From: Holophagales bacterium | GTDB lineage: Bacteria; Acidobacteriota; Thermoanaerobaculia; Multivoradales; Multivoraceae | NCBI GenBank assembly: GCA_009837085.1 | Contig: VXUF01000054.1 | Span: 88,705-152,704, forward strand | Length of the DNA stretch: 64,000 bases | Direction of reading: 5' to 3' | Shown: positions 1-64,000 of the stretch, piece by piece | Numbering within the stretch: position 1 is the first letter of the stretch | Layout of the letters: every line of letters starts with the position of its first letter | The notes under the pieces: generated by a model | The model's database searches: none | Told to the model about the DNA's origin: nothing | Seen by the model: only the letters and a program-made list of their open reading frames with translations | Translations under genes and position numbers: made by a program

Positions 1-1
1 G

Positions 2-697
2 CTGCTCGACGCCCAGAAGGCCGCCACATGGACCGAGGCCGCGCGCCGGATCGCGCACGAGATCAAGAACCCGCTGACTCCGATCAAGCTCGCCGCCGAG
101 CGACTGCTGCGCAAGGCGCAAGGCAACGACGCGAGGCTCGGCGCCGCGGTCGAGGAAGGCGCGCAGATCGTCGTCCGCGAGGTCGGCAACATGCAGAATC
201 TCGTGGACCAGTTCGCGCGCTACGCCCGCATGCGGCGTCCCCAGCCCCGCGACGTGGACATAGCAAAGCTGATCAGCGAGACGGTCGACCTCTACCGCGA
301 GCTGAAACCCGGAGTCGAGGTCGAGGCGCGCATCGAGGCCGGCGAAGAGGGTCTCCATGCCAAACTCGACGCCGACCAGATGCGCTCCGCCCTGGTCAAC
401 CTGCTGGACAACGCCATCGCCGCCACGAGCCCGCCCGGCCAGGTGATGGTCCGGGCCCGCCGCAGCAACGGGGTCTTCGACCTGTCCGTCAGGGACACCG
501 GCAGCGGCGTGCCGAAGGGCGCCCGCGAGAAGCTCTTCCTGCCGTACTTTTCGACCAAGGGGCGCGGGTCGGGGCTGGGCCTCGCCATCGTGCAGCGCAT
601 CGTGAGCGATCACAACGGTTCGATCCGGGTCGAGGACAACGAGCCTCGCGGCACGACCTTCACGATTGAACTGCCTCAGTCCGAACTGCCGCGGTAG
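2..697 (+). CDS. Sensor histidine kinase, C-terminal part (NtrY/AtoS-like); the 5' end lies outside the window
   Basis: Frame 2 is open from position 2. It contains an H-box (HEIKNPLTPI) and a HATPase_c region with N, G1 and G2 motifs (DNAIAAT, DTGSGV, GSGLGLAIV). It is followed 24 nt later by a sigma-54 response regulator. Confidence 0.85.
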   Translation: MLDAQKAATWTEAARRIAHEIKNPLTPIKLAAERLLRKAQGNDARLGAAVEEGAQIVVREVGNMQNLVDQFARYARMRRPQPRDVDIAKLISETVDLYRELKPGVEVEARIEAGEEGLHAKLDADQMRSALVNLLDNAIAATSPPGQVMVRARRSNGVFDLSVRDTGSGVPKGAREKLFLPYFSTKGRGSGLGLAIVQRIVSDHNGSIRVEDNEPRGTTFTIELPQSELPR

Positions 698-721
698 CTC
701 CGCGATCACCGACATCCGACG

Positions 722-2089
722 ATGAGCAAGGCGCGCATTCTGATCGTCGACGATGAGGCCGGCATCCGTCAGACGCTGCGGGGCATCCTCGAGGACGAAG
801 GCCACTCGGTGACCGCGGCGGCGGACGCGGTGAGCGGCCAGGCGCTGATGGCAAGCGACGAGTTCGATCTCGTCCTGCTCGACGTCTGGCTGCCCGACCG
901 GGACGGTCTGGAGATCCTGGAGGAACTCCGGGAGGGCGAGTTCCAGACCCCGGTGATCGTCATCTCCGGCCACGGGAACATCGACACCGCGGTCAAGGCC
1001 ATGCGAATCGGCGCGCACGACTTCCTGGAGAAGCCGCTGGCGCTCAATCGGATCGTCGTGTCGGTCGAGAACGCCCTGGAGCGAAACCGGCTCGAACGCC
1101 AGGTGCGGGAGCTGTCGAACCGGCTCGATCCGGAGCGGCAGCTCATCGGCGACTCGCCGCCGATGCGGCAGTTGAAGAACGAACTGAAGCTCTCGGCGCG
1201 CGCCGAGAGCCGGATCCTGATCACCGGCGAGAACGGCACTGGCAAGGAACTCGTCGCACGGCGTGTCCACAACCTCTCCCAGCGCAGGCACCGGGCCTTC
1301 GTCGAGGTGAACTGCGCCGCGATCCCGGAGGAGCTGATCGAGAGCGAACTCTTCGGCCACATCAAGGGCGCGTTCACCGGAGCCTCGGAGAACCGCCGCG
1401 GACGCTTCGAACAGGCCGATGGAGGCACGCTGTTCCTGGACGAGATCGCCGACATGTCGCTGAACACCCAGGCCAAAGTGCTGCGCGTGCTCGAGGAGCA
1501 GCGGTTCGAGAGGGTGGGAGGTTCCGAGCCGATCGAGGTCGACGTGCGGGTACTGGCAGCGACGAACAAGAACCTGGAAGAGAGCGAACTCCCCGCCGGC
1601 CGGTTCCGCGAGGACCTCTACTTCCGGCTCGCAGTCATTCCGCTCCACGTACCGGCCCTTCGTGAGCGGCGTGAGGACATCCCGGCCCTGATCGACCACT
1701 TCCTCCAGCGCTTCGCCGCCGAGGCCGGTCGACGCCCCAAGACGGTCGACGCCCAGGCGCTCGAGCGGCTGGTCGCCTACGCGTGGCCAGGGAACGTGCG
1801 GGAACTTCGCAACCTGAGCGAACGCCTGATGATCATGGCGCCGGGCGACGTGGTCACGGAAGCGGACCTGCCACCGAGGGTGCGTGGCACGGACGCCACG
1901 GCCCCGGTCGAAAGCGACTACGCGTCGCTCAAGGAGGCCCGCGAGACCTTCGAGCGGCTGTACATCGAGCGCAAGCTCGGCGCCGCCGGCGGCAACGTCT
2001 CCCAGACCGCGCGGGACCTGGGAATCGACCGCCGCCACCTGTACCGCAAGCTCCAGGCCTACGGCATCGATCCCGAACGCGGTTCGTGA
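722..2089 (+). CDS. Sigma-54-dependent response regulator (NtrC/NtrX family)
   Basis: Receiver domain (ILIVDDE ... D at LLDVWLPD). AAA+ sigma-54 activator domain (GENGTGKE Walker A, GAFTGA motif in HIKGAFTGA). C-terminal Fis-type HTH. Confidence 0.93.
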   Translation: MSKARILIVDDEAGIRQTLRGILEDEGHSVTAAADAVSGQALMASDEFDLVLLDVWLPDRDGLEILEELREGEFQTPVIVISGHGNIDTAVKAMRIGAHDFLEKPLALNRIVVSVENALERNRLERQVRELSNRLDPERQLIGDSPPMRQLKNELKLSARAESRILITGENGTGKELVARRVHNLSQRRHRAFVEVNCAAIPEELIESELFGHIKGAFTGASENRRGRFEQADGGTLFLDEIADMSLNTQAKVLRVLEEQRFERVGGSEPIEVDVRVLAATNKNLEESELPAGRFREDLYFRLAVIPLHVPALRERREDIPALIDHFLQRFAAEAGRRPKTVDAQALERLVAYAWPGNVRELRNLSERLMIMAPGDVVTEADLPPRVRGTDATAPVESDYASLKEARETFERLYIERKLGAAGGNVSQTARDLGIDRRHLYRKLQAYGIDPERGS

Positions 2090-4026
2090 GCGAGGTAGCC
2101 GCCAACCGGTTCGTCGTCGGCACCGCCGGCCACGTCGACCACGGCAAGACCCGGCTGGTTCAGGCCCTGACCGGGATCGACTGCGACCGCTGGGAAGAGG
2201 AGAAGCAGCGCGGCATCACGATCGACCTCGGGTTTGCGTCGATGGTCGAGGACGGCTGGCAGATCGGCTTCGTCGACGTGCCCGGCCACGAGCGGTTCGT
2301 CCACAACGCGCTCGCCGGGCTCGGCGGCATCCAGATGATGGTCCTGGTCGTGGCCGCGGACGAAGGGGTCATGCCGCAGACCCTGGAGCACCTCGCGATC
2401 TGCTCCCTGCTCCGGATCCCGGCCGGCCTGGCGGTGCTCTCGAAGACGGACCTGGTGTCTTCAGAGCTGGTGGAGCTTGCCGAACTGGAGCTCGAGGAGG
2501 CGCTTGCCGAAACCCCGTTCGCGGGCGCGCCGATCCTGCCGGTGTCGGCCCAGACCGGAGAGGGTCTGGACCAGCTCCGCGCGGCCCTGGTCGAGCTTGC
2601 CGGGTCGGCGGCCCCGATCGACCGCAATCGCACCCTGCCCGCCCGACTGCCGATCGACCGCGCCTTCCACCTGCGCGGACTCGGTGTGCTGGTTACGGGT
2701 ACCCTCGCCCGTGGCCTCGTGAACGTGGGCGACGAGCTGGACATCCTGCCCGCCGTCGGCCGCGCACGGGTGCGCAGCATCGAGGTCCACGGCGACCGCC
2801 GCCAACAGGCGGAAGCCGGCGAGCGCACGTCGCTCCAGCTCGTCGGCATCGACCTCGAGCAGGTCGCCCGCGGCCACGAGCTGACCGCCCCCGGCGTCTA
2901 CCGCGCCACGACTTCCCTGCTCGTGCGTTGCCGGCTGCTCTCCACGGCGCCCGAGCCGCTCGACGGCAGCAGCCCGGTGCGGCTCCACGTCAACGCCGCG
3001 CAGCGGATGGGCAAGCTGCGGCCGCTCGAGGCCGAGCGGCTGATGCCCGGTCAGGAGGCGGTGGCCGAGATCCGGCTCGACGAACCGCTCGTGGCGGTCC
3101 GCGGCGACCGGTTCGTCATCCGCAGACCCTCGCCCCAGACGACCCTCGGCGGCGGCGAGGTGCTCGACCCGGCCTGGAGGCGTCCTCGAGGTCGAGCTCT
3201 CGGAGCGGCGATCGACGCGCTCAACTCCGGCGACCGACAGGCCGCCGCCGTGCAATGGACCGTTGACGGCCGCGAGGCCGGTCTGCCTGTGACCGAACTG
3301 GCTCTGCGCCTGGGCGTCGTCCCCGGCGATGCCGAGGACGTGCTGAACCGCGCCGCGTTGGATGGACTGTTGCTGCCGGCAGGCTCAGATCGCTTCGTCA
3401 GCGCCGCCGCCGTCCGGCGCGTGACCCGCCGCGCTCGCCGCCTGGTCGAAGCGCACTTCGCCGCCGACCGCCTGTCCCGCGGCATGCCGAAGGCCGAACT
3501 GGTCCGCCGGCTGCTGGGCGCGCGCGCCGCCGACCTCGCATCCGCCTACCTGGACTGGTCGAGCCGCGGCGGCAAGGACCTGAGCATCGTCGTCGAGGGT
3601 GAACTCGTGACCCTCCCGGGACGCACCAGCGAACTGACCGGCGCCGAGTCGCAGCTCGCCCGGGACCTCGTCGAAGGCTTCGAGCGGCAGGGCCTGACCC
3701 CGGGCTCTCCCGAGGAGCTCTGCCGCAGCCTGGGGGCCAAGCCCCAGGTCTTCGACGGCGTCCTCCGCTACCTCGTCGACCGCGGCAAGCTCGTCCGGCT
3801 ACCGAACGGACTGCTCCTCGCCGCCGCCGCGCTGGAGAGGTTCCAGGCCGACCTGTTCGCCACCGGCTGGGACACCTTCACCGTCGCCGAGTTCAAGGAC
3901 CGCTTCGGCCTGACCCGCAAGTGGGCGATTCCGCTGCTGGAGCACCTGGACCGCCAGCGGCTAACGCGACGGGAAGGGGACCGCCGGCGGGTGCTCCGTC
4001 CGCGGGGCCAGACCGCACCCACCTGA
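2086..4026 (+). CDS. selB: Selenocysteine-specific translation elongation factor SelB
   Basis: GTPase G1 to G4 (GHVDHGKT, DVPGHE, SKTD). C-terminal winged-helix region (FKDRFGLTRKWAIPLLEHLDR) matches SelB. A GTG start overlaps the upstream stop (GTGA). Confidence 0.9.
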   Translation: MSEVAANRFVVGTAGHVDHGKTRLVQALTGIDCDRWEEEKQRGITIDLGFASMVEDGWQIGFVDVPGHERFVHNALAGLGGIQMMVLVVAADEGVMPQTLEHLAICSLLRIPAGLAVLSKTDLVSSELVELAELELEEALAETPFAGAPILPVSAQTGEGLDQLRAALVELAGSAAPIDRNRTLPARLPIDRAFHLRGLGVLVTGTLARGLVNVGDELDILPAVGRARVRSIEVHGDRRQQAEAGERTSLQLVGIDLEQVARGHELTAPGVYRATTSLLVRCRLLSTAPEPLDGSSPVRLHVNAAQRMGKLRPLEAERLMPGQEAVAEIRLDEPLVAVRGDRFVIRRPSPQTTLGGGEVLDPAWRRPRGRALGAAIDALNSGDRQAAAVQWTVDGREAGLPVTELALRLGVVPGDAEDVLNRAALDGLLLPAGSDRFVSAAAVRRVTRRARRLVEAHFAADRLSRGMPKAELVRRLLGARAADLASAYLDWSSRGGKDLSIVVEGELVTLPGRTSELTGAESQLARDLVEGFERQGLTPGSPEELCRSLGAKPQVFDGVLRYLVDRGKLVRLPNGLLLAAAALERFQADLFATGWDTFTVAEFKDRFGLTRKWAIPLLEHLDRQRLTRREGDRRRVLRPRGQTAPT

Positions 4027-4063
4027 ACGACAGTCCCGACGCGAAGGCTGTTAGCCTGCTCCA

Positions 4064-5089
4064 ATGAGCGCCTCCAGCTCGATGTCCTTCGGCGTGGTCC
4101 TCCAGCCGGACCCGCCGATCTCCCGCGTCGTGGAACTCGCGGCGCTGGCCGAAAAGCGGGGCTTCGACGACTGCTGGCTCTTCGACTCCCACGTGCTCTG
4201 GCCGGAGCCGTTCGTCATCTTCTCGCAGATCCTGGCGAGCACGGAGCGGATGGCGGTCGGCCCGATGGTGACGAATCCCGGCACGCGCGATACGACGGTG
4301 CTCGGGTCGCTGTTCGCGACGCTCGATTCGATGTATCCCGGCCGGACGAAGTGCGCGATGGGGCGGGGCGATTCGGCGCTCCGCTACATCGGACGCCGGC
4401 CGGAGTCGCTGGCGGCGGCGGTCGACGCAATGGGCGTCATCCGCGCTCTGTTCGCCGGCCGCGAGGCGGACCTGGGCGGCACCACAGTGCGGATCCCCTG
4501 GCGCGAGGAGAGCGGCGCCGAACTGCCGGTGTGGTTCGCGGCCTACGGCCCGAAGGCGCTGGACACGGTCGGCCGTCACGCCGACGGCTTCGTGCTGCAA
4601 CTGGCCGACCCGAAGATCCTCGAGTGGACGCTCCAGGCGGTGCGCGACGCCGCCGAAGACGAGGGCCGCGACCCGGACGCGATCACGGTCTGCGTGGTCG
4701 CCCCGGCCTATGTCGGCGACGACCTCGCGCACCAGCGGGACCAGTTGCGCTGGTTCGGTGGCATGGTCGGCAACCACATCCACGATCTCGTCATGCGCTA
4801 CGGCGAGGACGACTCGAAGGTCCCGCATGCGCTCGCCGAGTACATCCGCCAGCGGCAGGGGTACGACTACTCCCACCACGGCCGCAGCGACAACCCGGAC
4901 ACCGAGTTCGTTCCGGACGGCATCGTCGACCGGCTGTGCGTGCTCGGACCGGCCGAAGACCACATCGAGAAGCTCCGGGAACTGAAGTCCCTGGGGGTCG
5001 ATCACTTCGCCGTCTACCTGATGCACGACGACAAGGAGGGGACGCTGGCGGCGTACGGGGAGCGGGTGATTCCGGCGCTGCGGAGTTAA
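4064..5089 (+). CDS. LLM-class (luciferase-like) flavin/F420-dependent oxidoreductase
   Basis: Whole-length similarity to luciferase-like monooxygenase / F420-dependent reductases (VLQPDPP ... GRGDSA ... YGP). Confidence 0.85.
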   Translation: MSASSSMSFGVVLQPDPPISRVVELAALAEKRGFDDCWLFDSHVLWPEPFVIFSQILASTERMAVGPMVTNPGTRDTTVLGSLFATLDSMYPGRTKCAMGRGDSALRYIGRRPESLAAAVDAMGVIRALFAGREADLGGTTVRIPWREESGAELPVWFAAYGPKALDTVGRHADGFVLQLADPKILEWTLQAVRDAAEDEGRDPDAITVCVVAPAYVGDDLAHQRDQLRWFGGMVGNHIHDLVMRYGEDDSKVPHALAEYIRQRQGYDYSHHGRSDNPDTEFVPDGIVDRLCVLGPAEDHIEKLRELKSLGVDHFAVYLMHDDKEGTLAAYGERVIPALRS

Positions 5090-5169
5090 GGAGTAAACGC
5101 GCTTTCCTGGCCGCCTTCGGCGGCGGCCGGCGGGGACGCCGGCGCACCCAGTGTGGGACGCCCGGTCGG
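5090..5169. repeat. Structured intergenic element, copy A (shares core GCCGGCGGGGACGCCGnCGCACCCAGTnT with copy B); hairpin GGCCGCC-TTC-GGCGGCC; lies between convergent stops
   Basis: Direct comparison with 56139-56226: 31-nt core with 2 mismatches plus a shared GCGCTTT. Confidence 0.6.
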
Positions 5170-7839
5170 TTATGCCTTGGCTTCGTACCAGTCCGGGCCG
5201 GAGTCCATGTCGACGACGAGGGGAACCCTGAGGTCGGCGACTCCCTCCATCTCTTGGCGGACCAGGGACGCGAGTGCGTCCATGTCCGCCGATGGCGCTT
5301 CGAGGACGAGTTCGTCGTGGACGGTCAGGAGCAGTCGCGCGGCTCCGAGTTCCGACCGCAGGCGGCGGTCGACGGCGATCATCGCCAGTTTCAGCAGGTC
5401 GGCGGCCGTGCCCTGGATGCGGGCGTTGACGGCCATCCGGCGGGCGTTCTCGCGCACCGCCCGGTTGCGGCTCTTGATGTCGGGGATGTAGCGGACGCGG
5501 CCGTAGAGGGTCTCGACCTGGAGCGTCTCCTCGGCGCTGGACAGGGTCTGCTCGGTGTAGGCGCGCACGCCGGGGAAGCGCTCGAAGTAGGCCGCGATGA
5601 ACGCCTGGGCCTCGCCGCGGGCGATGCCCAGCGCGCGAGCCAGGCCGAAGGCGCTCATGCCGTAGATGATCCCGAAGTTGATCGTCTTCGAGGCGCGCCG
5701 CTGCTCATCGGTGACCAGGGCGGGCGCCACCCCGAACACGGTGGCCGCGGTCGAGCGGTGGATGTCGCCGCCATGCCGGAAGATGTCGACCAGGGCCTCG
5801 TCGCCCGAGATGTGCGCGAGCACGCGCAACTCGATCTGGCTGTAATCGGCGACCAGGAGCCGGTAACCGTCGCGGGCGCGGAAGGCGCGCCGTACCTCGC
5901 GGCCGATGTCGGTGCGAATCGGGATGTTCTGGAGGTTCGGGTCGTGCGAGGACAGCCGGCCGGTGGCGGCCACCGCCTGGTGGTAGCGGGTGTGGAGACG
6001 GCCGTCGGCGGCCACCAGGTGCGGCAGTGCATCGACGTAAGTCGACTTCAGCTTTGTCAGCTCCCTGTAGTGAAGCACCTTGGCCGGAAGATCGAAACCG
6101 CGCTGGGCGAGTTGCTCCAGCACGTCGGCGCCGGTGGAGTACTTCTTCGTCTTGCGAGTGCGGCCGAGCACCGGCAGCCCCAGCTTCTCAAACAGGATGA
6201 CGCCGAGCTGAGCCGGCGACTGGATGTTGAACCGTTCTCCAGCGAGGTCGAAGATCTCCTCAGCCAGGTCGCCGCTGTCCAGTTCGAGGCGCCGCGACAT
6301 CTCCGCCAGCACGCCGGAGTCCAGTTCGATGCCCTCCTCCTCCATCGCCGCGAGCACGGGCAGCAGGGGCGCCTCGATCTTCTCGTAGACCTCGCGTGCG
6401 CCCGGTGACTCGTGCCACTGCTCGGCCAGACCTCCGTGGATGAGCGCGGGCAGCACCGCCTGCTCGGCCGCGTAGAGACGCAGGCCGGCGTTGTCGCCGA
6501 GCGTGGCCTCGGGGCCATCGAGGCCCGCGTCGGCCGGCGTGGCGACGCTGTAGTGGAGGCGGTCGAGGGCCACCTCGGCCAGTCCAAAGCTCCGCACGGC
6601 CGAGCGCACCAGGTAGGCCATCAGCATCGTGTCGACGAGCCGCGCCGCAACCTCCGGCCTGCCGTCCCGGTGCGGACACAGGCGAACCACCTCCTTCAGG
6701 TCGTGGCCGATCAGTTCGAGGCCGGAGTCGGCCAGCCAGACGCGGACCTGGGCCGCCGCTACATCACGCAGATCGGCCGCCTCGAAACCGACGAAGCGGG
6801 CACGGTCCACCTCGACGTCGCCCTCGGCACCCTCCTTCACCGCTGCGAAGGAGAGCCCGGCCGGCTCGCCGCCGCGCCGGAAGACGACGTCGACCGCGAT
6901 CCGGGATCCCATCTCCCGCGCCGCTGCCTCGAACGCCTCGACGGAGTCCACGACGACGGCGGGCTCGATCTCCGGACCGCCGCTCTCGCTCTCGAGCTCC
7001 TTGAGCAGGCTCCAGAACTCGAACTCGCGGCACAGGTCGGCCAGCGCCTCGTAATCCGGGGACTCCATCTCTAGCGCCTCGGGCTCGAACGGAACATCGA
7101 GGTCCGTGTGGATCGTGACCAGCTCCCTGGACAGAAGGGCCTGATCGGCGTGCTCCTGCAGCCCCTCGCGGTAGGCCTTGCGCGTGAGTTCGGACGCGGC
7201 TTCCAGCAGCGCCTGGAGGTTGCCGTGCTCCCTGATCAGGGTCTGCGCGCCCTTCTGGCCGATTCCGGGGACGCCCGGCACGTTGTCCACCTTGTCCCCG
7301 ACCAGAGCGAGCACGTCGACCACCTGCTCCGGCGGCACCCCGAAGTCCTGCTCGACCAGCGCCGGATCGTAGGTCTTCTCGCGGCCCGTGTGGAGCAGCG
7401 ACACCCGGTCGCTCACGAGCTGAAACAGGTCCTTGTCCGCGCTGACGATCGTGACCTCATAGCCCGCGTCCTGCGCCTTGCGACCCAGCGTGCCGATGAC
7501 GTCGTCCGCCTCGTAGCGCTCGAGCTCGAGGATCGGGATGCGGAAGGCCTCGATCGCCCTCCGGATCGCGGGCATCTGCGCCTTGAGATCTTCCGGCATC
7601 GGGGCCCGGTTCGCCTTGTACTCGGCGTACGCCTCGGTGCGGACCGTCGCCCGTCCGACATCGAGCGCGATGCCGAGCTGCGCCGGCTCTTCCTCGCGCA
7701 GCAGCTTGCGCAGCATGTTGATGAAGCCGTAGATCGCGTTGGTCGGCTCTCCCGTCGACGTGGAGAGCCCGCGGATCGCGTAGAAGGCGCGGAAGATCGT
7801 CGAGTAGCCGTCGATCAGGTAGAGACGCTTCGCGGTCAC
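5170..7839 (-). CDS. polA: DNA polymerase I
   Basis: 889 aa. N-terminal 5'-3' exonuclease (LYLIDGYSTIFRAFYA). C-terminal pol A motifs (DYSQIELR, RRxAKxxNFGxxYG, VHDE). Confidence 0.97.
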   Translation of the reverse strand: MTAKRLYLIDGYSTIFRAFYAIRGLSTSTGEPTNAIYGFINMLRKLLREEEPAQLGIALDVGRATVRTEAYAEYKANRAPMPEDLKAQMPAIRRAIEAFRIPILELERYEADDVIGTLGRKAQDAGYEVTIVSADKDLFQLVSDRVSLLHTGREKTYDPALVEQDFGVPPEQVVDVLALVGDKVDNVPGVPGIGQKGAQTLIREHGNLQALLEAASELTRKAYREGLQEHADQALLSRELVTIHTDLDVPFEPEALEMESPDYEALADLCREFEFWSLLKELESESGGPEIEPAVVVDSVEAFEAAAREMGSRIAVDVVFRRGGEPAGLSFAAVKEGAEGDVEVDRARFVGFEAADLRDVAAAQVRVWLADSGLELIGHDLKEVVRLCPHRDGRPEVAARLVDTMLMAYLVRSAVRSFGLAEVALDRLHYSVATPADAGLDGPEATLGDNAGLRLYAAEQAVLPALIHGGLAEQWHESPGAREVYEKIEAPLLPVLAAMEEEGIELDSGVLAEMSRRLELDSGDLAEEIFDLAGERFNIQSPAQLGVILFEKLGLPVLGRTRKTKKYSTGADVLEQLAQRGFDLPAKVLHYRELTKLKSTYVDALPHLVAADGRLHTRYHQAVAATGRLSSHDPNLQNIPIRTDIGREVRRAFRARDGYRLLVADYSQIELRVLAHISGDEALVDIFRHGGDIHRSTAATVFGVAPALVTDEQRRASKTINFGIIYGMSAFGLARALGIARGEAQAFIAAYFERFPGVRAYTEQTLSSAEETLQVETLYGRVRYIPDIKSRNRAVRENARRMAVNARIQGTAADLLKLAMIAVDRRLRSELGAARLLLTVHDELVLEAPSADMDALASLVRQEMEGVADLRVPLVVDMDSGPDWYEAKA

Positions 7840-7908
7840 GGCGGCGACTACTCTAGAACCTCACGCCGTAGGATTGCGTTGCCCTACCGCGAACGGCCGC
7901 CGCAAGTC

Positions 7909-10900
7909 ATGCTTCGAAACCTCCCCGCCCTTGTTCTCCTCGCCGCGCTCGCTCCGGCGGCGGCGCCCGCGCAGCCGACCGAGGAACAGGTGCGGCTGCA
8001 TGGCATCGGCTACGCGCAACTCGAAAACGAGGACGCGGTCCAGGCCGAAGCGACCTATCGCCGGCTGATCGAACTGCTGCCCGAGGACTCGCTGGGCCAC
8101 GCCAATCTCGCCGTCGCTCTCCTGCGCCAGGACCAGCAGCAGGCGGCGCTGGCCGCGATCGACCGGGCGCTGGAACTGGGCGGCAACAGGGGCGATCTGC
8201 TGCTGATCCGCGCCGACGTTCTCCAGGGAGGCGCCGGCAGCAACGAAGAGGCGCTGGTGGACTACCGCCGCGCGGCCCGGGCCACGCCCGACGACCCCGA
8301 AGTGCAGTACGCCCTCTTCCGGCACGCCGAGATCATGAGCGGCCCCGAAGCCAAGGCCAATCTCCGGGCCGCCGTCGATCGTCTGCGGGCGCTCAGGCCG
8401 GACAACCTGGTCGTCCTGCTTCTAAGCGGAGCCGCCGCGCTGGAAGATGGCGACCGGGGACGCGCGAGCGACGACTACCTGCGGATCCGCGAGCTGCTCT
8501 GGCAGGCGCAGCCGGTTGCCGAGCGCGTCATCGAAGAGGTGCTCGACGCCCTGGAGACGGACGACCTGGAGCGCGCTCGCGCCTACGCTCCCCGGTTGCG
8601 GAACGTCCTGCTGGCGACTCCGGGCTGGCACAGCAGTCTGGCCGAGGTCTACACGAACATCCGGGGCATTCCGGTGGAGCGCTTCGTGGACGAGTCGCCG
8701 ATCGAAGACTTCGGCGAAGCGTTGCCGGTCCGCTTCCGGGCGATCCGAATCGACAATGCCCCGACTCCGAACCGGGCCCTGGAAGTCGCCGACTTCGACG
8801 GCGACGACCGGCCCGACATCGCGCGGGCCGCGACGGCCGGCGGCGGCGACTCGGCCGCACGTCTGGAGTTGCGGCGTGCCGGCGGGGGCTACGCGGCACC
8901 TGCTGTCGCGCCGGAAACCGGCGCTCGCGTCCTCGTGGTCGGCGACGCCGACAATGACCGCCAGCTCGACCTGATCGCGGTCGGCGACCCCCTGGCGGTC
9001 TGGCAGGTCGACGACACGCCGCGGTTCGCGGACGCCAGCGACCGCTTCCTGCCGAACGCAATGGCCGCGACCGCGGCCGACCTGCTCGACTTCGACAGCG
9101 ACGGCGACCTCGACCTGGCCGTCGCGCCGGCAGGCGGCACGCCCGAGTTGCTGCGGAACGTCTCCGGCGAAGGCGTTTTCGAAGGACCTCTCGAAGCCCT
9201 GGGACCAAAGGCGCTGCCCGACACCGAGGCGCGCAGCTACCACCACCTCCAGGCCACCGACGCCGATCGCGACGGCGACACCGATCTGCTGTTCGCTCAC
9301 GACGACGGCGTCCTCTGGCTCGACAACCAGCGCCAGGGACGGTTCGCGGAACGCGTCCCGCCGGCGCCGGGCCGCGGTTTCCTCGGCACGCTCCTGGGCA
9401 GACTGCGCGGCGACGAACCCGCAACCGGGGGGCTGACTACCGGATCGCCGGTGCGGGCCGTCCGCACTGCCGACCTCTCCGCTGACGGCGTTCCCGAGTT
9501 CCTTCTCGCCGGCGAGTCGACCCTCATCCTGAAGCGGGCCGAAGACGGAGCGGTGGCCCCCTTCCCCCTGACCTCCGAATCGACCGCCCTGCCCGGCAAC
9601 GCGACCGACCTGGCGCTGCTGGACGCGGACAACGACGGCCGCCGGGACATCGCCTTCGTGGCCGACGGCGAGCTCCGGGTGCTGACCCAGACCTCGAACT
9701 CGGGCGCCCCGGCGCTCGAGTTCCGGCTCGCCCAGGTCACCGGACTGCCCCGCGAGGCAGGGTTCACCGCCGTGAGGGCCGACGATCTGGACGGCGATGG
9801 CGATCAGGATCTCGTAGCTGCCGGCGCCACCGGGCTCTACCGCATCGAGAACCTGGACGGTTCGGAGAACAACTGGCTGCGGGTCCGGCTGGTCGGCCTC
9901 GATCTGGGGAACCAGAAGAACAACGTCTTCGGACGCGGCACGACGATCGAGGTCAAGTCGGAGCGCGCGTACCAGTACTTCGAGGTCGACCGACCGATCA
10001 CCCATATCGGACTCGGCAACCGCCGACGGCCCGACCTGATCCGCGTCGTCTGGGCCAACGGCGTGCCGCAGAACCGGCTGAACCCGGGCAGCGACCAGAC
10101 GATCGTCGAGGAGCAGGTACTCAAGGGCAGCTGTCCCTTCCTGTACACCTGGGACGGCGAGAAGGTCAGCTTCGTCACCGACCTGCTGTGGGGCGCGCCG
10201 CTCGGCATGCCGCTGGCCGACGGCGTCTGGAACGGCTACGACCCGGACGAACTCGTCCGGGTCGACGGCGCAACGCCCCGCGACGGCTTCTACGACCTGC
10301 GGATCACGGAAGAACTATGGGAGGCCGCCTACATCGACCGGGTGCGGCTCTGGGTGGTCGACCACCGCGAGGGCGTTGAAGTCGCCAGCAACCTCCGCAT
10401 CGTCCCGGGCCGGGGACACATCGGCAGGCCGTCCGACGAGGTCGTCTCAAGTGCCGTCGTCCGCCCCGTCGTTCACGCCATCGACGGACGCGGCCGCGAC
10501 GTGACGGAACGCATCCGGAGCCGCGACGAGGTCTACGCCGACGGCTACGAGCGCTCTCGCTTCCAGGGCCACGCCGCCGAGCCCTGGATCTTCACCTTCG
10601 ACCTCGGCGAAGCGCCCGGCAGGCCGGTGCGGCTCTGGCTGGACGGCTGGGTGTTTCCTGCCGACGCCAGCCTGAACCTCGCCATCGCCCAGGCGGTGGA
10701 GCACGGCGACCTGGAGATGGTCATGACCCGGCTCGAGGTCGAAACCGGGGACGGCTGGAAGACCCTGCTCGATCCGATGGGCTTCCCCCCGGGCAAGACG
10801 AAGACGATGGTCGTCGACACGCCGCCGCTGCCGGCGGGCGCCCGCAAGCTCCGGATCGTGACCACCCGCTGGCTGCATTGGGACCGCGTCGCATGGAGCA

Positions 10901-11445
10901 CCGACCTGGGCGGCACCGACGGCGACGCCGTCGTCATCCAGGCCCGGCTGGACGCGGCAAGCGCCGACCTCTCGTACCGCGGCTTCTCGGCACCGACCCG
11001 GCCCGCACCCAACGGCCCGCACCTGTTCGACTACCAGCGCACGGGCACCGAGTCCCCCTGGCTGCCCTTCCCCGGCCGGTACACCCGCTTCGGCGACGTC
11101 CGCGAGCTGCTCGCCGAGGTCGACGACCACCAGATCGTGATCGGCCCCGGCGACGAGATCCGGATCCTGTTCGATGCCCGGGATCTGCCGGCGCCTGCGC
11201 CCGGCCATATCCGAACCGTGTTCCTGGAGAGCTTCGGCTGGGACAAGGACGCCGACCGCAACACCTGGAAGGCGGACAGCAACCTGCCGCTACCCTTCCA
11301 GGCCATGTCCGGCTACCCGTTCGCGCCCGGCGAGGCCTATCCCCGAACGCCGGAACTCGACGCCTACCGCGCCGAGTGGCTGACCCGGGTGGTCGGCCCG
11401 GAGACGCCGTTCAGCCCGGTCCCGGCGCCCGCCTCGGGCCGCTGA
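7909..11445 (+). CDS. Secreted TPR + FG-GAP/VCBS repeat + ASPIC/UnbV domain protein (CRTAC1 family, fused form)
   Basis: Signal peptide (LVLLAALAPAAAPAQ). TPR region. Multiple DxDxDGxxD FG-GAP-like repeats. C-terminal UnbV_ASPIC-like block (NNWLRVRLVG...GRGTTIEV). The ATG at 7909 is in frame with the long ORF. Confidence 0.8.
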   Translation: MLRNLPALVLLAALAPAAAPAQPTEEQVRLHGIGYAQLENEDAVQAEATYRRLIELLPEDSLGHANLAVALLRQDQQQAALAAIDRALELGGNRGDLLLIRADVLQGGAGSNEEALVDYRRAARATPDDPEVQYALFRHAEIMSGPEAKANLRAAVDRLRALRPDNLVVLLLSGAAALEDGDRGRASDDYLRIRELLWQAQPVAERVIEEVLDALETDDLERARAYAPRLRNVLLATPGWHSSLAEVYTNIRGIPVERFVDESPIEDFGEALPVRFRAIRIDNAPTPNRALEVADFDGDDRPDIARAATAGGGDSAARLELRRAGGGYAAPAVAPETGARVLVVGDADNDRQLDLIAVGDPLAVWQVDDTPRFADASDRFLPNAMAATAADLLDFDSDGDLDLAVAPAGGTPELLRNVSGEGVFEGPLEALGPKALPDTEARSYHHLQATDADRDGDTDLLFAHDDGVLWLDNQRQGRFAERVPPAPGRGFLGTLLGRLRGDEPATGGLTTGSPVRAVRTADLSADGVPEFLLAGESTLILKRAEDGAVAPFPLTSESTALPGNATDLALLDADNDGRRDIAFVADGELRVLTQTSNSGAPALEFRLAQVTGLPREAGFTAVRADDLDGDGDQDLVAAGATGLYRIENLDGSENNWLRVRLVGLDLGNQKNNVFGRGTTIEVKSERAYQYFEVDRPITHIGLGNRRRPDLIRVVWANGVPQNRLNPGSDQTIVEEQVLKGSCPFLYTWDGEKVSFVTDLLWGAPLGMPLADGVWNGYDPDELVRVDGATPRDGFYDLRITEELWEAAYIDRVRLWVVDHREGVEVASNLRIVPGRGHIGRPSDEVVSSAVVRPVVHAIDGRGRDVTERIRSRDEVYADGYERSRFQGHAAEPWIFTFDLGEAPGRPVRLWLDGWVFPADASLNLAIAQAVEHGDLEMVMTRLEVETGDGWKTLLDPMGFPPGKTKTMVVDTPPLPAGARKLRIVTTRWLHWDRVAWSTDLGGTDGDAVVIQARLDAASADLSYRGFSAPTRPAPNGPHLFDYQRTGTESPWLPFPGRYTRFGDVRELLAEVDDHQIVIGPGDEIRILFDARDLPAPAPGHIRTVFLESFGWDKDADRNTWKADSNLPLPFQAMSGYPFAPGEAYPRTPELDAYRAEWLTRVVGPETPFSPVPAPASGR

Positions 11446-11536
11446 GGCAGCTCGCCGTGCACACTCCGCTAACCTAACCGCCGGCCGGTGACGCGGCGCG
11501 CCGCCGCCATCCCAGGAACGCACCAGGAGAACAGAC

Positions 11537-12946
11537 GTGGCAAACGGTTCCGGCGGACGCGGCAGGTTCGGTCAACTCGGGTTCATCTTCGCCGCCGTCG
11601 GCTCGGCGATCGGCCTCGGCAACATCTGGAAGTTCCCGTACATCACCTACGCGAACGACGGCGGCTCGTTCGTCCTCGTCTACCTGGTCGCGATCGTGCT
11701 GATCGGTCTGCCGATCATGATGGCGGAGCTGATCATCGGACGCAGCACCCGGCAAAGCCCCGTCGGCGCCTTCGTGGAGGCCGCCAGGGGCGCGATCGGA
11801 GGCCGGGCCTGGGGCGCGGTGGGCGCCCTGGGAACGCTCGGCAGCTTCATCCTCCTGTCGTACTACGCCCTGATCGCCGGCTGGACGGTGTACTACTTCG
11901 GCCAGTGCCTGAGCTGGTCGTTTCGCGGCTTCGACACCGGCGGACAGACCCTCGGCGACTCGTTCGGCGCCTTCCTCGGTAACGGGCCGCTCCAGATCGG
12001 CTTCCACGCCCTGTTCATGGCCGTGACGGTCGGAGTCGTCGCCCTGGGCGTGCAAGGCGGAATCGAACGGGTGGCCAAGACGCTGATGCCGGTGCTGGGG
12101 GCCATCCTCATCCTGCTCGTCGTCAACTCGTTCTGGAGCCCGGGCTTTGGCGAGGCGGTCCGCTTCCTGTTCCATGTCGGCCCGGTCACCGCCGATGGCC
12201 TGCTGGAGGCGGTCGGCCATGCTTTCTTCACGCTCTCCGTCGGCATGGGCGCGATGATCACCTACGGCTCCTACATGAGATCGAGGCAGTCGATCCCGAG
12301 GAGCGCCGCCGCGATCACGCTGCTCGACACTCTGGTGGCGCTGATGGCGTGCATCGTCATGTTCTCCATCATCTTCAGCGTCGACGGCGCGGAACGCGCC
12401 GGGACGTTCGGCAAGAGCGCGACGATTCTGTTCACGACCCTGCCGCAGATGTTCTACGAGATGCCGCTCGGCGTCGTCCTGGCGCCGCTGTTCTACCTGC
12501 TCGTCGGCTTCGCGGCTCTGACCTCGACCATCTCGCTGCTCGAAGTCGTCGCCGCCTACCTGATCGACCGGAGGGGTCTGAGCCGGCGAAAGGCCAGCCT
12601 GCTCTCGGGCGGCGCCGTCTTCCTCTTCGGCATCCCCTCGGCACTCTCGCTTGGCGCCGTCACCGGCTTCTCGTCCTGGGCGCCCCTGGGCGAACGCACC
12701 GCCGGTTTCTTCGACACGATGGACTACACCGTCTCGAACTGGATCCTGCCCCTCGGCGGCCTGACGCTGGCGATCTTCGTCGGCTGGTTCCTGAGCCGCA
12801 GCAAGTCCCGCGACGCGCTCGCCGACGGCCACGGCGACGTGAGCCGGTGGTACTTCATCTGGCGCGACGTCCTGCTGCGCTTCGTCTGCCCGGTGGCGAT
12901 CCTGTGGATCATCTGGGCCGTGATCGGGGGGCGGTCGTTCGCCTGA
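11537..12946 (+). CDS. Sodium-dependent transporter, neurotransmitter:sodium symporter (SNF) family
   Basis: N-terminal NSS signature (GLGNIWKFPY), about 12 TM segments. GTG start with AGGAGA 7 nt upstream. Confidence 0.9.
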   Translation: MANGSGGRGRFGQLGFIFAAVGSAIGLGNIWKFPYITYANDGGSFVLVYLVAIVLIGLPIMMAELIIGRSTRQSPVGAFVEAARGAIGGRAWGAVGALGTLGSFILLSYYALIAGWTVYYFGQCLSWSFRGFDTGGQTLGDSFGAFLGNGPLQIGFHALFMAVTVGVVALGVQGGIERVAKTLMPVLGAILILLVVNSFWSPGFGEAVRFLFHVGPVTADGLLEAVGHAFFTLSVGMGAMITYGSYMRSRQSIPRSAAAITLLDTLVALMACIVMFSIIFSVDGAERAGTFGKSATILFTTLPQMFYEMPLGVVLAPLFYLLVGFAALTSTISLLEVVAAYLIDRRGLSRRKASLLSGGAVFLFGIPSALSLGAVTGFSSWAPLGERTAGFFDTMDYTVSNWILPLGGLTLAIFVGWFLSRSKSRDALADGHGDVSRWYFIWRDVLLRFVCPVAILWIIWAVIGGRSFA

Positions 12947-12964
12947 CGCAAGGCCTGCAAACCA

Positions 12965-13954
12965 CTAGAGTCCCAGTCTGCCGGAGAGCCAGGGCAGGAA
13001 CTCCTCATCCACCAACGCCTCGATCCTGAGTTCCTGAAGCGGCGGCGCCCCCGCCGGGAGGCGGCCGCGGAGCTTGACCGCGTCCTTGGAGGTCACAACG
13101 ACGGCGTCGCAGCGATGGCGGGCGGCGGCGGATTCGATCGCGCGGAGGGAACGCGGCGGATAGCCGTGGTGGTCGGGGAAGCGGAGGTGATCCAGGCACT
13201 CCAGGCCGGCAGCGGCCGCCGTGCGGACGACGCGCTCCGGGCGGGCGACGCCGGTCACGAGTAGCGGTCGCTCCGGTGACGGGCCGCCCACAAGCTCGGA
13301 CCGGAGCGTCGACGTGAACACCCGGCCGGCGAAGCCGTGCCGGCGCAGCGTCGGCTCGAAGTCGGCCGGCGGTTCGGCGCCGGCTTCGAGGCCGGTGAGC
13401 ACCGCGGCGTCGGCGAGGCGCGCCATGCCCAGCGGCTCGCGCAGCCGGCCGCCCGGCAACAGGAGGCCGCCGGCAAAGGGATCGGCGGCTGGAAAGGTCA
13501 GGATCTCGACGTCGCGGCGTACCCGAACATGGGAGAAGCCGTCGTCCAGCAGGAAGACGTCGACGTCCGGCGCCCGTTCGAGAGCGAGGGCGGCAGCCGC
13601 TCGGCGGTCGGCGCCGACCGTCACCACCACTCCCGGCGCCTGCTCGGCGAGCATCACCGGCTCGTCACCGGCCTGTTCCACTGGGACGAGCGGCCCCTCA
13701 CCGAGGCTCACGACTCGAGGCTCGCGACCCCTGCGCCGGTAGCCGCGCGCCAGCACGGCGATCCTCGGGCCCAGGTCGGCCAGGCCAAGCGCCACGGCGA
13801 TCACCGTTGGCGTCTTGCCGCTGCCGCCCCAGTGCAGGTTGCCGATGCTGACCGTCTTGCGGCCCAGGCTCGCGGCGCGCGCCGACCAGGAACGGCGGCG
13901 GCGATGGTGCGCCCACTCGTAGAACCGCTGCCAGGGACTGCGGGCCGCGCTCAA
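12965..13954 (-). CDS. lpxK: Tetraacyldisaccharide 4'-kinase
   Basis: P-loop GNLHWGGSGKTP and whole-length LpxK similarity. TTG start inferred from a TTGA overlap with the waaA stop. The longer ORF (to 14083) would overlap waaA by 130 nt. Confidence 0.8.
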   Translation of the reverse strand: MSAARSPWQRFYEWAHHRRRRSWSARAASLGRKTVSIGNLHWGGSGKTPTVIAVALGLADLGPRIAVLARGYRRRGREPRVVSLGEGPLVPVEQAGDEPVMLAEQAPGVVVTVGADRRAAAALALERAPDVDVFLLDDGFSHVRVRRDVEILTFPAADPFAGGLLLPGGRLREPLGMARLADAAVLTGLEAGAEPPADFEPTLRRHGFAGRVFTSTLRSELVGGPSPERPLLVTGVARPERVVRTAAAAGLECLDHLRFPDHHGYPPRSLRAIESAAARHRCDAVVVTSKDAVKLRGRLPAGAPPLQELRIEALVDEEFLPWLSGRLGL

Positions 13955-15234
13955 TCCAGATCCACCAGTTCGCTCAGGAGCTCCACCGAACGCTCCACGG
14001 CGCCTCGGTTCCGGTCGACGATCGCGAGACCGCGCCTGCCCTGCTCCGTCGCCTCGCGCGGGTGGTCGAGAAAGCGCCGCCACGCTTCGGTCAACGCCTC
14101 GCCGTCCGCAGCCAGAGTCACGCCATCCGCGACCTCGAGGTCGCGCGCGATGCGCCGGAAGTTCTCCATCGACGGACCGACGATCACGGGCACGCCGAAC
14201 CGCGCCGCCTCGATCGGGTTGTGGCCACCGGTCGGCACGAGCGTGCCGCCGATGAAAGCGACGGACGCCAGCCGGTAGATCGAGGCCAGCTCGCCCAGGG
14301 AGTCGAGGAGGACGATCTCGGGCGGTGACGCCGACGCCGGCTCATGCGCACGAGCGCCGGGAATGCCGCTCCGTCGCATCCCCGGCAGCGACCGTTCCTC
14401 GACCTCTCGCCACACATCGTCGAAGCGTTCCGGATGACGGGGTGCCAGGATCAGCAAGGCCTCGCGGTCCAGCTGCTCGAAGGCGTCGAGGACGATCGGC
14501 TCTTCGCCGGGCATCGTCGAGCCGGCGACCAGGATCGGCCGCTCCGCGGCGAGGTTGCGCAGTGCCTTCTCCAGGCCGGCCACCGGGACCGGTTCCGGGG
14601 TGTCGAACTTCAGGTTGCCGGTCAACGAGGTGCGCGCCGGCCGCGCGCCCAGGCTCAGCAGGCGCTCTTCGTCCTGCGGGCTCTGGGCGCCCAACCGACC
14701 CAGCGGGTCGAGCAGGAACCGCCGGTAGAGACGGCCGGCCCGCTTCATCCGCCCGTAGCTACGGTCGCTGATGCGGGCATTGAGCACGCCCACGGGAATC
14801 GACCGGCGGCGGCAGTCCCGCAGTAGCAGGGGCCAGAGCTCGCTCTCGAACAGGACCAGAGCGCGCGGCGCGTAGCGATCCAGAAAACGCCTGACCAGCA
14901 ACCCCAGGTCGAACGGCAGGTAGGTGACGACCACGCTCCTGCCACCCGCGGCCAAGGGCTCGAAGAGTCTCGTGGCCGCCGCCTGACCCGTGGGCGTCAC
15001 CGTCGTCACCACCAGGTCGAGGTCCGGCGGCAGGGCCCGCGCCAGGGTCGCCGCGACTCCGGCCTCGCCCACCGACGCCGCGTGCAGCCACAGCGGCCTG
15101 GTCCCCCGGGCCTCCGGCAGGCGTCCCAGCCGGGCAGGCAGTGTCGGCAGGTAGTGCCGGCCGCGCCGGGCCAGCAGCACGGGAGCCGCCACGCCCAACC
15201 CTGCCGCCATCGCGAGCTGGTAGAGGAACCACAT
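13951..15234 (-). CDS. waaA: 3-deoxy-D-manno-octulosonic acid transferase (Kdo transferase)
   Basis: N-terminus MWFLYQLAMAAGL...RRGRHYLP is typical of KdtA/WaaA. The ATG at 15234 gives 427 aa. The upstream 207 codons of the ORF look like low-complexity extension. Confidence 0.85.
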   Translation of the reverse strand: MWFLYQLAMAAGLGVAAPVLLARRGRHYLPTLPARLGRLPEARGTRPLWLHAASVGEAGVAATLARALPPDLDLVVTTVTPTGQAAATRLFEPLAAGGRSVVVTYLPFDLGLLVRRFLDRYAPRALVLFESELWPLLLRDCRRRSIPVGVLNARISDRSYGRMKRAGRLYRRFLLDPLGRLGAQSPQDEERLLSLGARPARTSLTGNLKFDTPEPVPVAGLEKALRNLAAERPILVAGSTMPGEEPIVLDAFEQLDREALLILAPRHPERFDDVWREVEERSLPGMRRSGIPGARAHEPASASPPEIVLLDSLGELASIYRLASVAFIGGTLVPTGGHNPIEAARFGVPVIVGPSMENFRRIARDLEVADGVTLAADGEALTEAWRRFLDHPREATEQGRRGLAIVDRNRGAVERSVELLSELVDLD

Positions 15235-15295
15235 AAGGTGACGGCCGGGCGCCCGACCGTTTCCGGTGCAACGCGCAGTGAAGTCATGGGACTGC

Positions 15296-15326
15296 CGAAG
15301 CCCCGTATTGATGCACGAGTATAATT
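15296..15326 (+). promoter_or_regulatory. Possible sigma-70-type -10 element (perfect TATAAT at about 15320-15325, TTGATG 6 nt upstream) about 90 nt upstream of the ECF sigma gene
   Basis: Read directly from the divergent intergenic region 15235-15414. The spacing to the TTGATG is not canonical. Confidence 0.25.
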
Positions 15327-15414
15327 CCGCCGCCTGCTGGCGGAGGGCCCTTCCGTCTCCCGAAGCGCGGCCTCTTGGACGCTTTGCCCCGGGCCTCCGT
15401 ATCAACAGCGAGGC

Positions 15415-16122
15415 ATGAGATCCGCGCAAGCCATCCGCATGGAACCGCCACGCGAAGATCCTCCCCGGAGCGGTCTCACGATCGCGTACTCCCGCCATCA
15501 ACGCCAGGTGGCGTGGAGCGACGCATCCGACCTCGAACTCCTGGAGGGCCTTCGCCGCGACGACGATCTCGCGCTCGACGAGCTGATGCGCCGCAAGACG
15601 ACCCGGCTGGTTCAACTGGCCACCCGGCTGGTTGGCGATCGGGAAGACGCCCGCGACATCGTCCAGATTGCCTTCCTGCGGGTCTGGAACTCGCGGCATC
15701 GATTCGACCGCCGCTACAGCCCGAACACCTGGATCTACCGGATCGTCTCGAACCTCGCGATCGACCACCTGCGGTCCCGCTCCTCCCGCCTGCGCTCGCT
15801 GCAGAGTTTCCAGGTGCACCACGAGCATCAACGGGGAGAGACTTCCGCGCGGCAACTCGATTTACTCTCCGCCAGTGAAGTCCGGTCCGTGTTCCACGAA
15901 CTCGCCTCCACTCTGAGCGAGAAGCAGCGCGCCGTGTTCGTGCTGCGCGAGATGGAGGGGTTGGCCGGCAAGGAGATCGCCGGCATCCTCGGCATCCGTC
16001 CCTCGACCGTCCGCAACCACCTGTTCAACAGCCGCAAGCTGCTCCGCGAGGAGTTGCTCAGGCGATACCCCGAGTACGCGCAGAGAGCCGGAACCCGTGC
16101 CGGGAGAAAGGAGCGCCCATGA
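15415..16122 (+). CDS. ECF-family RNA polymerase sigma factor (sigma-70 regions 2 and 4)
   Basis: Region 2 (DIVQIAFLRVWNSRHRFD...WIYRIVSNLAIDHLR) and region 4 HTH (EKQRAVFVLREMEGLAGKEIAGILGIRPSTV). Confidence 0.9.
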   Translation: MRSAQAIRMEPPREDPPRSGLTIAYSRHQRQVAWSDASDLELLEGLRRDDDLALDELMRRKTTRLVQLATRLVGDREDARDIVQIAFLRVWNSRHRFDRRYSPNTWIYRIVSNLAIDHLRSRSSRLRSLQSFQVHHEHQRGETSARQLDLLSASEVRSVFHELASTLSEKQRAVFVLREMEGLAGKEIAGILGIRPSTVRNHLFNSRKLLREELLRRYPEYAQRAGTRAGRKERP

Positions 16123-16673
16123 CCTCTCTCTGCCCCGACTGGGCTGCCCTCCTCCGCGAACGCGAGCAAGCCGAACGGAGTTCGGAGGTCGGCGACGCGA
16201 CCGCGGACGCCGCCTGGGAAGACGCTCTCCGCCACCGGGAAGACTGCGAACGCTGCCGTAGGGCCTCGCTCGATGCGGATCCAGTGCTGCTGTTCAGCGG
16301 CAACTCCACCCGCGACGACGAGGAGGTCAGTGCGGGTGACATCGACGCGATCCGCCAGCGCGTGCGGCTCGAGCTCGACGGACGGGCGACCGAGAGACGC
16401 CTGAACGAGGCGCGGAGCGCCCGGCGACGGCTGCCCATGGCTTCGGTACTGGCCGCCGGCACCGCGGCCGCGGCGCTCGGCCTGAGTTTCCTGCTGTGGC
16501 CGGAGGCCGCGCCGCCGTCCGAAGAGATCGCGGACGCCACGGCGGTGCTGCCCGACCACATCGCGATGGCGCCGCTGGTCGAGCCGCTCGGCGACGAACC
16601 GCTGCAGGTCTACCAGCTTCCCGGCAACGGCGATGGGGACGGCCTCGACGTGGTCCTGGTGGTGGCGCCGTGA
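16119..16673 (+). CDS. Anti-sigma factor, zf-HC2 type, single TM
   Basis: ATGA overlap with the sigma gene. H-x3-C-x2-C motif (HREDCERC). One TM segment (ASVLAAGTAAAALGLSFLLW). Confidence 0.7.
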   Translation: MTSLCPDWAALLREREQAERSSEVGDATADAAWEDALRHREDCERCRRASLDADPVLLFSGNSTRDDEEVSAGDIDAIRQRVRLELDGRATERRLNEARSARRRLPMASVLAAGTAAAALGLSFLLWPEAAPPSEEIADATAVLPDHIAMAPLVEPLGDEPLQVYQLPGNGDGDGLDVVLVVAP

Positions 16674-17407
16674 GCGCCGTTGGCGCCTTTCGTCGGGCAC
16701 TGGCCGCCCTGCCCCTGCTGACGGCCGCCGGCACACTGCAGCCAGCCTTCGCGCAACCCGGAAACGCGCAGCAGGAGGCCGAGACCCAGATCCGCCACGC
16801 CTTCACGCTCCAGCATCAGCGAGCGGACGACGCCCTGGAGTGGATGCAGAACGAGATGTCGCCCCAGGGCACGATCGAACTGCAGCGAGCGACCAACACC
16901 CTGGTGTTGAGGGACCGGAGCAGCGTGCTCGAGCACCTGCTCGCCTTGCTGCGCGACTTCGACCACCCGCGCCAGCAGATCGAGTTCGAGATCTTCATCC
17001 TCGAGGCGTCGCGCCGCGGCAGCGGCGACCCGCGTTCCGAGCTGCCCGCGCAGCTCACCGACGAGCTGGGCAACTGGCTGGCCTTCACGAGTTACCGTTT
17101 GCTCGGTCAGGGCCAGTTCGAAGCGACAGAGGGCGAGGACGTCCGCTACGAGATCGGCACCGAGTTCCGGCTCAGCTTCCGGGTCGGCACCGTGCTGCTC
17201 GACCGCCGGCTCAAGCTGTACGGAGTCGAGATCGAACGTAGCCGCAGCGCCGTCCTCGACGAGCGAGTCTTCAACGGTCACCTCAACGTGTGGGTCGGGA
17301 AGCCGCTGGTCCTGGCTCTTCCCTATCGGGGATCCGACGCCAGTGGCCTGGTGGTCGCCGTGACTGTACGGTCTCCCCGGGAAGACGGCCTGGGCGCCGG
17401 CGACTAG
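16670..17407 (+). CDS. Periplasmic protein with a single Secretin_N-like domain (no secretin beta-barrel)
   Basis: GTG start overlapping the upstream stop. Signal peptide ending AFA-Q. The segment ATNTLVLRDRSSVLEHLLALLRDFD..QIEFEIFILEAS matches the Secretin_N pattern. Confidence 0.65.
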   Translation: MSAVGAFRRALAALPLLTAAGTLQPAFAQPGNAQQEAETQIRHAFTLQHQRADDALEWMQNEMSPQGTIELQRATNTLVLRDRSSVLEHLLALLRDFDHPRQQIEFEIFILEASRRGSGDPRSELPAQLTDELGNWLAFTSYRLLGQGQFEATEGEDVRYEIGTEFRLSFRVGTVLLDRRLKLYGVEIERSRSAVLDERVFNGHLNVWVGKPLVLALPYRGSDASGLVVAVTVRSPREDGLGAGD

Positions 17408-17421
17408 GAGCGGATCGGGTC

Positions 17422-18659
17422 ATGCAGTTCGTCTGCCGGCTTGGCACCGCCGACGGTCGCATCGTGGAGCAGATCCACGAGGCGCCGGACCTGCGCACCG
17501 CGCGTCGCGAGATCGAGCGCCGCGGACTGTACATCTTCGAGATCAGGCGCCGCGGACTGCAGCACCTCTTCGGGTCGCTTCTGGGCGCGGGTTCGGCCAC
17601 CGGCGAGGGCGGCCGCAAGGCGATCCCGGGACAGGACTTCCTGATCTTCAACCAGCAGTTGGCGGGCCTGCTCAGCGCGGGACTGCCCCTGCTCCAGTGC
17701 CTGGACCTGCTGTGCGAGCGACAGCGCCACGCCGCCTTCAAGGAGGCGCTGAGCGACATCCGGGACCGCGTCGAGAGCGGCGAGGAGCTCTCCGAGGCCT
17801 TTGCGGGCGCGGGGAACTCGTTCCCGCCGATCTACAGCTCGATGCTCAAGGCGGGTGAGCAGAGCGGCGGACTGGAACGGGTCATTCGCCGGTACGTCCG
17901 CCAGCTCAAGCTGGTCACGAGCTCCCGCAAGCGGGTGGTCAGCGCGTTCTTCTACCCGGCCCTCCTGATCTGCCTGTCCGTCGGCATCGTGGCGGTGATG
18001 ATGTTCTTCGTCATGCCCCGCTTCGAGGAGTTCTACGTGGCGCTCGATCTCGATCTTCCCTGGATCACCCAACTCCTCCTCGCCATGTCCCAAGTGCTGC
18101 GCAGTCCGACCACGCTGGTGCTGATGGCCGCAGCAGCGGTCGCGATCTGGGCAAGCTGGAGGATTGGCAGAAGCGGCCGGATCGGTGCCCTGGTCGACCG
18201 CCTGAAACTGCGGTTGCCCATCATCGGGCCGATCTTCCACCGCTTCGCGCTGTCCGAGTTCTGCCGCTCCCTGGCCACCCTGCTGCACGGCGGCCTGCCA
18301 CTCGCCGCGGCGCTCGAAACCGCGGCGTCGGCCGTCACGAACCGGTTCCTGCACCAGCGGGCGGTGGCGCTCGGGCCGCGCATCCGCGAGGGCGAGGCTT
18401 TCCACATGGCGCTCGAAGAATCGGGGGTGTTCACCGACCTGGCGATCGACATGGTCAAGGTCGGCGAAGCGACCGGAGCCCTGGACGAGATGGTGAACAG
18501 CGTTTCCGACTTCCTCGACGAGGATGTCGAGACCCGGACCGAGCGGCTCCTCTCGCTCGTGGAGCCCGTCATGCTGGTCGTCATGGGCTGCACCATCGCA
18601 TTGCTCGTGCTCTCGATGTACCTGCCGCTCTTCAGCGTACTGGGACAGGTGCAGGGCTG

Positions 18660-18660
<1 letters not shown>
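17422..18660 (+). CDS. gspF: Type II secretion / type IV pilus platform protein GspF/PilC family
   Basis: Two T2SSF repeats, 3 TM segments. ATG at 17422 with AGGAG 11 nt upstream. Confidence 0.9.
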
Positions 18661-20345
<1,685 letters not shown>

Positions 20346-21317
20346 GCGCCTCGCCGGCCTCGACGAGCCTCGAGGACCGGCGTCGGTGTTCCTGCTCGAC
20401 GAGCGCGAACTCGTCCTGGCGCACTTCGTTCGCCAGAGCGGTCCCACGCCCGAGCTACAAGCCGTTCGGCGACGGGAACTGCCCGCCGACACGTTCCAGG
20501 AGGGGGCGCTGGGCGGGCCGTTGCGAGAGCCCGCCCAGTTCCACGACGTCGTCGCCGAGCTCCAGCAGGCGGCCGATACAGCCACCGGGGCTCAGGTCAC
20601 CGCCGCCGCACTCGTCCTCCCGGACCGCTGGCTGCGGCTGACGTTCGCGGAACTCGAGGACGTGCCCCGGGGTCCGCAGCATCGCGAGGAGGCCCTCCGC
20701 TTCAAGTTGCGCAAGCAGGTCCCCTTCCGGGTAGAGGAGTTGCGTGTCCGCGGCGCCCGGACCGGAAACGGCACCGGCGAGTCCGCGCGTTTTCTGATCG
20801 CCTTCGGCGTCGAGCGCGTACTGGCCCAGATCGAGGACTCGTTCCGCCGTGCCGGGATTCACATCGGAATGGTCACGAACGCCAGTCTCGGCGCCGTGAA
20901 CGGCATCCGGCAGGTGCACGACGTTAGCGGCGCGTTCCTGCTTGTACTTGCCCACCGCGACGGCTACTCCCTCCTGGCGCACACGGAGGACGGCCCCGCC
21001 CTCTACCGCTACAAGAACTTCGACCCGGCACTTCCTCCCTCGGTCGCTTCCCGACTGGCGGTGCGCGAGCTGCGGCTGACCAGGAGCTTCATCGAGGAGC
21101 GCGGCCTGTTCGGCGCCGAGGCCGGTCTGCCCGAGCACGTTCTGATGCTGGCGGCCGAAGCGTGCCGGGGAACCTGGCGCGAACGGCTCGAGAACGGCCT
21201 GGGGCTACCAGCCCGCGTTCTCGACGACAATACGACCTCCGGCAGCGGAACCGAGGCCGGAGACCTCGAACTCGACCGCGCCCTGCCGATGCTGGGTGCT
21301 TCGCTCGCGGTGAGGAC

Positions 21318-21971
21318 GTGAGCAGGTTCCTGAACCTTGCGGCCCGACCGTTCGTCAACCGCCGCCCCTGGCGCCGGCTGACCGCCCTGCTGTGGGCACT
21401 CGGCCTCGCCCTGCTGACCCTGAACGCGGTGCTGTACTGGGGCTACCTCACCGGCTCAGCCGACGCCCGCGCTGAACTTGCGGGGCTACGGGAGCAGCTC
21501 GCCGGAGACCAGACCGAACTCGACCGGCTGAGCGCCGAACTTACGCGTCTCGACCTGGAGGCGCAGAACCGCGAAGTCACGTTCCTGAACGAGCGCATCG
21601 CGGACCGGCGCTTCCCCTGGGGACAACTCTTCAACGACATCGAGGAAGCGTTGCCGTGGAACACACGTCTGCGAAGTCTGGCGCCCGAGCGCGGCGACCG
21701 GAACCGGCGGCGACGAACGGACTTTGGAACCGGTGACCGGTCCCGAGTGGTCCTCGACCTGACCGGCGAAGCCCGGGACGACCAGGGTCTGCTCGACCTG
21801 ATCGACGCCCTCTTCGAGCATCCTGCCTTCGACGATCCCAAGCTGCTCCACGAGAGCCGGCAGGACGCCGGCCCACTGGACTTCACCATCGCCGTCGTCT
21901 ATCTGCCTGGCGGTTCGCCCGGCAACACCGCGGAGACCGCAGCAGCGGCACCTGCGGAGGTCCAGCCGTGA
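21318..21971 (+). CDS. pilN: PilN-like bitopic membrane protein
   Basis: GTGA overlap. N-terminus LNLAARPFVNRRPWRRL followed by a TM segment, then a coiled-coil, as in PilN/GspL-periplasmic. Confidence 0.65.
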   Translation: MSRFLNLAARPFVNRRPWRRLTALLWALGLALLTLNAVLYWGYLTGSADARAELAGLREQLAGDQTELDRLSAELTRLDLEAQNREVTFLNERIADRRFPWGQLFNDIEEALPWNTRLRSLAPERGDRNRRRRTDFGTGDRSRVVLDLTGEARDDQGLLDLIDALFEHPAFDDPKLLHESRQDAGPLDFTIAVVYLPGGSPGNTAETAAAAPAEVQP

Positions 21972-22549
21972 GACGGCGGCGGCGCGTCTGGCGCCTGCGC
22001 ATCTGGTTCTGGGTCGGCGCGGGCCTGTGCGTCCTCAACGCGGCCCTGCTCTCCACCTACCGCGGCGTCTACGCCGGCCGCTTTCAGGCGCTCGAGGACG
22101 AGATCGCACAAGTCCAGAACCTGCGCACCCGGGCCACGCAGGAGGTGGCCCGCCGCGAGGGCCAGGTGACGACGGTCGAGGCGACCCGCAGCCAGGTGCG
22201 GACCCTGTACCGCGAGGGCTTCGCGACCGAACGCGAACGGTTGACCGACCTGATCGGCGAGGTCAAGGAACTGGCCGGCCGCTCGGGCCTCCGGCCCGGT
22301 TCGATCTCATACCCGGAAGCGACCCTGGAGCAGTATGGCCTGGTCGAGAAGTCGATCGTGTTCACGGTCGAGGGGAACTACCGTCAGTTGCGTGGGCTGG
22401 TCAACCTGCTCGAGGTCACGGACACGTTCGTCGCCCTCGAGTCGATCAGCCTGAGCGAGGCGGCGCCCAACCTGCGTATCGATCTCCGGCTGTCGACCCT
22501 GTTCTCCGGCAACGAGTCCCGGACTTCCCGGCAGGAGGCGGGTGCATGA
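21968..22549 (+). CDS. pilO: PilO-like bitopic membrane protein
   Basis: GTGA overlap. Arg-rich N-terminus plus TM, coiled-coil, and a C-terminal domain resembling PilO/GspM. Confidence 0.6.
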   Translation: MRRRRRVWRLRIWFWVGAGLCVLNAALLSTYRGVYAGRFQALEDEIAQVQNLRTRATQEVARREGQVTTVEATRSQVRTLYREGFATERERLTDLIGEVKELAGRSGLRPGSISYPEATLEQYGLVEKSIVFTVEGNYRQLRGLVNLLEVTDTFVALESISLSEAAPNLRIDLRLSTLFSGNESRTSRQEAGA

Positions 22550-23145
22550 GCGCCAGCCAGGCAAGCTCCAACCGCCCGAACCCGCTGCTGCTGGGACTGC
22601 TCGGCGTCGTCGCGTTGATCGCCGCGTGGCGCTACCTGCCGTCGTTCGGTGGCGGCCCCGGCTTCACGCGCACGACCGCGGCCGACCTGCGTTCGACGAC
22701 GATCGACGTCGTCGAACTCAGCGCCTACATCCTCGGCCAGGCGCCACCGCCCAGCCGGCCGACGCGGGACCCATGGTCCTTCGGAGCCCGGCCCGCCCCA
22801 GAGGCGACCGGCGCCGAGCCGGAAGCGCCTCCGCCCCCCGAACCGCCGCGACCCGCCATTCCCGAGACTGCCGTCCTACCGGAGAAACCGGCGCCGGAAC
22901 CGCTCGGAACCCAGCCACCGCCGGTCGACGTTTTCTACATCGGGTCTTTCGGACGCAGCGACAATCCGATCGCGGTCTTCATCGACGCCGACAAGTCCAT
23001 CTTCAACGCACTCGAGGGCGACCTCGTCAAGGACAAGTTCGAAGTGCAGAACATCGGCTACGAGTCGGTCGATCTGCTCTTCGTGGGTTTCCCGGACGAA
23101 CGGCCGGTGCGGCTCGCCATCGGCGGCCGACCGAGCGGCAGCTAA
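22546..23145 (+). CDS. pilP: PilP-like protein (TM anchor, Pro-rich linker, C-terminal beta domain)
   Basis: ATGA overlap with GGAGG upstream. TM segment LLLGLLGVVALIAAW. The Pro-rich linker and C-terminus (VFYIGSF...AVFIDADKSIF...) resemble PilP. The alternative frame 22542-23153 is Arg-rich nonsense. Confidence 0.6.
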   Translation: MSASQASSNRPNPLLLGLLGVVALIAAWRYLPSFGGGPGFTRTTAADLRSTTIDVVELSAYILGQAPPPSRPTRDPWSFGARPAPEATGAEPEAPPPPEPPRPAIPETAVLPEKPAPEPLGTQPPPVDVFYIGSFGRSDNPIAVFIDADKSIFNALEGDLVKDKFEVQNIGYESVDLLFVGFPDERPVRLAIGGRPSGS

Positions 23146-23158
23146 GGACCTGAACCAC

Positions 23159-25594
23159 ATGAACAAACAAGATCGACAACCAAGGCAGCGACAACGGCGG
23201 CACGCTCTCTCGCTGGGACTCGCGATGCTCCTGATCCTCGCTTCCTGCAGTGGCTATCGGAGCTTCCGGGAGGCGCAGCATTCCGAGCTCACGGGCGACT
23301 GGGATACCGCCGTTCTGCGCTACATGGAGCTCGTCACCGCCGACCCGGCGGATCTCCGCTACCGGGCCGGCCTGCTGCGAGCCAAGACCCAGGCCGCTCA
23401 CGCCCACTTCGAAGCGGGCAGGAAGCTGCAGGAGGCTGGCCGCGATCGGGACGCGATGCTCGAGATGCAGCGAGCCGTGCAGCTCGATCCGACCAACCAG
23501 TACGCCCTGACCGAACTCGAGAAGCTCCGTACGAAGATAGAGACCAGCGGCCTCCAGCCCAGGACCATCTCCCAGATGAAGGACGACGCTCGCGCCGCCG
23601 AGCCGATGCCGCCGACGCTCAGTCCATTGTCCGACGAGCCGGTCAGCTTCGACTTCCCGAACGCGACGTTCATGGAGGTCTATCGGGCGATCGGCCAGGC
23701 TTTCGGGATCAACATCGTCTTCGACACGCGGCTGCGCGACGCACCCGTCGGGACCGAGGGCATCGAGCTACGCGACGTGACGGCAATCGAGGGTCTCGAG
23801 ATCCTGATGCACAGTCTCGGCCACTTCTACCGGGTGCTCGATGAGCAGACGATCATGATCCTCCAGGACACGCAGCAGAACCGGCAGCGGTTCGAGGATC
23901 GCATCATCCAGACGTTCTTTCTCTCGAACTCGGACGTGAAGGACGTGATGACCATCCTGCGCAGCCTGCTGAACACGAGGTTCATCGCGACCAACGAACG
24001 GCTGAACGCGATCGCCATGCTGGACAGCGTGGAGAAGGTCAAGATCGCTCAACGGTTGATCGAGCAGAACGACAAGGCAAAGGCCGAAGTCGTCGTCGAC
24101 GTGGAACTGCTCCAGATAGACACAGCGAAGCTCCAGGAGCTCGGCCTGTCGCTGGACGCGAACCGTCTCGGCATCAGTCTCGACATCGGCGGCGAGGAGG
24201 TGCCCCTCCGGTTGTCGGACGTGGAGTCCCTGAATCAGAACAACTGGGTGCTGACCGTGCCCGGCTTCCTGTTCGATTTCGTCAAGAACGCGACGGATGC
24301 GCAGACCCTGGCCAAACCGCAGGTTCGGATCACCGAAGGTGAGCAGGCGTCCTTCTCGATCGGCGACCGCGTGCCGGTCCCGGTCACCAGCTTCAACACC
24401 GCGAACACGGCGGGCAGCAACATCGTGCCGATCACCTCCTACCAGTACCAGAACGTCGGCATCGACGTGCAGATCACACCACGGGTGCATCACAACGAAG
24501 AGGTCTCGCTCACGCTCAACATCGAGGTCAGCAACATCAGCGGCCAGATCGAAAGCCAGCCGATCATCGGCAGCCGCAACATCGAGACCAGCATCCGGCT
24601 GCGGGACGGTGAGACGAACTTCCTGGCCGGGTTGATCCGTACGTCCGAGACGAACAGTCAAGGCGGCATTCCCGGGCTGTCCGAGATCCCCGTGCTGGGG
24701 CGTCTGTTCTCCCGGCGTTCGACCGACAACAAGCGCACCGACATCGTGCTGACCCTGACGCCCCACATCATCCGGCGCGCGGACATCCGGGAGGAGGACC
24801 TCGCTCCGATCTGGGTCGGCACGGAGAGCAACGTCGTCTACCGAGGCTCGAGCCCGAGGATCGACTCCGGGGTCGACGGGCCCTTCGACGAACCGGCTAC
24901 GGAGAGCGGGGCGCGCGACGAACTCCAGGAACGGCTGCCGCCGGGCCTGCGGGACGCGGCGCCAGAAGGCGGACAGTCACAGGGCGAAGAAGACGATGGA
25001 CCGCCGCTGGGTGTTGAGTTGGTACCGCCGCCCGGAAACCCGCAGCGCAACGCCGGCCGGCTCGACTCCCAACCGGCCCCCGATTCCACACAGATCATCG
25101 TGCCTGCGGCACTCCAGGAACAGGCCGCCCGCTCTACAGCCGAAATCGAGCTGACCTTCGCCCCCGAAGCACTGCGCGCAAGTGTCGGCGACAGTTTCGA
25201 GGTGCGGCTCGACGTCCGGTCCACGGCACCGCTTTCCCACCTGCCGTTGCGGCTGCGCTTCGACCCGTCGCTGATCGAAGTCACCGCGGTGCGGGCGGGG
25301 TCCTTCCTGGGCGACGACGAGGAGATCTCGCTCATGACCAACGAGTCGACCCCGGGCATGGTCGTCGTGGGCCTTAGCCGGCTCGGCGACCGGCCGGGCG
25401 TAGCCGGCCGCGGACGTCTGCTGGCGCTCGAGGTGCGGGCCGTCGATCCGGGGACGGCGACGATCGCTGTCGAGCAGGCCAGGCCCAAGGGCCCGGCTCT
25501 CGAGGAGCTGGCCTCGCCCGACGTTCAGCCGCTCGAGATCGAGATCCGGGACGGAGAGGGTCCGGATCGTGAACGGCCGGAGACGGTCGCATGA
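23159..25594 (+). CDS. Secretin (PilQ/GspD family) lipoprotein with N-terminal TPR-like region and C-terminal cohesin-like domain
   Basis: Lipobox LLILASC. TPR-like segment. Secretin_N repeats. Secretin domain (GGIPGLSEIPVLGRLF, VLTLTPHII). The roughly 150-aa C-terminal extension (EIELTFAPE...FEVRLDV...LRLRFDPSLIEVTAV) is cohesin-like. Confidence 0.88.
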   Translation: MNKQDRQPRQRQRRHALSLGLAMLLILASCSGYRSFREAQHSELTGDWDTAVLRYMELVTADPADLRYRAGLLRAKTQAAHAHFEAGRKLQEAGRDRDAMLEMQRAVQLDPTNQYALTELEKLRTKIETSGLQPRTISQMKDDARAAEPMPPTLSPLSDEPVSFDFPNATFMEVYRAIGQAFGINIVFDTRLRDAPVGTEGIELRDVTAIEGLEILMHSLGHFYRVLDEQTIMILQDTQQNRQRFEDRIIQTFFLSNSDVKDVMTILRSLLNTRFIATNERLNAIAMLDSVEKVKIAQRLIEQNDKAKAEVVVDVELLQIDTAKLQELGLSLDANRLGISLDIGGEEVPLRLSDVESLNQNNWVLTVPGFLFDFVKNATDAQTLAKPQVRITEGEQASFSIGDRVPVPVTSFNTANTAGSNIVPITSYQYQNVGIDVQITPRVHHNEEVSLTLNIEVSNISGQIESQPIIGSRNIETSIRLRDGETNFLAGLIRTSETNSQGGIPGLSEIPVLGRLFSRRSTDNKRTDIVLTLTPHIIRRADIREEDLAPIWVGTESNVVYRGSSPRIDSGVDGPFDEPATESGARDELQERLPPGLRDAAPEGGQSQGEEDDGPPLGVELVPPPGNPQRNAGRLDSQPAPDSTQIIVPAALQEQAARSTAEIELTFAPEALRASVGDSFEVRLDVRSTAPLSHLPLRLRFDPSLIEVTAVRAGSFLGDDEEISLMTNESTPGMVVVGLSRLGDRPGVAGRGRLLALEVRAVDPGTATIAVEQARPKGPALEELASPDVQPLEIEIRDGEGPDRERPETVA

Positions 25595-26061
25595 GGACCG
25601 CCGGCGCGTGGCGAAGAGCCGGCTACACGCTGGTCGAGCTGGTCACGGTCTGTGCCGTCATGCTGGTCCTGGCCGCTGTCGCCCTGCCGACCGCGACCTA
25701 CACGAACAAGAGAATCAAGGAAGCAGAACTGCGCTCCCACCTCCGCCAGATGCGCAACGCGATCGACGAGCACAAGCGCTACAGCGATGTCGGGCTCATC
25801 CCGATCGAGATCGGCACTGACGGCTATCCAAGTGAACTCGAGAACCTGGTGGCGCCCATCCAGCTCATCGGGCAGGCCGAGGGCGAGATCCGTTTCCTCC
25901 GCCGCATCCCCGTCGACCCGATGACCGGCGAGGCGGCGTGGGGGCTGATGAGCTACCAGGATGACCCCGACAACCGTTCGTGGGGAGGCGAGAACGTCTA
26001 CGACGTGTACTCCCTGAGCAACGGCGTCGGTCTGAACCGGGTCCCCTACCGGGAGTGGTGA
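25591..26061 (+). CDS. gspG: GspG-like pseudopilin (prepilin-type N-terminus)
   Basis: Prepilin leader with G/YTLVELV and Glu at +5. C-terminus ...RRIPVDPMTG...W like GspG. Confidence 0.8.
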   Translation: MRTAGAWRRAGYTLVELVTVCAVMLVLAAVALPTATYTNKRIKEAELRSHLRQMRNAIDEHKRYSDVGLIPIEIGTDGYPSELENLVAPIQLIGQAEGEIRFLRRIPVDPMTGEAAWGLMSYQDDPDNRSWGGENVYDVYSLSNGVGLNRVPYREW

Positions 26062-26062
26062 A

Positions 26063-26512
26063 ATGAACGAACGCCTCCGCACCCAGCGCCCAGGGCCCCA
26101 GGGCGGCATGTCTCTGCTGGAACTCATCATCGTGATGGCGATCATCGGCATCCTCGCCGCCGTCGCCGTGCCGCTGCTCAAGAACGCACCCCGGCGGGCG
26201 CAGGAGGCAGCCCTCAAGCAGAACCTCCGTGTCATGCGCGACGCGATCGAGCAGCACTACGCCGACAAGGGTCACTATCCGCCGAGCCTCCAGGCGCTCG
26301 TCGAGGAGGAGTACTTGCGGGCCATCCCGCCCGACCCGATTACCCGCAGCACCGAGACCTGGGTCGAGGTGCTGGCCGAGTTCCCTTCGGCAACCGACGA
26401 AGAGCCCTGGGCCGAGACCGACCTTTCGCAGTTCGGGGATCCGGGAGTCGAGGACGTCCACTCCGGCTCGGAGGAAAGCTCGCTGACCGGGGAGGCTTAT
26501 GCCGACTGGTGA
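26063..26512 (+). CDS. gspG: GspG-like major pseudopilin
   Basis: Leader ...QGG/MSLLELIIVMAIIGILAAVAVP. GspG-like core (HYPPSLQALVEEEYLRAIPPDP). Confidence 0.85.
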   Translation: MNERLRTQRPGPQGGMSLLELIIVMAIIGILAAVAVPLLKNAPRRAQEAALKQNLRVMRDAIEQHYADKGHYPPSLQALVEEEYLRAIPPDPITRSTETWVEVLAEFPSATDEEPWAETDLSQFGDPGVEDVHSGSEESSLTGEAYADW

Positions 26513-27224
26513 CCGCAGGCGCCGCGGCGAGCGGCGCCGGGACGACTCAGCCGAGGCCGGCTACAACCTGGTGGCCCTGGCCATCCTGATCACGGTGATG
26601 AACATCGCAGTCGCGGCAGCACTGCCCTACTGGAGCAGCTGGGCTCAGCGACAGAAGGAAGCCGAACTCATCTTCCGCGGCTTGCAGTACGCCGAGGCGA
26701 TCCGGATCTTTCGTGTCCGTCAGGGACGCCTGCCGACGGCGCTCGAGGAACTGGTCGAAGTACACCCGCGGGCGATTCGTCAACTGTGGCCCAATCCGAT
26801 GGCCGAGGACGGCCGCTGGGGACTGCTGATGCAGGGGGGAGCGAGCAGCACCGATCGGCGCGGCAACCAGAACGACGACGACGAACCGGCGAGCAACGCC
26901 GCGGCCATCGCGGCTGCCGGCGGCGGCGCGATGACCGCCGTTCCGCCGCCGAACGAGGAAGAGGGTGAAGAAACCGTCGTCGGGCCGATCCTTGGGGTCT
27001 ACAGCGCGACGCCCGGTCCCTCGAAGCGCGTCTTCAACGGCCAGCAGGATGTCGGTGACTGGTACTTCACCAGCGAACTGATCCAGCTCAGGCCCGGCAA
27101 CGCCGCCGACGGTCGGCCGCCGCCGCGGCTGACCAGCGAGTGGATCGGCAAGCCGTTCCCGCCTGGAGTGCTCGACGGCCCCAGGGTTCAGGACGGCACG
27201 GCGCCCGGCAGAGAGGCCCGTTGA
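26499..27224 (+). CDS. Atypical minor pseudopilin-like protein (prepilin-like TM, no Glu5, Gly/Asn/Asp-rich linker)
   Basis: N-terminus ...EAG/YNLVALAILITVMNIAVAAALP has Ala at +5. Downstream is a low-complexity Gly/Asp stretch. Confidence 0.55.
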   Translation: MPTGDRRRRGERRRDDSAEAGYNLVALAILITVMNIAVAAALPYWSSWAQRQKEAELIFRGLQYAEAIRIFRVRQGRLPTALEELVEVHPRAIRQLWPNPMAEDGRWGLLMQGGASSTDRRGNQNDDDEPASNAAAIAAAGGGAMTAVPPPNEEEGEETVVGPILGVYSATPGPSKRVFNGQQDVGDWYFTSELIQLRPGNAADGRPPPRLTSEWIGKPFPPGVLDGPRVQDGTAPGREAR

Positions 27225-27685
27225 GCACGGAAGCCGCCGTTGCCGTCCGGATTCGCCTGCTGCCGCACGCCGCCGGTCTGCCGGAACGGGCTTCGAGCGG
27301 CAGCGCCGGCTACGACCTGCGCGCCGCCACTTCAGAGCCGGTCCGGATCGCCCCCGGCGCGCGAAGTCTGATCCCGACAGGTCTGATTCTCGGCCTGCCG
27401 CCTGGCTACGAGGCGCAGATCCGGCCCCGCAGCGGACTCGCGTTTCGCCAGGGCCTGACGGTTCTGAACGCTCCTGGCACGATCGACAGCGACTATCGAG
27501 GCGAAGTCAAGCTGCTGCTGGCCAACCTGGGCGACGAGCCCGTGGACGTTGAACGCGGCCAGCGGCTGGCGCAGATGGTGGTCGCCGCCGTGCCCGAGAT
27601 CAGGTTCCAGGAGGACGACTCCCTCGGACAACGGCCCACGGAGGGCGGCCGCAACGACGGTGGCTTCGGATCCACCGGCACCTAG
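27221..27685 (+). CDS. dut: dUTP diphosphatase
   Basis: dUTPase motifs (AGYDLRA, RSGLA, GTIDSDYRGE, GGFGSTG). TTG start overlapping the upstream stop. Confidence 0.88.
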   Translation: MSTEAAVAVRIRLLPHAAGLPERASSGSAGYDLRAATSEPVRIAPGARSLIPTGLILGLPPGYEAQIRPRSGLAFRQGLTVLNAPGTIDSDYRGEVKLLLANLGDEPVDVERGQRLAQMVVAAVPEIRFQEDDSLGQRPTEGGRNDGGFGSTGT

Positions 27686-27689
27686 CCAG

Positions 27690-28280
27690 CTAGTTCGAGT
27701 CGCCGTCGCCGGCGGTCCAGCTCGGCAAGGACGCGGGATCGATCCCCAGTGACGCAAGCGCGCCCGACCAGGCGCCTACTGGATCAGTGGAAAACACGAT
27801 GGACTCCTCGACCGGCGCCGTCAGCCAGTCGCTGCGGCTGACCTCCTGCATCAACTGACCCGGTGCCCAGCCCGCGTGGCCCAGGAGCAGCCTCATCCGA
27901 TCCGGTGCGCTACGGGCAAGCGTGCGCAGCGCGAGAATGTTCTGCGTGGCTCCGACGCCCGGGGCGATCTCCGTGATGCCGTCCCGCTCCAGGCCAGTCA
28001 GGCCGTCGAGAGACAGCAGCACCGTGCCGACCTCAGGCTGCACCGGACCGCCGACGAAGGCCACGACTTCCGAGCCTCCGGACCACTCGATGTCGAGTTC
28101 ACGCAGGACCTCGTCGACCTTGAGCTGGCTCGGCCGGTTGACGACGAAGCCCAGACTGCCCCCCTCGCCGCCATCCTCGTGGGCCGCGAGCAGTACGACC
28201 GCCCGAAAGAAGAACGGATCGAGAACCTGGGGCATGGCGACCAGCAGCGTCGGCGTCTCGAAGTCGTCCACCCCCGACAT
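27690..28280 (-). CDS. YqgE/AlgH family protein (UPF0301)
   Basis: Whole-length match to the YqgE/AlgH pattern (LLVAMP...DPFFRAVVLL...GGP). Confidence 0.85.
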   Translation of the reverse strand: MSGVDDFETPTLLVAMPQVLDPFFFRAVVLLAAHEDGGEGGSLGFVVNRPSQLKVDEVLRELDIEWSGGSEVVAFVGGPVQPEVGTVLLSLDGLTGLERDGITEIAPGVGATQNILALRTLARSAPDRMRLLLGHAGWAPGQLMQEVSRSDWLTAPVEESIVFSTDPVGAWSGALASLGIDPASLPSWTAGDGDSN

Positions 28281-28352
28281 GAGCGCGACTCTACATGCGG
28301 CCGCGGGTCATGGCCGACTGACGACCGCGGCGCTTTGGGTTATCTTGTGGAC

Positions 28353-31088
28353 ATGACGAACAGCTTCGGCGCGATGCGAACGATGACCGCTGCCGGGCGA
28401 TCCTTCCGGATCGCTCACCTGCCTACACTGGGAGCCGCCGGCTTGCCGATAGAACGGCTGCCGTACGCCCTGAAGATACTGCTGGAGAACCTGCTCCGCC
28501 GGGAGGACGGTCGCGTCGTTCCGGCCGGCGACATCGAGGCCGTGGCGCGCTGGGAACCCCTGGCCGAACCGAATGTCGAGATCGCCTTCATGCCCGGCCG
28601 GGTGCTGCTCCAGGACTTCACCGGCGTACCCGCCGTGGCCGACCTTGCCGCAATGCGGGATGCGATGGCGGCCATGGGCAGCGATGCTGCCCGCATCAAC
28701 CCGTTGCAGCCGGCAGAGCTGGTGATCGACCACTCCGTGCAGGTCGACGAATACGGTTCCGCCGCGGCGCTGCTGATCAACGCCGAGCGCGAGTTCGAGC
28801 GCAACGAAGAGCGCTACCTGTTCCTGCGCTGGGGCCAGACCGCCTTCGAGAACTTCCGCGTCGTGCCGCCGGCAACCGGCATCGTTCACCAGGTCAACCT
28901 CGAGTACCTCGCGCGTGGCGTGATGACCTCGCGGAACGGTCACACCGAGGCTCCCTTCGCCTATCCCGACACGCTGGTGGGCACCGACTCCCACACCACG
29001 ATGATCAACGGCCTGGGGGTCCTCGGCTGGGGCGTGGGCGGCATCGAGGCGGAGGCCGCGATGCTGGGTCAGCCGATCGCCATGCTGGTGCCGCAGGTCG
29101 TCGGCTTCCGGCTCGTCGGCGCCCTGCCGGAGGGCACGACCGCCACCGACCTCGTACTGCGAGTGACGGAGATGCTGCGCAGCCACGGAGTCGTCGGCAA
29201 GTTCGTCGAGTTCTTCGGGCCCGGGCTCGCCGACCTCAGACTGGCCGACCGCGCGACGATCGCGAACATGGCGCCCGAGTACGGCGCCACCTGCGGCATC
29301 TTCCCGATCGACCGTGCCGCCATCGACTACCTCCGGTTCACCGGGCGCAGCGAACGGCAGGTGGAGTTGGTCGAGGCGTACTGCCGCGAACAGGGGCTCT
29401 TCCACGATTCGGACACGCCGGAAGCGGAGTACAGCGACACGCTGGAACTCGACCTGGCCACGGTCGAGCCGTCGCTGGCCGGCCCCCGACGACCCCAGGA
29501 TCGGGTTCCCCTGTCCGAGGTCAAGGACTCCTTCCTCGGTCAGTTGCCTCAGTTGTCGACCCGCGGCGGTGGCCTGCCGGTACTCGACGGCAACAGCGCG
29601 GCCGACGACGCCACGGCTGCCGACGACGCCGCGAATGCCGGTGAACGGCCCGGGATCACCGACGGTTCCGTGGTCATCGCCGCCATCACGAGCTGCACGA
29701 ACACCTCGAACCCGTCCGTCATGCTGGCGGCCGGCCTGCTGGCGAAGAACGCCGTCGAGGCCGGCCTGCGGACCCGGCCGTGGGTGAAGACGAGTCTGGC
29801 GCCCGGGTCCAAGGTCGTGACCGACTACCTGGCCGAGGCCGGCCTGACCGCCTACCTGGAACAGCTCGGCTTCCACACCGTCGGTTACGGCTGCACGACC
29901 TGTATCGGCAACAGCGGCCCGCTGCCCCCCGCGACATCGACCGCGATCGCCGAAGGCGAGCTGGTCACCGTTTCCGTCCTCTCCGGGAATCGCAACTTCG
30001 AGGGACGTATCTCGAGCGAGGTGCGCGCCAACTACCTGGCCTCACCCCCGCTGGTCGTGGCCTACGCGCTCGCCGGCCGCATCGACATCGATCTGTACCG
30101 CGAACCGCTCGCCGACGGACCCGACGGACCCGTCTACCTGCGCGACCTCTGGCCGGCTCAGGGCGACATCCAGGCGGCCCTCGAGAACTCGCTGCGGCCA
30201 GAGATGTTCACGCGCCAGTACTCCGACGTCTTCGCGGGCAGCGAGACCTGGCAGGCACTCGACGTTCCCTCGGGCCAGACGTTCGACTGGCAGGCCGATT
30301 CGACCTACGTGAAGCAGCCTCCGTTCTTCGTCGACATGCCGCGCCAGCCGGAACCCGTCCAGGACATCCGCGGCGCCAGGGTGTTGGCCTTGCTCGGCGA
30401 CACGGTGACCACGGACCACATCTCGCCCGCCGGCCCGATCAGTAGCGACAGTCCGGCCGCTGCCTATCTGCGCGGCCTGGGAGTGGAGCCCCTCCAGTTC
30501 AACTCGTACGGCGCCCGCCGCGGCAACCACGAGGTCATGATGCGCGGCACGTTCGCCAACGTCCGCCTCCGCAACCACCTGGTGCCGGGAGTCGAGGGCG
30601 GCTACACCGTGCTGCTGCCGGAAGGCGAGCAGATGTCGATCTTCGACGCGGCGATGGCCTACCGCGAACGCGGCGTGCCCCAGATCATCCTGGCCGGCCT
30701 CGAGTACGGCACGGGGTCGTCGCGCGATTGGGCCGCCAAGGGGCCCCGGCTGCTCGGCGTAGGGGCGGTCATCGCCAGGAGCTACGAACGGATCCACCGC
30801 AGCAACCTGGTCGGGATGGGGATCGCGCCGCTTGAGTTCCTGGACGGCGAAGGTCCCGCCGAACTGGGGCTCACGGGCCGCGAGGAGTACGCCATCGAAG
30901 GGCTTGCCGCCGGACTCGCAGCGGACTTCGAACCCGGCCTGACCGTGCGTGTGCGAGCAACGGGCGATGACGGCGAGATCGCCTTCCGCGCGCGCGTCCG
31001 CCTCGACACGCCCCAGGAGGCGGAGTACTACCGGCACGCGGGCATCCTCCAGTACGTGCTGCGACAGCTCCTTGACGACGACGCCTGA
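28353..31088 (+). CDS. acnA: Aconitate hydratase A
   Basis: 911 aa. Fe-S ligand and active-site regions (TDSHTTM, NTSNPSV, CTTCIGNSG, SGNRNFEGR) and swivel domain. Confidence 0.95.
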   Translation: MTNSFGAMRTMTAAGRSFRIAHLPTLGAAGLPIERLPYALKILLENLLRREDGRVVPAGDIEAVARWEPLAEPNVEIAFMPGRVLLQDFTGVPAVADLAAMRDAMAAMGSDAARINPLQPAELVIDHSVQVDEYGSAAALLINAEREFERNEERYLFLRWGQTAFENFRVVPPATGIVHQVNLEYLARGVMTSRNGHTEAPFAYPDTLVGTDSHTTMINGLGVLGWGVGGIEAEAAMLGQPIAMLVPQVVGFRLVGALPEGTTATDLVLRVTEMLRSHGVVGKFVEFFGPGLADLRLADRATIANMAPEYGATCGIFPIDRAAIDYLRFTGRSERQVELVEAYCREQGLFHDSDTPEAEYSDTLELDLATVEPSLAGPRRPQDRVPLSEVKDSFLGQLPQLSTRGGGLPVLDGNSAADDATAADDAANAGERPGITDGSVVIAAITSCTNTSNPSVMLAAGLLAKNAVEAGLRTRPWVKTSLAPGSKVVTDYLAEAGLTAYLEQLGFHTVGYGCTTCIGNSGPLPPATSTAIAEGELVTVSVLSGNRNFEGRISSEVRANYLASPPLVVAYALAGRIDIDLYREPLADGPDGPVYLRDLWPAQGDIQAALENSLRPEMFTRQYSDVFAGSETWQALDVPSGQTFDWQADSTYVKQPPFFVDMPRQPEPVQDIRGARVLALLGDTVTTDHISPAGPISSDSPAAAYLRGLGVEPLQFNSYGARRGNHEVMMRGTFANVRLRNHLVPGVEGGYTVLLPEGEQMSIFDAAMAYRERGVPQIILAGLEYGTGSSRDWAAKGPRLLGVGAVIARSYERIHRSNLVGMGIAPLEFLDGEGPAELGLTGREEYAIEGLAAGLAADFEPGLTVRVRATGDDGEIAFRARVRLDTPQEAEYYRHAGILQYVLRQLLDDDA

Positions 31089-31119
31089 TCGACGCCTTCC
31101 GGTCGCGCCGGTCGCCGCG

Positions 31120-31773
31120 CTGCCGGCCCGGCAGCGCCTCAGGATCAACGAGATCTTCTACTCGATCCAGGGGGAATCGACCTTCGCGGGCCGCCCCTGC
31201 GTACTGGTGCGACTCACCGGCTGCCAGATGCGCTGCACCTGGTGCGACACCGAGTACAGCTTCTACGAAGGCGCCTGGATGCGGGTCGACGACGTCATCG
31301 AGCGAGTGCTCTCGTACGATTGTCCCCTGGCCGAAGTCACCGGCGGCGAGCCGCTGCTCCAGCCCGGGGTCCACACCCTGATGAGCGGTTTGTGCGACCA
31401 AGGTCTCGAGGTCCTGCTCGAGACCGGCGGCGGACTCGACATCTCCGGCGTCGACCCGCGCGTGAGACGCATTGTCGATCTGAAGTGCCCGGCCAGCGGC
31501 GAGGTCTCGAACAACCACTGGCCCAACCTGCTGGACCTACGGGCTACCGACGAGGTGAAGCTCGTCGTCCAGGACCGCGACGACTACGAGTGGGCGCGAG
31601 AGGCCATCCGGGAGCACCGGATCGATCGCCGCTGCGCCGTCCACCTCTCGCCTGTCTGGGACGCCCTGGAGCCCGCCCAACTCGCCTCGTGGGTGCTCGA
31701 GGACGGGCTGCCCGTGCGGGTTTCGCTGCAGCTCCACAAGGCCCTCTGGGGCGGCGAAGCGCGCGGCGTCTGA
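31120..31773 (+). CDS. queE: 7-carboxy-7-deazaguanine synthase (radical SAM)
   Basis: Motif INEIFYSIQGES...RLTGCQMRCTWCDTEY. There is no ATG/GTG/TTG in frame between the acnA stop and the conserved N-terminus. A CTG at about 31120 is the only candidate, so the start is uncertain. Confidence 0.75.
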   Translation: MPARQRLRINEIFYSIQGESTFAGRPCVLVRLTGCQMRCTWCDTEYSFYEGAWMRVDDVIERVLSYDCPLAEVTGGEPLLQPGVHTLMSGLCDQGLEVLLETGGGLDISGVDPRVRRIVDLKCPASGEVSNNHWPNLLDLRATDEVKLVVQDRDDYEWAREAIREHRIDRRCAVHLSPVWDALEPAQLASWVLEDGLPVRVSLQLHKALWGGEARGV

Positions 31774-31902
31774 ACCGGACCGCGCCGCCTCCCACGAGCG
31801 CATGGGGGACTGCTACACTCCGCGCCGAATGTGGCCCAGGACGATTCGGATGCCGGGAAGGGCAGAGCTCTGGGGGGAAGAAGAAGGGGTGAGACAGTCA
31901 AG

Positions 31903-33168
31903 ATGAAAGCGGCCAAGCTGACCTACGAGGACCAGGAATACGAATTCCCCGTTATCGTCGGCTCCGAGGGCGAAGTGGCGATTCAGAGCCACGCGCTCCG
32001 GAGCCTGACCGGTGCCATAACGCTCGACCCCGGCTACGGAAACACGGGTTCCTGCCGCAGCGCGATCACGTTCATCGACGGCGAGCAGGGGATCCTGCGC
32101 TACCGCGGCTACCCCATCGAGCAGCTCGCGGAGGAAGCGTCCTTCGTCGAGGTCTGCTACCTGCTGATCTACGGCGAACTGCCAGATCAGGACGAACTGG
32201 ACGACTTCCGCGCAAAGCTGCGACGGCACACGCTGATCCACGAAGACATGAAGAAGTTCTTCGAGGCGTATCCGCCGACGGCGCATCCGATGGCGATCCT
32301 GTCCTCGATGATCTCGTCGCTCGCCACCTTCTACTCCGAGGACGAGGACGTCGACCTGCACGTCGTTCGGCTGATCGCCAAGCTGCCGACGATCGTCGCG
32401 TTCTCCTACAAGAAGTCGATCGGGCAACCCTTCGTCTACCCGCAGAACGACCTGGGCTACGCGGAGAACTTCCTGAACATGATGTTCTCCGTCCCGTGCG
32501 AAGACTACGCACCACCGCCGGTTCTGTCCCGGGCCCTCAACATGCTGCTCATCCTGCATGCCGACCACGAGCAGAACTGCTCCACATCGACGGTCCGCAT
32601 GGTCGGCAGTTCCGGCGCCAGCCTGTTCGCCGCCATCTCGGCCGGAATCGACGCCCTCTCCGGGCCGCTTCACGGCGGCGCGAACCAGCAGGTGATCGAG
32701 ATGCTGGAGTCGATCCGCGACAGCGGCGACGACTTCAGCAAGTTCGTCGACCGCGCCAAGGACCGGGACGATCCCTTCCGCCTGATGGGCTTCGGCCACC
32801 GCGTCTACAAGAACTTCGACCCGCGGGCCAGCATCCTGAAGGGCGCCGCGGACCAGGTCCTCGCGCAACTCGGCGTCAACGATCCGCTGCTGGCGATCGC
32901 CAGGAACCTGGAGGAGGTCGCCCTCCGGGATCAGTTCTTCGTCGACCGCAAGCTCTACCCGAACGTCGACTTCTACAGCGGCATCATCTACCGGGCGATG
33001 GGCCTCCCGACGAACATGTTCACCGTCATGTTCGCACTCGGCCGGCTACCCGGCTGGCTCGCCCACTGGAAGGAGATGTCCGTTGACCCGGACAACCGGA
33101 TCAACCGGCCGCGCCAGATCTACACCGGCGCCACGACCCGCGACTATGTGCCGCTCGCCGACCGCTAG
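31903..33168 (+). CDS. gltA: Citrate synthase
   Basis: 421 aa from the ATG at 31903. Motifs GYGHRVYK, catalytic His/Asp context, LKLTYEDQEYEFPV N-terminus. Confidence 0.93.
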   Translation: MKAAKLTYEDQEYEFPVIVGSEGEVAIQSHALRSLTGAITLDPGYGNTGSCRSAITFIDGEQGILRYRGYPIEQLAEEASFVEVCYLLIYGELPDQDELDDFRAKLRRHTLIHEDMKKFFEAYPPTAHPMAILSSMISSLATFYSEDEDVDLHVVRLIAKLPTIVAFSYKKSIGQPFVYPQNDLGYAENFLNMMFSVPCEDYAPPPVLSRALNMLLILHADHEQNCSTSTVRMVGSSGASLFAAISAGIDALSGPLHGGANQQVIEMLESIRDSGDDFSKFVDRAKDRDDPFRLMGFGHRVYKNFDPRASILKGAADQVLAQLGVNDPLLAIARNLEEVALRDQFFVDRKLYPNVDFYSGIIYRAMGLPTNMFTVMFALGRLPGWLAHWKEMSVDPDNRINRPRQIYTGATTRDYVPLADR

Positions 33169-33190
33169 TGCGGCAGAAGGTTCAGAGCCG
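33169..33190. repeat. Short copy (C) of the post-stop motif TAG-yGCGGCAGAAGGTyCAGA, also seen after tyrA
   Basis: 17 nt with 1 mismatch to 56139-56155. It sits between the convergent stops of gltA and the MaoC gene. Confidence 0.45.
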
Positions 33191-33712
33191 CTAGGCGCGT
33201 AGCTCCGGGCGGGTCGGCTTCGCCGGCACGTGGCCCCGGCGGTACACCAGGATCGTCCGGTCGAAGGTGATCACCGGCTTGCCGTCCTGGTTGTAGCCGA
33301 CGGTCCGGAAGCCGACGATTCCCTGGTGCGGCCGCGACTTCGACTCGCGCACGGAGAGCACCTCGCTCTGCGCGTAGAGGGTGTCGCCCTCGAACACCGG
33401 GTTGGGTAGCCGGACCCTGTCCCAGCCCAGGTTCACCGCGTTCTGGGACAGATCGGCCACGGTCAGGGCCGTTACCAGGGACAGGGTGAAGCAGGAGTTG
33501 ACCACGGGCCGGCCCCACTCCGTCTGGCCCGCGTACTCCCGGTCGAAGTGGATCGGGTTCGGGTTCAGGGTAATCATCGTCAGCCAGACGTTGTCGCCCT
33601 CGGTAACGGTGCGACCCAGCGCGTGCCGGAAGATCTGACCTACGGCGAAGTCTTCAAACACTCTGCCGGCGCCATCCGCCGGGGGGCCGGTATGTACGTT
33701 GTCGCTGCTCAT
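33191..33712 (-). CDS. MaoC-like (R)-specific enoyl-CoA hydratase / hotdog-fold dehydratase
   Basis: Hotdog-fold MaoC pattern (FRHALGRTVTEGD...NPIHFD...G.TLY). Confidence 0.85.
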   Translation of the reverse strand: MSSDNVHTGPPADGAGRVFEDFAVGQIFRHALGRTVTEGDNVWLTMITLNPNPIHFDREYAGQTEWGRPVVNSCFTLSLVTALTVADLSQNAVNLGWDRVRLPNPVFEGDTLYAQSEVLSVRESKSRPHQGIVGFRTVGYNQDGKPVITFDRTILVYRRGHVPAKPTRPELRA

Positions 33713-34830
33713 GCCTTGAGGACCGCTCCCTTCTGTTCCAGTTCGAGGATGTCGCCCGCGCCGTAGCCGAGTTCCGCGAGTACCTCCTCCGTGTGCTCGC
33801 CCATCCGCGGTTCGCGCCGCCGCAGCGTGCCCGGCGTGCGCCCCAGGCGCGGCGCGGGCGCGATGTGGATCTCGCCGTCAGGTCCGATCGGAAAGGTGCC
33901 GCGCTCGGCGTTGTGGGCGTGCCGGGGCGCCTCGTCGAGGTCGAGCACGGGCGACACGCAGGCATCGAGTTCGCTGAACACCTCCGCCCACTCATCCCGC
34001 GTGCGGGTCAGGAAGGCGCGCCGGAAGGCCTCGATGTGCTCCGGCCAGCGCTCCGTGTCCATCTGCTGATCCGCCACGCCGACGCCGGTTCCTTCGCATA
34101 GCGCCGCGAAGAACTGCGGCTCGATGGCGCCTACCGAGACGTAGCCGCCGCACTTGCACTCGTAGCAGCGATAGAACGCGGCACCGCCTCCCAGGAGGCC
34201 GATCCCCGGTGTCGAGCGGGCGCCCTTCTGAGCGAAGTGGACGGCCATCAGGGATGCCGCGCCGTCGATCATCGCGGCGTCGATGTACTGGCCCCGACCG
34301 GACCGCTCCCGTTCGAAGATGGCGCAGAGGATGCCGAACGCGGCCATCAGTCCGCCGCCGCCGAAGTCGGCGACCAGGTTGAGTGGCGGCAACGGCGGGT
34401 CGCTCCCGTTCCCGATCTGGGACAGCACGCCGGCGAGCGCGATGTAGTTCACGTCGTGGCCGGCGGCCTGGGACATCGGCCCGGTCTGCCCGTAGCCCGT
34501 CAGCGAGCAGTAGACCAGCCGCTCATTCAGAGCCGAAAGCGTGGGGTAGTCGCAACCCAGGCGCGCACAGACACCAGGGCGGTTGCCCTCGAGGAAGACG
34601 TCGGCGGACCTCGCCAACTCGTGGAGGATGCGCTGGCCGCCCGCGGTCTTCAGGTTGAGCGCGATGCTGCGCTTGTTGCGCGAGAGCATGTCGCCCGAGC
34701 GGACCGGCCCGCCGACCGCGTTGTCGACCCGCAGTACGTCCGCGCCCATGTCGGCAAGCAGCATGGAGCAGTAGGGGCCGGGCGCCAGCCGCGACAGGTC
34801 GAGAACCCGCAATCCGTCAAGCGCGCCCAC
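33709..34830 (-). CDS. Family III CoA-transferase (CaiB/BaiF family)
   Basis: N-terminus GALDGLRVLDLSRLAPGPYCSMLLADMGADVLRV and whole-length CaiB-type similarity. GTG start at 34830. 4-nt overlap with the MaoC gene. Confidence 0.85.
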   Translation of the reverse strand: MGALDGLRVLDLSRLAPGPYCSMLLADMGADVLRVDNAVGGPVRSGDMLSRNKRSIALNLKTAGGQRILHELARSADVFLEGNRPGVCARLGCDYPTLSALNERLVYCSLTGYGQTGPMSQAAGHDVNYIALAGVLSQIGNGSDPPLPPLNLVADFGGGGLMAAFGILCAIFERERSGRGQYIDAAMIDGAASLMAVHFAQKGARSTPGIGLLGGGAAFYRCYECKCGGYVSVGAIEPQFFAALCEGTGVGVADQQMDTERWPEHIEAFRRAFLTRTRDEWAEVFSELDACVSPVLDLDEAPRHAHNAERGTFPIGPDGEIHIAPAPRLGRTPGTLRRREPRMGEHTEEVLAELGYGAGDILELEQKGAVLKA

Positions 34831-34882
34831 GGCGGCGGAGCCTAGCAGCGCCCGCGGAACCCGCCGTTGATACCCTGACCCG

Positions 34883-36163
34883 ATGGAAGCGCCGGCCCCG
34901 GCCACCGTTCTGCCGCGCTCCAAGCATCGCATCGCCTCACGCCAGATCTCCATCGGGGCCCAGAAGGTCCTCCACCGGCTCCGTCAGAGCGGCAAGAACG
35001 CCTGCCTGGTAGGGGGCAGCGTGCGCGACCTGATGCTCGGCCGGCGGCCGAAGGACTACGACGTCGTCACCGACGCACGGCCCGAGGAAGTGCGCCGGCT
35101 CTTCAGAAACTCCCGGATCATCGGCCGCCGCTTCCGTCTCGTCCACGTCCTGTTCGCGGGCGAGGTGGTCGAAGTGTCGACCTTCCGCGGCGCGCCTGAC
35201 CCGGACGACCAGCGCCGGTCCCCCGGCGAACTCCTCGTGACCAGCGACAACACCTACGGCACCCCGAAGCAGGACGCGTTCCGCCGCGACTTCACGGTCA
35301 ACGCCCTGCTCTATCGCGCCTCGGACCGCGCCGTCGTCGACTACGTCGGCGGCATACCGGACCTGGAGCGGCGCTCTCTGCGGGTGATCGGCGATCCGAA
35401 CGTGCGCTACCGGGAGGACCCGGTGCGCATGCTACGCGCCTGCGAGTTCGCCGCCCGCCTGGACTTCGAGATCGAGGAAGAGACGCTCGGCGCCGCCTTC
35501 GCGCATCGCCGCGACATGGTCAAGGCTTCGCCGCACCGTCTGATCGAGGAGCTGCTCCAACTGCTCTCGAGTGGCCGCAGCGCCGCGGCCTTCGACTGGA
35601 TGGGACGTTCCGGACTGCTGCCGGTCGTCCTCCCCGAGGTCGATGAAGTGTCGGGACAGTCGAGCGGATCGAACAGCTTCTCGAACCTCGCCGGCCTACT
35701 CGACGAACGGGTGCGGACGGGCCCCGAGGTACCGACCGCGGTGCTCCTCTCGTCCCTGCTGCTGCCGCGGGTCGTGGTCGGCAGGGATCGGTTGGAAGCG
35801 GGCGGAGCGAGGGTTTATCGCCGCCGTCTTCAGCAGCTCGTGGACGACGTGGTGGCCGACTTCGGCGAGCGTTTCGCGCTCTCCGCCGCGCGTCGCAGCA
35901 AGATGAAGAAGGCGCTAGAGACCTTTCAGCGCCTGTGCGAAGAGCCCCGCGGTTCGAGAACCGTGCAGAGCCTCGTTCGGCGCGAAGCCTTCGGGCCCGC
36001 TCTCGAGCTCTTCACCCTGCTCACGGCGGCAACGGGCGACGGAGCCGAGGCGCTCGAGGCCTGGCGGCGGCGGGCCGAAGCGGTACCGGCCGACCAGCCG
36101 GACCGTGCCGCACCGCGCCGCCGACGGCAGCGTCGCCGCCGGCCGCGAAGGCGCCACCTGTAG
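34883..36163 (+). CDS. Poly(A) polymerase / CCA-adding enzyme family nucleotidyltransferase
   Basis: Pol-beta NTase head (GGSVRDLMLGRRPKDYDVVTDA...RRDFTVNAL) and Arg-rich C-terminus. Confidence 0.85.
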   Translation: MEAPAPATVLPRSKHRIASRQISIGAQKVLHRLRQSGKNACLVGGSVRDLMLGRRPKDYDVVTDARPEEVRRLFRNSRIIGRRFRLVHVLFAGEVVEVSTFRGAPDPDDQRRSPGELLVTSDNTYGTPKQDAFRRDFTVNALLYRASDRAVVDYVGGIPDLERRSLRVIGDPNVRYREDPVRMLRACEFAARLDFEIEEETLGAAFAHRRDMVKASPHRLIEELLQLLSSGRSAAAFDWMGRSGLLPVVLPEVDEVSGQSSGSNSFSNLAGLLDERVRTGPEVPTAVLLSSLLLPRVVVGRDRLEAGGARVYRRRLQQLVDDVVADFGERFALSAARRSKMKKALETFQRLCEEPRGSRTVQSLVRREAFGPALELFTLLTAATGDGAEALEAWRRRAEAVPADQPDRAAPRRRRQRRRRPRRRHL

Positions 36164-36170
36164 CTGCCCC

Positions 36171-37703
36171 TCAGCCGGTCAGGCGAAACCAGCGCGCGAA
36201 GATCCGCTGGGCAAACGGAGTGAAACGGGTCGCGCGCCACTGGTTTGCCGCCTTCTTCAACACCTCGGCCCGTGTCGGATACGGCAGGATGGTCGAGGTG
36301 AACCGGGCAAGGCCAAGCCGATGGGTGACGGCCAGCGAGAGCGGCGCGATCAGATCGCCGGCGCCGGCCGCGACCACAGTGGCGCCGAGCACCCGGTCCT
36401 TGCCTCGCTGGAGCAGGACCCGCAGGAGTCCCTCCTCCTCGCCGTCGAGCATGGCGCGGTGGTTCTCGCCGAGCGGCACATCGATTACGTCGACGGCGAT
36501 GCCCCGCTCCTCTGCCTCCGAGCGGTCCAGGCCGACGTGCGCCACCTCAGGCGACGTGTACGTGCAGCGCGGCACAATCAGCCGGTCGGCCCGCGCGCTG
36601 GGGAAGAAGAGCGCGTTCTGGATCACGACGCCCGCGTGGGCGTCGGCGAGGTGCGTGAAGTTGGGCGCGGGCGTCACGTCGCCGGCCGCGAAGATACGGC
36701 GATTCGTGGTGCGCAGCTTCGCGTCGACCTCGACGCCGTTCGCGTCAGATCGCACGCCGACGCCGGCAAGGCCCAGGCCTTCGACGTTCGGCGTCCTGCC
36801 CACGGCGACGAGGAGTTCGTCGCACATCGTCTCGTGACGTTCGCCTTCGCCGTCGACGTAGGTCAACCGGATCGCTCCGGACTCGGGCACGGCCTCCTCG
36901 ATCCTGGCGCCGAGCGCCAGGTCGACGCCGTCCCGCCGGAGCGCTCGTTCGACCAGGGCCGCAGCGTCCGGGTCCTCGCGCGGCAGGATGGCGGGCAGCA
37001 CGTCGAACGTCGTCACCCGGCTGCCGAGTCGGGCGAAGGCCTGAGACAGCTCGCAGCCGATCGGGCCCGCCCCGACAACGGCCAGTCGCTCCGGCCGCTC
37101 GGTGAGGGTGAAGACGGTCTCGTTGGTCAGGTAGTCGCAGCGCTCGAGCCCTGGTATCGGCGGCGCCAGCGGGCGGGCGCCGGTCGCGATCACGGCCCTC
37201 CGAAAACGCAGTTCCCGATCACCGGCGGGGCCGGCCACCGCGATCGAGCGATCCGAGACGAAGCGTCCCTCCCCCAGGTACACGTCGACGCCGGCATCCT
37301 GGAAACGCTCCGCGCTGTCGTCCCGGCTGATCGCCGCGCGGACACGGCGCATCCGCTCCATCGCCGCACCGAAGTCGCCAGACTGCTCGGACCCGGGCGC
37401 TCCGAACAGGGGATCGGCGCGACCCGCACTCCATCGCCTCGCGGCCGCGATCACGGCCTTGGACGGTACGCAACCGAAGTTCAGGCAGTCGCCGCCCATC
37501 AGCCGGCGCTCGATCAGCGCCACGCGGGCGCCCAGGCCCGCCGCCACGATCGCGGTCACGAGACCCGCGGTGCCGGCCCCGATCACCACCAGGTGGTAGC
37601 GAGCCGACGGTTCAGGATTCGTCCAGTCGGCCGGCGCCACCTGGGCGGTCAGCTCCCGGTCATGCCGGTCCTCCGCCAGGATCTCCGGTCTGGCGCCCAT
37701 CAT
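36171..37703 (-). CDS. Pyridine nucleotide-disulfide oxidoreductase (dihydrolipoamide dehydrogenase / mercuric-reductase-like, no NmerA, no C-terminal Cys pair)
   Basis: FAD site GAGTAG, redox CxxxxC (GGDCLNFGCVPSK), NAD site GAGPIG, C-terminal dimerisation His. ATGA overlap with the upstream TVP38 gene. The 884-aa ORF upstream of 37703 is out-of-frame extension. Confidence 0.88.
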   Translation of the reverse strand: MMGARPEILAEDRHDRELTAQVAPADWTNPEPSARYHLVVIGAGTAGLVTAIVAAGLGARVALIERRLMGGDCLNFGCVPSKAVIAAARRWSAGRADPLFGAPGSEQSGDFGAAMERMRRVRAAISRDDSAERFQDAGVDVYLGEGRFVSDRSIAVAGPAGDRELRFRRAVIATGARPLAPPIPGLERCDYLTNETVFTLTERPERLAVVGAGPIGCELSQAFARLGSRVTTFDVLPAILPREDPDAAALVERALRRDGVDLALGARIEEAVPESGAIRLTYVDGEGERHETMCDELLVAVGRTPNVEGLGLAGVGVRSDANGVEVDAKLRTTNRRIFAAGDVTPAPNFTHLADAHAGVVIQNALFFPSARADRLIVPRCTYTSPEVAHVGLDRSEAEERGIAVDVIDVPLGENHRAMLDGEEEGLLRVLLQRGKDRVLGATVVAAGAGDLIAPLSLAVTHRLGLARFTSTILPYPTRAEVLKKAANQWRATRFTPFAQRIFARWFRLTG

Positions 37704-38425
37704 TCGCCAACCTCCTCCCTGAGTGCCCGGCGAGCGATGCGAACGATGATGGTGGTAGCGGCAACGGTCGCGATCAAACCGACGCCCAGGAGCGCGTGGT
37801 CGCCCCAACCCCGCTCGTTGCCGACTCCGGCCGCGATCTCGGCCACGTCGCCGACCACCTTGCCGTAGTAGACGTAGAGCAGGGTCGCGGGGAGCATGCC
37901 GATGAAGGCCCTGACGTAGTCCCCCAGCCTCACTCTCGTCAGTCCCAGAGCGTAGTTCAGCAGGACGAAGGGAACGACAGGCGTGAGCCGCAGCAGCAGG
38001 ACGATCTTGAATCCCTCGCGGCCCACCGCCCGGTCGATGGCGGCAAACCGGGGCTCCGCGGCGACGCGCTTCTCGATCGCCCCGCGGACCAGGTATCTGG
38101 ACGCCAGAAAGGCCGCCGTCGCCCCCAGCGAAGCGCCGACGAAGACGAGCGCGGTGCCTTCTGTGAGACCGAAGATCGCGCCGCCGGCGAGGGTAAGCAG
38201 CGAACCGGGAATGAACGCGACGGTCGCCACGGTGTAGCCCAGGACGAACACGATCGGGCCCCACACGCCGAGACCATCCACCCAGGCGGTGAACTCCGGC
38301 AGGTAGCCCGCCACGCGCCGGCCGAACAGGAGCAGTGCCGCGATGAGAACGACGACGGCGCCAACCCGCAGGGCCAGGCCCGCCTTTGAGGTCCTCGCAC
38401 CGGCAGTTCGGGCAGCTTCGTTCAT
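37700..38425 (-). CDS. TVP38/TMEM64 (DedA/SNARE-associated) family membrane protein
   Basis: Multi-TM protein with the DedA-type core (GYLPE...FIPGSLLTLAGG...LRLTPVVPF). Confidence 0.85.
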   Translation of the reverse strand: MNEAARTAGARTSKAGLALRVGAVVVLIAALLLFGRRVAGYLPEFTAWVDGLGVWGPIVFVLGYTVATVAFIPGSLLTLAGGAIFGLTEGTALVFVGASLGATAAFLASRYLVRGAIEKRVAAEPRFAAIDRAVGREGFKIVLLLRLTPVVPFVLLNYALGLTRVRLGDYVRAFIGMLPATLLYVYYGKVVGDVAEIAAGVGNERGWGDHALLGVGLIATVAATTIIVRIARRALREEVGE

Positions 38426-39759
38426 TCGTCATCTCCACCGTAGCGGTGCTCCGCGCCCGCGAGATCGAACACGGTCTTGACCGGCGTGTACACCTCGCCG
38501 GGGAGGTCGACGAACCGCGTCTCCCAACCGGCCATCGAGCCGTTCCACAGGCCGGGCCGTTCCAGCGAAAAGAGCGGTCTGCCGCCGTGGCTCTTGTAAA
38601 CGAGGAAGCTGGCCGCGTGATCGACGTAGTTCTCGAGGCAGTACGGTTCGCCGCCGGGCTTGAGGACTGCACAAACCATGAACACGGGGTTGAAGTGAGT
38701 CGCCCCGCCGAGGATGGCCGACTGCTCCGCGTCGTCCAAGTCGATCTGCGACGTCTCGACGATCTGCAGTCCGACGTCGCCCGACTCGTTCCGCACCCAG
38801 AACGGACCGCCACCCGCCGTTCCAAGGGTCGGCACGACGCCGCAAACCCGGGACGGTCGGTCGGAACTCCGCGCCATCTCCCGCGCCATGCCGGCCAGAA
38901 CCCGGAGCGCCCGCACCGCCGGGCCCTGGAACGGTTCCGGCTGCATGTTGTCGATGTTCTTTATCGCGATGAGCTCAAAGCCCTGATCGGCCAACTGCTG
39001 GAGATTGCGGAGCAGCGCGCCATGTCCGCCGGGCCGGACCAGCAGGGACGCCGCCGGATCGTCGTTCAATCGGAAGGGTCGATCCCGCTCGTCGAGGGCG
39101 ATGCTGTCGGTGGCCGGAGACTGGTGGGAGAGCGTGATCTCGAAACGGCATCCGCAACGTCGCTCGAGCGCCGGCAACCGCTCGTGGAGCAACGCCTCGA
39201 ACGCCGGCCGGTGCCGCGAAGTGACGGAGAAGTGAAGCGCCGCCGATCCACCGCCACCGAGGACGGCGGCCGCCTCGACCAGGTGCTCCTCGAGCGCCGT
39301 GCGCACGTTGCCGTCCGGATACCGGTGGAAGGGGATCAGAGCCTTCGGCGTGTCGCCGTACTGCTCCAGGACGTCCACGGCGCCGCCGTCGAACGGCAGA
39401 TGGCGCCGCGCGTTCGCGAAGCGACGAAGTACGGGATGGTCCGAGTCGCCGCCGCCGCCAGCCGACCTGAGCTCCGCAAAGAGCCGGGACGCCGCGCCTG
39501 AGGCCGGCACGAACCGGACCATGCGCCCGGATCGCGCCGCCGAACGTCCCTCTTCGGCAAGCCGGTCCGCTTCGGGCCCATCGGGTAGCGCGTCGATGCC
39601 GTCACCCGGCACAGCCGGCCGGATCAGCTCGGCCTTCGGGGGCGGATCGCGCAGAATGGCAAGCTGCCGCTGTGCCTCTTCGACGCCGATACCGTGCGCC
39701 TCTAGCTGCTCGCGGTCGGTCGCGCGCAGATCCTCCTCGCCTGTGGTCGCCGAGCTCAT
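38422..39759 (-). CDS. DUF4301-like protein (nucleotidyltransferase-like)
   Basis: N-terminus (DREQLEAHGIGVEEAQRQL...RFVPASGAASRLF) matches what I recall for the DUF4301 family. ATG at 39759. ATGA overlap with the downstream TVP38 gene. Confidence 0.6.
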   Translation of the reverse strand: MSSATTGEEDLRATDREQLEAHGIGVEEAQRQLAILRDPPPKAELIRPAVPGDGIDALPDGPEADRLAEEGRSAARSGRMVRFVPASGAASRLFAELRSAGGGGDSDHPVLRRFANARRHLPFDGGAVDVLEQYGDTPKALIPFHRYPDGNVRTALEEHLVEAAAVLGGGGSAALHFSVTSRHRPAFEALLHERLPALERRCGCRFEITLSHQSPATDSIALDERDRPFRLNDDPAASLLVRPGGHGALLRNLQQLADQGFELIAIKNIDNMQPEPFQGPAVRALRVLAGMAREMARSSDRPSRVCGVVPTLGTAGGGPFWVRNESGDVGLQIVETSQIDLDDAEQSAILGGATHFNPVFMVCAVLKPGGEPYCLENYVDHAASFLVYKSHGGRPLFSLERPGLWNGSMAGWETRFVDLPGEVYTPVKTVFDLAGAEHRYGGDDE

Positions 39760-39781
39760 CTCACCAGGAGAACGTCTCACG

Positions 39782-40348
39782 TCACCATGAGAACGTAGGC
39801 AACTGCTCGAAACATCCCGCGATCGTCGGCGCGGCGCGATCCCGGCCGGAGAGCAGCGGTTCTTCGATGGGCCAGTCGATGCCGATCTGCGGATCGTTCC
39901 AGGCGATCGCAAGCTCATCGTCGCCGTCGTAGTACTCGTCGCACTTGTACTGCACCTCGGCGGTCTCACTGACCACGCAGAAGCCGTGGGCGAATCCGCG
40001 CGGGATGAACAGCTGGCGAAAGTTGTCCTCCGAGAGCAGGCACCCGGTCCACTCCAGAAACGAGGGCGAGCCGCGCCGCACATCGACGGCTACGTCGAAG
40101 ACCTCGCCCCGGGTGACGCGGACGAGCTTGGCCTGCTGCCGGCGGCACTGAAGGTGAAGGCCCCGCACGGTGTCCCGGTTCGATCGGGAGTGGTTGTCCT
40201 GTACCCAGGGCCGGTCTACGCCGCCTCTCGCGAACATCGCCGCGTTGTAGCTCTCCAGGAAGAAACCGCGGCCGTCGCGATGAACGACCGGCTCGACGAT
40301 CAGGACGCTGCGCAGCCCCGTAGCGCGGACGTCGGGCGGAGCGCTCAC
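39782..40348 (-). CDS. rfbC: dTDP-4-dehydrorhamnose 3,5-epimerase
   Basis: RmlC cupin motifs (RGLHLQ...[20 protein letters not shown]). GTG start with GGAGG upstream. GTGA overlap with rfbA. Confidence 0.9.
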
Positions 40349-41232
40349 CGACCTTCCTCCAGAACCAGGCTGAGGTAGCGACCGTACGCGTCGTTGGTCT
40401 TCGCCGCCAGCCGTCGCAACTGGTCGGCGTCGATGTAGCCCATGCGATAGGCGACCTCTTCCAGGCACGCCACCTTCAGGCCCTGCCGTTCCTCGAGCGC
40501 CTGAATGAAGTTGCCCGCCTGCAGCAGTGCCTCGTGAGTCCCGGTGTCGAGCCAGGCGATCCCTCGGCCAAGCAGTTCGACCCGCAGCGTCCCCTCGTCC
40601 AGGTAGATCCGGTTCAGGTCCGTGATCTCCAGTTCGCCGCGCGCCGACGGACGAAGCGTTCGTGCGAACTCGACGACTCGGTCGTCATAGAAGTAGAGAC
40701 CGGGCACCGCGTAAGGCGACTTCGGCGCCGACGGCTTCTCCTCCAGGCCGATCACACGCCGGCCCGCGTCGAAGGTGACGACGCCGTAGCGCTCCGGATC
40801 CCGGACCCGGTAGCCGAAGATCGTGGCGCCCGGCGACGACAGGTGGCGCGCCGCCGCCCGCTGCAGGACGTCGGCCAGTCCGTGGCCATGAAAGATGTTG
40901 TCTCCCAGGGCCAGCGCCGCCCGGGCGCCGCGCAGGTGTTCGGCTCCGATCAGGAACGCCTGGGCGATTCCCTCAGGAGCCTCCTGGACGGCGTAGGAAA
41001 GCTCGATGCCCAAGTCCCGGCCGTCACCGAGCAGGCGTCGGAACGCGGGCTGATCGTGCGGCGTGGTGATGATCAGGACTTCCCGGACGCCCGCAACCAT
41101 CAGGCTGGAGAGCGGATAGTGGATCATTGGCTGGTCGTAGACCGGCAGCAACTGCTTGCTGACCGCCCGCGTCACCGGGTGTAGCCGGGTGCCGGCCCCG
41201 CCCGCCAGCAGGATTCCCCGAAGCGGACTCAC
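40345..41232 (-). CDS. rfbA: Glucose-1-phosphate thymidylyltransferase
   Basis: RmlA signature [32 protein letters not shown] overlap with rfbB. Confidence 0.92.
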
Positions 41233-42335
41233 GTCGCCGCCGTCAACCGCTGCTGAAGGCCCAAACGGCGCCGTTCGCCACCGGAAGCGACCGCGCCGCA
41301 CCAGTCCGGGTGATCCAGGTACCAGCGCACCGTCTCGCGGAGACCCGTTTCGAAGTCGTGTCGCGGCGCCCAAGCCAGGTCTGTCCGCGCCTTCGCGGCG
41401 TCGACCGCATAGCGGAGATCATGGCCCGGCCGGTCTTCCACGAAGGTCACCAGATCACGGTAGCTCCCCACGCCCTTCGCCGCCAGCGCGGGGTTCTCCG
41501 CGGCCGGGAACTCCGCCTCGAGCGCCGAGCAGACCGCCTCCACGACCTCGAGGTTGGTTCTCTCCGCGTCACCGCCGAAGTTGTAGCTGTGGCCCGGCTC
41601 GCCCAGCCGGAGCACGCGGAGCAGCCCTTCACAGTGGTCGTCCACATGAAGCCAGTCGCGGACATTGGCACCCTCGCCGTACACCGGAAGCGGCAGTCCG
41701 GACGCGGCGTTCAGGATCATCACGGGGATCAGTTTCTCGGGAAACTGGTACGGGCCGTAGTTGTTCGAGCAGTTGGTCACGATCGCCGGCAAGCCGTACG
41801 TACGACCCCAGGCGCGCACCAGATGATCGGCCGCCGCCTTGGAGGCCGAGTAGGGCGAGCTGGGGTCGTACGCCGTGTCCTCGCGGAACCGCCCTGACTC
41901 GCCGAGGCTTCCGAACACCTCGTCGGTCGAGACGTGGATGAACCGAAAGCCTGCCCGTTCCCGTTCCGACCGGCGGCCGAGATCGAGTCGGGCCGCCTCG
42001 AGGAGCTCGAACGTGCCGAGAATGTTCGTCCGAACAAAGGCTCCGGGGCCGTCGATCGAGCGGTCCACGTGGCTTTCGGCCGCCAGGTTCAGGACGGCCG
42101 ACGGCCGGTGCTCGGCGAACGCCTTGCGCACCGCTTCACGGTCCTCGATGTCCCCGAGCACGAAGGTGTAGCGGGGGTCGTCGGCCACTCGCTCCAGGTT
42201 GCTCAGGCTGCCGGCGTAGGTCAGCTTGTCGAACACCACGACCCGCCGGTCCGCACCGCGGGCGTCAGCGAGCGCGGCGGCCGCGAGGTTGCTGCCGATG
42301 AAACCGGCGCCGCCGGTAACGAGGAGGGTCTCCAT
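41229..42335 (-). CDS. rfbB: dTDP-glucose 4,6-dehydratase
   Basis: SDR extended family ([10 protein letters not shown]...YSASKAAAD). Confidence 0.92.
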
Positions 42336-42341
42336 GGGTTG

Positions 42342-43364
42342 CTAGGCAGCTGGCGCTTCCGGCAAGACGGCCGCCGCCGCCGCCAGGACCTTGCGGTGCA
42401 GCAGGCCGTTGGTGGCCACAACGCCCCGATTCGTTTCCAGGGTCCGCCCCAGACTGAAGTCGAGCTCCCGGCCGAAGGCGTCCGTCACCGCCCCGCCGGC
42501 TTCCGTCACGACGATGAACCCCGCGGCGTGATCCCAGATCTTCTCGCGATAGGTGGCGGAAGACGGCAGGCGAAGATAAATCGAAGCGTCGCCCCGCGCA
42601 ATCGCCCCGTACTTGCACTGGCTGTCCATTCGCACAGGAGCCGCCGTCACGCCCAGGCGCTCGGCTATCCCGGCGTGACCGCCCCGGTCCGAGTGCATGG
42701 ACACCGCCGACTCACAGAAGACGGCTTCCCTCGGCTCGGCAACCGAGGACACGCCAATCCGACGGGGCGCCGGCCCGTCCTCGTCCAGTGGCAATTCCCA
42801 GGCGCCCCGTCCGTGGACCGCTGCGAAGAGGCAACCTCGACCCGCCGCGGAGGGCAGATTCGGACAGCCGAGCACTCCTCCCACGACCTCGCCGTCCTCC
42901 ATCAGGCCGAGTGCGATCGCGTACTGGTCTCCGCGCAGGAACCCCTTCGTACCGTCGATCGGATCGAGCACCCAGAACCTGCCGCTCGCGCCGCCGGTGC
43001 TCGAACAGCGATCGATCGCGTCGCCAACCTCGTTCACGGCGACGCCCGGAAGCTCGGACTCGACAACGTCCGCGACCCTGGCCATGACTTCCCGCCCCTC
43101 GGGGGTCAGAAGGTCCGGCGACGTCTCCTCGCCGACGATGGCGTCTTCCGGTGGCAGCACACGGCTGACCAGGGCTTGCGCCGCGTAGTCCGCGACCGTC
43201 ACCGGCGAACGGTCGTCCTTGGTCAGGAAGGCGCCCCCAAGGACCGCCTGCAGACGTCGGGTAGCCCGGCTCGCGATGCGCACCGCGCAAACCGCGTCCG
43301 TCAGTTCTGCGTAGTTCGTCGAGTCCGGATCAAAGCACACCGCGGCAATGATATGGGCAGCCAC
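42342..43364 (-). CDS. cysQ: 3'(2'),5'-bisphosphate nucleotidase / inositol monophosphatase family
   Basis: IMPase motifs (KDDRSPVTVAD, WVLDPIDGTKGF, GGVATNG-like C-terminus). Confidence 0.8.
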   Translation of the reverse strand: MAAHIIAAVCFDPDSTNYAELTDAVCAVRIASRATRRLQAVLGGAFLTKDDRSPVTVADYAAQALVSRVLPPEDAIVGEETSPDLLTPEGREVMARVADVVESELPGVAVNEVGDAIDRCSSTGGASGRFWVLDPIDGTKGFLRGDQYAIALGLMEDGEVVGGVLGCPNLPSAAGRGCLFAAVHGRGAWELPLDEDGPAPRRIGVSSVAEPREAVFCESAVSMHSDRGGHAGIAERLGVTAAPVRMDSQCKYGAIARGDASIYLRLPSSATYREKIWDHAAGFIVVTEAGGAVTDAFGRELDFSLGRTLETNRGVVATNGLLHRKVLAAAAAVLPEAPAA

Positions 43365-43385
43365 CCCTCATGCCACACTGAGCCC

Positions 43386-43967
43386 ATGCCCCACGGACCG
43401 AAGGACGAAGCCGCCCTGGTGGCGGAGGCGATCGAAGGTTCGGAACTCGCCTTCCGGACGCTGGTCGAGCGCTACCAGCGACCCGTCTTCAGCCTGGTCC
43501 TGCGCATGGTTCGGGACCGCGGCATAGCCGAAGACGTGACCCAGGAGGTCTTCGTCAAGGCCTGGATGGCGCTCTCCCGCTACGACCCGAGGCGGCGTTT
43601 CGCCAGCTGGCTGTTCAAGATCGCGAGCAACGCGGCAATCGATCAGCTTCGCCGGAAGAAGCTCCCCACCACGCCAATCGAGACGAGCGAGCCGGACCAG
43701 TCGTCCATCCTGGACCGCATCGAGGACGAGCGATCGGAGTCTCCCGACACGCTGGTCAAGCGGCGCGAACTGTCGTCCGCTCTCGAAGCAGCGGTGGCCG
43801 CGCTCCGGCCGGAGTATCGGATCGTTGTTCTGCTCCGGTTCCGGGAAGAACTCCCCTACCGGGACATCGCGGAGGCGACCGGCATGCCGCTAGGAACCGT
43901 GAAGACGAATCTGCGCAGGGCGCGCCGCGAGATAGAAGAACGCCTGCGCAAGGATGGCGTAGTGTGA
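43386..43967 (+). CDS. ECF-family RNA polymerase sigma factor
   Basis: Regions 2 and 4 (FRTLVERYQRPVFSLVLRMV...DVTQEVFVKAW; YRIVVLLRFREELPYRDIAEATGMPLGTVKTNL). Confidence 0.92.
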   Translation: MPHGPKDEAALVAEAIEGSELAFRTLVERYQRPVFSLVLRMVRDRGIAEDVTQEVFVKAWMALSRYDPRRRFASWLFKIASNAAIDQLRRKKLPTTPIETSEPDQSSILDRIEDERSESPDTLVKRRELSSALEAAVAALRPEYRIVVLLRFREELPYRDIAEATGMPLGTVKTNLRRARREIEERLRKDGVV

Positions 43968-43989
43968 AGCACGGTGGATCGGGAACCAG

Positions 43990-44020
43990 CGTGAAACCAC
44001 GGCGACCTGGGAAACGTAGG
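43990..44020 (+). promoter_or_regulatory. ECF-type promoter-like motif (TGAAAC-N17-CGTA, with an overlapping GGAAC-N16-CGAC) upstream of the anti-sigma gene
   Basis: Read from the 108-nt sigma/anti-sigma intergenic spacer. Resembles AAC...CGT ECF promoters. Confidence 0.3.
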
Positions 44021-44075
44021 GCGAAGGGCATGCGGAACGTCGCGCCCGAGTCGCCGTCGTAGAATCGCACACGCC

Positions 44076-45938
44076 GTGAGGAAAGAGATGCGGAACCGAA
44101 TTGACCTCCGGACCCTCTTCAAGTCGCTGGAAGATCCCACAGTACCGGCGGGACTGACGGACCGCATCATGCGGCAGGTGGCCGCGACCGGCCGACCGGC
44201 AACGACACCGGCCCCCTCGCCGATCCTGCCTTTCGAGATTCCCCACTGGGCGCGGCTGCCGCTGGCTGTCTCGGCCGCGGCGATGATCCTCCTGCTCACC
44301 GGTGCGGCCTGGTTGGTTCCCTCGTCATGGCTGGGCCTGCTCGATGGTCTTCAGGCCTCGCTGTTCGCCGCCGTCTGGCTCCTGACCCAGTCCGCCGCCG
44401 TGCTGGCGGAAAGCGTGGTCTTCCTGAACGGAGCGGTCCGGGTCGGGGAAGCGCTCGACCTGGTCCTCAACACACCAGCGGCGACGATAGCGATCGCCCT
44501 GGTCACGCTTCTCTGTCTGACGGGAGTCCATCTCCTTCATCGGTTGTCGCGGGCGCCCGTCCACCGGCCACGGGGTCGAGGGTTCAGAGCGGGCGCTCTG
44601 CTCCTCGCCTTCGGGCTGTGCTGCACGGGTGTGGCCTTCGGCCAGCCTCAGCAGGAGTCGGAAGCTCAGGAGGAAGCGCGGGAAGAGGCCGGCGACGTGA
44701 TCGAGGACGCCCGCGAGCGGCTCGATGAAGCCCTCGAGGAGGCCGGGGAACGCGCGCAGGGCGCGGTCGAGGATGCGCTCGAGCGCATCGAGGATCTCGA
44801 ACGCGACCTGGCCGAGGTCGAAGACGCTGCCGGCGAGAGCGGGCCGGCGTTGCGCGTCGACCTCGACAACAAGGTGGCCTTCGGCAGCACCGTACGGGTC
44901 GGTCGCGACGAAGTGGCCTACGACGTCACCTCGATCGGCGGCGGCATCAAGGTGGACGGAGAAGTGCGGGGAGACGCCGTGGCGATCGGCGGCGAAGCGA
45001 AGATCGACGGTCGCGTAACCGGCGAGGTGGTGGCCATCGGCGGAGAGGTCGAGCTCGGCCCGGGAGCGGAGGTGCTGGGAGACATCGTCACCGTTGGAGG
45101 CAGAGTCAGCCGCGAAGAAGGCGCAACGGTGCTCGGAGAGATTTCCGAGGTCGATTGGGGCGACTTCGAGTGGGACTGGGACGGCGACTGGTTCGACGGC
45201 TGGCGCGGCGACTGGTTCCCCAATGTCGGCGAAAGGCCGCCCTTCTTCCGGGTGGGCAAGGTGTTCGAGTTCGTTCGGGCGATCATTTTCACCGGACTGC
45301 TCATCGTGCTCAGCGGCCTGGTTCTGCTCGTTTCGCCCAAGGGCGTGGACCGGGTCCGCTCCGCTGCGGTGTCGGATCCGCTGATCATGCTCGTGGTCGG
45401 CTTCGGCATCGAACTGCTCATCCTTCCGGCCCTGATCGTCGCCAGCATCCTGCTCGCGGTAACCGTGATCGGCATTCCGTTCGCCATTCTCCTGTGGCCC
45501 GCGGCGCTGGTTGCACTGGCGCTCGCCCTGGTGCTCGGCTACACCGGAGCGGCGGCAGCAGCAGGCGACTGGCTCCGGAACCGCTTCAGGGGCGCCAGCG
45601 GTGTCGCGGCCGGGAGCTTTGGCGCCCTCGCCCTCGGCGTGCTCACCATCCAGGCCCTGGCCCTCGTGGCCGACCTGCTTGGCTTCCTCGGCCTGCCGTG
45701 GTTCTTCCGTTTCATGTTCGGCTTCCCGGGCCTCGTCATCTGTTACCTGGCGTGGACGATCGGCCTCGGCGCCGCCTGCATGACCGCCTTCGGTACGTCT
45801 CGATTCGGCGCGAAGGCGGCGCAAACCGAGCCGCCAACGCCTCCACCGGCGAGTGACGAAATCGACGCACCGGAGTCTCCGGGCGGCGACGACCCGACAC
45901 CGACCGTCCCCGAACCCCCGGACGAGCAGAAGGAGTAG
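44076..45938 (+). CDS. Membrane anti-sigma-factor-like protein with acidic coiled-coil, beta-helical (bactofilin/DUF4097-like) repeats, a Trp-rich segment and a C-terminal polytopic domain
   Basis: N-terminus MRKEMRNRIDLRTLFKSLEDP (anti-sigma-like). TM segments. An EEAxEEAG acidic helix. Repeats GDAVAIGGEAKIDGRVTGEVVAIGGEVELGPGAEVLGDIVTVGG. WDWDGDW segment. At least 5 C-terminal TM segments. Confidence 0.6.
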   Translation: MRKEMRNRIDLRTLFKSLEDPTVPAGLTDRIMRQVAATGRPATTPAPSPILPFEIPHWARLPLAVSAAAMILLLTGAAWLVPSSWLGLLDGLQASLFAAVWLLTQSAAVLAESVVFLNGAVRVGEALDLVLNTPAATIAIALVTLLCLTGVHLLHRLSRAPVHRPRGRGFRAGALLLAFGLCCTGVAFGQPQQESEAQEEAREEAGDVIEDARERLDEALEEAGERAQGAVEDALERIEDLERDLAEVEDAAGESGPALRVDLDNKVAFGSTVRVGRDEVAYDVTSIGGGIKVDGEVRGDAVAIGGEAKIDGRVTGEVVAIGGEVELGPGAEVLGDIVTVGGRVSREEGATVLGEISEVDWGDFEWDWDGDWFDGWRGDWFPNVGERPPFFRVGKVFEFVRAIIFTGLLIVLSGLVLLVSPKGVDRVRSAAVSDPLIMLVVGFGIELLILPALIVASILLAVTVIGIPFAILLWPAALVALALALVLGYTGAAAAAGDWLRNRFRGASGVAAGSFGALALGVLTIQALALVADLLGFLGLPWFFRFMFGFPGLVICYLAWTIGLGAACMTAFGTSRFGAKAAQTEPPTPPPASDEIDAPESPGGDDPTPTVPEPPDEQKE

Positions 45939-45962
45939 CCCTCCTCGTAGTAGGCTGCCGGC

Positions 45963-48203
45963 ATGCCGGGCCGCGGCCTCGCAGCGACCGCAGTGCTCGC
46001 AGCGTTTCTCGCTGCCGCCGCCGGACCCGCAAGGGGCGTCAACGACTTCGCGGATTCCTGCCGCGCACTGCAGTCCGGCTCGAACCCGTACTTCGGGACC
46101 GGCATCGTAAGCGCGCTGGAGGCCGAGCTGTCCTCGACCCCTGGAAGCGCCGCCATTCGCCTACGACTCGGCCGTGAGCTGCTGCGACTCGGCGACACGA
46201 TGGGCGCGATCGAGCACCTGTCCGCCGCGACCGGGACGTTGAAGGCATCGTCAACGTCGGATCCGACCGCGATCCTGTCTGCCGAGTGGAGCCTGGCCCT
46301 CGCGCACCTGCAGCGGGCTGAGGATCTGAACTGCATCCACCACGGCGCCGGAGACTCCTCACCCCGGATCTCACGGTCGGCCGACAGTTGCATCCTTCCG
46401 CTGGCATCATCGGCGGTTCATGCTCGCCCGGAACACGCCCGCGCTGCCGGCGACCACTTCCTGGCGATCCTCCGCGGCGGATCGAGCGGATCCCGGCAGG
46501 TGCGCGCCCGTTGGCTTCTGAACCTGGCTCGAAGATTGTCCGGCGACTTCCCGGACGGCGTACCCACCGAGCACCGGATAGACGAAGACGTCTTCACCAC
46601 GACCGGCTCGTACGCGGGCGGTCGCTGGCGGAACCTGGGACCTGAGCTGGGGGTCGACGTGCTCGACCTCGCAGGGGGTGCGGTGGTCGACGACTTCGAC
46701 CGCGATGGCCTGCTCGACCTGATCACGTCGAGCTGGGACCCTTGCGGTCCCCTCCGGGCTTTCCGGAACGACGGCAGCGGCGGCTTCGAGGACACAAGCG
46801 TGGCCTGGGGTCTCGACCAGCAGACGGGCGGTCTGAACCTGGTTCACGCCGACTACGACGGCGACGGACGGCTCGACCTCTTCGTACTACGCGGCGCCTG
46901 GCTGCTTGAGGACGGTCGCATCCGGAACTCGCTGCTGCGCAACGAACTCGACGGCGATCAGGGGCGCTTCGTCGATGTCTCTGAAGTCGCGGGACTGGCG
47001 GATCCCGCCTACCCGACCCAGACTGCCGCCTGGGGCGACTACGACGGAGACGGCGACCTCGACCTCTACGTCGGCAACGAAGCAACCGAGGCGCACGACT
47101 ACCCGTCCCAGCTCTTCCGCAACCGCGGCGACGGCACATTCGAGGACGTCGCCGCCTCGGCCGGCGTAACCAACCTGCGCTACGCCAAGGGCGTCGCCTG
47201 GGGCGACGTGGACAACGATGGCGACCTCGACCTCTACGTCTCCAATTTCGGTTCCAACCGTTTGTATGTGAACACGGACGGCAGTTTCGTCGACGCCGCC
47301 GTGCGGGTCGGCGTCACCGAACCGGAGCGGGAGAGCTTCGCCTCCTGGTTCTTCGACTACGACCACGACGGCGACCTCGATCTCTACGTCGGCGACTACC
47401 GGCCACAGGCAGCCGAGGTCATGGCTTCCTTCTCCGGCTCCCAACCCGCACGCGGTCAGCCGCTCCTGTATCGCAACGACTGCGGCCCCGAGCCTGGCTG
47501 CGGCGGCCGCCTGCGGATGACCGAGGTCTCCCGAGAACTGGGTATCCGGCGACCGGCGATGCCGATGGGAGCGAACTACGGCGACCTGGACAACGACGGC
47601 TGGATCGACTTCTACCTGGGCACCGGAGAACCGGACCTCGCGAGCCTGATGCCCAACGTCATGTACCGATATGACGGCAGGCGGTTCGAAGAGGTCACGT
47701 TCGCCGGAGGCTTCGGACACCTCCAGAAAGGGCACGGCGTCGGGTTCGGCGATCTGGACGGAGACGGAGACATGGACCTTCTCCACCAGCTCGGCGGCTT
47801 CTACCCCACCGACACGTTCGGCAACGCCCTGTTCGAGAATCCAGGCAACGGCAACGCCTGGGTCACGCTGCGTTTCACCGGAGCCGGAGCGGCCACCGGG
47901 GGCGCCAACCGGTTCGGCATCGGCTCGCGGGTTGCTATCGCCGTCGACCGCCCGAACGCGACCCGGCGCACGATCCACCGCCTGGTCGGCTCGGGTGGCT
48001 CCTTCGGCGGCAACAGCCTGCAGCTCGAAGTCGGACTCGGGGACGCGACCCGGATCCTCGAGATCCACGTGCGCTGGGCTGGCAGCGGCACGGAGCAGCG
48101 GTTCCTCGATATCGAGCCCCGGACGGTCTATGAGGTGATCGAGGGCGCGGAGACGCTTCAGACCGTCGCGACCCCGACCTTCAGGTTGCGAGGTTCGCGA
48201 TGA
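45963..48203 (+). CDS. CRTAC1-family secreted protein (FG-GAP/VCBS repeats + ASPIC/UnbV domain)
   Basis: Signal peptide. At least 7 DxDGDGxxDL repeats. C-terminal UnbV_ASPIC block (NAWVTLRFTG...GSRV...). Confidence 0.85.
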   Translation: MPGRGLAATAVLAAFLAAAAGPARGVNDFADSCRALQSGSNPYFGTGIVSALEAELSSTPGSAAIRLRLGRELLRLGDTMGAIEHLSAATGTLKASSTSDPTAILSAEWSLALAHLQRAEDLNCIHHGAGDSSPRISRSADSCILPLASSAVHARPEHARAAGDHFLAILRGGSSGSRQVRARWLLNLARRLSGDFPDGVPTEHRIDEDVFTTTGSYAGGRWRNLGPELGVDVLDLAGGAVVDDFDRDGLLDLITSSWDPCGPLRAFRNDGSGGFEDTSVAWGLDQQTGGLNLVHADYDGDGRLDLFVLRGAWLLEDGRIRNSLLRNELDGDQGRFVDVSEVAGLADPAYPTQTAAWGDYDGDGDLDLYVGNEATEAHDYPSQLFRNRGDGTFEDVAASAGVTNLRYAKGVAWGDVDNDGDLDLYVSNFGSNRLYVNTDGSFVDAAVRVGVTEPERESFASWFFDYDHDGDLDLYVGDYRPQAAEVMASFSGSQPARGQPLLYRNDCGPEPGCGGRLRMTEVSRELGIRRPAMPMGANYGDLDNDGWIDFYLGTGEPDLASLMPNVMYRYDGRRFEEVTFAGGFGHLQKGHGVGFGDLDGDGDMDLLHQLGGFYPTDTFGNALFENPGNGNAWVTLRFTGAGAATGGANRFGIGSRVAIAVDRPNATRRTIHRLVGSGGSFGGNSLQLEVGLGDATRILEIHVRWAGSGTEQRFLDIEPRTVYEVIEGAETLQTVATPTFRLRGSR

Positions 48204-49978
48204 GATCGAGCTGCACAGGCCTCGCGCTGGCCAGTCTGGCCACGTTCTCTCCCATCACCGTCCTCGGGAGCGCAGACGAAGTCCTTTTCACCGACGCCAC
48301 GAAGAGCGCCGGTCTCGACTTCGAGCACTGGAACGGCATGAGCGGGCATCTCTACTACCCCGAGGTGGTCGGCGCCGGCGCGGCGCTCTTCGACTACGAC
48401 AACGACGGCGACCTCGACCTCTACCTGGTCCAGGGCAACCTCCTCGGCAACGAAGCAGATCGAAGCTCCGCGACGAAGGCGTGGACGGGCGACTGGCCAC
48501 CCCGGGACCGCCTGTACCGCAACGACCTGGACTTACGCGACGACCGCGCCACGGTCCGCTTCGTCGACGTCACCGAGGAGAGCGGCATCGCGGCCACGGG
48601 CTACGGCATGGGAGTGGTCGCGGCGGATCTCGACAACGACGGCTGGGTGGACCTCTATGTCCTCAACCTGGGGGCCAACCAGCTCTGGCGCAACGAGGGC
48701 GACGGAACGTTCAGCGACCGCACCGAAGCGAGCGGTACGGGCGATCCCCGCTGGAGCGTCGCCGCGGCGGCCGCCGACTATGACGGCGACCTCGATCTCG
48801 ACCTGTTCATCGTGAACTACCTCGACTTTTCCCTCGCCTCGCACAAGACCTGTCTGACCGAGCGAGGAGAGGTTGACTACTGTCTGCCTAGCGCCTATCA
48901 GCCGGCACCCGACGGTCTGCTCGTGAACGACGGCTCCGGACGGTTCGAGGATGCGACCGTGAGGGCTGGCTTGACCACGGCGCGGCCGGGCAACGGGCTG
49001 GGCATTCTCGCGGCCGACCTCGACGGCGACCAGCGACTCGACTTCTACATCGCCAACGATCTGATGCCGAATCACCTCTGGCTCAACGGGGGCAACGGCC
49101 AACTGGTCGAGGAGGGGCTGATCAGCGGCGCGGCTCTCAACGCGGACGGCGAGGCCGAGGCGAGCATGGGCGTCGCGGCCGGCGACTACGACGGAGACGG
49201 CGACCTCGACCTGTTCCTGACCCATTTCCACCGCGAGACGAACACGCTCTACCGGAACGACTCGAAACGGGGCGCGGTCCAGTTCCGGGACCGCACGAAC
49301 GCGACCGGTCTCGGCCGGCCGAGCTGGGACGCAACGTCCTTCGGCACTGCCTTCGTCGACCTCGACAAAGACGGCTGGCTCGACCTCGCGGCGGTCAACG
49401 GAGCCGTCACGTTCGCCGCCGGAAGACCGCGCACGGAGGACGATCCGTTCCCCCTCGATCAACCAAACCAGGCCTTTCTGAACGTGACCGCAGGCGGCGA
49501 CGGGCGGCAGTTCGAACCGGCACCCGCCGGGTTGCTCGACGCGGAGACGCCGTTCGTCAGTCGCGGCCTGGCCACCGGAGACGTGGACAACGACGGCGAC
49601 ACGGACCTTGTCATCACGAACAACAACGGCCCCGCCCGGCTGCTACTCAACCGGACCGACAGGGACGCCGACTGGTTCGGCGTGGCGCCACTGCTGGACG
49701 CGAGCCGCGGTCACCGACCAGCATCCGGCGTCACCGTGCGCGTGCACCGAACGGGAGCACCGCCGCTGGTCCGACTTGCCGGGGGCGGCGGGAGTTACGC
49801 CTCCTGGGGAGATCCCCGGGTCGCGATCCCATCGGGCGGCCCCGGAATCGACCGCATCGAGGTCCAGTGGGCGGACGGGACGATCGAGGAGTGGCCCGCG
49901 CCGCCACCCAGGGCCTACACTCCCCTGGTTCGCGGCACCGGCGAACGGCGCGACGAGCGGGAAGAGGACGCACCATGA
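48200..49978 (+). CDS. CRTAC1-family secreted protein (FG-GAP repeats + ASPIC/UnbV), paralog
   Basis: Same architecture. 4-nt overlap with the upstream paralog. Confidence 0.85.
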   Translation: MRSSCTGLALASLATFSPITVLGSADEVLFTDATKSAGLDFEHWNGMSGHLYYPEVVGAGAALFDYDNDGDLDLYLVQGNLLGNEADRSSATKAWTGDWPPRDRLYRNDLDLRDDRATVRFVDVTEESGIAATGYGMGVVAADLDNDGWVDLYVLNLGANQLWRNEGDGTFSDRTEASGTGDPRWSVAAAAADYDGDLDLDLFIVNYLDFSLASHKTCLTERGEVDYCLPSAYQPAPDGLLVNDGSGRFEDATVRAGLTTARPGNGLGILAADLDGDQRLDFYIANDLMPNHLWLNGGNGQLVEEGLISGAALNADGEAEASMGVAAGDYDGDGDLDLFLTHFHRETNTLYRNDSKRGAVQFRDRTNATGLGRPSWDATSFGTAFVDLDKDGWLDLAAVNGAVTFAAGRPRTEDDPFPLDQPNQAFLNVTAGGDGRQFEPAPAGLLDAETPFVSRGLATGDVDNDGDTDLVITNNNGPARLLLNRTDRDADWFGVAPLLDASRGHRPASGVTVRVHRTGAPPLVRLAGGGGSYASWGDPRVAIPSGGPGIDRIEVQWADGTIEEWPAPPPRAYTPLVRGTGERRDEREEDAP

Positions 49979-51996
49979 CGAAGCCCATCCGCCTCAGCGG
50001 CGTCGCCCTCATCATCGCGCTCCTCGTGCCTCTCGCAACCACCGGTCTCCACGCGCAGGAAGCGGCTGCGCCCAGGCTGATCCCCGTACCCGAAGTCGAC
50101 CTGCGCGGTGTCGACGGGGCCGTGCGCGACCAGATCGACCAGCAGCGCGAACTGCTCGAGGCGGCGCTCGCCCAGGGGACGCCGACCGGCGACGACGCCG
50201 AACAGTTGGGACTCCTGTTCGGCGACGCGGGCCAGCTCTACCTCGTCTACGACCTTCTGCCGGCCGCGCGAGCGTGCCTGACCAATGCCGCGGAGCTGCA
50301 GCCTCGGAGTTTCCGCTGGCGCTATCTCCTGGGCAGCGCCGCGGAACACCTGGGAGAACTTGAGGAGGCGGTCGAGGCCTATGACCTGGCCAGGACGCTC
50401 CGTCCCGACGACCCCGCGACGGCGGTCCGCCTCGGGCGCGTGCATCTCGAACTGGGACGGCACGAGGAGGCTCGGGGCCACTATCAGCGGGCCATCGCCC
50501 TGCCCGGTTCCACGGCTGCGGCTCACTTCGGTCTCGGCCGCGTCGCCTTCGAGACGGACGACCCGACCACGGCGCTCCAGCACTTCCAGACGGCGCTGCG
50601 GGAGCAGCCCCGGGCCGATTCGCTCCACTACCACATCGCCCTTGCCCACCGCGCACTCGGCGATGACGCGGCGATGCGCGCCGCGATGGAGCTCCGGGGT
50701 GAAGCCCCGGTCGCTTTCGCCGATCCGATCGCCGCGGAGATCAAGGAGTCGGCGACTGGCATCGGAGCCCAGTTGCTGCTCGGGCGCGTCGCGCTGGCAG
50801 CCAACGCGTTCGAGATCGCGGAGGAGCGGTTCCGGGAGGCGGTCCGCGACTACCCCGACAGCACCGCGGCAAAGAGATCCCTGGCGGCGGCGCTGGAGGG
50901 CATGGGCCGGCGGGCAGAAGCGGCCATGTGGTACCAGGAGGCCCTGAACCTGAGCCCCAACGACGTCGGGCTGCTGTTCCAGACCGGGCTGCTCTACAAC
51001 AGCGAGGGGCGCTACCAGGCGGCGGCCGAGCGGCTCCGGCGCGCGGTCGAGATCGAACCCTCATTCGGGCCGGCGTGGGTGGAGCTGGCAAGGAGCCTCG
51101 GCGAGACCGGCGACCACCTGGAAGCCGCGGAAGCCCTGACCCGCGCGCTCGAACTGGCCCCTGACGATCGCAACCTGCGATTCCACCGCGCAAGCAACTA
51201 CCGGCTTGGCGGCCGCCGGGAACTCGCCCTCCGCGAGTTCGAGTCCCTGCTGGCGGACTTCGGATTCGATCGCGAGATCCTGCTGCTGCTAGGGCGAATC
51301 GAGCAGGGACTCGGCCGACCGGCCTCCGCCGCACGCCGCTTCGAGCAACTGGTGGAAGCGGGAGCCGACCCGCCCCTGTTGAGCCAGGCCCACTTCGAAC
51401 TCGGCAACATCCGCACCCAGCAGGAACGCTACGAGGAAGCGATCCCCCATTACCAGCGGGCGATCGCGGCCAACCCGACGCTGAAGGAGGCGTACTTCAA
51501 TCTGGGCACCGCGCTCGGCCGGCTGGGCCAGTTCACCGAAGCCGCCCTCGCCGCCCGACGCGCGCTCCAACTCGACCCCGGCGACAGCCGGGCCCGCGCG
51601 GCCGAGGTAACCGCCCTGCTGCTCGCCGGCGAAGACGCCCGGGTTCGCCTGATGCTGGAACAGACTCTCGAACTACCCGACCAGGGTGGCAGCGGCTTCT
51701 TTGCGCTGCTCCTCGCCGAAGTCCTCGCCGCCTCCGAGGACGACTCCGTCCGGGACGGAACGATGGCCCTGAACCTGGCCACCGACCTGTTCCAGCGCGC
51801 CCAGACCCCGGCCCACGGCGCCGTCGTCGCCCTGGCCTATGCCGAGACCGGCGACTTCGAACAGGCCATCGCCTGGCAGCAACGGCTCATCGAGAACCTG
51901 GACCGCGCCGGCGCGACGGAAGCGCTGCCGGATGCCCGGGAGCGGCTCGCCGCGTACCAGGCCGGGCGACCGGTCCGGGCGCCCTGGCGGCGCTGA
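49975..51996 (+). CDS. Secreted tetratricopeptide (TPR) repeat protein
   Basis: ATGA overlap. Signal peptide. At least 10 TPR units across the length. Confidence 0.82.
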   Translation: MTKPIRLSGVALIIALLVPLATTGLHAQEAAAPRLIPVPEVDLRGVDGAVRDQIDQQRELLEAALAQGTPTGDDAEQLGLLFGDAGQLYLVYDLLPAARACLTNAAELQPRSFRWRYLLGSAAEHLGELEEAVEAYDLARTLRPDDPATAVRLGRVHLELGRHEEARGHYQRAIALPGSTAAAHFGLGRVAFETDDPTTALQHFQTALREQPRADSLHYHIALAHRALGDDAAMRAAMELRGEAPVAFADPIAAEIKESATGIGAQLLLGRVALAANAFEIAEERFREAVRDYPDSTAAKRSLAAALEGMGRRAEAAMWYQEALNLSPNDVGLLFQTGLLYNSEGRYQAAAERLRRAVEIEPSFGPAWVELARSLGETGDHLEAAEALTRALELAPDDRNLRFHRASNYRLGGRRELALREFESLLADFGFDREILLLLGRIEQGLGRPASAARRFEQLVEAGADPPLLSQAHFELGNIRTQQERYEEAIPHYQRAIAANPTLKEAYFNLGTALGRLGQFTEAALAARRALQLDPGDSRARAAEVTALLLAGEDARVRLMLEQTLELPDQGGSGFFALLLAEVLAASEDDSVRDGTMALNLATDLFQRAQTPAHGAVVALAYAETGDFEQAIAWQQRLIENLDRAGATEALPDARERLAAYQAGRPVRAPWRR

Positions 51997-52005
51997 CGCG
52001 CTGCG

Positions 52006-52064
52006 GCGTGACGGCCGTGGCGTGACGGCGGTGGCGTAACGGCACTGCCGCCGTGCGGCGGCGG
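52006..52064. repeat. Three tandem 14-nt direct repeats (GGCGTGACGGCnGT), followed by a GC hairpin (GCCGCCG-TG-CGGCGGC)
   Basis: Read directly: ggcgtgacggccgt / ggcgtgacggcggt / ggcgtaacggcact, then ccgccgtgcggcggcgg. Lies just 3' of the TPR gene stop. Confidence 0.6.
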
Positions 52065-52084
52065 TGGTTGCTGCCGCCTCGGCT

Positions 52085-52258
52085 GGACGGACCGAAGGGA
52101 AGGAGTCCCAGCGGACGCTCACGCTTGTTTGGCCCAAGGGAAGTCTGCGCTCGCTTCGGTCGGCTGCGTTCCGCTTCGGCGTTGGTTTCGGTCAGGTTGG
52201 AGGAAGTCACTTGCCTCCAGCCCGCTGGGACCCCTTCCCTTCGGTCCTTGCCGAGGCT
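52085..52258. repeat. MITE-like / structured element with about 26-bp terminal inverted repeats (GGACCGAAGGGAAGGrGTCCCAGCGG) flanking about 110 nt that contain internal hairpins
   Basis: The arms at about 52088-52113 and 52223-52248 are reverse complements with 1 mismatch. Internal hairpins GGAGGaagtcacttgCCTCC and TTGGcCCAA. Confidence 0.6.
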
Positions 52259-52320
52259 GGGCGCTCTCGGCCTGGCGGGAGGCCCCGCGGAGTGTGTCGG
52301 TGCGCCGGCCGTTCCGAGTG

Positions 52321-53160
52321 TCACTCTGCTGCCGGCTCGTACCGTCCCGGCGTGCTCTCCGTCACCTTGCCCTCCTCGACCAACGCATCCAGGTGCGCCC
52401 GTAGCGAGAAGGCGGCGGGGCCGTGGAGCTTGGGGTCGACGTCGGTGTAGATGCGTTCGACCATCTCGGGAATGGTGGCCACGCCGGCGGCGATCGCTTC
52501 GAGGGCCTGGTCGGTGCGCTGCTGGCGGTGACGGTGGATCTCGCGGATCCGGTCGAGCGGGGGTTTGATCGACTCGCCGTGGCCCGGGTGCAGGATGTCG
52601 ATGCCGGCGGCATCGCCGAGTTCGAGGAGCCGTTCTAGCGAGGCCATGTACTGGTTCAGGTTGCCGTCCGGCGGGGCGATGATCGAGGTCGACCAGCCCA
52701 TCACCAGGTCGGCGGTGAAGACGGCCCGCTCTTCCTCCAGCAGGAAGCAGAGGTGGTCGCTGGCGTGGCCCGGGGTGTGGAGGGCCACCAGGGTCGTGCC
52801 GCCGGCCGCGAGCCGGGAGCCGTCCTCCAGACGCGGGCCGGCGGTAAACGGCGGCTGTTCGCTGAAGGCGCGGACCTCGGCGCCTGTGTACTCGGCGACC
52901 CGGGGCGCCAGGGGCCAATGATCCCGGTGCGTGTGGCTGATCAGCACCGCCGCCACTTCGCGGTCGCCGACAGCGCCCAGGATGGCCTCGAAGTGGGCGT
53001 CGTCCTCCTCCCCGGGGTCCAGCACGAAGGCCGGGCCGCCGGCCCCGCCGATGACGAAGGTGTTCGTGCCCGGACCGGTGAACATGCCCGGGTTGTCCTG
53101 GGTGACGCGCAGCACGCGTTCGGACAGCCGCACCGGCGTGCCCTTGAGGAGGGTGTTCAA
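52321..53160 (-). CDS. MBL-fold metallo-hydrolase
   Basis: HxHxDH motif (ISHTHRDHW) and downstream His/Asp ligands. A TTG start at 53160 is inferred (12 nt after the NUDIX stop). The longer ORF to 53418 would overlap the NUDIX gene. Confidence 0.75.
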   Translation of the reverse strand: MNTLLKGTPVRLSERVLRVTQDNPGMFTGPGTNTFVIGGAGGPAFVLDPGEEDDAHFEAILGAVGDREVAAVLISHTHRDHWPLAPRVAEYTGAEVRAFSEQPPFTAGPRLEDGSRLAAGGTTLVALHTPGHASDHLCFLLEEERAVFTADLVMGWSTSIIAPPDGNLNQYMASLERLLELGDAAGIDILHPGHGESIKPPLDRIREIHRHRQQRTDQALEAIAAGVATIPEMVERIYTDVDPKLHGPAAFSLRAHLDALVEEGKVTESTPGRYEPAAE

Positions 53161-53171
53161 TGCCGGGCGCC

Positions 53172-54038
53172 CTAGCGGCTGAACGCCCGCTGCCAGTCCT
53201 TGACGTTCGCCGCGGAGGGGCGCATGGCGGCTTCCTCGTAGCCCTCGTCGCCGGGCAGCACGGGCCGCGCGGACTCGTCTGGGGTTCTGCCCATCAGTAC
53301 GCGGGGCTGCATAACGGGGAAGCTCTCCTGCGCATCGACCGCGGCGATGGCGGCGTCCGCGGACTCGAACCGGGAGAGCTTCTGCAGGTTGCGGATGGTG
53401 GGAAAGATGATCATCCACTCCTTGCGGCGCCCGCGCTCGAGCGCTTCCCCGGCGGTGACCCAGGCGGAACTGGTCAGTTCGTGGTCGTCGTGGGCGGCGG
53501 TCTGGTTCTGAGGCGCCCGCGTGACGAAGAAGCGGGTGTCGTAACGCCTCGGCTGCCCCTCGGGGGTGATCCAGTGCGCCCAGTAGCTAATGCGGTCCGT
53601 GGCAAGGGTCAACCGCTCGGCGGCGGCGATGTCGAGCAGGGACCGTTCGCCGGCGTTCAGCTCGGCTCGCAGACGTTCGAAATGCTCCTCGACCGCCCGG
53701 TCCGAGAAATCGAGGATCTGTCCGTCACGGTCGTAGGCCATGAGTACGCCGGCCTCCTCGAAGCACTCGCGGATCGCGGCGACGTAGAAGGTCAGGCCGC
53801 CCTCTTCGAGCGCGAGCCGGGCGCTGGCCTCGTGGTCGGTGAGGCCGTGGCACAGCGACTCGTCGACCCGGTCTTCGGGATCGACGCGGCCACCCGGGAA
53901 GACGTACGCACCCCCGACGAAGTCGGACTGGATGTGGCGGCGTTCCATGAACACCTCCACCCCGCGGTCGCTGTCCCGCAAAAGGAGGACGGTCGAGGCG
54001 TGCCGAGCCACCACCGGCGACGTCGCCTGATCAGCCAT
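53172..54038 (-). CDS. NUDIX hydrolase
   Basis: Nudix box (GGRVDPED...REcFEEAGV). 8-nt overlap with the upstream dipeptidase gene. Confidence 0.85.
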   Translation of the reverse strand: MADQATSPVVARHASTVLLLRDSDRGVEVFMERRHIQSDFVGGAYVFPGGRVDPEDRVDESLCHGLTDHEASARLALEEGGLTFYVAAIRECFEEAGVLMAYDRDGQILDFSDRAVEEHFERLRAELNAGERSLLDIAAAERLTLATDRISYWAHWITPEGQPRRYDTRFFVTRAPQNQTAAHDDHELTSSAWVTAGEALERGRRKEWMIIFPTIRNLQKLSRFESADAAIAAVDAQESFPVMQPRVLMGRTPDESARPVLPGDEGYEEAAMRPSAANVKDWQRAFSR

Positions 54039-55317
54039 TCTCGCCGTCCAGTTCCTCGATCAGGTCGTCGGCCGGCGGTTCCGTGGCCCGCAGGCGCCGG
54101 GCCGTGGCCTCTGCGGCGCGCATGGCGCGCAGGAAGCTGCGCCCCGCGATGTCCTTCAGTTCGTCGTCGCTGTAGCCCCGCCGAACCAGTTCGACGAACA
54201 GATCGGGAAACGTCGAGGCGTCCTCGAGGCCGACCGGCACGGTCGGGATGCCGTCGTAGTCGGAGCCGATCCCCAGATGCGCGGTGCCGATCAGGTCGCG
54301 GATGTGGTCGATGTGGTCGGCCACGTCGCTGAGAGATGCCTGGGCTCCAGGGTTCTCGCTTCGCCAGGCCGTCAGCCGCCTGCGGATCTCCTCCTGCGCC
54401 GTGCCCGCGGTCATCAGGCGACGGCGTTCGGCATCCAGGCGCTGAAAGGACTCCCGCACGTTCTCGTTGACGAAAGACGGCACGAAAGTGACCATGATCA
54501 CGCCGCCGTTTTCGGCCAGCCGCCGCAGGACGTCGTCGGGCACGTTGCGAGGACTGGCGGTGACCGCGAACGCCGAGGAGTGGGAGAAGATGACGGGCGC
54601 TTCGGACTCGTCGAGCACATGGTGCATCGTCTGCGGCGAAACGTGGGACAGGTCCACCAGCATGCCGAGCCGGTTCATCTCGCGAATCACCCGCCGGCCG
54701 AACGCCGTCAACCCGCCGTGCGCCGGCTGGTCGGTCGCCGAGTCTGCCCAGGCGACGTTGCTGTTGTGGGTCAGCGTCATGTAGCGGACGCCGACCTCGT
54801 AGAGCTGGCGCAGGACTCCGAGGGACGACTCGATCGAGTGGCCGCCCTCGGCGCCGAGCAGGGACGCGATCCTGCCCGCGCCGTGGACGCGCTCGATGTC
54901 GTCCGCGCTGAGGGCCAGCTCCAGGTCGTCCGGATAGCGCTCGATCAGCCGCCTGGTCAGGTCGACCTGCTCGAACACGACCCGGGCCGCGCCGGCTCCG
55001 GTGTAGGAGGTCGGGATGTAGACCGACCAGAACTGGGCGCCCACTCCGCCCTGCTTCAGGCGCCGCAGGTCGGTGTGCATCGGCGGCTCGACCGCCGTGG
55101 TGTCCCGGAAGTCGATCTTGTCGAGGTGATTGGCCACACGCGTGCGGTACTGCCAGGGCACGTCGTTGTGTCCGTCGACGAGCGGCACTTGCCGGAGCAG
55201 CTCGAGTACGTGCTCCCGGCTGGCGCGGTCCTCCTGGGCGTCGGTCACGGGCGGTGAACCATAGCTCACCGCCGCGGCCACGACGGCGCCGAGAACAGCG
55301 CCGGTTGGTCTTCTCAT
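54031..55317 (-). CDS. Membrane dipeptidase (peptidase family M19), secreted
   Basis: M19 pattern (VDGHNDVPW...DLSH...HSSAF...GSDYDG). ATG at 55317 with GGAGGAGG upstream. Signal peptide. Confidence 0.88.
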   Translation of the reverse strand: MRRPTGAVLGAVVAAAVSYGSPPVTDAQEDRASREHVLELLRQVPLVDGHNDVPWQYRTRVANHLDKIDFRDTTAVEPPMHTDLRRLKQGGVGAQFWSVYIPTSYTGAGAARVVFEQVDLTRRLIERYPDDLELALSADDIERVHGAGRIASLLGAEGGHSIESSLGVLRQLYEVGVRYMTLTHNSNVAWADSATDQPAHGGLTAFGRRVIREMNRLGMLVDLSHVSPQTMHHVLDESEAPVIFSHSSAFAVTASPRNVPDDVLRRLAENGGVIMVTFVPSFVNENVRESFQRLDAERRRLMTAGTAQEEIRRRLTAWRSENPGAQASLSDVADHIDHIRDLIGTAHLGIGSDYDGIPTVPVGLEDASTFPDLFVELVRRGYSDDELKDIAGRSFLRAMRAAEATARRLRATEPPADDLIEELDGENG

Positions 55318-55379
55318 GCTGGTTCCTCCTCCCCGAAGCACGCGATTGTAGGGGAACCGGCTACGAATAGGATCACCCG

Positions 55380-56138
55380 GTGCAGGACTGCTGGGCAAGG
55401 ACGATCGGCATCGTCGGTCTTGGCAGTTTCGGTCGCTTTCTGGTCCGGCACCTGCGCACCCGGTTCGACCTGCAGGTCTGGGATCGCCGTGACCTGAGCA
55501 CGGAAGCCGCCGCACTCGGCGCGCGCTGGACGGACCTCGAAGGCTGCGCCGGCTGCGACATCGTGATCCCGGCGGTCCCCGTTCAGGATCTCGACGGACT
55601 CGTCGTCGACCTGGCCCCGCGCCTCGCACCGGGCGCGCTGGTCGTCGACGTCGCCTCGGTCAAGGTGAAGCCGCTCCGGATCCTGGAGCAACGCCTGCCC
55701 AGGCAGGTCCAGTTCCTCGGCACCCACCCGATGTTCGGACCCCAGAGCGGTCGCGGCGGGATTCGCGGTTTGAAGGTCGTGCTCTGCCTCCCCGAGCGCC
55801 CGGTCGACAACGAACGGGTGCAGGCGGTGAGAGCCTTCCTGGAGTCGGACCTGGAGCTCCAGGTGCTCGAGATGTCAGCGGAGGAGCACGACTCGGAGAT
55901 GGCCTACATCCAGGGCCTCACCCACTGGATGGCCAAGGCGCTCAGGGAGATTCACGTCCCGGACCCGGCCCTCGGCACGGTCGCCTACCGGCACATGATG
56001 AAGATCGAGGAGAACCTCCGCGACGACTCGGACGATCTGTTCCTGACCATCGCCCGGGAGAACCCCTTCGCCGCCGAGGCCCGCCGGGAACTCCGCGAGA
56101 GGCTGCGGGAGATCGAAGAGGCGATCGAAGGGGACTAG
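55380..56138 (+). CDS. tyrA: Prephenate/arogenate dehydrogenase
   Basis: Rossmann GIVGLGSFG and TyrA core (GTHPMFGP...). Confidence 0.85.
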   Translation: MQDCWARTIGIVGLGSFGRFLVRHLRTRFDLQVWDRRDLSTEAAALGARWTDLEGCAGCDIVIPAVPVQDLDGLVVDLAPRLAPGALVVDVASVKVKPLRILEQRLPRQVQFLGTHPMFGPQSGRGGIRGLKVVLCLPERPVDNERVQAVRAFLESDLELQVLEMSAEEHDSEMAYIQGLTHWMAKALREIHVPDPALGTVAYRHMMKIEENLRDDSDDLFLTIARENPFAAEARRELRERLREIEEAIEGD

Positions 56139-56226
56139 CGCGGCAGAAGGTCCAGAAACCGGCGCTTTGCGCCGGATGCCGGCGGGGACGCCGACGCACC
56201 CAGTTTCTGCCGCGCAAGGCCCCTGA
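56139..56226. repeat. Structured intergenic element, copy B: 11-bp terminal inverted repeat GCGCGGCAGAA/TTCTGCCGCGC enclosing hairpin CCGGCGC-TTT-GCGCCGG and the core GCCGGCGGGGACGCCGACGCACCCAGTTT
   Basis: Lies between the convergent stops of tyrA and livF. Shares its core with copy A (5090-5169) and its 5' motif with copy C (33169-33190). Confidence 0.65.
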
Positions 56227-57021
<795 letters not shown>

Positions 57022-57037
57022 GGCGTTCGGGCCTGCC

Positions 57038-58237
57038 CTACTCGGCCGCCCCCAGGGTGGAGGCCATCCGCATCTCGGTCACGGGCTGGAACTTGCCTTC
57101 CCTGATCTCGAAGATCCTCATGCCCTTGATGCCGCGATGGTCGGTGGACGTGAAAGTGACCGGCGCGGTCACACCGCCGGTGTCCCAGCCGTCGAAGGTC
57201 TCGAAGGCAGCGAAGATGGAATCGCCGGTCACTTCGCCGGCAGCGGCCGCGCGTTCGATCGCCTCGGTCACCAGACTGGCGACCGCCCAGCCCTGGCCGT
57301 AGAGCAAACCCTCCTCGTCGATCGACCCGCCCTTGGACGCGAGGTACTCGGCCGCTTCGTTCAGGCCGTCGATCCCCTCGCCCGGCGGCGAGTAGATGAT
57401 CGAAGCCAGAACACCTTCCGCGGCGTCGCCCGCCAGATCCAGCAGCACCTCGTTGCTGCAGTAGTTCAGGCAGGCGAAGCGCAGGTCCAGGCCCAGGTCC
57501 CGCGCGTTCTTGACGGCAATGGAAACCGGTCCCGACGTGTTCTGGAACACGACCGTGTTGGCGCCGGATTCGGCGATCCGGGTCAGCGTGGCGCTGAAGT
57601 CCGTGTTGCCCCGCGCCATCTCGTGCGGCGCCATCTCGATGCCGCGCTCCTTCGCGTAGTCCTCGCCTCCCTGGCGCCACGGCGAGAGGCCGAACGGACT
57701 CGGGTGGTGCATCAGCGCGACGTTCGGCATCTCGCCTCCCGAGGCTTCCGCCTCTTCGATCAGGTAGTCGAGCAGGATGAAGAGCTGGTCGCTGTAGGTC
57801 GTGCCGACGAGGAAGTTGAAGGGGGCCTCGGACGGATCTCCCAGTACGTGGGAGAAGGATGCCGAGACGAAGGGAATGCGGTCGGCCGCGATCCGGCCGC
57901 GCAGGGCTTCGGTGTCGCCGGTGCCCCAGCCCATGAACATGACCGCTCCGGCCTGGACGTACTCGGAGTAGAGCTGCTCGGCCTTCGCCACGTCGTAGCC
58001 GTAGTCGTTCCACAGCAGGTCGACCTCGCGGCCGGCGATGCCGCCGAGTTCGTTCAGGCGGTCGTAGTAGTCGCGGATCGCCTCGGCGTACAGGGTGCCC
58101 ACGTCCGAGGTCGCGCCGGTCAGGTCGAAGATCGCACCGATCGTGATCGGTGCATCCGCTTCCGAAACCGGGTCGCCGCCTCCGCAGGCGGTGAGAAGCA
58201 ACAGAGCTACAGCAGCAAGGCAAACGAGACGGTTCAT
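57038..58237 (-). CDS. livK: Branched-chain amino acid ABC transporter substrate-binding lipoprotein
   Basis: Lipobox LLLTAC. Peripla_BP_6 pattern. ATG at 58237 with AGGAG upstream. Confidence 0.88.
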   Translation of the reverse strand: MNRLVCLAAVALLLLTACGGGDPVSEADAPITIGAIFDLTGATSDVGTLYAEAIRDYYDRLNELGGIAGREVDLLWNDYGYDVAKAEQLYSEYVQAGAVMFMGWGTGDTEALRGRIAADRIPFVSASFSHVLGDPSEAPFNFLVGTTYSDQLFILLDYLIEEAEASGGEMPNVALMHHPSPFGLSPWRQGGEDYAKERGIEMAPHEMARGNTDFSATLTRIAESGANTVVFQNTSGPVSIAVKNARDLGLDLRFACLNYCSNEVLLDLAGDAAEGVLASIIYSPPGEGIDGLNEAAEYLASKGGSIDEEGLLYGQGWAVASLVTEAIERAAAAGEVTGDSIFAAFETFDGWDTGGVTAPVTFTSTDHRGIKGMRIFEIREGKFQPVTEMRMASTLGAAE

Positions 58238-58315
58238 GTTGTGGTCTCCTGAAGGGGCATGACCGCCCCGGAACAGCCGGTCCGTAAGCAACGAATCATA
58301 CCGGCGCAAAGGCGC

Positions 58316-59359
58316 CTAGTACGAGAACGGCCAGACGCGGAAGTAGTCCTTCACGTTGCGCCAGAGTTTGGCGAGCCCTTCCGGTTCGAGCACCAGGAAC
58401 AGGATGATCACGAGTCCGAAGACGCCCTGCTGCACATACGGCAGGACCGTGGCCGCCCAGGGCGCCGTGTCCTGCAGCGAGCGCCCCAGGGTATTGATCA
58501 TCGCCGGCAGGAGCACGATGAGCGACGCGCCGAAGAACGAACCCGAAATCGTCCCCAGTCCGCCGATGATGATCATCGCCAGGTAGGAGATCGAGACTTC
58601 GATCGTGAACCGCTCCCAGGTGACGATCGACCGGTAGTGGGCGAGCAGGGCGCCGGAGAGGCCGACCAGGAAGGACGAAGTGGCGAACGCGAGCAGCTTG
58701 TAGCCGAACACGTTGACGCCGATCGCCGAGGCCGCGATGTCCTGGTCCCGGATCGCCACCCAGGCGCGACCCACCCGCGAACGGAACAGGTTCGCGGCAA
58801 ACAGCGCGACGGCGAGCGCGACGATCACCAGGATCCAGTAGAACCGGCCGTCGGTGTTCATCCGGGCGCCGAACAGCTCGGGCGCCGGCACGACGAGCGC
58901 CTCCGTGCCGCCGGTGAGGCCGTCCCAGTGGGTGACCACGAACTCAACGATCTGCTGCGCCGCCAGCGTGGCGACGGCCAGGTAGAGGCCCTTGAGCCGC
59001 AGCGAAGGCAGACCGACCACCAGACCGGCAACGGCGGTGATCGCGGCCGCGGCTGGAATGCTCAGGTAGAAGGGAACGTCGAGCCGGACCGTCAGGAGGC
59101 CCGACCCATAGGCGCCGACCGCCATGAAGGCGCCCTGGCCGAGCGAGATCTGGCCCGTGTAGCCGACCAGGATGTTGAGTCCGATCGCGCCGATCGTGGC
59201 GATCGCGATCTGGTTGGCCAGATTGAGCCAGTACGGCGTGGCCAGGAACGGAAACACGACGAGGCCGGCCAGTAGCAGGCCCGTGCGCACCTTCTGCAAG
59301 GGCATGCGGCGCAGCGCCATGTCCGAGCGGTAGTCGCTGAAGAAGATTCCGGACTCCAT
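58316..59359 (-). CDS. livM: Branched-chain amino acid ABC transporter permease
   Basis: BPD_transp_2 polytopic permease. Confidence 0.9.
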   Translation of the reverse strand: MESGIFFSDYRSDMALRRMPLQKVRTGLLLAGLVVFPFLATPYWLNLANQIAIATIGAIGLNILVGYTGQISLGQGAFMAVGAYGSGLLTVRLDVPFYLSIPAAAAITAVAGLVVGLPSLRLKGLYLAVATLAAQQIVEFVVTHWDGLTGGTEALVVPAPELFGARMNTDGRFYWILVIVALAVALFAANLFRSRVGRAWVAIRDQDIAASAIGVNVFGYKLLAFATSSFLVGLSGALLAHYRSIVTWERFTIEVSISYLAMIIIGGLGTISGSFFGASLIVLLPAMINTLGRSLQDTAPWAATVLPYVQQGVFGLVIILFLVLEPEGLAKLWRNVKDYFRVWPFSY

Positions 59360-59362
59360 GCC

Positions 59363-60241
59363 TCAGACCCGCTCGATGATCTCCTTGCCGAACAGGCCGT
59401 AGGGCCGGATCATCAGGACCAGGATCAGCACGATGTACGGGACGATGAGCTCCAGGCCCGACGTCGTGTAGCCCGCCGTGTATGACTCCAGCAGCCCGAT
59501 GACGCCGCCGCCGACGATCGCGCCGGGCAGCGAATCGAGGCCGCCGAGGATGACCACGGGGAACACGCGCAGTCCGATGAAGATGATGTCGTGGCTGACG
59601 CCGACCGTGTTCGCCAGCATGATGCCGGCGACCGCGGCGGTGATTGCCGCCATCGCCCAGGCGACGGCGAGGACGCGCTTGATGCTGATGCCCATCGACA
59701 GCGCCGCCTGCTGGTCGTCGGCGATGGCGCGCATCGCGATGCCGTCCCGGGTGTGACGGAAGAAGAGCGTCAGGACCGTCAGAAGGATCGCAGCGATCGC
59801 GATCACGAGCAGACGGTCGATACCGACGATCGCTCCCAGGAACTCGACTTCTCCCGAGGGGATGAAGTTGGGGAAGGCCTTGGGCCGCACCCCCCAGATG
59901 CCGTTCACCACCGCTCGCAGCAGGCTCGAGAGACCGATCGTGACCATGATCATCGAGATCACCGGTTCGCCGATCAGTGGCCGGAGAACGAGACGCTCCA
60001 CGATCAGGCCGATCATGGCCGCGGTGAGCAGCGTCGCCAGCACGCCCAGACTCCAGGGCAACCCGAACTGGGCAATGAAGGCGAAGGCCAGGTAGGCGCC
60101 GAAGAGCAGGAACTCGCCCTGCGCGAAGTTGATCACGTCGCTCGCCTTGAAGATCACGACGAAGCCGACCGCCACCAGGGCGTAGACCATGCCGTTCGAG
60201 AGGCCGGAAACGGTGAGTTGAAGGAAGACGTCGGATCCCAT
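59363..60241 (-). CDS. livH: Branched-chain amino acid ABC transporter permease
   Basis: ATG at 60241 with GAGGAGG upstream. LivH-type permease (about 8 TM). Confidence 0.9.
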   Translation of the reverse strand: MGSDVFLQLTVSGLSNGMVYALVAVGFVVIFKASDVINFAQGEFLLFGAYLAFAFIAQFGLPWSLGVLATLLTAAMIGLIVERLVLRPLIGEPVISMIMVTIGLSSLLRAVVNGIWGVRPKAFPNFIPSGEVEFLGAIVGIDRLLVIAIAAILLTVLTLFFRHTRDGIAMRAIADDQQAALSMGISIKRVLAVAWAMAAITAAVAGIMLANTVGVSHDIIFIGLRVFPVVILGGLDSLPGAIVGGGVIGLLESYTAGYTTSGLELIVPYIVLILVLMIRPYGLFGKEIIERV

Positions 60242-60251
60242 CGTCCCCTCC

Positions 60252-62201
60252 TCAGGCGGTGGCGGGCTGAGCGATGCGCAGCCGGGTCTGCAGGACCGCG
60301 GTCGTGCCGTCCTGGTAGGTGATCTCGTTCTCGATCTCGACCGCCTCGTCGCCGCCGTAGAGCGCATTGACGAGCAGGCGGTACCGATCGGCGATGAACC
60401 GGCGCCGCACCTTCCGCGTACGGGTCAACTCCTCGTCATCCGCGTCCAGTTCCTTGTGCAGCAGCAGCAGACGCTGGATGCGGGCCGACTCCGGCAGATC
60501 ACCGTTGATACCGGCCGTGTGTTCGAGCACCAGCTCGTAGATCTCCGGCTTCTGGGCGAGATCCGTGAACGTCGTGTAGGGGATCTGGCGGCGTTCGGCC
60601 CACTTCCCCGCGTTGGCGAAGTCGATCGTGATCAACGAAGTGACGAACGGGTAGTCGCCGCCGCCGAACACGACCGCCTCCTTGATGTAAGGGCTGAACT
60701 TCAGCTTGTTCTCGATGAACTGCGGCGAAAACTGGGTGCCGTCGTGCAGCTCCATCACGTCCTTCTTGCGATCGATGACGATCAGGTGCCCGTCGTCGTC
60801 CATGTAGCCGGCGTCGCCGGAGTAGAGCCAGCCGTCGCGAAGGGCGTCTTCGGTGGCCTCCTCGTTGTTGTAGTAGCCGAGGAAAACGGACGGACTCCTG
60901 GTCAGGATCTCCCCGCCTTCGCCGAGCCTGACCTCCGCCCCGGGGACCGGCGTACCGACCGTCTGGAACTTGATGTCGTCGTCGCGGTGCGCCACCGAAA
61001 TCCCGGACACCTCGGTCTGGCCGTAGATCTGCTTCAGGTTCACGCCGATGGCGTGGAAGAAGCGGAAGATGTCCGGCCCGAGCGCCGCGCCGCCCGTGTA
61101 GGCGCGCCGGATTCGCCGCACCCCGAGCTTGTCGCGCAACCAGAAGAAGCAGCAGGCGTTCGCGATCCAGTTCTGCACGGCCAGCAGCCTGGGCAGACCG
61201 CCCTCCGCCAGCCGCGTGTCGGCCGCTCTGTAACCGACGCCCAACGCCCAGTTGTAGACCTTGCGCTTGAGCCAGGAGGAATCCTCGATCCGTACCTGGA
61301 CGTCGGACACCATGTTCTCCCAGATGCGGGGCGGCGAGAACATCATGTGCGGTCCGATCTCTCGGATGTCGTGCTGCACCGTCTCCGGCTCTTCCGGGAA
61401 GTTCATGGTGAAACCGACCAGCATGCCGCAGGCCGCGCCGATCATCTGTTCGCCGATCCACGCCAGCGGCAGGAAGGAGACGAACTCGTCGTCGCTCCGC
61501 ATCGGATCGATGCTCTGAAAGCTGTGGGCCATGGTCAGCAGGTTGCGGTGCGAGAGCATCGCCAGCTTCGGCTTGCCGGTGGTACCGGAGGTGGTCGACA
61601 GCAGGGCCACGTCGTCGGCGGTCGTGGCGTCGACCCAGCGTTCGAAGTCGTCGGCCGTGCTGCTCGTGGCGGACCGTCCGATCTTCTCCACCTCGGAGAA
61701 GCCGAGCAGGAACTCGTGCGGGTAGGCACCGAGTCCGCGGGGGTCGTAGTAGATGACGTTCGCGATACCCTGGCCGTCCGCTTCAGCGGCGCCGCTCAAC
61801 TCGTCCCAGACCTCCAGCAGCTTGTCGACCTGCTCCTGGTCCTCGGCAATGACGAAGCGGGCGCCCGCGAACTCGACCAGATATTGCACTTCGCTCGCCA
61901 CCGAGTCCTGGTAGACGCCCAGGGAGCGGGCACCAACCGCCTGGGACGCGAGCTGGGCAATCAGCCACTCGGGTCGGTTGTCCCCCAGCACGGCGACGAT
62001 GTCGTCCCGCTTGAGTCCGAGTTCGACCAGGCCGCGGGCGAAGTTCCTGACCCGCTCGGCGTACTGCGCCCAGGTGAAGCTCTGCCAGATGCCGAACTCC
62101 TTCTCACGGAGCGCCGCTTCGCCGCCTCGCTCGCGGGCATTCCGGAGCAGCAGCTTGGGCATCGTGTCCGCGTCTCGCGGCAGTTCCGCCAGCGCGGTCA
62201 T
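60252..62201 (-). CDS. Long-chain fatty-acid--CoA ligase (AMP-binding enzyme)
   Basis: AMP-binding motif LSTTSGTTGKPK, YGQTE, GWLYSGDAGYMDDDGHLIVIDRKKD. The start at about 62201 overlaps the livG stop. Confidence 0.9.
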   Translation of the reverse strand: MTALAELPRDADTMPKLLLRNARERGGEAALREKEFGIWQSFTWAQYAERVRNFARGLVELGLKRDDIVAVLGDNRPEWLIAQLASQAVGARSLGVYQDSVASEVQYLVEFAGARFVIAEDQEQVDKLLEVWDELSGAAEADGQGIANVIYYDPRGLGAYPHEFLLGFSEVEKIGRSATSSTADDFERWVDATTADDVALLSTTSGTTGKPKLAMLSHRNLLTMAHSFQSIDPMRSDDEFVSFLPLAWIGEQMIGAACGMLVGFTMNFPEEPETVQHDIREIGPHMMFSPPRIWENMVSDVQVRIEDSSWLKRKVYNWALGVGYRAADTRLAEGGLPRLLAVQNWIANACCFFWLRDKLGVRRIRRAYTGGAALGPDIFRFFHAIGVNLKQIYGQTEVSGISVAHRDDDIKFQTVGTPVPGAEVRLGEGGEILTRSPSVFLGYYNNEEATEDALRDGWLYSGDAGYMDDDGHLIVIDRKKDVMELHDGTQFSPQFIENKLKFSPYIKEAVVFGGGDYPFVTSLITIDFANAGKWAERRQIPYTTFTDLAQKPEIYELVLEHTAGINGDLPESARIQRLLLLHKELDADDEELTRTRKVRRRFIADRYRLLVNALYGGDEAVEIENEITYQDGTTAVLQTRLRIAQPATA

Positions 62202-63013
62202 TCGGCGTCCCCCAGATACGCGTGAATCACGGCGGGATCGGCGCGCACCTCGTCCGGCGTGCCGCAGGCGATCGATCGGCCGAAATCGAGCACCGCGACG
62301 CGGTCCGAGAGGTCCATGACGACTCCCATGTCGTGCTCGATCAGGACGGTCGTCACGCCCCACTCCTCGTTCACGTCGAGGACGAAGCGGGCCATGTCCT
62401 CCTTCTCCTCCACGTTCATTCCCGCCATCGGTTCGTCGAGCAGGAGCAGCTTGGGATCGAGCGCCAGCGCGCGGGCGAGCTCCACGCGCTTCTGCAGACC
62501 GTAGGCAAGGGTGCCGACCGCCTGATGGCGCAGGTTCTCGATCTCCAGGAAGTCGATCACGTCCTCCACCGCGGCCCGGTGCCGGATCTCCTCACGGCGC
62601 TGCGGACCCCAGTAGACGCCACAGCTGAGAACGTTGCCGCGCATGTGGATGTGCCGCCCCAGCATCAGGTTCTCCAGCACTGTCATGCCGCGGAAGAGCT
62701 CGATGTTCTGGAACGATCGGGCGATGCCGACCTGGGCCACCTTGTGGGGCGCGCGGCCGACGAGCGAGAGCGGCGCCGCCTCCGGCGCCGGCGTGTAGGT
62801 GATCGAGCCCTGCTGGGGCCGGTACAGGCCGCTGATCGAGTTGAGGAGGGACGTCTTGCCGGCGCCGTTCGGCCCGATGATGGCGAAGACCTCGCCGTGA
62901 CGCACGTCCAGGGCGACATCGTTCAGGGCGTGTACGCCGCCGAACGAAAGCGTGACACCGTTGACCTCGAGACAGGTCGAGGCCAAGGGCTCCTGGGCTT
63001 GGGCTTGGGCCAC
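62198..63013 (-). CDS. livG: Branched-chain amino acid ABC transporter ATP-binding protein
   Basis: Walker A GPNGAGKTS, LAYGLQKRVELARAL, Walker B LLLDEPMAG. Confidence 0.92.
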   Translation of the reverse strand: MAQAQAQEPLASTCLEVNGVTLSFGGVHALNDVALDVRHGEVFAIIGPNGAGKTSLLNSISGLYRPQQGSITYTPAPEAAPLSLVGRAPHKVAQVGIARSFQNIELFRGMTVLENLMLGRHIHMRGNVLSCGVYWGPQRREEIRHRAAVEDVIDFLEIENLRHQAVGTLAYGLQKRVELARALALDPKLLLLDEPMAGMNVEEKEDMARFVLDVNEEWGVTTVLIEHDMGVVMDLSDRVAVLDFGRSIACGTPDEVRADPAVIHAYLGDAE

Positions 63014-63106
63014 GGCTGCGCGATTGTATGCGCCACACCCGTTCCGCCATCTGCAAAGATCGCCGCGCCGTAAGTAGTCGACCGACCGCCAAGCGGAGGA
63101 TCCTCC

Positions 63107-63790
63107 ATGCCGGCCCGACCCGTCCTGGTTTCAGCACCGCCCGAACTCGACCTCGCGCGCCCCGAAGAGGTCGGCCTGAACGCCGCGCAGTTGGCGCGTA
63201 TCGACGATCATCTGAGGCGCCGCTATCTGGAGCCGGAAAAGATCGCGGGCTGCCTCACCCTGGTCGCCCGGGGCGGCAAACCGGCATACCTCTCGGCGCA
63301 GGGTCTGATGGACCGCGAGCGCGGCCGCGCCATGCGGACGGACACGATCTTCCGCATCTACTCGATGACCAAGCCGATCACCTCGGTCGCCCTGCTGCAG
63401 CTCTACGAACAGGGGCACTTCCAGCTCGACGACCCGGTCCAGAAGTTCATCCCCGAGTGGCGCGATCTCAGAGTCTTCGAGAGCGGGAACCACCCGAACT
63501 TCCTCACCCGACCGGTTGATCGCCCGATGACGATCCGCGACCTGTTCACGCACCAGTCGGGGCTGACCTACGGCTTCATGGAACGCACGAACGTCGATGC
63601 CGCGTACCGCGAGCTCGGCGTCGGCGGACCGCATGCCGGCGGCAGCCTGCGGCAGATGATCGTGCAGCTCGCCGGGTTGCCGCTCGAGTTTTCGCCCGGC
63701 GACGCATGGAACTACTCGGTAGCCACAGACGTGCTCGCCTACCTCGTCGATGTCTTCTCCGGCCAGCCGTTCGACGAGTACCTGCAGTAG
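63107..63790 (+). CDS. Serine hydrolase, beta-lactamase family, interrupted by an in-frame TAG at 63788-63790. Homology continues in the same frame to the window end, so this is a possible pseudogene or recoding site.
   Basis: S-x-x-K active site (YSMTKPIT). Downstream of the TAG the same frame reads HITGPLGMVDTGF...FFSGGGGLVSTMHDYYRF, which is conserved in this family. Confidence 0.7.
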
Positions 63791-64000
63791 CACATCACAG
63801 GGCCCCTGGGCATGGTCGATACCGGCTTCACGGTGCCGGCGGCCAAGGTCGACCGCTTCGCCGCCAACTACCGGCGCGACCGGAACAAGAGGCTGGTCCT
63901 GCTCGACGATCCCCTGACCAGCCACTACACCGGCGAAGTCAGCTTTTTCTCGGGAGGCGGTGGACTCGTGTCGACGATGCACGACTACTACCGCTTCTGC

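Follow-up and report, generated by a model that had tools for sequence, protein, structure and literature searches.

[quoted passage not shown] The genes of a T4aP usually lie dispersed among several loci (PMC6668835), and the T4aP pilins of Thermus reportedly also resemble pseudopilins (PMC5131608). In P. aeruginosa, the genes of the Hxc T2SS are immediately preceded by vreA-vreI-vreR, and overexpression of VreI induces the hxc genes (PMC2729926). ECF32 has been linked with the T3SS (PMC7826278), and an ECF-controlled T9SS is cited in the same paper (PMC7826278).

Results

Layout and conservation of the gene chain

Within the window (the whole 64-kb stretch of DNA that was analysed), a chain of open reading frames runs from an ECF sigma factor gene through three pilin-like genes to dut (15415-27685, plus strand, as are all features below). 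We think it likely that this chain encodes a type IV filament (TFF) machine that is self-contained and belongs to a distinct lineage, and that it is organized as one translationally coupled 14-gene unit with a putative autoregulated ECF promoter. From the sigma gene to the third pilin gene, the intergenic distances are, in order, -4, -4, +14, -1, -32, -4, -4, -4, +13, -4, +1 and -14 nt. These values match the sequence-only reading, which had described overlaps of 1-32 nt or gaps of at most 14 nt and a single operon; we likewise find one co-oriented, tightly coupled unit headed by the ECF sigma. The thirteen genes of that reading do lie between sigma and pilin 3, but the unit does not end at 27224: with the dUTPase gene (27221-27685), whose start lies within the last pilin gene, the count rises to 14. 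The TTG start of dut (Pfam dUTPase 8.3e-26) overlaps the stop codon of pilin 3, by 4 nt, and was called in the same way in two of three public assemblies. The gene comes after pilin 3 in nearly all loci and is probably the 14th and last of the unit. Three public assemblies with an identical ATPase contain the same products in their gene calls, with lengths of 235/184-185/245/412/561/311-335 aa from sigma to the PilM-like protein and 217/193/199/789-811/156/149/241 aa from the PilN-like protein to pilin 3. Terminator-like sites were not above chance in a scan of 14800-28600. A convergent DUF179 gene lies beyond dut, and no substrate gene is evident near the locus.

Comparison with related genomes, proposed earlier as a check, showed that the 13-gene order, with sigma, anti-sigma and mini-secretin in it, is kept in all 80 loci as far as the length of the contig allows. 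All 80 belong to the Thermoanaerobaculia (Acidobacteriota); PilM identity falls to ~40% in some lineages, and ATPase identity is 78-86% even in distant loci. This conservation of gene order is far beyond chance. Since the arrangement is kept throughout one Acidobacteriota class, we regard it as a real, apparently undescribed variant of a known machine type, in a lineage that is confined to Thermoanaerobaculia as far as sampled.

The sigma module and its upstream region

The first gene (15415..16122) encodes an ECF sigma factor of 235 aa that matches Pfam Sigma70_r2 (4.9e-18), Sigma70_r4_2 (3.6e-14) and Sigma70_ECF (1.5e-5), as well as NCBIfam TIGR02937 (101 bits; cutoff 42.9). Motif and topology identify the second product (16119..16673, 184 aa) as a single-pass membrane anti-sigma factor with a ZAS-type Cys/His motif. 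It has one transmembrane segment (107-128) and a short periplasmic tail with the conserved pattern E..L....VYQ...VV.VV. C5 and H39-x3-C43-x2-C46 (HxxxCxxC) are invariant in the orthologs, and C5, C43 and C46 are the only three cysteines in the whole protein. A zf-HC2 anti-sigma had been proposed; the HxxxCxxC motif is invariant, but the Pfam zf-HC2 profile was not significant on this protein; the NCBIfam anti-sigma model gave only 16.9 bits.

The third gene (16670..17407, GTG start) encodes 245 aa with a signal peptide, one secretin N-domain and a secretin-like beta domain of ~130 aa. Its product is a mini-secretin, a small version of the outer-membrane pore protein that had gone unnoticed before. 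The sequence-only reading had listed it as a standalone Secretin_N protein; the N-domain is indeed there, but what the gene encodes is a shortened paralogue of the secretin and not Secretin_N only.

The 180-nt intergenic region between the sigma gene and the divergent waaA contains two conserved elements. The AGTATAAT element (15318..15325), which carries TATAAT, a housekeeping-type -10 hexamer, precedes the sigma gene in 63 of 69 loci, in every case ahead of the ECF-like motif; a strict two-hexamer scan found no matching -35 partner for it. The second element is the ECF-type promoter-like bipartite motif GGACGC-N14-CCGTAT (15377..15402), the -10 part of which stops 12 nt short of the sigma ATG. 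In its class form, RGACGC-N14-CCGTAT, it recurs at this position in 65 of 69 loci; the spacing is fixed and the spacer sequence varies. It occurs once in the window versus 0.12 times expected, no other copy recurs within +/-10 kb, and no locus has a second recurrent copy inside the operon. Its conservation and its resemblance to ECF promoters (-35 ..GAC, 17 nt, CGTA) make 15377..15402 a putative ECF promoter.

The inner-membrane platform, ATPase and PilM/N/O/P-like proteins

The platform protein of the GspF/PilC family (17422..18660, 412 aa) matches Pfam T2SSF in two stretches (4.9e-58) and scores 308 bits with NCBIfam GspF (cutoff 424) and 248 bits with the PilC models. The assembly ATPase of the PilB/GspE family (18660..20345, 561 aa) matches Pfam T2SSE (6e-130) and MshEN, and has a tetracysteine motif (Cys 452, 455, 487 and 490). 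It had been read as a T2SS-like GspE, a label that is too specific: the NCBIfam scores are nearly equal (GspE 545, PilB 539 bits, both below cutoff), and PilB is nearest among solved relatives (Geobacter PilB 426, Myxococcus PilB 409 and GspE 362 bits against PDB sequences). Motif-level checks of the 64-kb window found neither a prepilin peptidase (PilD) motif nor a PilT motif or second T2SSE-type Walker A, in line, within that scope, with the earlier statement that both proteins are missing.

The next gene (20314..21321, 335 aa) overlaps the ATPase gene with its first 32 nt, and its conserved N-terminus supports this long start. The product has no Pfam or NCBIfam match and no transmembrane segment, and its family profile matches Thermus PilM (2ych, E 7.7e-5). 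With an AF2 model (pLDDT 82.6), the top 10 Foldseek matches were PilM chains (E 1.5e-16 to 2.5e-13, TM 0.5-0.68), followed by FtsA; the GspL cytoplasmic domain first appeared at rank 26 (E 1e-10). At the level of the modelled fold, this order (PilM > FtsA > GspL) confirms a cytoplasmic actin-like protein of the PilM type. The earlier PilM call thus held against its named alternative, GspL, which ten PilM chains outrank; PilM and PilN are, moreover, separate genes.

The PilN-like bitopic protein (21318..21971, 217 aa) begins with an LNLAxRPFxNxRP peptide followed by a transmembrane segment (20-42); Pfam PilN gave 19 bits in the window protein and matched 17 orthologs (best 2.9e-6). The bitopic protein of the PilO/GspM family (21968..22549, 193 aa; transmembrane segment 10-30) matches NCBIfam GspM_XpsM (2.1e-5), its family profile matches Myxococcus PilO (3jc8, E 0.006), and its orthologs match Pfam PilO (18 members), T2SSM_b (14) and T2SSM (7). 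These profile matches are weak but recurrent, and across orthologs they favour the PilN and PilO identities suggested before.

The gene at the PilP/GspC position (22546..23145, 199 aa) lies in the frame of ORF 22027..23145, as judged by GC3, which led us to reject the mechanical ORF 22542..23153. Its product has an N-terminal transmembrane helix, a Pro-rich linker and a C-terminal beta domain, with the C-terminal ~75 aa conserved in the alignment. It had no match in Pfam, NCBIfam or the PDB and, in the window protein and its orthologs, none to PDZ or T2SSC; the 120 relatives listed out of 406 are all unannotated. Because it has no Cys, it is not a lipoprotein, and it is anchored by the transmembrane helix. 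Position and architecture agree with the PilP call, but profiles and structures do not add to it, and the family assignment is putative.

The secretin and the pilin-like proteins

The secretin (23159..25594, 811 aa) comprises, in order, a lipobox (Cys30), a TPR region, N0 (STN-like), N1, the secretin domain, a conserved post-secretin segment, a Pro-rich linker and a cohesin-like domain. The window protein matches Pfam Secretin (9.6e-42), Secretin_N (4.5e-7), Cohesin (22 bits) and, weakly, TPR_2, and the TPR region matches consensus TPR proteins (1.7e-7). Among 21 orthologs, Secretin and Secretin_N were found in all, TPR_2 in 20, Cohesin in 17 (best 2.3e-9), and FecR_C and STN in six each, so that the description of a lipoprotein that starts with a TPR part and ends with a cohesin-like one is borne out. 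NCBIfam scores were far below all cutoffs (GspD 146, PilQ 95, MshL 80 bits), and Pfam detected no AMIN domains in the window protein or its orthologs.

Pilin 1 (25591..26061, 156 aa, G|YTLVE) matches Pfam N_methyl (21.1 bits), with weak NCBIfam matches to PilA and GspG; G-1 and E+5 are kept in all orthologs. Pilin 2 (26063..26512, 149 aa, G|MSLLE) matches N_methyl (28.2 bits) and is weakly GspG-like (NCBIfam GspG 42.7 bits against a cutoff of 88.85), and its N-terminal helix is nearest to Geobacter PilA-N. Of 61 pilin orthologs, 21 gave a weak match to Pfam T2SSG (best 3.4e-4). Pilin 3 (26499..27224, 241 aa, G|YNLVA) has a transmembrane segment (20-46) but no Pfam or NCBIfam family match, and its class III-like N-terminus and missing E+5 are kept in all orthologs. 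These are the only three pilin-like genes at the locus; no GspH-K or PilV-X set was detected.

Discussion

We propose that the TATAAT promoter would give basal expression. The anti-sigma spans the membrane and has a conserved periplasmic tail, a topology that points to an envelope signal. Such a periplasmic or envelope signal would remove the anti-sigma and let sigma transcribe from its own promoter; since there is no terminator and no room between the genes, RNA polymerase would read through the whole chain, and the machine would therefore be made in a positive-feedback burst. The pilins, once cleaved by a prepilin peptidase encoded elsewhere, would be polymerised below the secretin by the ATPase, platform and PilMNO; the resulting filament would be short and non-retractile. 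The mini-secretin would most likely be part of the outer-membrane or periplasmic ring, or else of the signalling module.

Two other views of the regulation seem improbable to us. Redox-gated expression had been suggested, in which the cytoplasmic redox state would act through the zinc-binding HxxxCxxC of the anti-sigma, as in RsrA. It would fit the invariance of C5, H39, C43 and C46, which include the protein's sole cysteines, but it finds no support in a single-pass membrane protein with a conserved periplasmic tail and an insignificant zf-HC2 match. In ZAS-motif anti-sigmas the zinc is mostly structural and not redox-sensing, and the known redox sensors are soluble. We give equally little credence to the idea that sigma, anti-sigma and mini-secretin form a separate regulatory unit and that the machine is expressed from a promoter of its own, not this sigma's. 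Promoters can sit inside coding sequence, the soil clade has 3-63 nt before the platform gene (by chosen start codons), and dut at the chain end needs constitutive expression, so that at least part of the unit should be expressed constitutively. However, the genes stay adjacent and in the same order in all loci of the class, and the third gene of the sigma module, as a secretin paralogue, gives that module a functional link with the machine. The platform gene starts only 14 nt after the mini-secretin stop, with a Shine-Dalgarno-like GGAG overlapping that stop codon, and the terminator before gspF that the sequence-only reading had named as a possible objection has no counterpart in any terminator-like site at this junction.

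As for the machine itself, a true type IVa pilus that serves adhesion, motility or DNA uptake, with a superficial T2SS likeness and with PilT, prepilin peptidase, minor pilins and PilY1 elsewhere in the genome, is in our view unlikely. Separate PilM, PilN and PilO genes, the PilM fold, an ATPase nearest Geobacter and Myxococcus PilB, a secretin with only N0 and one N-domain plus a TPR lipoprotein module (the pilotins of T4aP, PilF/PilW/Tgl, are TPR lipoproteins), a pilin 2 N-terminus nearest Geobacter PilA-N and the usual scattering of T4aP genes (PMC6668835) would all suit it. Yet the assembly genes here share a single locus, with no PilT, second ATPase or PilD motif in 64 kb; the sole globular pilin family match is the weak one to T2SSG; the secretin lacks AMIN domains; the PilP-position protein is not a lipoprotein; and the NCBIfam PilB, PilQ and PilA equivalogs all fall below cutoff. 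That this is a conventional T2SS, with its GspL, GspM and GspC wrongly named PilM/N/O/P, is very improbable. The GspM_XpsM and T2SSM_b matches of the PilO-like protein, the higher scores of platform and secretin with GspF and GspD than with PilC and PilQ models, and the compact single locus, like T2SS loci, lean that way, but the split PilM/PilN genes already contradict it: GspL is a fusion (PMC10191384), and the actin-like protein here has no transmembrane segment. Nor does it fit the ranking of PilM before GspL, the PilP-position protein without a PDZ/T2SSC match, the undetected GspH-K or the failure of every Gsp equivalog to reach its NCBIfam cutoff.

For the distinct TFF machine that we prefer, an endopilus that pushes folded proteins, as in T2SS, is tentatively somewhat likelier than a surface pilus, itself a serious though less favoured candidate; we base this choice on how the locus is organised and on the weak GspG-like features of the pilins. 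The sequence-only reading had called direct ECF control of a T2SS-like machine an arrangement that is seldom described, which overstates the case given VreI and Hxc in P. aeruginosa (PMC2729926). Where the T2SS has GspL, the actin-like and bitopic proteins of this locus are separate genes.

One coupled gene chain that ends in dut

The G+C content of the window (~69%) yields long spurious ORFs in every frame, and we settled the coding frames by third-position G+C together with homology. The resulting products agree with the gene calls of three public assemblies that encode an identical ATPase. On the + strand, an ECF sigma gene (15415–16122) is followed by genes for an anti-sigma factor (16119–16673), a 245-residue secretin-N protein that we call the mini-secretin (16670–17407), a platform protein (17422–18660), an ATPase (18660–20345), PilM-like (20314–21321), PilN-like (21318–21971) and PilO-like (21968–22549) proteins, a protein in the PilP position (22546–23145), a secretin (23159–25594) and three pilin-like proteins (25591–26061, 26063–26512 and 26499–27224). 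The frame of the PilP-position gene is that of ORF 22027..23145; the mechanical ORF 22542..23153 lies in a different one. Successive gaps in this chain are -4, -4, +14, -1, -32, -4, -4, -4, +13, -4, +1 and -14 nt, exactly the tight spacing described in the sequence-only reading, and at the level of gene layout its view of the thirteen genes as one operon stands.

Where that reading went astray was in ending the chain at the last pilin gene. The dut gene (dUTPase, 27221–27685, +) begins at a TTG codon at 27221 that overlaps the stop codon of the last pilin gene, and so joins the chain; this start is called identically in two of the three public assemblies. In nearly all related loci dut likewise follows the last pilin gene, and this housekeeping gene seems to be the last of the machine operon. 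Beyond it lies a convergent DUF179 gene (27690–28280, - strand), and no terminator-like site above chance was found in 14800–28600.

The largest overlap deserves separate mention. The 3' 32 nt of the ATPase gene (20314–20345) are also the 5' 32 nt of the PilM-like gene, read in two frames. This overlap is exact in 22 of 22 loci tabulated, and the N-terminal peptide of the PilM-like protein that it encodes, MRSTKLPSWIERL, is kept even at ~40% identity; both frames therefore appear constrained.

Elsewhere in the window, a + strand gene upstream of the operon (7108–11445) encodes an FG-GAP and TPR repeat protein of up to 1445 residues that is kept in close marine relatives. It is possibly an exported protein, but we could not connect it with the machine. 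The stretch 191–4026 contains a histidine-kinase ATPase fragment and a sigma-54-dependent response regulator (722–2089), and a SelB selenocysteine elongation factor is found at 1783–4026. Scans of the whole window returned no tRNA gene, tRNA-Sec included, and no Rfam family.

The arrangement is conserved across Thermoanaerobaculia

The databases contain 230 relatives of the PilM-like protein, all without a recorded Pfam domain. Scanning one genome per species, we found 218 loci that encode such a relative. The best 80 of these 218 all belong to Acidobacteriota, class Thermoanaerobaculia, and comprise ‘Candidatus Multivorans’ and other MAGs at 69–96% identity and mostly soil-type MAGs at ~40%. 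Searches by tblastn with all 13 proteins recovered an identical gene order in every locus as far as its contig reaches, and the upstream divergent waaA–lpxK pair and the downstream dut are likewise conserved. Synteny on this scale argues that the arrangement, sigma module included, is an ancestral feature that the class has maintained, not a chance juxtaposition. The sigma gene heads the chain in all loci whose contigs extend to it, and the earlier proposal that an ECF factor leads the operon holds.

The sigma module and its promoter region

The sigma factor matched Sigma70_r2, Sigma70_r4_2 and Sigma70_ECF in Pfam and TIGR02937 in NCBIfam (101 bits, above the cutoff of 42.9), and has the sigma-2 and sigma-4 regions only, as an ECF factor should. 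Its gene is overlapped by 4 nt by that of the anti-sigma factor, which gave no significant family match in Pfam or NCBIfam, and in Pfam none to FecR. In an alignment of its orthologs, C5 and an H39-x3-C43-x2-C46 motif (HxxxCxxC) are invariant, and a single transmembrane segment is followed by a short periplasmic tail in which a strand-like VYQ...VV.VV motif is conserved. Pfam zf-HC2 was matched by only 2 of 19 orthologs (E 0.075). By its motif it is a putative ZAS-type membrane anti-sigma factor; the redox-gated expression once proposed for the operon is not supported.

Divergent from the sigma gene are waaA (Kdo transferase, 13951–15234, - strand) and lpxK (12965–14083, - strand). This divergent pairing is kept throughout the class, so that a single control region, the 180 nt between waaA and the sigma gene, serves both the lipid A/core genes and the machine operon. 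This region contains two conserved elements: a TATAAT element (AGTATAAT, 15318–15325), present in 63 of 69 loci, and a bipartite motif, GGACGC-N14-CCGTAT (15377–15402), present in 65 of 69; 60 of 69 loci have both. The bipartite motif lies a constant ~12 nt from the sigma start codon and 23 to 185 nt from the TATAAT element, and its spacer is constant in length while differing in sequence between clades. Fixed spacing with a variable spacer is easier to reconcile with a two-part promoter than with an RNA structure. SigW-type ECF promoters have the consensus form ..GAC, 17 nt, CGTA, and on this pattern the bipartite motif has the form of an ECF promoter. The window has one copy of it, where 0.12 would be expected, and no second copy recurs within ±10 kb at any locus. 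A match to a loosened pattern at 10950 we attribute to chance, since it is weak, lies inside the FG-GAP gene and has a different spacing. A strict sigma-70 promoter scan found nothing.

We propose that the TATAAT element would provide basal transcription and that sigma-dependent, autoregulated transcription would then read through the whole chain. The short leader that an ECF start would imply and the presence of dut at the chain end are points on which this read-through model is open to question. Between the two elements there is also an inverted repeat, CCGCCGCC-TGCT-GGCGGAGG (~15327–15350), longer in one clade of related loci (L019–L035), which could form a hairpin in the leader or serve as an operator.

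Components of the machine

The platform protein matched T2SSF (Pfam, 4.9e-58) and the ATPase T2SSE (6e-130), the latter with a tetracysteine CxxC...CxxC motif. NCBIfam scored the ATPase almost equally as GspE (545 bits) and PilB (539 bits), both below cutoff, which makes a call of GspE over PilB impossible; among solved proteins it is closest to PilB of Geobacter (426 bits), then to PilB of Myxococcus (409) and to Vibrio GspE (362). We also looked for a c-di-GMP-binding MshEN motif at its N-terminus and by eye found no RLGxxLLxxGLI-type repeat; Pfam MshEN also matches the N-termini of PilB and GspE proteins in general.

Single-protein searches of Pfam and NCBIfam gave nothing for the PilM-like, PilO-like and PilP-position proteins, the third pilin or the anti-sigma factor, and ortholog-wide scans and structure prediction were needed where they failed. 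The family profile of the PilM-like protein matched Thermus PilM (2ych, E 7.7e-5). Its AlphaFold model (pLDDT 82.6) retrieved ten PilM chains first in Foldseek (E 1.5e-16 to 2.5e-13), followed by FtsA, with GspL cytoplasmic domains appearing only from rank 26. The protein has no transmembrane segment, while the product of the next gene is bitopic, with one transmembrane segment and the conserved N-terminal peptide LNLAxRPFxNxRP. Sequence and model together indicate an actin-like PilM and, as in type IVa pili (T4aP), a separate PilN whose N-terminal peptide it would bind. The sequence-only reading had allowed that the PilM/N/O/P proteins might turn out to be GspL, GspM and GspC, which would make this a conventional T2SS. 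For PilM and PilN this relabelling fails, because the fold match favours PilM over GspL, PilM lacks a membrane segment and the adjacent gene encodes a bitopic protein.

A Pfam scan for PilN and PilO across 60 orthologs returned PilN (17), PilO (18), T2SSM_b (14) and T2SSM (7). PilO and GspM form one superfamily, and by these matches the PilO-like protein sits between them. The PilP-position protein has a transmembrane segment (residues 13–33), a Pro-rich linker and, at its C-terminus, a conserved beta-rich domain of ~75 residues; it contains neither Cys nor lipobox. Neither the window protein nor 21 orthologs matched PilP, T2SSC or PDZ in Pfam, and its family profile had no relevant match among PDB sequences. 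It has 406 relatives, and the 120 listed are all unannotated. By eye its pattern seems to resemble PilP/GspC-HR domains; the name PilP is tentative.

The secretin (811 residues) contains the secretin domain proper (PF00263, 9.6e-42), and its single Cys lies in a lipobox. A TPR region that matches consensus TPR proteins (1.7e-7) is followed by N0, one Secretin_N domain, the secretin domain, a conserved segment, a Pro-rich linker and a cohesin-like domain. Of 21 orthologs, 17 have the last (best 2.3e-9), and this C-terminal region had no sequence relative in the PDB. It is kept in marine and soil clades except for three marine lineages (L017, L036 and L037), where it is absent or disrupted (alignment A8, columns ~850–1000) and hence dispensable in some genomes. 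In 6 of 21 full-length secretin orthologs the N0 region (residues ~155–240) matched FecR_C (best 2.5e-5) and STN (3.5e-3), and such matches are confined to this region. These domain types mediate contact with the anti-sigma factor in TonB-dependent cell-surface signalling.

The mini-secretin gene always lies between the anti-sigma and platform genes. Its product matches Secretin_N, not STN, in Pfam and has no PF00263 match at E<=0.01. In a profile–profile comparison its residues 29–185 are colinear with residues 238–427 of the operon secretin, that is, with N1 and the first part of the secretin domain, in a weak match (E 0.02, reported probability 2.4%). Because it lacks PF00263 and resembles secretins by fold and this weak match only, we do not count it among the full secretins. 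An exhaustive profile search at E<=1e-30 gave 178 clusters (50% identity), and almost all matches listed are 220–300 residues long and full-length. The few named relatives are Acidobacteriota proteins called ‘hypothetical’ or ‘secretin N-terminal domain-containing’. Mini-secretins can be described as a family of truncated secretin paralogues.

The N-termini of the first two pilins are conserved among orthologs as G|(Y/F)TL(V/A)E and G|(M/F)(S/T)LLE. The third, which has no family match, reads G|YN(L/M)V; the next residue is not acidic, so that Glu5 is lacking, as in GspK. T2SSG is the only globular pilin family touched, and weakly (21 of 61 orthologs, best 3.4e-4); the minor pseudopilins GspH, I, J and K were not detected among the three pilin-like genes.

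ECF control and a possible envelope sensor

Direct ECF control of a T2SS-like machine had been thought rare. That is not supported, as such control of secretion machines has precedents. In the closest one, in Pseudomonas aeruginosa, vreA-vreI-vreR (PUMA3) lies directly upstream of the Hxc T2SS, and overexpression of VreI induces hxc genes; VreA is a small periplasmic STN-domain protein with a TolA/TonB-like C-domain (PMC2729926). More widely, the ECF32 group is conserved adjoining T3SS genes, and the main text of the ECF reclassification, in which an ECF-controlled T9SS is cited, mentions neither secretins nor pili (PMC7826278). Both the PUMA3/Hxc and the Thermoanaerobaculia loci place an ECF sigma factor, a membrane anti-sigma factor and a small periplasmic protein with a secretin/TonB N-domain directly upstream of T2SS-type genes. 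However, VreI and VreR are of FecI/FecR type, whereas here the anti-sigma factor has a ZAS motif and a short tail; the place of the STN protein is taken by a truncated secretin (Secretin_N and a beta domain); and the gene order differs, with the module lying within the same coupled chain and conserved class-wide. The FecR-type anti-sigma factor and STN partner of cell-surface signalling are missing. Suggestive as the parallel between PUMA3 and the sigma, anti-sigma and mini-secretin genes is, the protein families are not alike.

In a speculative reading, which we consider unlikely, the mini-secretin and the short periplasmic tail of the anti-sigma factor would together act as an envelope sensor of a new type. 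The truncated secretin would signal to the anti-sigma factor how far the real secretin is assembled or loaded, for example by strand pairing with the conserved C-terminal VYQ...VV.VV motif of the tail, and the ECF sigma factor would leave its own operon off until the outer-membrane pore is buildable or under construction. This would amount to a secretin-based analogue of TonB-dependent cell-surface signalling within a deep-branching type IV filament (TFF) machine, with the unfused PilM and PilN expected of the transition from T4aP to T2SS.

Relation to known secretion and pilus systems

The machine shares much with the T2SS (Gsp/Xcp/Pul): a single compact locus without a retraction ATPase, a tetracysteine ATPase of the PilB/GspE family, a GspF-family platform, a secretin, a GspM/PilO-family protein, short, weakly GspG-like pilins, and a PilP-position protein with a transmembrane anchor like that of GspC. 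Yet PilM and PilN are separate with no fused GspL, there is no PDZ-bearing GspC and no detected GspH/I/J/K set, and the secretin has N0 and one N-domain in place of N0–N3 and carries TPR and cohesin-like modules. For GspE, GspF, GspD and GspG the Pfam superfamily domains are present, and the equivalog scores all fall below their NCBIfam cutoffs (GspE 545/630, GspF 308/424, GspD 146/351 and GspG 43/89). To the T4aP (PilBCMNOPQ of Myxococcus, Thermus and Pseudomonas) it is linked by its split PilM, PilN and PilO, the PilM fold match and an ATPase closest to PilB. The TPR lipoprotein module accompanies the secretin as the pilotins PilF/PilW/Tgl do, but is fused to it here. Unlike in T4aP, all machine genes lie in one locus, the PilP-position protein is transmembrane-anchored instead of a lipoprotein, no AMIN domains were detected, and the operon includes an extra mini-secretin and an ECF sigma module. 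PilT/PilU, PilD, minor pilins and PilY1 are absent at the motif level from the 64-kb window and from the ±10 kb loci, though they may be encoded in other parts of the genome, and the window includes no further T2SSE-type Walker A. The TPR module and the MshEN match led us to consider an MSH pilus as well; MshL scored 80 bits against a cutoff of 250, and MSH pili are confined to Proteobacteria while these loci belong to Acidobacteriota. By domain content and scores, then, the machine falls outside the canonical T2SS, the canonical T4aP and the MSH pilus.

What it does is a separate matter. Secretion by a non-retractile endopilus is a reading to which we would give not quite even chances, and assembly of a surface pilus is one we hold as possible though rather doubtful.

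A limited check of the literature found no description of the Thermoanaerobaculia machine. Passages of Denise et al. (2019, PMC6668835) set apart a large group of ‘generic’ or chimeric TFF loci (884 systems) whose ATPase, platform and pilin match profiles of different TFF types. This group is a catch-all and not the description of one system, and the passages mention no Acidobacteria, ECF module or mini-secretin. New here are the class-wide incorporation of an ECF module into a machine operon, the mini-secretin family and the TPR–secretin–cohesin fusion. The general picture of TFF machines and ECF regulation is unchanged. The operon is a clear example of a sigma factor, an anti-sigma factor and a structural paralogue built firmly into the operon of a machine. 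For the mini-secretin family (~180 clusters at 50% identity) and the PilP-position family (406 relatives), sources that name members give no functional annotation, and a role for them would annotate an envelope system conserved in Acidobacteriota, among them abundant sponge symbionts and lineages from soil.

On current accounts the T2SS arose from the T4aP through loss of PilT and fusion of PilM and PilN into GspL (PMC10191384). Here a single locus of T2SS-like organisation with weakly GspG-like pilins has PilM and PilN still unfused, and its conservation across a class makes it a natural point of comparison for that transition. The mixed composition seen from the sequence alone has held up; the machine can best be summarised as an assembly platform of T4aP type in a locus whose organisation and pilins are T2SS-like.

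Follow-up and report, generated by a model that had tools for sequence, protein, structure and literature searches.

A predicted lipoprotein secretin with a TPR module and a C-terminal cohesin domain in a divergent T2SS/T4P-like gene cluster of Thermoanaerobaculia

Results

The secretin gene and its neighborhood

The window, i.e., the whole 64,000-nucleotide stretch of DNA analyzed here, contains an 811-aa secretin ORF at 23159-25594 (+), which starts with the ATG at 23159, ends with the TGA at 25592-25594, and is labeled "hypothetical protein" in GenBank. The ORF called mechanically was longer, with an upstream extension to a GTG at 22649. Position 23159 was accepted as the real start because the preceding gene terminates at 23145, an AAGGA motif is situated ~10 nt 5' of this ATG, and the N-terminus MN(K/E)..RQ is common to the secretin and its homologues. 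The neighboring genes are listed below.

15415-16122, +: ECF sigma factor gene, recognized from sequence, conserved upstream
16119-16673, +: putative anti-sigma gene, recognized from sequence, conserved upstream
~16673-17407, +: small secreted protein with a Secretin_N/N1-like domain (N-domain parts of the NCBIfam GspD and PilQ models, 2.7e-7)
17422-18660, +: GspF-like platform protein (Pfam T2SSF 1.9e-58; NCBIfam GspF 8.5e-92, below the equivalog cut-off)
18660-20345, +: GspE/PilB-like ATPase with an MshEN N-domain (T2SSE 6e-130, MshEN 2.4e-16; NCBIfam GspE 1e-163, below the equivalog cut-off)
20314-21321, +: gene in the PilM/GspL position, no family match
ending at 21971, +: PilN-like gene (weak Pfam PilN match, 0.0025)
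21968-22549, +: PilO/GspM-like gene (weak Pfam PilO match, 0.024; NCBIfam GspM 2e-5)
22546-23145, +: gene in the PilP/GspC position (TM segment, Pro-rich linker, small beta domain)
25591-26061, 26063-26512, and 26499-27224, +: three pilin/pseudopilin genes (Pfam N_methyl; NCBIfam GspG-like for the first two)

The start of the first pseudopilin gene overlaps the secretin stop codon (ATGA), and the third pseudopilin has Ala in place of Glu at +5. The order of the alignment-complex genes was the same in loci L001-L004, and that of the genes for the ECF sigma factor, the anti-sigma and the small secreted protein in L001, L003, and L004; the synteny of the cluster was kept in homologues at ~50% identity. 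No separate pilotin gene was found in the cluster. Judged from its sequence, the cluster is a conserved, divergent T2SS/T4P-like (type IV filament) machine.

Domain architecture

The protein is composed, in order, of a lipobox signal peptide, a TPR module, an N0-like domain, one Secretin_N, the secretin core, a conserved tail, a disordered linker, and a cohesin.

23159-23248, + (aa 1-30): signal peptide with a lipobox read from the sequence, L-A-S-C, with Cys30 as the predicted lipidated residue and Ser at +2
23249-23551, + (aa 31-131): TPR module of about 2.5-3 repeats, all helical (Pfam, family profile, AlphaFold)
23552-23632, + (aa 132-158): Pro-rich connector of low pLDDT, with K141, P151, P152, L154, and P156 invariant in alignments A2 and A3
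23633-23878, + (aa ~159-240): N0-like periplasmic domain (AlphaFold beta-alpha-beta, pLDDT ~85; the NCBIfam HofQ alignment begins at aa 159)
23909-24085, + (aa 251-309): single Secretin_N of N1/N3 type (Pfam PF03958, E 4.5e-7, 30.4 bits, cut-off 28.2)
24284-24775, + (aa 376-539): Pfam match of the secretin pore domain (PF00263, E 9.6e-42, 142.9 bits against a cut-off of 27.5)
24776-25033, + (aa 540-625): conserved post-secretin tail with invariant columns in the 61-sequence alignment A3, a candidate S-domain analogue
25034-25138, + (aa 626-660): P/A/E/G-rich disordered linker of variable length, pLDDT <50
25139-25558, + (aa ~661-800): cohesin, a nine-strand, type-I-like beta jelly roll (Pfam, profile, AlphaFold, Foldseek)

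All the strings quoted in the preliminary description of this DNA are present in the protein (LLILASC, aa 24-30; EIELTFAPE, aa 662-670; VRLDVRS, aa 682-688; LRLRFDPSLIEVTAV, aa 697-711), and the secretin features are not chance matches. A literature search returned no description of a secretin-cohesin fusion.

The N-terminal lipobox and the TPR module

The lipoprotein anchor and the TPR-like N-terminus proposed in the preliminary description were both borne out by the family. A lipobox-type Cys after a hydrophobic stretch fitted the strict pattern in 111 of the 121 family members, and in all inspected N-termini but two it was followed by the conserved motif SGYR..REAQ.AE.GDWD. The two N-termini devoid of the Cys have long N-terminal extensions and probably represent mis-called starts.

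In the single sequence, Pfam TPR_2 was matched at aa 80-113 (E 0.008). The TPR family profile A2, searched against the PDB sequences, retrieved consensus TPR proteins with E from 1e-25 to 1e-9, and in the AlphaFold model the module had a pLDDT of 84-96, with helices at aa 8-131. By these comparisons, the TPR module is genuine. The N-terminus also matched weakly the NCBIfam models of the TPR lipoproteins TraC (6e-9) and Tgl (0.014), the latter (NF033762) with 14.8 bits against a cut-off of 225, and the TraC match reflects the common layout of an OM lipoprotein plus 3 TPR (PMC8546572). Specific kinship with the pilotins was considered and rejected: the 60 PDB matches listed for the TPR profile were generic or consensus TPR proteins, with neither PilF nor PilW among them. 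The pilotin-type layout, a lipoprotein signal followed by a TPR array, was nonetheless found.

Periplasmic domains, pore, and conserved tail

The preliminary description referred to Secretin_N repeats. The presence of Secretin_N was confirmed, but not its repetition, one such domain and the N0-like domain being all that was detected. The structural pore domain begins near aa 310. Among the PDB sequences, T2SS GspD was its best match (E 7e-20), followed by PilQ (2e-11). The top NCBIfam match was GspD (TIGR02517) with 146.2 bits, below the equivalog cut-off of 351.35, and PilQ (TIGR02515) scored 95 bits, below the cut-off of 284.35. The score of the pore domain, the N-domains upstream of it, and the neighboring genes for the ATPase, platform protein, and pilins of a type IV filament machine place the protein in the secretin superfamily. 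Pfam detected no AMIN domain in the secretin, and no other wall-binding domain was found with Pfam or NCBIfam.

The tail behind the pore contains invariant D547, L548, W552, G554-T555-E556, G574-P575-F576, and L593-P594, among others. It had low pLDDT in the monomer model and was kept in the cohesin-less orthologues. A search with aa 535-660 gave no PDB sequence match at E <= 10. The distance between the GPFD motif of the tail and the cohesin varied from 74 to 454 aa in 117 homologues (median 99).

The C-terminal cohesin

The claim of a cohesin at the C-terminus was upheld by several lines of evidence. In the full protein, Pfam Cohesin (PF00963) was matched at aa 673-761 with E 2e-4 and 22.0 bits (cut-off 24.1), and when the C-terminal 157 aa were scanned alone the score was 25.6 bits, above the same cut-off. 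Among 35 diverse homologous domains, 33 matched Pfam Cohesin, the best with E 2.2e-10, and the family profile retrieved almost exclusively cohesins from the PDB sequences. The AlphaFold model of the domain reached a pLDDT of 89.7, and in the Foldseek search of the PDB the top 50 matches were all cohesins (probability 1.00, E down to 7.5e-11, TM 0.58-0.77). The region, proposed at the outset to resemble cohesins, was thus neither disordered nor devoid of a cohesin or Ig-like match, but gave cohesin matches and an ordered model. On these sequence and model comparisons the C-terminal domain is a genuine cohesin fold.

The family motifs of the domain include S-H-L-P (aa 693-696) and G-x-S-R-L-G (738-743). 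These motifs, together with D48 and others, were kept invariant across homologues with 22-45% identity in the cohesin domain. The H-x-P of SHLP, invariant in the family, aligned with the N-x-D in strand 3 of the C. thermocellum CipA cohesin, which we take to be the dockerin-contact residues Asn37 and Asp39 of 1OHZ; this alignment hints at a conserved binding face.

Surface proteins combining several cohesins with T9SS sorting domains and dockerins were also found with the cohesin profile. Long proteins with several cohesin stretches from the search of the representative genomes, examined as candidate multi-cohesin secretins, proved to be other surface proteins (T9SS tails, VWA, Kelch, PKD) and not secretins. 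Short cohesin matches (170-450 aa) were considered as candidate free-standing cohesins, but those that were checked were contig-end fragments of secretins.

Distribution of the architecture and loss of the cohesin

Relatives were found in at least 593 stretches of the one-genome-per-species collection, and the best 80 of them were nearly all labeled Acidobacteriota or Thermoanaerobaculia. A cohesin match was present in all but one of these 80 loci, the exception being a cohesin-less genome. One of the cohesin-carrying loci was cut by a contig end. Overall, the cohesin was carried by 82 of the 85 records.

The preliminary description called the architecture unusual, which held in comparison with the secretins of the model organisms but not within Thermoanaerobaculia, where, as the sequence comparisons indicate, the same architecture is the norm. 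The close orthologues P0062-P0064, from genomes of ~3.7 Mb, lack the cohesin only and keep the whole cluster and the conserved tail. Because of these three orthologues, the cohesin was considered an accessory module. The pattern among the homologues indicates that the architecture and the gene cluster are inherited vertically across the class, with the cohesin alone lost in a few close relatives.

Search for a dockerin partner

Neither a regular expression nor a home-made HMM revealed a dockerin in the window and the 84 related neighborhoods (1.47 Mb in total). The six-frame regex search of the window gave dockerin-like loops solely in FG-GAP/VCBS repeats at 47-49 kb, the proteins being FG-GAP and ASPIC/UnbV, and these were rejected. 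The home-made HMM, an approximate one built from four dockerins of proteins found in the searches and three cellulosomal ones, gave no match better than E 1.9 among 16,979 ORFs from the window and the 84 loci. Pfam detected no dockerin in ten cluster neighbors.

Discussion

Comparison with known systems

Type II and type III secretion, type IV pili, and the export of filamentous phage all use secretins as their outer-membrane gate. By its pore domain and its gene neighbors, the protein described here is an outer-membrane secretin that belongs to a divergent T2SS/T4P-like machine in an acidobacterial symbiont of the class Thermoanaerobaculia. T2SS GspD (PDB 5WQ7, 5WQ8, and 5W68) is the best match of its pore, and GspE-, GspF-, GspM-, and GspG-like genes occur in the cluster. 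GspD, however, has four N-domains (N0-N3) whereas the secretin here has N0 and one Secretin_N, preceded by a lipobox (predicted lipidation) and an N-terminal TPR that GspD does not share. The C-terminus of GspD is a short pilotin-binding S-domain, in place of which a conserved tail, a linker, and a cohesin are found here, and the alignment genes of the cluster resemble PilMNOP rather than GspC/L/M.

To our knowledge, the liposecretin HxcQ possesses neither a TPR module nor a cohesin. It resembles our secretin in having its own lipoprotein signal (lipidation being predicted here) and no dedicated pilotin gene in the cluster, and the hallmark of the HxcQ type, a lipobox in which an invariant Cys terminates the signal peptide, was found in the secretin. 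HxcQ is cited in PMC12475490 (reference 19 there) as the known pilotin-independent liposecretin. The TPR lipoprotein pilotins PilF, PilW, and Tgl of type IVa pili and TadD of Tad pili likewise combine an OM lipoprotein signal with a short TPR array and are associated with secretins. Unlike PilF, PilW, and Tgl, which are separate proteins, the TPR module here is fused in cis, and no specific sequence kinship with them was found.

The cohesin shares its fold with type I cohesins and with the non-cellulosomal cohesin of Archaeoglobus fulgidus (4DH2, 6KGC, 1G1K, 2XDH, and 1OHZ; TM 0.72-0.77, rmsd 2.1-2.5 A), but the identity to these cellulosomal and A. fulgidus domains is only 11-19%. It also differs from type I cohesins in being fused to a Gram-negative outer-membrane pore, probably facing the periplasm, and in having H-x-P in place of the strand-3 recognition residues N-x-D. 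Lineage-specific extra modules around the pore are described for the T2SS of Deinococcus radiodurans (belt DR_1364 and cap DR_0940) in PMC10828601; there they are separate proteins, whereas here the additions are fused domains, the cohesin being on a flexible tether.

A proposed mode of action

The reading we favor, with a probability of roughly 0.55, is that of a self-piloting liposecretin whose TPR module resembles a pilotin and whose tethered cohesins form a ring, probably periplasmic, that docks a partner. The predicted lipid anchor would direct the secretin to the outer membrane through Lol and, together with the TPR module, would act as a built-in pilotin; the TPR may hold the conserved C-terminal tail against the outer face of the barrel, much as S-domains are clamped by pilotins. 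Solved secretins form rings of 12-15 subunits. The C-terminus would emerge on the periplasmic side, as in T2SS-type secretins, so that the assembled ring would carry one cohesin per subunit on flexible tethers of ~75-450 residues under the outer membrane. The cohesins would dock a partner not encoded nearby, and the docking would be accessory, serving cargo capture or retention or the attachment of the pore to another envelope component, but not pore assembly.

By analogy with T2SS secretins, a periplasmic C-terminus is more likely than one exposed on the cell surface. The C-termini of T2S and T3S secretins were undetected on the cell surface, and extracellular C-termini were reported for the T4P secretins BfpB and PilQ (PMC4453517). 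The alignment genes of the cluster, being PilMNOP-like rather than GspCLM-like, were counted as a point against the periplasmic topology.

A further-reaching version of the docking idea, in which the cohesin ring is a working platform and the first cohesin-based recruitment built into a Gram-negative secretion pore, seems to us rather doubtful. Tagged periplasmic cargo would be captured and fed to the T2SS-like channel or, alternatively, exported enzymes would be held at the surface as a minimal cellulosome-like display of a diderm sponge symbiont. The partner, encoded elsewhere in the genome, would carry either a dockerin or a novel ligand of cohesins.

Alternative explanations

The cohesin fold is a jelly roll like that of many carbohydrate-binding modules, and the domain could have a structural or glycan-related role, binding peptidoglycan or exopolysaccharide or packing as a belt around the secretin, which would stabilize or position the pore in the manner of the PilQ AMIN domains or the belt protein of the Deinococcus T2SS. 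The lack of an AMIN or other wall-binding domain in the secretin and of a dockerin partner in the window and the 84 loci speaks for such a role, as do the secretins decorated with belts and caps described in PMC10828601. We consider it rather unlikely, given that the top 50 structural matches were all cohesins and not CBMs, that the disordered tether of 75-450 residues would suit roaming capture better than a rigid belt, and that the loss of the cohesin in close relatives with an otherwise unchanged cluster argues against structural necessity.

In a further alternative, which takes outward the tethering idea of the preliminary description and which we consider unlikely, the linker would extend to the cell surface, where dockerin-bearing exoproteins leaving through the same machine would be anchored by the ring of cohesins. 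The Gram-negative secretin would then incorporate a cellulosome-like anchoring scaffoldin. In favor of this, the domain is a genuine type-I-like cohesin, its profile also matches the multi-cohesin surface proteins that bear T9SS sorting domains and dockerins, the linker, being long and flexible, could cross the membrane region, and extracellular C-termini were reported for BfpB and PilQ (PMC4453517). Against it, the pore domain is nearer T2SS GspD than PilQ, the C-termini of T2S secretins were not surface-detectable (PMC4453517), no dockerin gene occurred in any of the 85 neighborhoods, and the tail would look more like an S-domain-like segment associated with the barrel than like a stretch crossing the membrane.

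That the cohesin is a decaying passenger, a historical fusion with no current function in the organism, is very improbable: the deletion or degradation of the domain in at least three relatives with smaller chromosomes speaks for it, but elsewhere (82/85 records) its invariant motifs are kept despite 22-45% identity in the domain, and it folds with a pLDDT of ~90 in the AlphaFold model.

Significance

The membrane targeting of secretins and their selection of cargo are still incompletely understood, and the family described here offers two natural experiments, a TPR lipoprotein module of pilotin-like type on the same polypeptide as the pore it would serve, and a cohesin, until now the hallmark of extracellular enzyme scaffolds, tethered to that pore, in Acidobacteriota, a phylum whose cell envelope has hardly been studied by experiment. 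Should the cohesins serve to recruit cargo or to retain exoproteins, T2SS-like machines would handle substrates by a novel principle, and cohesin-based assembly would extend to the Gram-negative envelope. Even if they do not, the annotation would still be useful, as it names thousands of "hypothetical proteins" of the abundant soil, sediment, and sponge Acidobacteriota.

Gene limits and domain composition of the secretin

The secretin gene spans 811 codons (window 23159-25594, + strand). Its mechanical ORF opens upstream at GTG 22649; since the preceding gene stops at 23145, AAGGA lies ~10 nt 5' of ATG 23159, and the N-terminus starting there is common to the homologues, ATG 23159 is the real start. 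The exact protein is deposited in GenBank as MXZ37725.1, a "hypothetical protein" of a Holophagales MAG, and all sequence strings quoted in the preliminary description were read in the sequence where it had placed them. The secretin TGA shares bases with the ATG that opens the first pseudopilin gene immediately downstream (ATGA, 25591-25594), and the same stop-start overlap is present in cohesin-less orthologues, which indicates translational coupling of the pore and the pseudopilin.

Features of the secretin (window strand +), from Pfam, from a full-length AlphaFold model built on a 61-sequence alignment, or from the alignment of 61 sequences
aa 31-131: helical TPR, pLDDT 84-96 (AlphaFold)
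aa 80-113: TPR_2, E 0.008 (Pfam)
aa 159-240: N0-like beta-alpha domain, pLDDT ~85 (AlphaFold)
aa 251-309: Secretin_N, E 4.5e-7 (Pfam)
aa 376-539: Secretin, E 9.6e-42 (Pfam)
secretin sheets, residues not given: moderate pLDDT (AlphaFold)
aa 540-625, window 24776-25033: conserved post-secretin tail (alignment)
aa ~548-659: post-secretin segment, pLDDT mostly <50 (AlphaFold)
aa 660-800: beta domain (cohesin), pLDDT 91-97 (AlphaFold)
aa 673-761: Cohesin, full protein, E 2e-4, 22.0 bits vs cut-off 24.1 (Pfam)

The N-terminal MNKQDRQPRQRQRRHALSLGLAMLLILAS-C30 is a predicted lipoprotein signal. The lipobox is kept family-wide, the strict pattern matching 111 of 121 members; inspected N-termini have the Cys followed by a conserved SGYR..REAQ.AE.GDWD motif, except for two with long extensions, which are probably mis-called starts. 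The segment previously called TPR-like is a genuine TPR, as a profile of 26 sequences (aa 30-160) searched against PDB matched designed consensus TPR proteins (E 1e-25 to 1e-9) and then natural ones. Neither PilF nor PilW pilotins were among the 60 PDB matches listed for this profile. Of the solved structures, GspD (E 7e-20) was a better match to the pore domain than PilQ (2e-11).

Four lines of evidence for a C-terminal cohesin

In a Pfam scan of just the C-terminal 157 aa, Cohesin reached 25.6 bits and so exceeded its gathering score; the same family was matched by 33 of 35 diverse homologous C-terminal domains (best E 2.2e-10). When the profile of these 35 domains was compared with all PDB sequences, cohesins, including the non-cellulosomal Archaeoglobus 2XDH, accounted for 14 of 17 matches, the other three being weak chance matches. 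AlphaFold, run on the 35-domain alignment, gave a nine-strand beta sandwich (mean pLDDT 89.7, pTM 0.81), for which all 50 top Foldseek hits in PDB were cohesins (best E 7.5e-11, probability 1.00; TM 0.58-0.77, rmsd 2.0-6.6 A, identity 10-19%; TM 0.72-0.77 and rmsd 2.0-2.5 A for the ten best), with type I cohesins as the best structural matches. These four independent results establish the domain as a cohesin and not a disordered region lacking cohesin or Ig-like matches, and bear out the domain interpretation of the preliminary description.

The fusion is old and normal for its class

A large protein search yielded 3175 relatives of the secretin among the scored candidates, and the C-terminal domain was present in 116 of the 120 best. 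Many relatives carry a precomputed PF00963 match, and the NCBI name of one is "cohesin domain-containing protein". The one-genome-per-species collection contains at least 593 stretches that code for a relative; nearly all of the best 80 bear Acidobacteriota labels, for the most part Thermoanaerobaculia and "Candidatus Multivorans". The cohesin occurs in 82 of 85 records (the window and 84 related loci), and in homologues at ~50% identity the gene order is identical, extending to dUTPase, DUF179 and aconitase genes at the flanks. The fusion is therefore old, vertically inherited and normal for Thermoanaerobaculia. The architecture, earlier considered unusual, is so with respect to textbook secretins but not within the class.

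The cohesin profile retrieved 12,536 proteins from 1.84 billion representatives. The best-scoring non-secretins inspected were surface proteins in which several cohesins accompany T9SS tails, dockerins, VWA, PKD or Kelch modules; among the cohesin proteins inspected, the only secretin fusions were apparent members of the query's family. The fusion is recognisable in databases, and no description of it was found in the literature searched.

Conserved tail and natural loss of the cohesin

Conservation of aa 540-625, between the pore and the cohesin, is strong in an alignment of 61 sequences whose overall identity is only ~50%, the invariant residues including D547, L548, W552, G554-T555-E556, G574-P575-F576 and L593-P594. 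This tail had no PDB sequence match and was unstructured in the monomer AlphaFold model. We infer that it is a barrel-associated S-domain analogue, ordered perhaps only in the oligomer; it may represent a new type of S-domain. The P/A/E/G-rich stretch that follows is presumably a flexible tether, the first cohesin strand lying 74-454 residues (median 99, n=117 homologues) beyond the GPFD motif of the tail.

Three relatives (P0062, P0063, P0064; 77-83% identity to the query) end shortly after the tail and lack the cohesin. They come from ~3.7-Mb chromosomes; genomes with the cohesin measure ~4.2-5.5 Mb. Degraded cohesin remnants were found in P0062 and in another related secretin, P0065, and all four proteins kept the conserved tail. 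Both loci examined (P0062, P0064) retain all other cluster genes in order, which shows that the core machine can dispense with the cohesin. As no cluster gene vanishes with it, a partner, if any, is encoded elsewhere.

The gene cluster encodes a divergent type IV filament system

The cluster comprises, in order: ECF sigma, putative anti-sigma, small secreted Secretin_N/N1-like protein, GspF, GspE (MshEN N-domain), four small bitopic genes at PilM/N/O/P positions (weak PilN, PilO and GspM matches), secretin and three pilin-like genes. Each of the first two pilin-like genes combines a G|xxxxE prepilin signal with a GspG-like match. The third (window 26499-27224) had no family match; Ala replaces Glu at +5 from the predicted cleavage site, and there is an acidic, Gly-rich insert (…RRGNQNDDDEPASN…EEEGEE…). 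All NCBIfam matches of the secretin and cluster genes fell below equivalog cut-offs, which places the machine outside curated T2SS/T4aP families; it is a divergent system of the type IV filament kind whose sequence affinities lean towards T2SS.

The sigma/anti-sigma pair (window 15415-16673) lies directly upstream of the secretion cluster, and its position is kept in four homologous loci (L001-L004) at ~50% identity, which suggests envelope-signal control of the machine. The small secreted protein (window ~16673-17407, ~244 aa), kept just upstream of gspF in L001, L003 and L004, has no pore domain and resembles secretin models only in their N-domain regions (GspD model positions 86-169, E 2.7e-7). 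It might stand in for GspC or add a further component to the periplasmic ring. The N-terminal domain of the GspE/PilB-like ATPase (window 18660-20345) is MshEN (E 2.4e-16). The corresponding domain of MshE is a c-di-GMP binder, and by analogy c-di-GMP may regulate this machine.

Search for a cohesin partner

In the window, a dockerin-loop regex matched only FG-GAP repeats at 47-49 kb, which were rejected as dockerins because they belong to FG-GAP and ASPIC/UnbV proteins. Window positions 7108-11445 and 45963-51996 encode several large FG-GAP/VCBS-repeat proteins, one with ASPIC/UnbV, whose Ca-binding-like loops are the sole "dockerin-like" regex matches, as well as a 709-aa multi-TPR protein. 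A home-made dockerin HMM gave no match better than E 1.9 among 16,979 ORFs in 1.47 Mb of related neighbourhoods.

The hhalign comparison used a C. thermocellum CipA cohesin, which was confirmed to be in essence 1AOH and to lie close to 1OHZ. It aligned N-x-D in strand 3 of CipA, corresponding to Asn37 and Asp39 through which 1OHZ contacts dockerin, with the H-x-P that is invariant in the family's SHLP motif (aa 693-696). The alignment hints, as a lead only, that the canonical binding face is perhaps kept with other chemistry.

Proposed function

The lipid anchor would direct the secretin to the outer membrane and, together with the TPR, could supply pilotin function in cis. PilF, PilW and Tgl are precedents for TPR lipoprotein pilotins; here the lipoprotein TPR module would act in cis with the secretin. 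Among liposecretins, HxcQ (cited in PMC12475490) is the self-piloted precedent. The secretin would likewise be self-piloted, its lipidation being predicted. By geometry, the lipid-anchored TPR and the tail would lie together below the membrane, on the outer side of the barrel, which makes a TPR-tail clamp resembling pilotin-S-domain complexes plausible.

The C-termini of T2S and T3S secretins are not surface-exposed, and those of T4P secretins are reported to be (PMC4453517). Because the pore is T2S-like in sequence, the cohesins were placed in the periplasm, where they would form a ring of tethered docking sites. Alternatively, they could display dockerin-tagged exoproteins at the surface, as a T4P-like exposure would allow; against this stand the GspD-like pore and the failure of the dockerin searches to find a match in the window and related neighbourhoods. 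A glycan-binding or structural role of the cohesin is another, less likely explanation, and loss of the domain from an otherwise intact cluster speaks against a structural need for it. A functionless relic would fit the degraded remnants and sits poorly with the cohesin in 82 of 85 records. As leading ideas, the periplasmic docking ring might capture cargo or fasten the pore to some other part of the envelope.

Follow-up and report, generated by a model that had tools for sequence, protein, structure and literature searches.

Positions 43386-51996 of the window (the whole 64,000-nucleotide stretch of DNA analysed) carry five genes, all on the + strand, in the order ECF sigma factor, gene 2, CRTAC1-A (gene 3), CRTAC1-B (gene 4) and TPR protein (gene 5), with opposite-strand genes flanking the block on both sides. 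The window originates from a metagenome contig of a "Ca. Multivorans"-like acidobacterium (Thermoanaerobaculia), and the host is an uncultured, probably sponge-associated acidobacterium. A preliminary description of this DNA had treated the five same-strand genes as a unit, and this layout was confirmed. The 24-nt gap between genes 2 and 3 and the 4-nt overlaps (ATGA) of genes 3/4 and 4/5 likewise stood, whilst the 108 nt given for the sigma/gene 2 gap did not; the public gene call and orthologue N-termini favour ATG 44088 over GTG 44076 as the most likely start of gene 2, and the gap is therefore 120 nt. Gene order and strand were invariant in every locus of the clade reaching far enough downstream (approximately 36 distinct loci). 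This clade-wide conservation supports the earlier account, in which an ECF sigma/atypical anti-sigma unit precedes two CRTAC1-type genes and a TPR gene, and Pfam searches backed the sigma, FG-GAP, UnbV_ASPIC and TPR calls within the block.

The first gene (43386..43967, + strand) encodes an ECF (group IV) sigma factor of 193 aa, which matched the Pfam models Sigma70_r2 (72.9 bits) and Sigma70_r4_2 (59.3 bits) and the sigma70-ECF model TIGR02937 (117.9 bits against a cut-off of 42.9). Its best named NCBIfam relatives were SigW/RpoE-type models, all of which scored below their own equivalog cut-offs. Orthologues share 79-97% identity within the clade and 33-58% in other phyla.

Just after the sigma stop codon and ahead of gene 2 lies a predicted cognate ECF promoter, P2 (43992..44018, + strand), comprising a -35 element TGAAAC (43992-43997), a 17-nt spacer and a -10 element CGTA (44015-44018), extended to CGTAGGGCGAAGG. 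The hexamers agree with the sigmaW consensus known from B. subtilis (TGAAAC and CGTA; PMC5758882), and P2 is the sole match to GAAAC-N16-18-CGTA within the 64-kb window. Of 66 related loci from several phyla, 60 have the motif adjoining the sigma gene; many of the loci counted are close relatives, but flanking sequence is unrelated in the distant ones. The background frequency was 0.007 per kb per strand (20 matches over 2.86 Mb of strand-bases), and TGAAAC-N17-CGTA is therefore very probably the cognate promoter of this sigma factor. Across related loci the hexamers were conserved whilst the spacer varied, and they were kept wherever the sigma stop codon falls, be it upstream of, inside the -35 element or inside the -10 element. 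In Acidobacteriota and Gemmatimonadota loci the motif follows the sigma gene, whereas Krumholzibacteriota, Elusimicrobiota and others have it ahead of that gene, at the classic site for autoregulation. A candidate weaker ECF-like promoter, P1 (43287..43313, + strand; GCAAAC, 17-nt spacer, CGTA), precedes the sigma gene itself, and 33 of the 42 clade loci have a similar (A/G)AAC-N17-CGT arrangement approximately 97-129 nt before that gene. As P1 falls within the 5' portion of the divergent Inositol_P reading frame as called (encoding residues Y-A-E-L-T-D-A-V), its conservation could be due to coding constraint, and its promoter status is ambiguous.

Gene 2, whose orthologues share 55-94% identity within the clade, is by sequence comparison a fusion of an anti-sigma part and a DUF8173 part that are encoded by separate genes in distant relatives. 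Its N-terminal part (approximately residues 1-165; 44088..44582, + strand) resembles a truncated membrane anti-sigma module. In distant loci, separate ORFs of 150-220 aa occupy this position, and hhalign comparison of the clade profile with a profile of these stand-alone ORFs, taken from directly after the sigma gene, aligned gene 2 residues 7-154 with profile positions 50-190 (probability 97.5%, E 6.4e-12). Four of the distant ORFs matched zf-HC2 (best E 6.9e-9); the window protein, from which the first ~50 profile positions are absent, matched neither zf-HC2 nor other anti-sigma Pfam families, and its N-terminal part gave a weak match to the anti-sigma model NF052375 (E 7.5e-4, far below cut-off). 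The anti-sigma part of the clade thus appears to have lost its N-terminal zinc-finger helices; only about 55 of its residues are cytoplasmic, and sigma binding by this truncated part is putative.

The N-terminal 165 residues were found only in the clade, and distant DUF8173 homologues, which do not possess them, begin with a signal peptide at the fusion point. The DUF8173-type C-terminal part (approximately residues 166-616; 44583..45938, + strand) was delineated from distant homologues, PF26514 (DUF8173), which is precomputed for relatives, and the AF2 model. It comprises a membrane anchor, being the former signal peptide, an acidic coiled coil, a beta-helix (residues 257-355; window 44856-45152; block-mean pLDDT ~89-96), a W/D-rich linker, a helical membrane bundle (residues 387-568; ~78-96) and a Pro-rich tail. 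The unfused state is seen in locus L087, which shares its downstream neighbours with the window and contains, in order, the motif, a 197-aa ORF, a DUF8173 homologue, an opposite-strand gene and then the cassette described below. ECF sigma factor, small membrane anti-sigma and DUF8173 protein constitute a three-part module occurring in several phyla. The anti-sigma::DUF8173 protein is the real gene fusion of this locus, and had been missed in the preliminary description.

Gene 3 (45963..48203, + strand) encodes CRTAC1-A, a long-form protein of 746 aa consisting of an FG-GAP/VCBS propeller (FG-GAP_3, 134.7 bits) and UnbV_ASPIC (40.5 bits), which matched the structure of human CRTAC1 (9etn; E 5.3e-14). 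Its N-terminal region of ~200 aa yielded TPR hints, all sub-threshold, and may be a degenerate TPR. Orthologues in the stand-alone cassettes of L086 and L087 are 64-65% identical over trimmed columns and 55-59% by tblastn. Gene 4 (48200..49978, + strand) encodes the short-form CRTAC1-B of 592 aa, with ~30% identity to CRTAC1-A and the same domains (FG-GAP_3, 139 bits; UnbV_ASPIC, 23.6 against a cut-off of 23.4); 7966 of 8000 scored candidates were significant, and the family goes under the names 'CRTAC1 family protein' (NCBI) and 'enediyne biosynthesis protein E4' (JGI). Gene 5 (49975..51996, + strand) encodes a secreted TPR protein of 673 aa, matched by TPR_2 (164 bits) and many more Pfam TPR models, with orthologues of ~38% identity following CRTAC1-B in L085, L086 and L087. 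Signal-like hydrophobic N-termini were read by eye in the products of genes 3, 4 and 5, and in that of the gene at 7909-11445 considered below. A CRTAC1(-CRTAC1)-TPR cassette was present in all four unrelated loci sampled, which lends support, on grounds other than the split/fused pair first invoked, to the earlier proposal that the TPR and CRTAC1 modules work together. CRTAC1-CRTAC1-TPR is an independent, widespread cassette that other lineages carry with no such sigma module, and it abuts gene 2 only in this clade.

Just 3' of the operon lies a conserved palindromic or structured element (52070..52264, + strand) with 26-nt arms (52089-52114 and 52222-52247) that are 96% complementary and a fold z-score of -4.9. 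About half of the clade loci have it at this site, 11 of them complete with both arms; L038, the closest relative, does not have it. In the alignment of the element 95.8% of cells were paired and seven pairs had compensatory changes; no Rfam match was obtained. Its membership in the unit is uncertain.

The locus as a whole is best explained, with moderate confidence, as two older units that have been joined, namely the ECF signalling module and the CRTAC1-CRTAC1-TPR cassette. ECF control of the cassette seems likely, because the gaps to gene 2 are small and no terminator-like site was found between genes of the block, including after gene 2. Across the clade the gene 2/gene 3 gap is 12-155 nt, mostly 12-65 nt, the 4-nt overlaps among the genes further on point the same way, and the 145-185-nt upstream regions of stand-alone cassettes are missing at the window locus. 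With an ECF-type motif preceding gene 2, and with most genomes leaving too little space between the downstream genes for promoters of their own, the co-regulation claimed earlier gains support. Alternatively, the two units may be merely neighbours, the cassette having its own housekeeping promoter near the 3' terminus of the gene 2 sequence, with genome compaction accounting for the tight spacing, a reading we regard as rather unlikely though not negligible. It draws on the cassette standing alone elsewhere with an upstream region of its own, on the opposite-strand gene that divides the units in L087, and on the few clade members with gaps of 90-155 nt, which could hold a separate promoter. 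The more distant sigma/anti-sigma/DUF8173 loci also have no CRTAC1 genes, which confines the sigma-CRTAC1 link to one lineage; the co-occurrence that the preliminary description proposed to check holds for the whole clade, but not for these distant loci. However, most clade genomes leave no room for an intergenic promoter, gene order and strand are fixed, and the sole sigma-70-like match in the 9.6-kb region (43376-43348, minus strand) lies ahead of the sigma gene and not near gene 3. A different objection concerns gene 2, which might be a membrane protein of the envelope-stress type, an effector or sensor dependent on the sigma factor, instead of an anti-sigma, the sigma-binding part having been lost and the sigma factor being controlled otherwise. 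Such a role would suit the missing anti-sigma Pfam matches, the low AF2 confidence of the N-terminal part, the homology that begins only at profile position 50, and the Toastrack (DUF4097) proteins found in the position of the N-terminal part in some related loci. We nonetheless consider it improbable, since the 37 conserved residues at its N-terminus can be aligned with the LP..P.aGF..RVm helix region of the stand-alone proteins, intermediate relatives (L005, Gemmatimonadota) without the zinc motif are still encoded directly after the sigma gene, the placement after the sigma gene persists from phylum to phylum, and the block contains no alternative regulator.

A separate gene outside the unit (7909..11445, + strand), alone between polA and an SNF transporter gene with no P2 motif near, had been described as encoding the same three modules in one polypeptide. 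FG-GAP_3 is solid (77 bits); the TPR, weak by Pfam (best 26.3 against a cut-off of 26.8), is backed by matches to the TPR region of OGT in the PDB (E 4e-6), whilst UnbV_ASPIC falls below its cut-off (21.7 against 23.4) and is precomputed for many family members. A fourth, unnamed C-terminal domain is also present, the last 443 residues (10114-11445) being highly conserved and without a Pfam match. The single polypeptide with modules of the same superfamilies agrees with the suggestion of a recent split/fused pair within this genome, in which the gene would be a fused paralog of the TPR and CRTAC1 genes of the operon. This candidate was rejected, and is in our estimation extremely improbable: the protein shares 21-25% identity with the operon CRTAC1 proteins and falls in a separate deep clade, whereas genes 3 and 4 have orthologues of 55-65% identity in other lineages. 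BLASTP against genes 3 and 4 (E 9e-5 and 2e-4) returned repeat-level similarity only, and no similarity to gene 5 was detected (E 0.09), leaving the TPR parts without detectable relation. With its extra domain, the protein belongs to a separate, ancient family of 1100-1300-aa proteins, widespread and of fixed architecture in >3000 clusters.

Under the preferred reading of two joined units, the short cytoplasmic N-terminus of gene 2 would, judging from homology and position, hold the sigma factor at the membrane until an envelope or extracellular cue, sensed via the DUF8173 part, frees it. Free sigma factor would then steer RNA polymerase to P2, the motif of which is conserved. Transcription from P2 would produce more anti-sigma::DUF8173 protein, providing negative feedback, and read-through across the 24-nt gap, as suggested by the spacing, the lack of a terminator and clade-wide conservation, would express CRTAC1-A, CRTAC1-B and the TPR protein. 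The three cassette products would be exported and probably cooperate outside the cytoplasm, with the TPR protein perhaps acting as a scaffold for the propellers.

Among known systems, sigmaW-RsiW of B. subtilis likewise pairs an ECF sigma gene with a following membrane anti-sigma gene, the P2 hexamers fit the sigmaW consensus, and SigW models are among the best NCBIfam matches of the window sigma factor. However, the latter scores far below all SigW equivalog cut-offs, the anti-sigma part has no HxxxCxxC zinc finger and is joined in one polypeptide to a DUF8173 protein, and the promoter with the best support stands between the two genes rather than upstream of sigma. In addition, the window spacer is 17 nt, and the host belongs to the acidobacteria. 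Three-component ECF modules of sigma factor, anti-sigma and accessory membrane protein exist, for example sigM-yhdL-yhdK of B. subtilis, and the sigma factor, 150-220-aa ORF and DUF8173 protein are similarly conserved together in many phyla; here, in contrast, the accessory protein is a large beta-helix and polytopic membrane protein, covalently fused to the anti-sigma part in the window clade. The right-handed beta-helix of gene 2, predicted with high confidence, recalls bactofilin-like DUF583 and Toastrack DUF4097 proteins, the latter being carried in the same module by Krumholzibacteriota loci. The best local fold matches were to bactofilins and DUF4097-type adhesin-like proteins, but none was significant and the Bactofilin model scored sub-threshold (17.5 against 27.9 bits); moreover, as the helix is predicted to be extracytoplasmic with membrane segments at both sides, gene 2 is not expected to be a cytoskeletal filament protein. 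Finally, the operon CRTAC1 proteins share with animal CRTAC1 (cartilage acidic protein 1) and bacterial 'CRTAC1 family' and UnbV (enediyne E4) proteins the succession of FG-GAP/VCBS Ca-binding repeats and UnbV_ASPIC. They differ in that no EGF-like domain was detected in them, no enediyne polyketide genes lie near them, and their genes form an A/B pair accompanied by that of a TPR protein.

The layout proposed in the preliminary description for the five plus-strand genes at 43386-51996 (the block) was borne out, with a single correction at the start of gene 2. The genes encode an ECF sigma factor, an anti-sigma-like protein (gene 2, 44088-45938), two CRTAC1-type proteins (CRTAC1-A, gene 3; CRTAC1-B, gene 4) and a TPR protein (gene 5). 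The public gene call for gene 2 begins at ATG 44088, orthologues begin MR(N/T/K)R(I/L)D(L/F)RTLF, and ATG 44088 is most likely the start; an exact look-up of the product translated from GTG 44076 returned no match, probably due to differing start-codon calls. The 24-nt gap between genes 2 and 3 and both ATGA overlaps further downstream were confirmed, and the block is bounded on either side by an opposite-strand gene, Inositol_P upstream and Lactamase_B downstream. Given the uniform GC content of the window (about 0.68) and the housekeeping genes around the block (polA, selB, aconitase, citrate synthase and rml genes), the region belongs to the core chromosome; these features, together with the syntenic flanks of the block in relatives, ruled out a recently acquired genomic island.

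A metagenome scaffold, ENA ERZ23491905 "ENGE20-1_SAMN12347679" (78 kb), matches the window, and the MAGs encoding the closest relatives of its proteins are named Holophagales, Thermoanaerobaculia or "Candidatus Multivorans". The isolate names of many of these MAGs (RHO, COS and SB06xx bins) resemble sponge-species abbreviations in PMC8163846, and going by record names only, the acidobacterium of the window and its relatives apparently originate from sponges. Literature searches on "Candidatus Multivorans", on CRTAC1-TPR cassettes and on ECF modules with bactofilin-like partners found nothing, and Rfam gave no match across the whole window.

ECF (group IV) sigma factors contain only domains 2 and 4 and are about 200 aa long, their cognate promoters carry an AAC-containing -35 and a CGT-containing -10 element, and many of them, though not all, are positively autoregulated from a promoter that precedes the sigma gene. 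HMM searches supported the domain calls made previously for the sigma, CRTAC1 and TPR genes. The sigma factor of the block, at 193 aa, has Sigma70_r2 and Sigma70_r4_2 as its sole sigma domains in Pfam and scored 117.9 bits against TIGR02937 (cut-off 42.9); by domain content and length it classifies as an ECF sigma factor. No specific equivalog was reached, the SigW equivalog models giving 134.7 bits (cut-off 209) and 118.9 bits (cut-off 243), and the ECF classification paper held no gene context matching the block. A second ECF-type sigma gene at 15325-16122 (+), with Sigma70_r2 and r4_2 and a product 28% identical to the block sigma, overlaps the stop-to-stop ORF of a minus-strand Kdo-transferase gene.

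When the window was aligned with two orthologous loci, L002 (gene 2 product 64% identical) and L003 (55%), a conserved motif emerged directly after the sigma gene, consisting of TGAAACC, 16 variable bases and CGTAGGGCGA(A/G)G. In the window this motif (TGAAAC-N17-CGTA, 43992-44018; hereafter P2) lies 25 nt downstream of the sigma stop codon, with a 27-nt insertion, whilst the stop codon falls inside TGAAAC in L002 and L003 and inside CGTAG in the distant locus L005; as the stop position differs among loci, the motif is conserved as DNA and not as protein. Across the 64 kb of the window there is a single match to the pattern GAAAC-N16-18-CGTA. A locus scan with one genome per species retrieved 79 loci, with a sigma homologue detected in 66, and 60 of these 66 carried the pattern in a narrow zone adjoining the sigma gene, against a background of 20 matches in 2.86 Mb of strand-bases. 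The P2 hexamers are identical to the Bacillus subtilis sigmaW consensus, TGAAAC and CGTA (PMC5758882). P2 is taken here as the probable cognate promoter of the operon sigma, with a predicted 5' leader of about 63 nt up to gene 2. The motif lay downstream of the sigma gene in loci of the Acidobacteriota and Gemmatimonadota, upstream of it (the classic autoregulatory position) in those of the Krumholzibacteriota, Elusimicrobiota, Eisenbacteria and Armatimonadota, and on both sides in L048.

A second motif, GCAAAC-N17-CGTA at 43287-43313 (P1), precedes the sigma start codon by approximately 73 nt. It is present in 33 of 42 loci of the clade formed by the close relatives of this locus; it is mostly absent from the more distant loci in which the motif follows sigma. 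P1 falls in the part of the divergent Inositol_P gene that codes for its conserved N-terminus, and since the annotated gap between this gene and sigma is 21 nt, either the sigma promoter overlaps the Inositol_P gene or the Inositol_P start is miscalled. P1 is regarded as a candidate for a weaker promoter of the sigma gene. The first promoter candidate, GGAAC-N17-GTCGTA at 44034-44061, was rejected, being insignificant alone and not conserved in L003.

Full-length relatives of gene 2 were found in this clade only. Homologues from farther away, at 25-45% identity, align with just the C-terminal 60% and have a signal peptide at their start. For instance, L005 encodes a sigma factor (55% identical), a 173-aa membrane ORF and a 526-aa DUF8173 protein in that order, with neighbours (DUF4301 and dTDP-sugar genes) that partly match the genes upstream of the block, and in nearly all distant loci sigma is separated from the DUF8173 homologue by a 150-220-aa ORF. 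As the L005 173-aa ORF aligned with the N-terminus of gene 2 at no better than E 0.07 in BLASTP, a profile comparison was required to show homology between the two. When a clade profile of the N-terminal 170 residues of gene 2 was compared by hhalign with a profile of the distant ORFs, they matched with a probability of 97.5% (E 6.4e-12) over 132 columns that pair residues 7-154 with profile positions 50-190, and both gene 2 and the stand-alone ORFs keep the position directly after sigma.

Class I zinc-binding anti-sigma factors (zf-HC2 or ZAS) have an N-terminal anti-sigma domain with the motif HxxxCxxC. Four of the distant positional ORFs matched zf-HC2, with HxxxCxxC visible in the alignment; gene 2 gave no zf-HC2 match and HxxxCxxC is absent from its N-terminus. 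Gene 2 thus departs from the ZAS anti-sigma factors in lacking the zinc finger but agrees in homology and position with the membrane proteins encoded directly after this sigma lineage, the LP..P.aGF..RVm helix region and membrane segments having been kept and the zinc-finger N-terminus lost. On the basis of the profile match to the stand-alone ORFs, and of zf-HC2 in four of those, gene 2 encodes a truncated, putative anti-sigma protein fused to a DUF8173-type protein.

PF26514 (DUF8173) is precomputed for the relatives P0056, P0067 and P0074, and the local Pfam scan did not return it for either gene 2 or P0074. The Bactofilin HMM scored 17.5 bits against gene 2, below its cut-off of 27.9, and a PDB sequence search with gene 2 yielded nothing meaningful. 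In the AF2 model, a beta-helix (residues 257-355) and a helical membrane bundle (387-568) were confidently predicted (block-mean pLDDT about 78-96), and the N-terminal part was poorly defined. From the positive-inside rule and the signal peptide of the unfused homologues, we infer a cytoplasmic N-terminus, an Arg-rich cytoplasmic loop at 155-167 and a beta-helix outside the cell. Between the beta-helix and the membrane bundle lies an unusual Trp/Asp-rich stretch, DWGDFEWDWDGDWFDGWRGDWF (45159-45224, residues ~358-379), which is conserved in the clade and of low confidence in the model. Several Krumholzibacteriota loci (L061, 7918-9024; L067, 2351-3436; also L077 and L081) encode a 360-380-aa DUF4097 'Toastrack' protein directly after sigma, then a 215-aa ORF and the DUF8173 homologue, which is a different variant of the sigma/DUF8173 module.

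We know of no function for the bacterial CRTAC1/ASPIC proteins. Gene 3 matched FG-GAP_3 with 134.7 bits and UnbV_ASPIC with 40.5 bits, and gene 4 matched the same Pfam models with 139 and 23.6 bits, the latter against a cut-off of 23.4, so that both are classified by Pfam within the CRTAC1 family. Gene 3 is also similar in sequence to human CRTAC1 (PDB 9etn, E 5e-14), and relatives carry the NCBI name CRTAC1 family protein. The JGI name for relatives is "enediyne biosynthesis protein E4", but no polyketide genes were found near the block. Gene 5 matched TPR_2 (164 bits), TPR_1 (159 bits) and further TPR models, and the N-terminal ~200 residues of CRTAC1-A gave TPR hints, all sub-threshold. CRTAC1/ASPIC relatives are very common, 7966 of 8000 scored candidates being significant. 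Proteins with VCBS and ASPIC/UnbV domains are listed among sponge-symbiont repeat proteins (PMC3909097) and TPR proteins are enriched in sponge MAGs (PMC8163846). Orthologues of the CRTAC1-CRTAC1-TPR cassette were also present in MAGs that, to judge by their isolate names, may come from soil, and a host-specific role would therefore be secondary at best.

The product of 7909-11445 (+) had been described as a fused paralog of the block genes, which is contradicted by BLASTP, by phylogeny and by an extra C-terminal domain. BLASTP against genes 3 and 4 aligned a Ca-binding repeat motif only (E 9e-5 and 2e-4) and found nothing in gene 5 (E 0.09). A neighbour-joining tree built on the propeller and ASPIC region placed the 7909 protein with other fused proteins (43-45% identical). 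The protein was 21-25% identical to genes 3 and 4, which each grouped with orthologues from other lineages at 55-65% identity. The protein matched FG-GAP_3 with 77 bits and UnbV_ASPIC with 21.7 bits, below the cut-off of 23.4, though PF07593 is precomputed for many members of its family, one of which is named CRTAC1 family protein; the family occurs at about 50% full-length identity in many Thermoanaerobaculia and other bacteria. Its C-terminal 443 aa (10114-11445) are the best-conserved part, with many invariant residues, and had no Pfam match even at E 10. This domain recurs in 3183 clusters and nearly always forms the C-terminus of TPR/FG-GAP proteins of 1100-1300 aa; its AF2 model (pLDDT 76) is rich in beta-strands and Foldseek gave no significant match in the PDB. 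The gene is solitary between polA and an SNF-family transporter gene, no other CRTAC1 paralogs were found in the window, and an exact look-up of the protein gave no match, differing start-codon calls being the probable cause. Type II secretion/type IV pilus-like genes (17242-18660 and 22619-25594, +; a T2SS F-family protein and a secretin) are located between this gene and the block. The idea that the TPR, FG-GAP and ASPIC modules work together thus loses its original basis, a split/fused paralog pair, and is supported weakly by the 7909 family, in which the three are stably joined in one protein, and much more strongly by the conserved cassette.

Sigma, fused gene 2, CRTAC1-A, CRTAC1-B and TPR occurred in that order in every clade locus that reached far enough downstream (about 36 distinct loci). 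The suggested co-occurrence of the ECF sigma with CRTAC1 genes accordingly held within these loci and failed in the more distant sigma/DUF8173 loci, where no same-strand CRTAC1 genes were found; the CRTAC1-like and TPR-like genes of L070 lie on the other strand at a distance of 3-5 kb. A reverse survey was conducted from four CRTAC1-B homologues outside the clade (51-58% identical by BLASTP). L086 encodes CRTAC1 (785 aa), CRTAC1 (582 aa) and TPR (675 aa) proteins with no sigma gene, L087 carries this trio as well, L085 a CRTAC1 gene followed by a TPR gene, and L088 the series CRTAC1, CRTAC1, TPR, CRTAC1 and CRTAC1. The cassette is, on this gene-order evidence, a unit independent of the sigma module.

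L087 looks like an intermediate state, with a sigma gene (product 47% identical), a methyltransferase gene, the promoter motif, a 197-aa ORF, a DUF8173 homologue (37% identical), an opposite-strand gene and then the cassette; Lactamase_B and NUDIX genes downstream are common to L087 and the window. The clade loci no longer have either such an intervening gene or the 145-185-nt stretch that precedes the stand-alone cassettes, and genes 2 and 3 are separated by 12-155 nt, in most genomes by 12-65 nt. The upstream regions of the cassettes in L086 and L087 showed no ECF-type motif, and no terminator-like site was seen between the genes of the block. Co-transcription of the block from P2 would be the simplest reading. 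Upstream of the stand-alone cassette of L087, an AT-rich near-palindrome, TTCTAGTAAAACTAGTAAC (5525-5560), resembles an operator for some other regulator.

Between the convergent TPR and Lactamase_B genes lies a strongly folding palindromic element of ~195 nt (52070-52264; arms 52089-52114 and 52222-52247) that had no match in Rfam. About half of the clade loci carry it at this position. It is complete with both arms in 11, and is missing or replaced in the closest relative, L038, as well as in L007 and L019; carriers include distant loci with 23-nt arms identical to those of the window. In the alignment 95.8% of cells were paired, seven pairs showed compensatory changes and G-U pairs favoured the plus strand. 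Its role may be to stabilise or terminate the mRNA at the 3' end, or it may be a small mobile repeat.

That anti-sigma and DUF8173 are naturally fused speaks for a physical partnership of the two proteins. A further-reaching and rather unlikely proposal, also suggested by the fusion, is that DUF8173 is the dedicated sensor partner of a multi-phylum sigmaW-like ECF lineage, rewired in these acidobacteria to switch on the CRTAC1 pair and the TPR protein upon a host-matrix or envelope cue; if true, this would provide the first regulatory handle on bacterial CRTAC1/ASPIC proteins, which are similar to an animal extracellular-matrix protein. The recurrence of CRTAC1-A and CRTAC1-B together with a TPR protein in unrelated lineages is a stronger argument for a three-protein extracytoplasmic machine than any single fusion. 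Placed behind a defined sigma/promoter pair in one clade, the cassette constitutes a testable switch; the sigma/promoter pair is compact enough for reconstruction in a model host despite the source being uncultured, and the sigma/anti-sigma/DUF8173 module, spread across phyla with a lineage-dependent promoter position, is a lead for ECF research.

Current understanding is not overturned by these results, and the value of the block is that of a lead rather than a discovery. Compared with known systems, it is a real, well-conserved variant of a familiar theme, the ECF sigma/anti-sigma operon with attached target genes, to which it adds the anti-sigma::DUF8173 fusion and the phylum-spanning module revealed by that fusion, a predicted promoter between sigma and anti-sigma, and the capture of a widespread CRTAC1/TPR cassette by the sigma/DUF8173 module.
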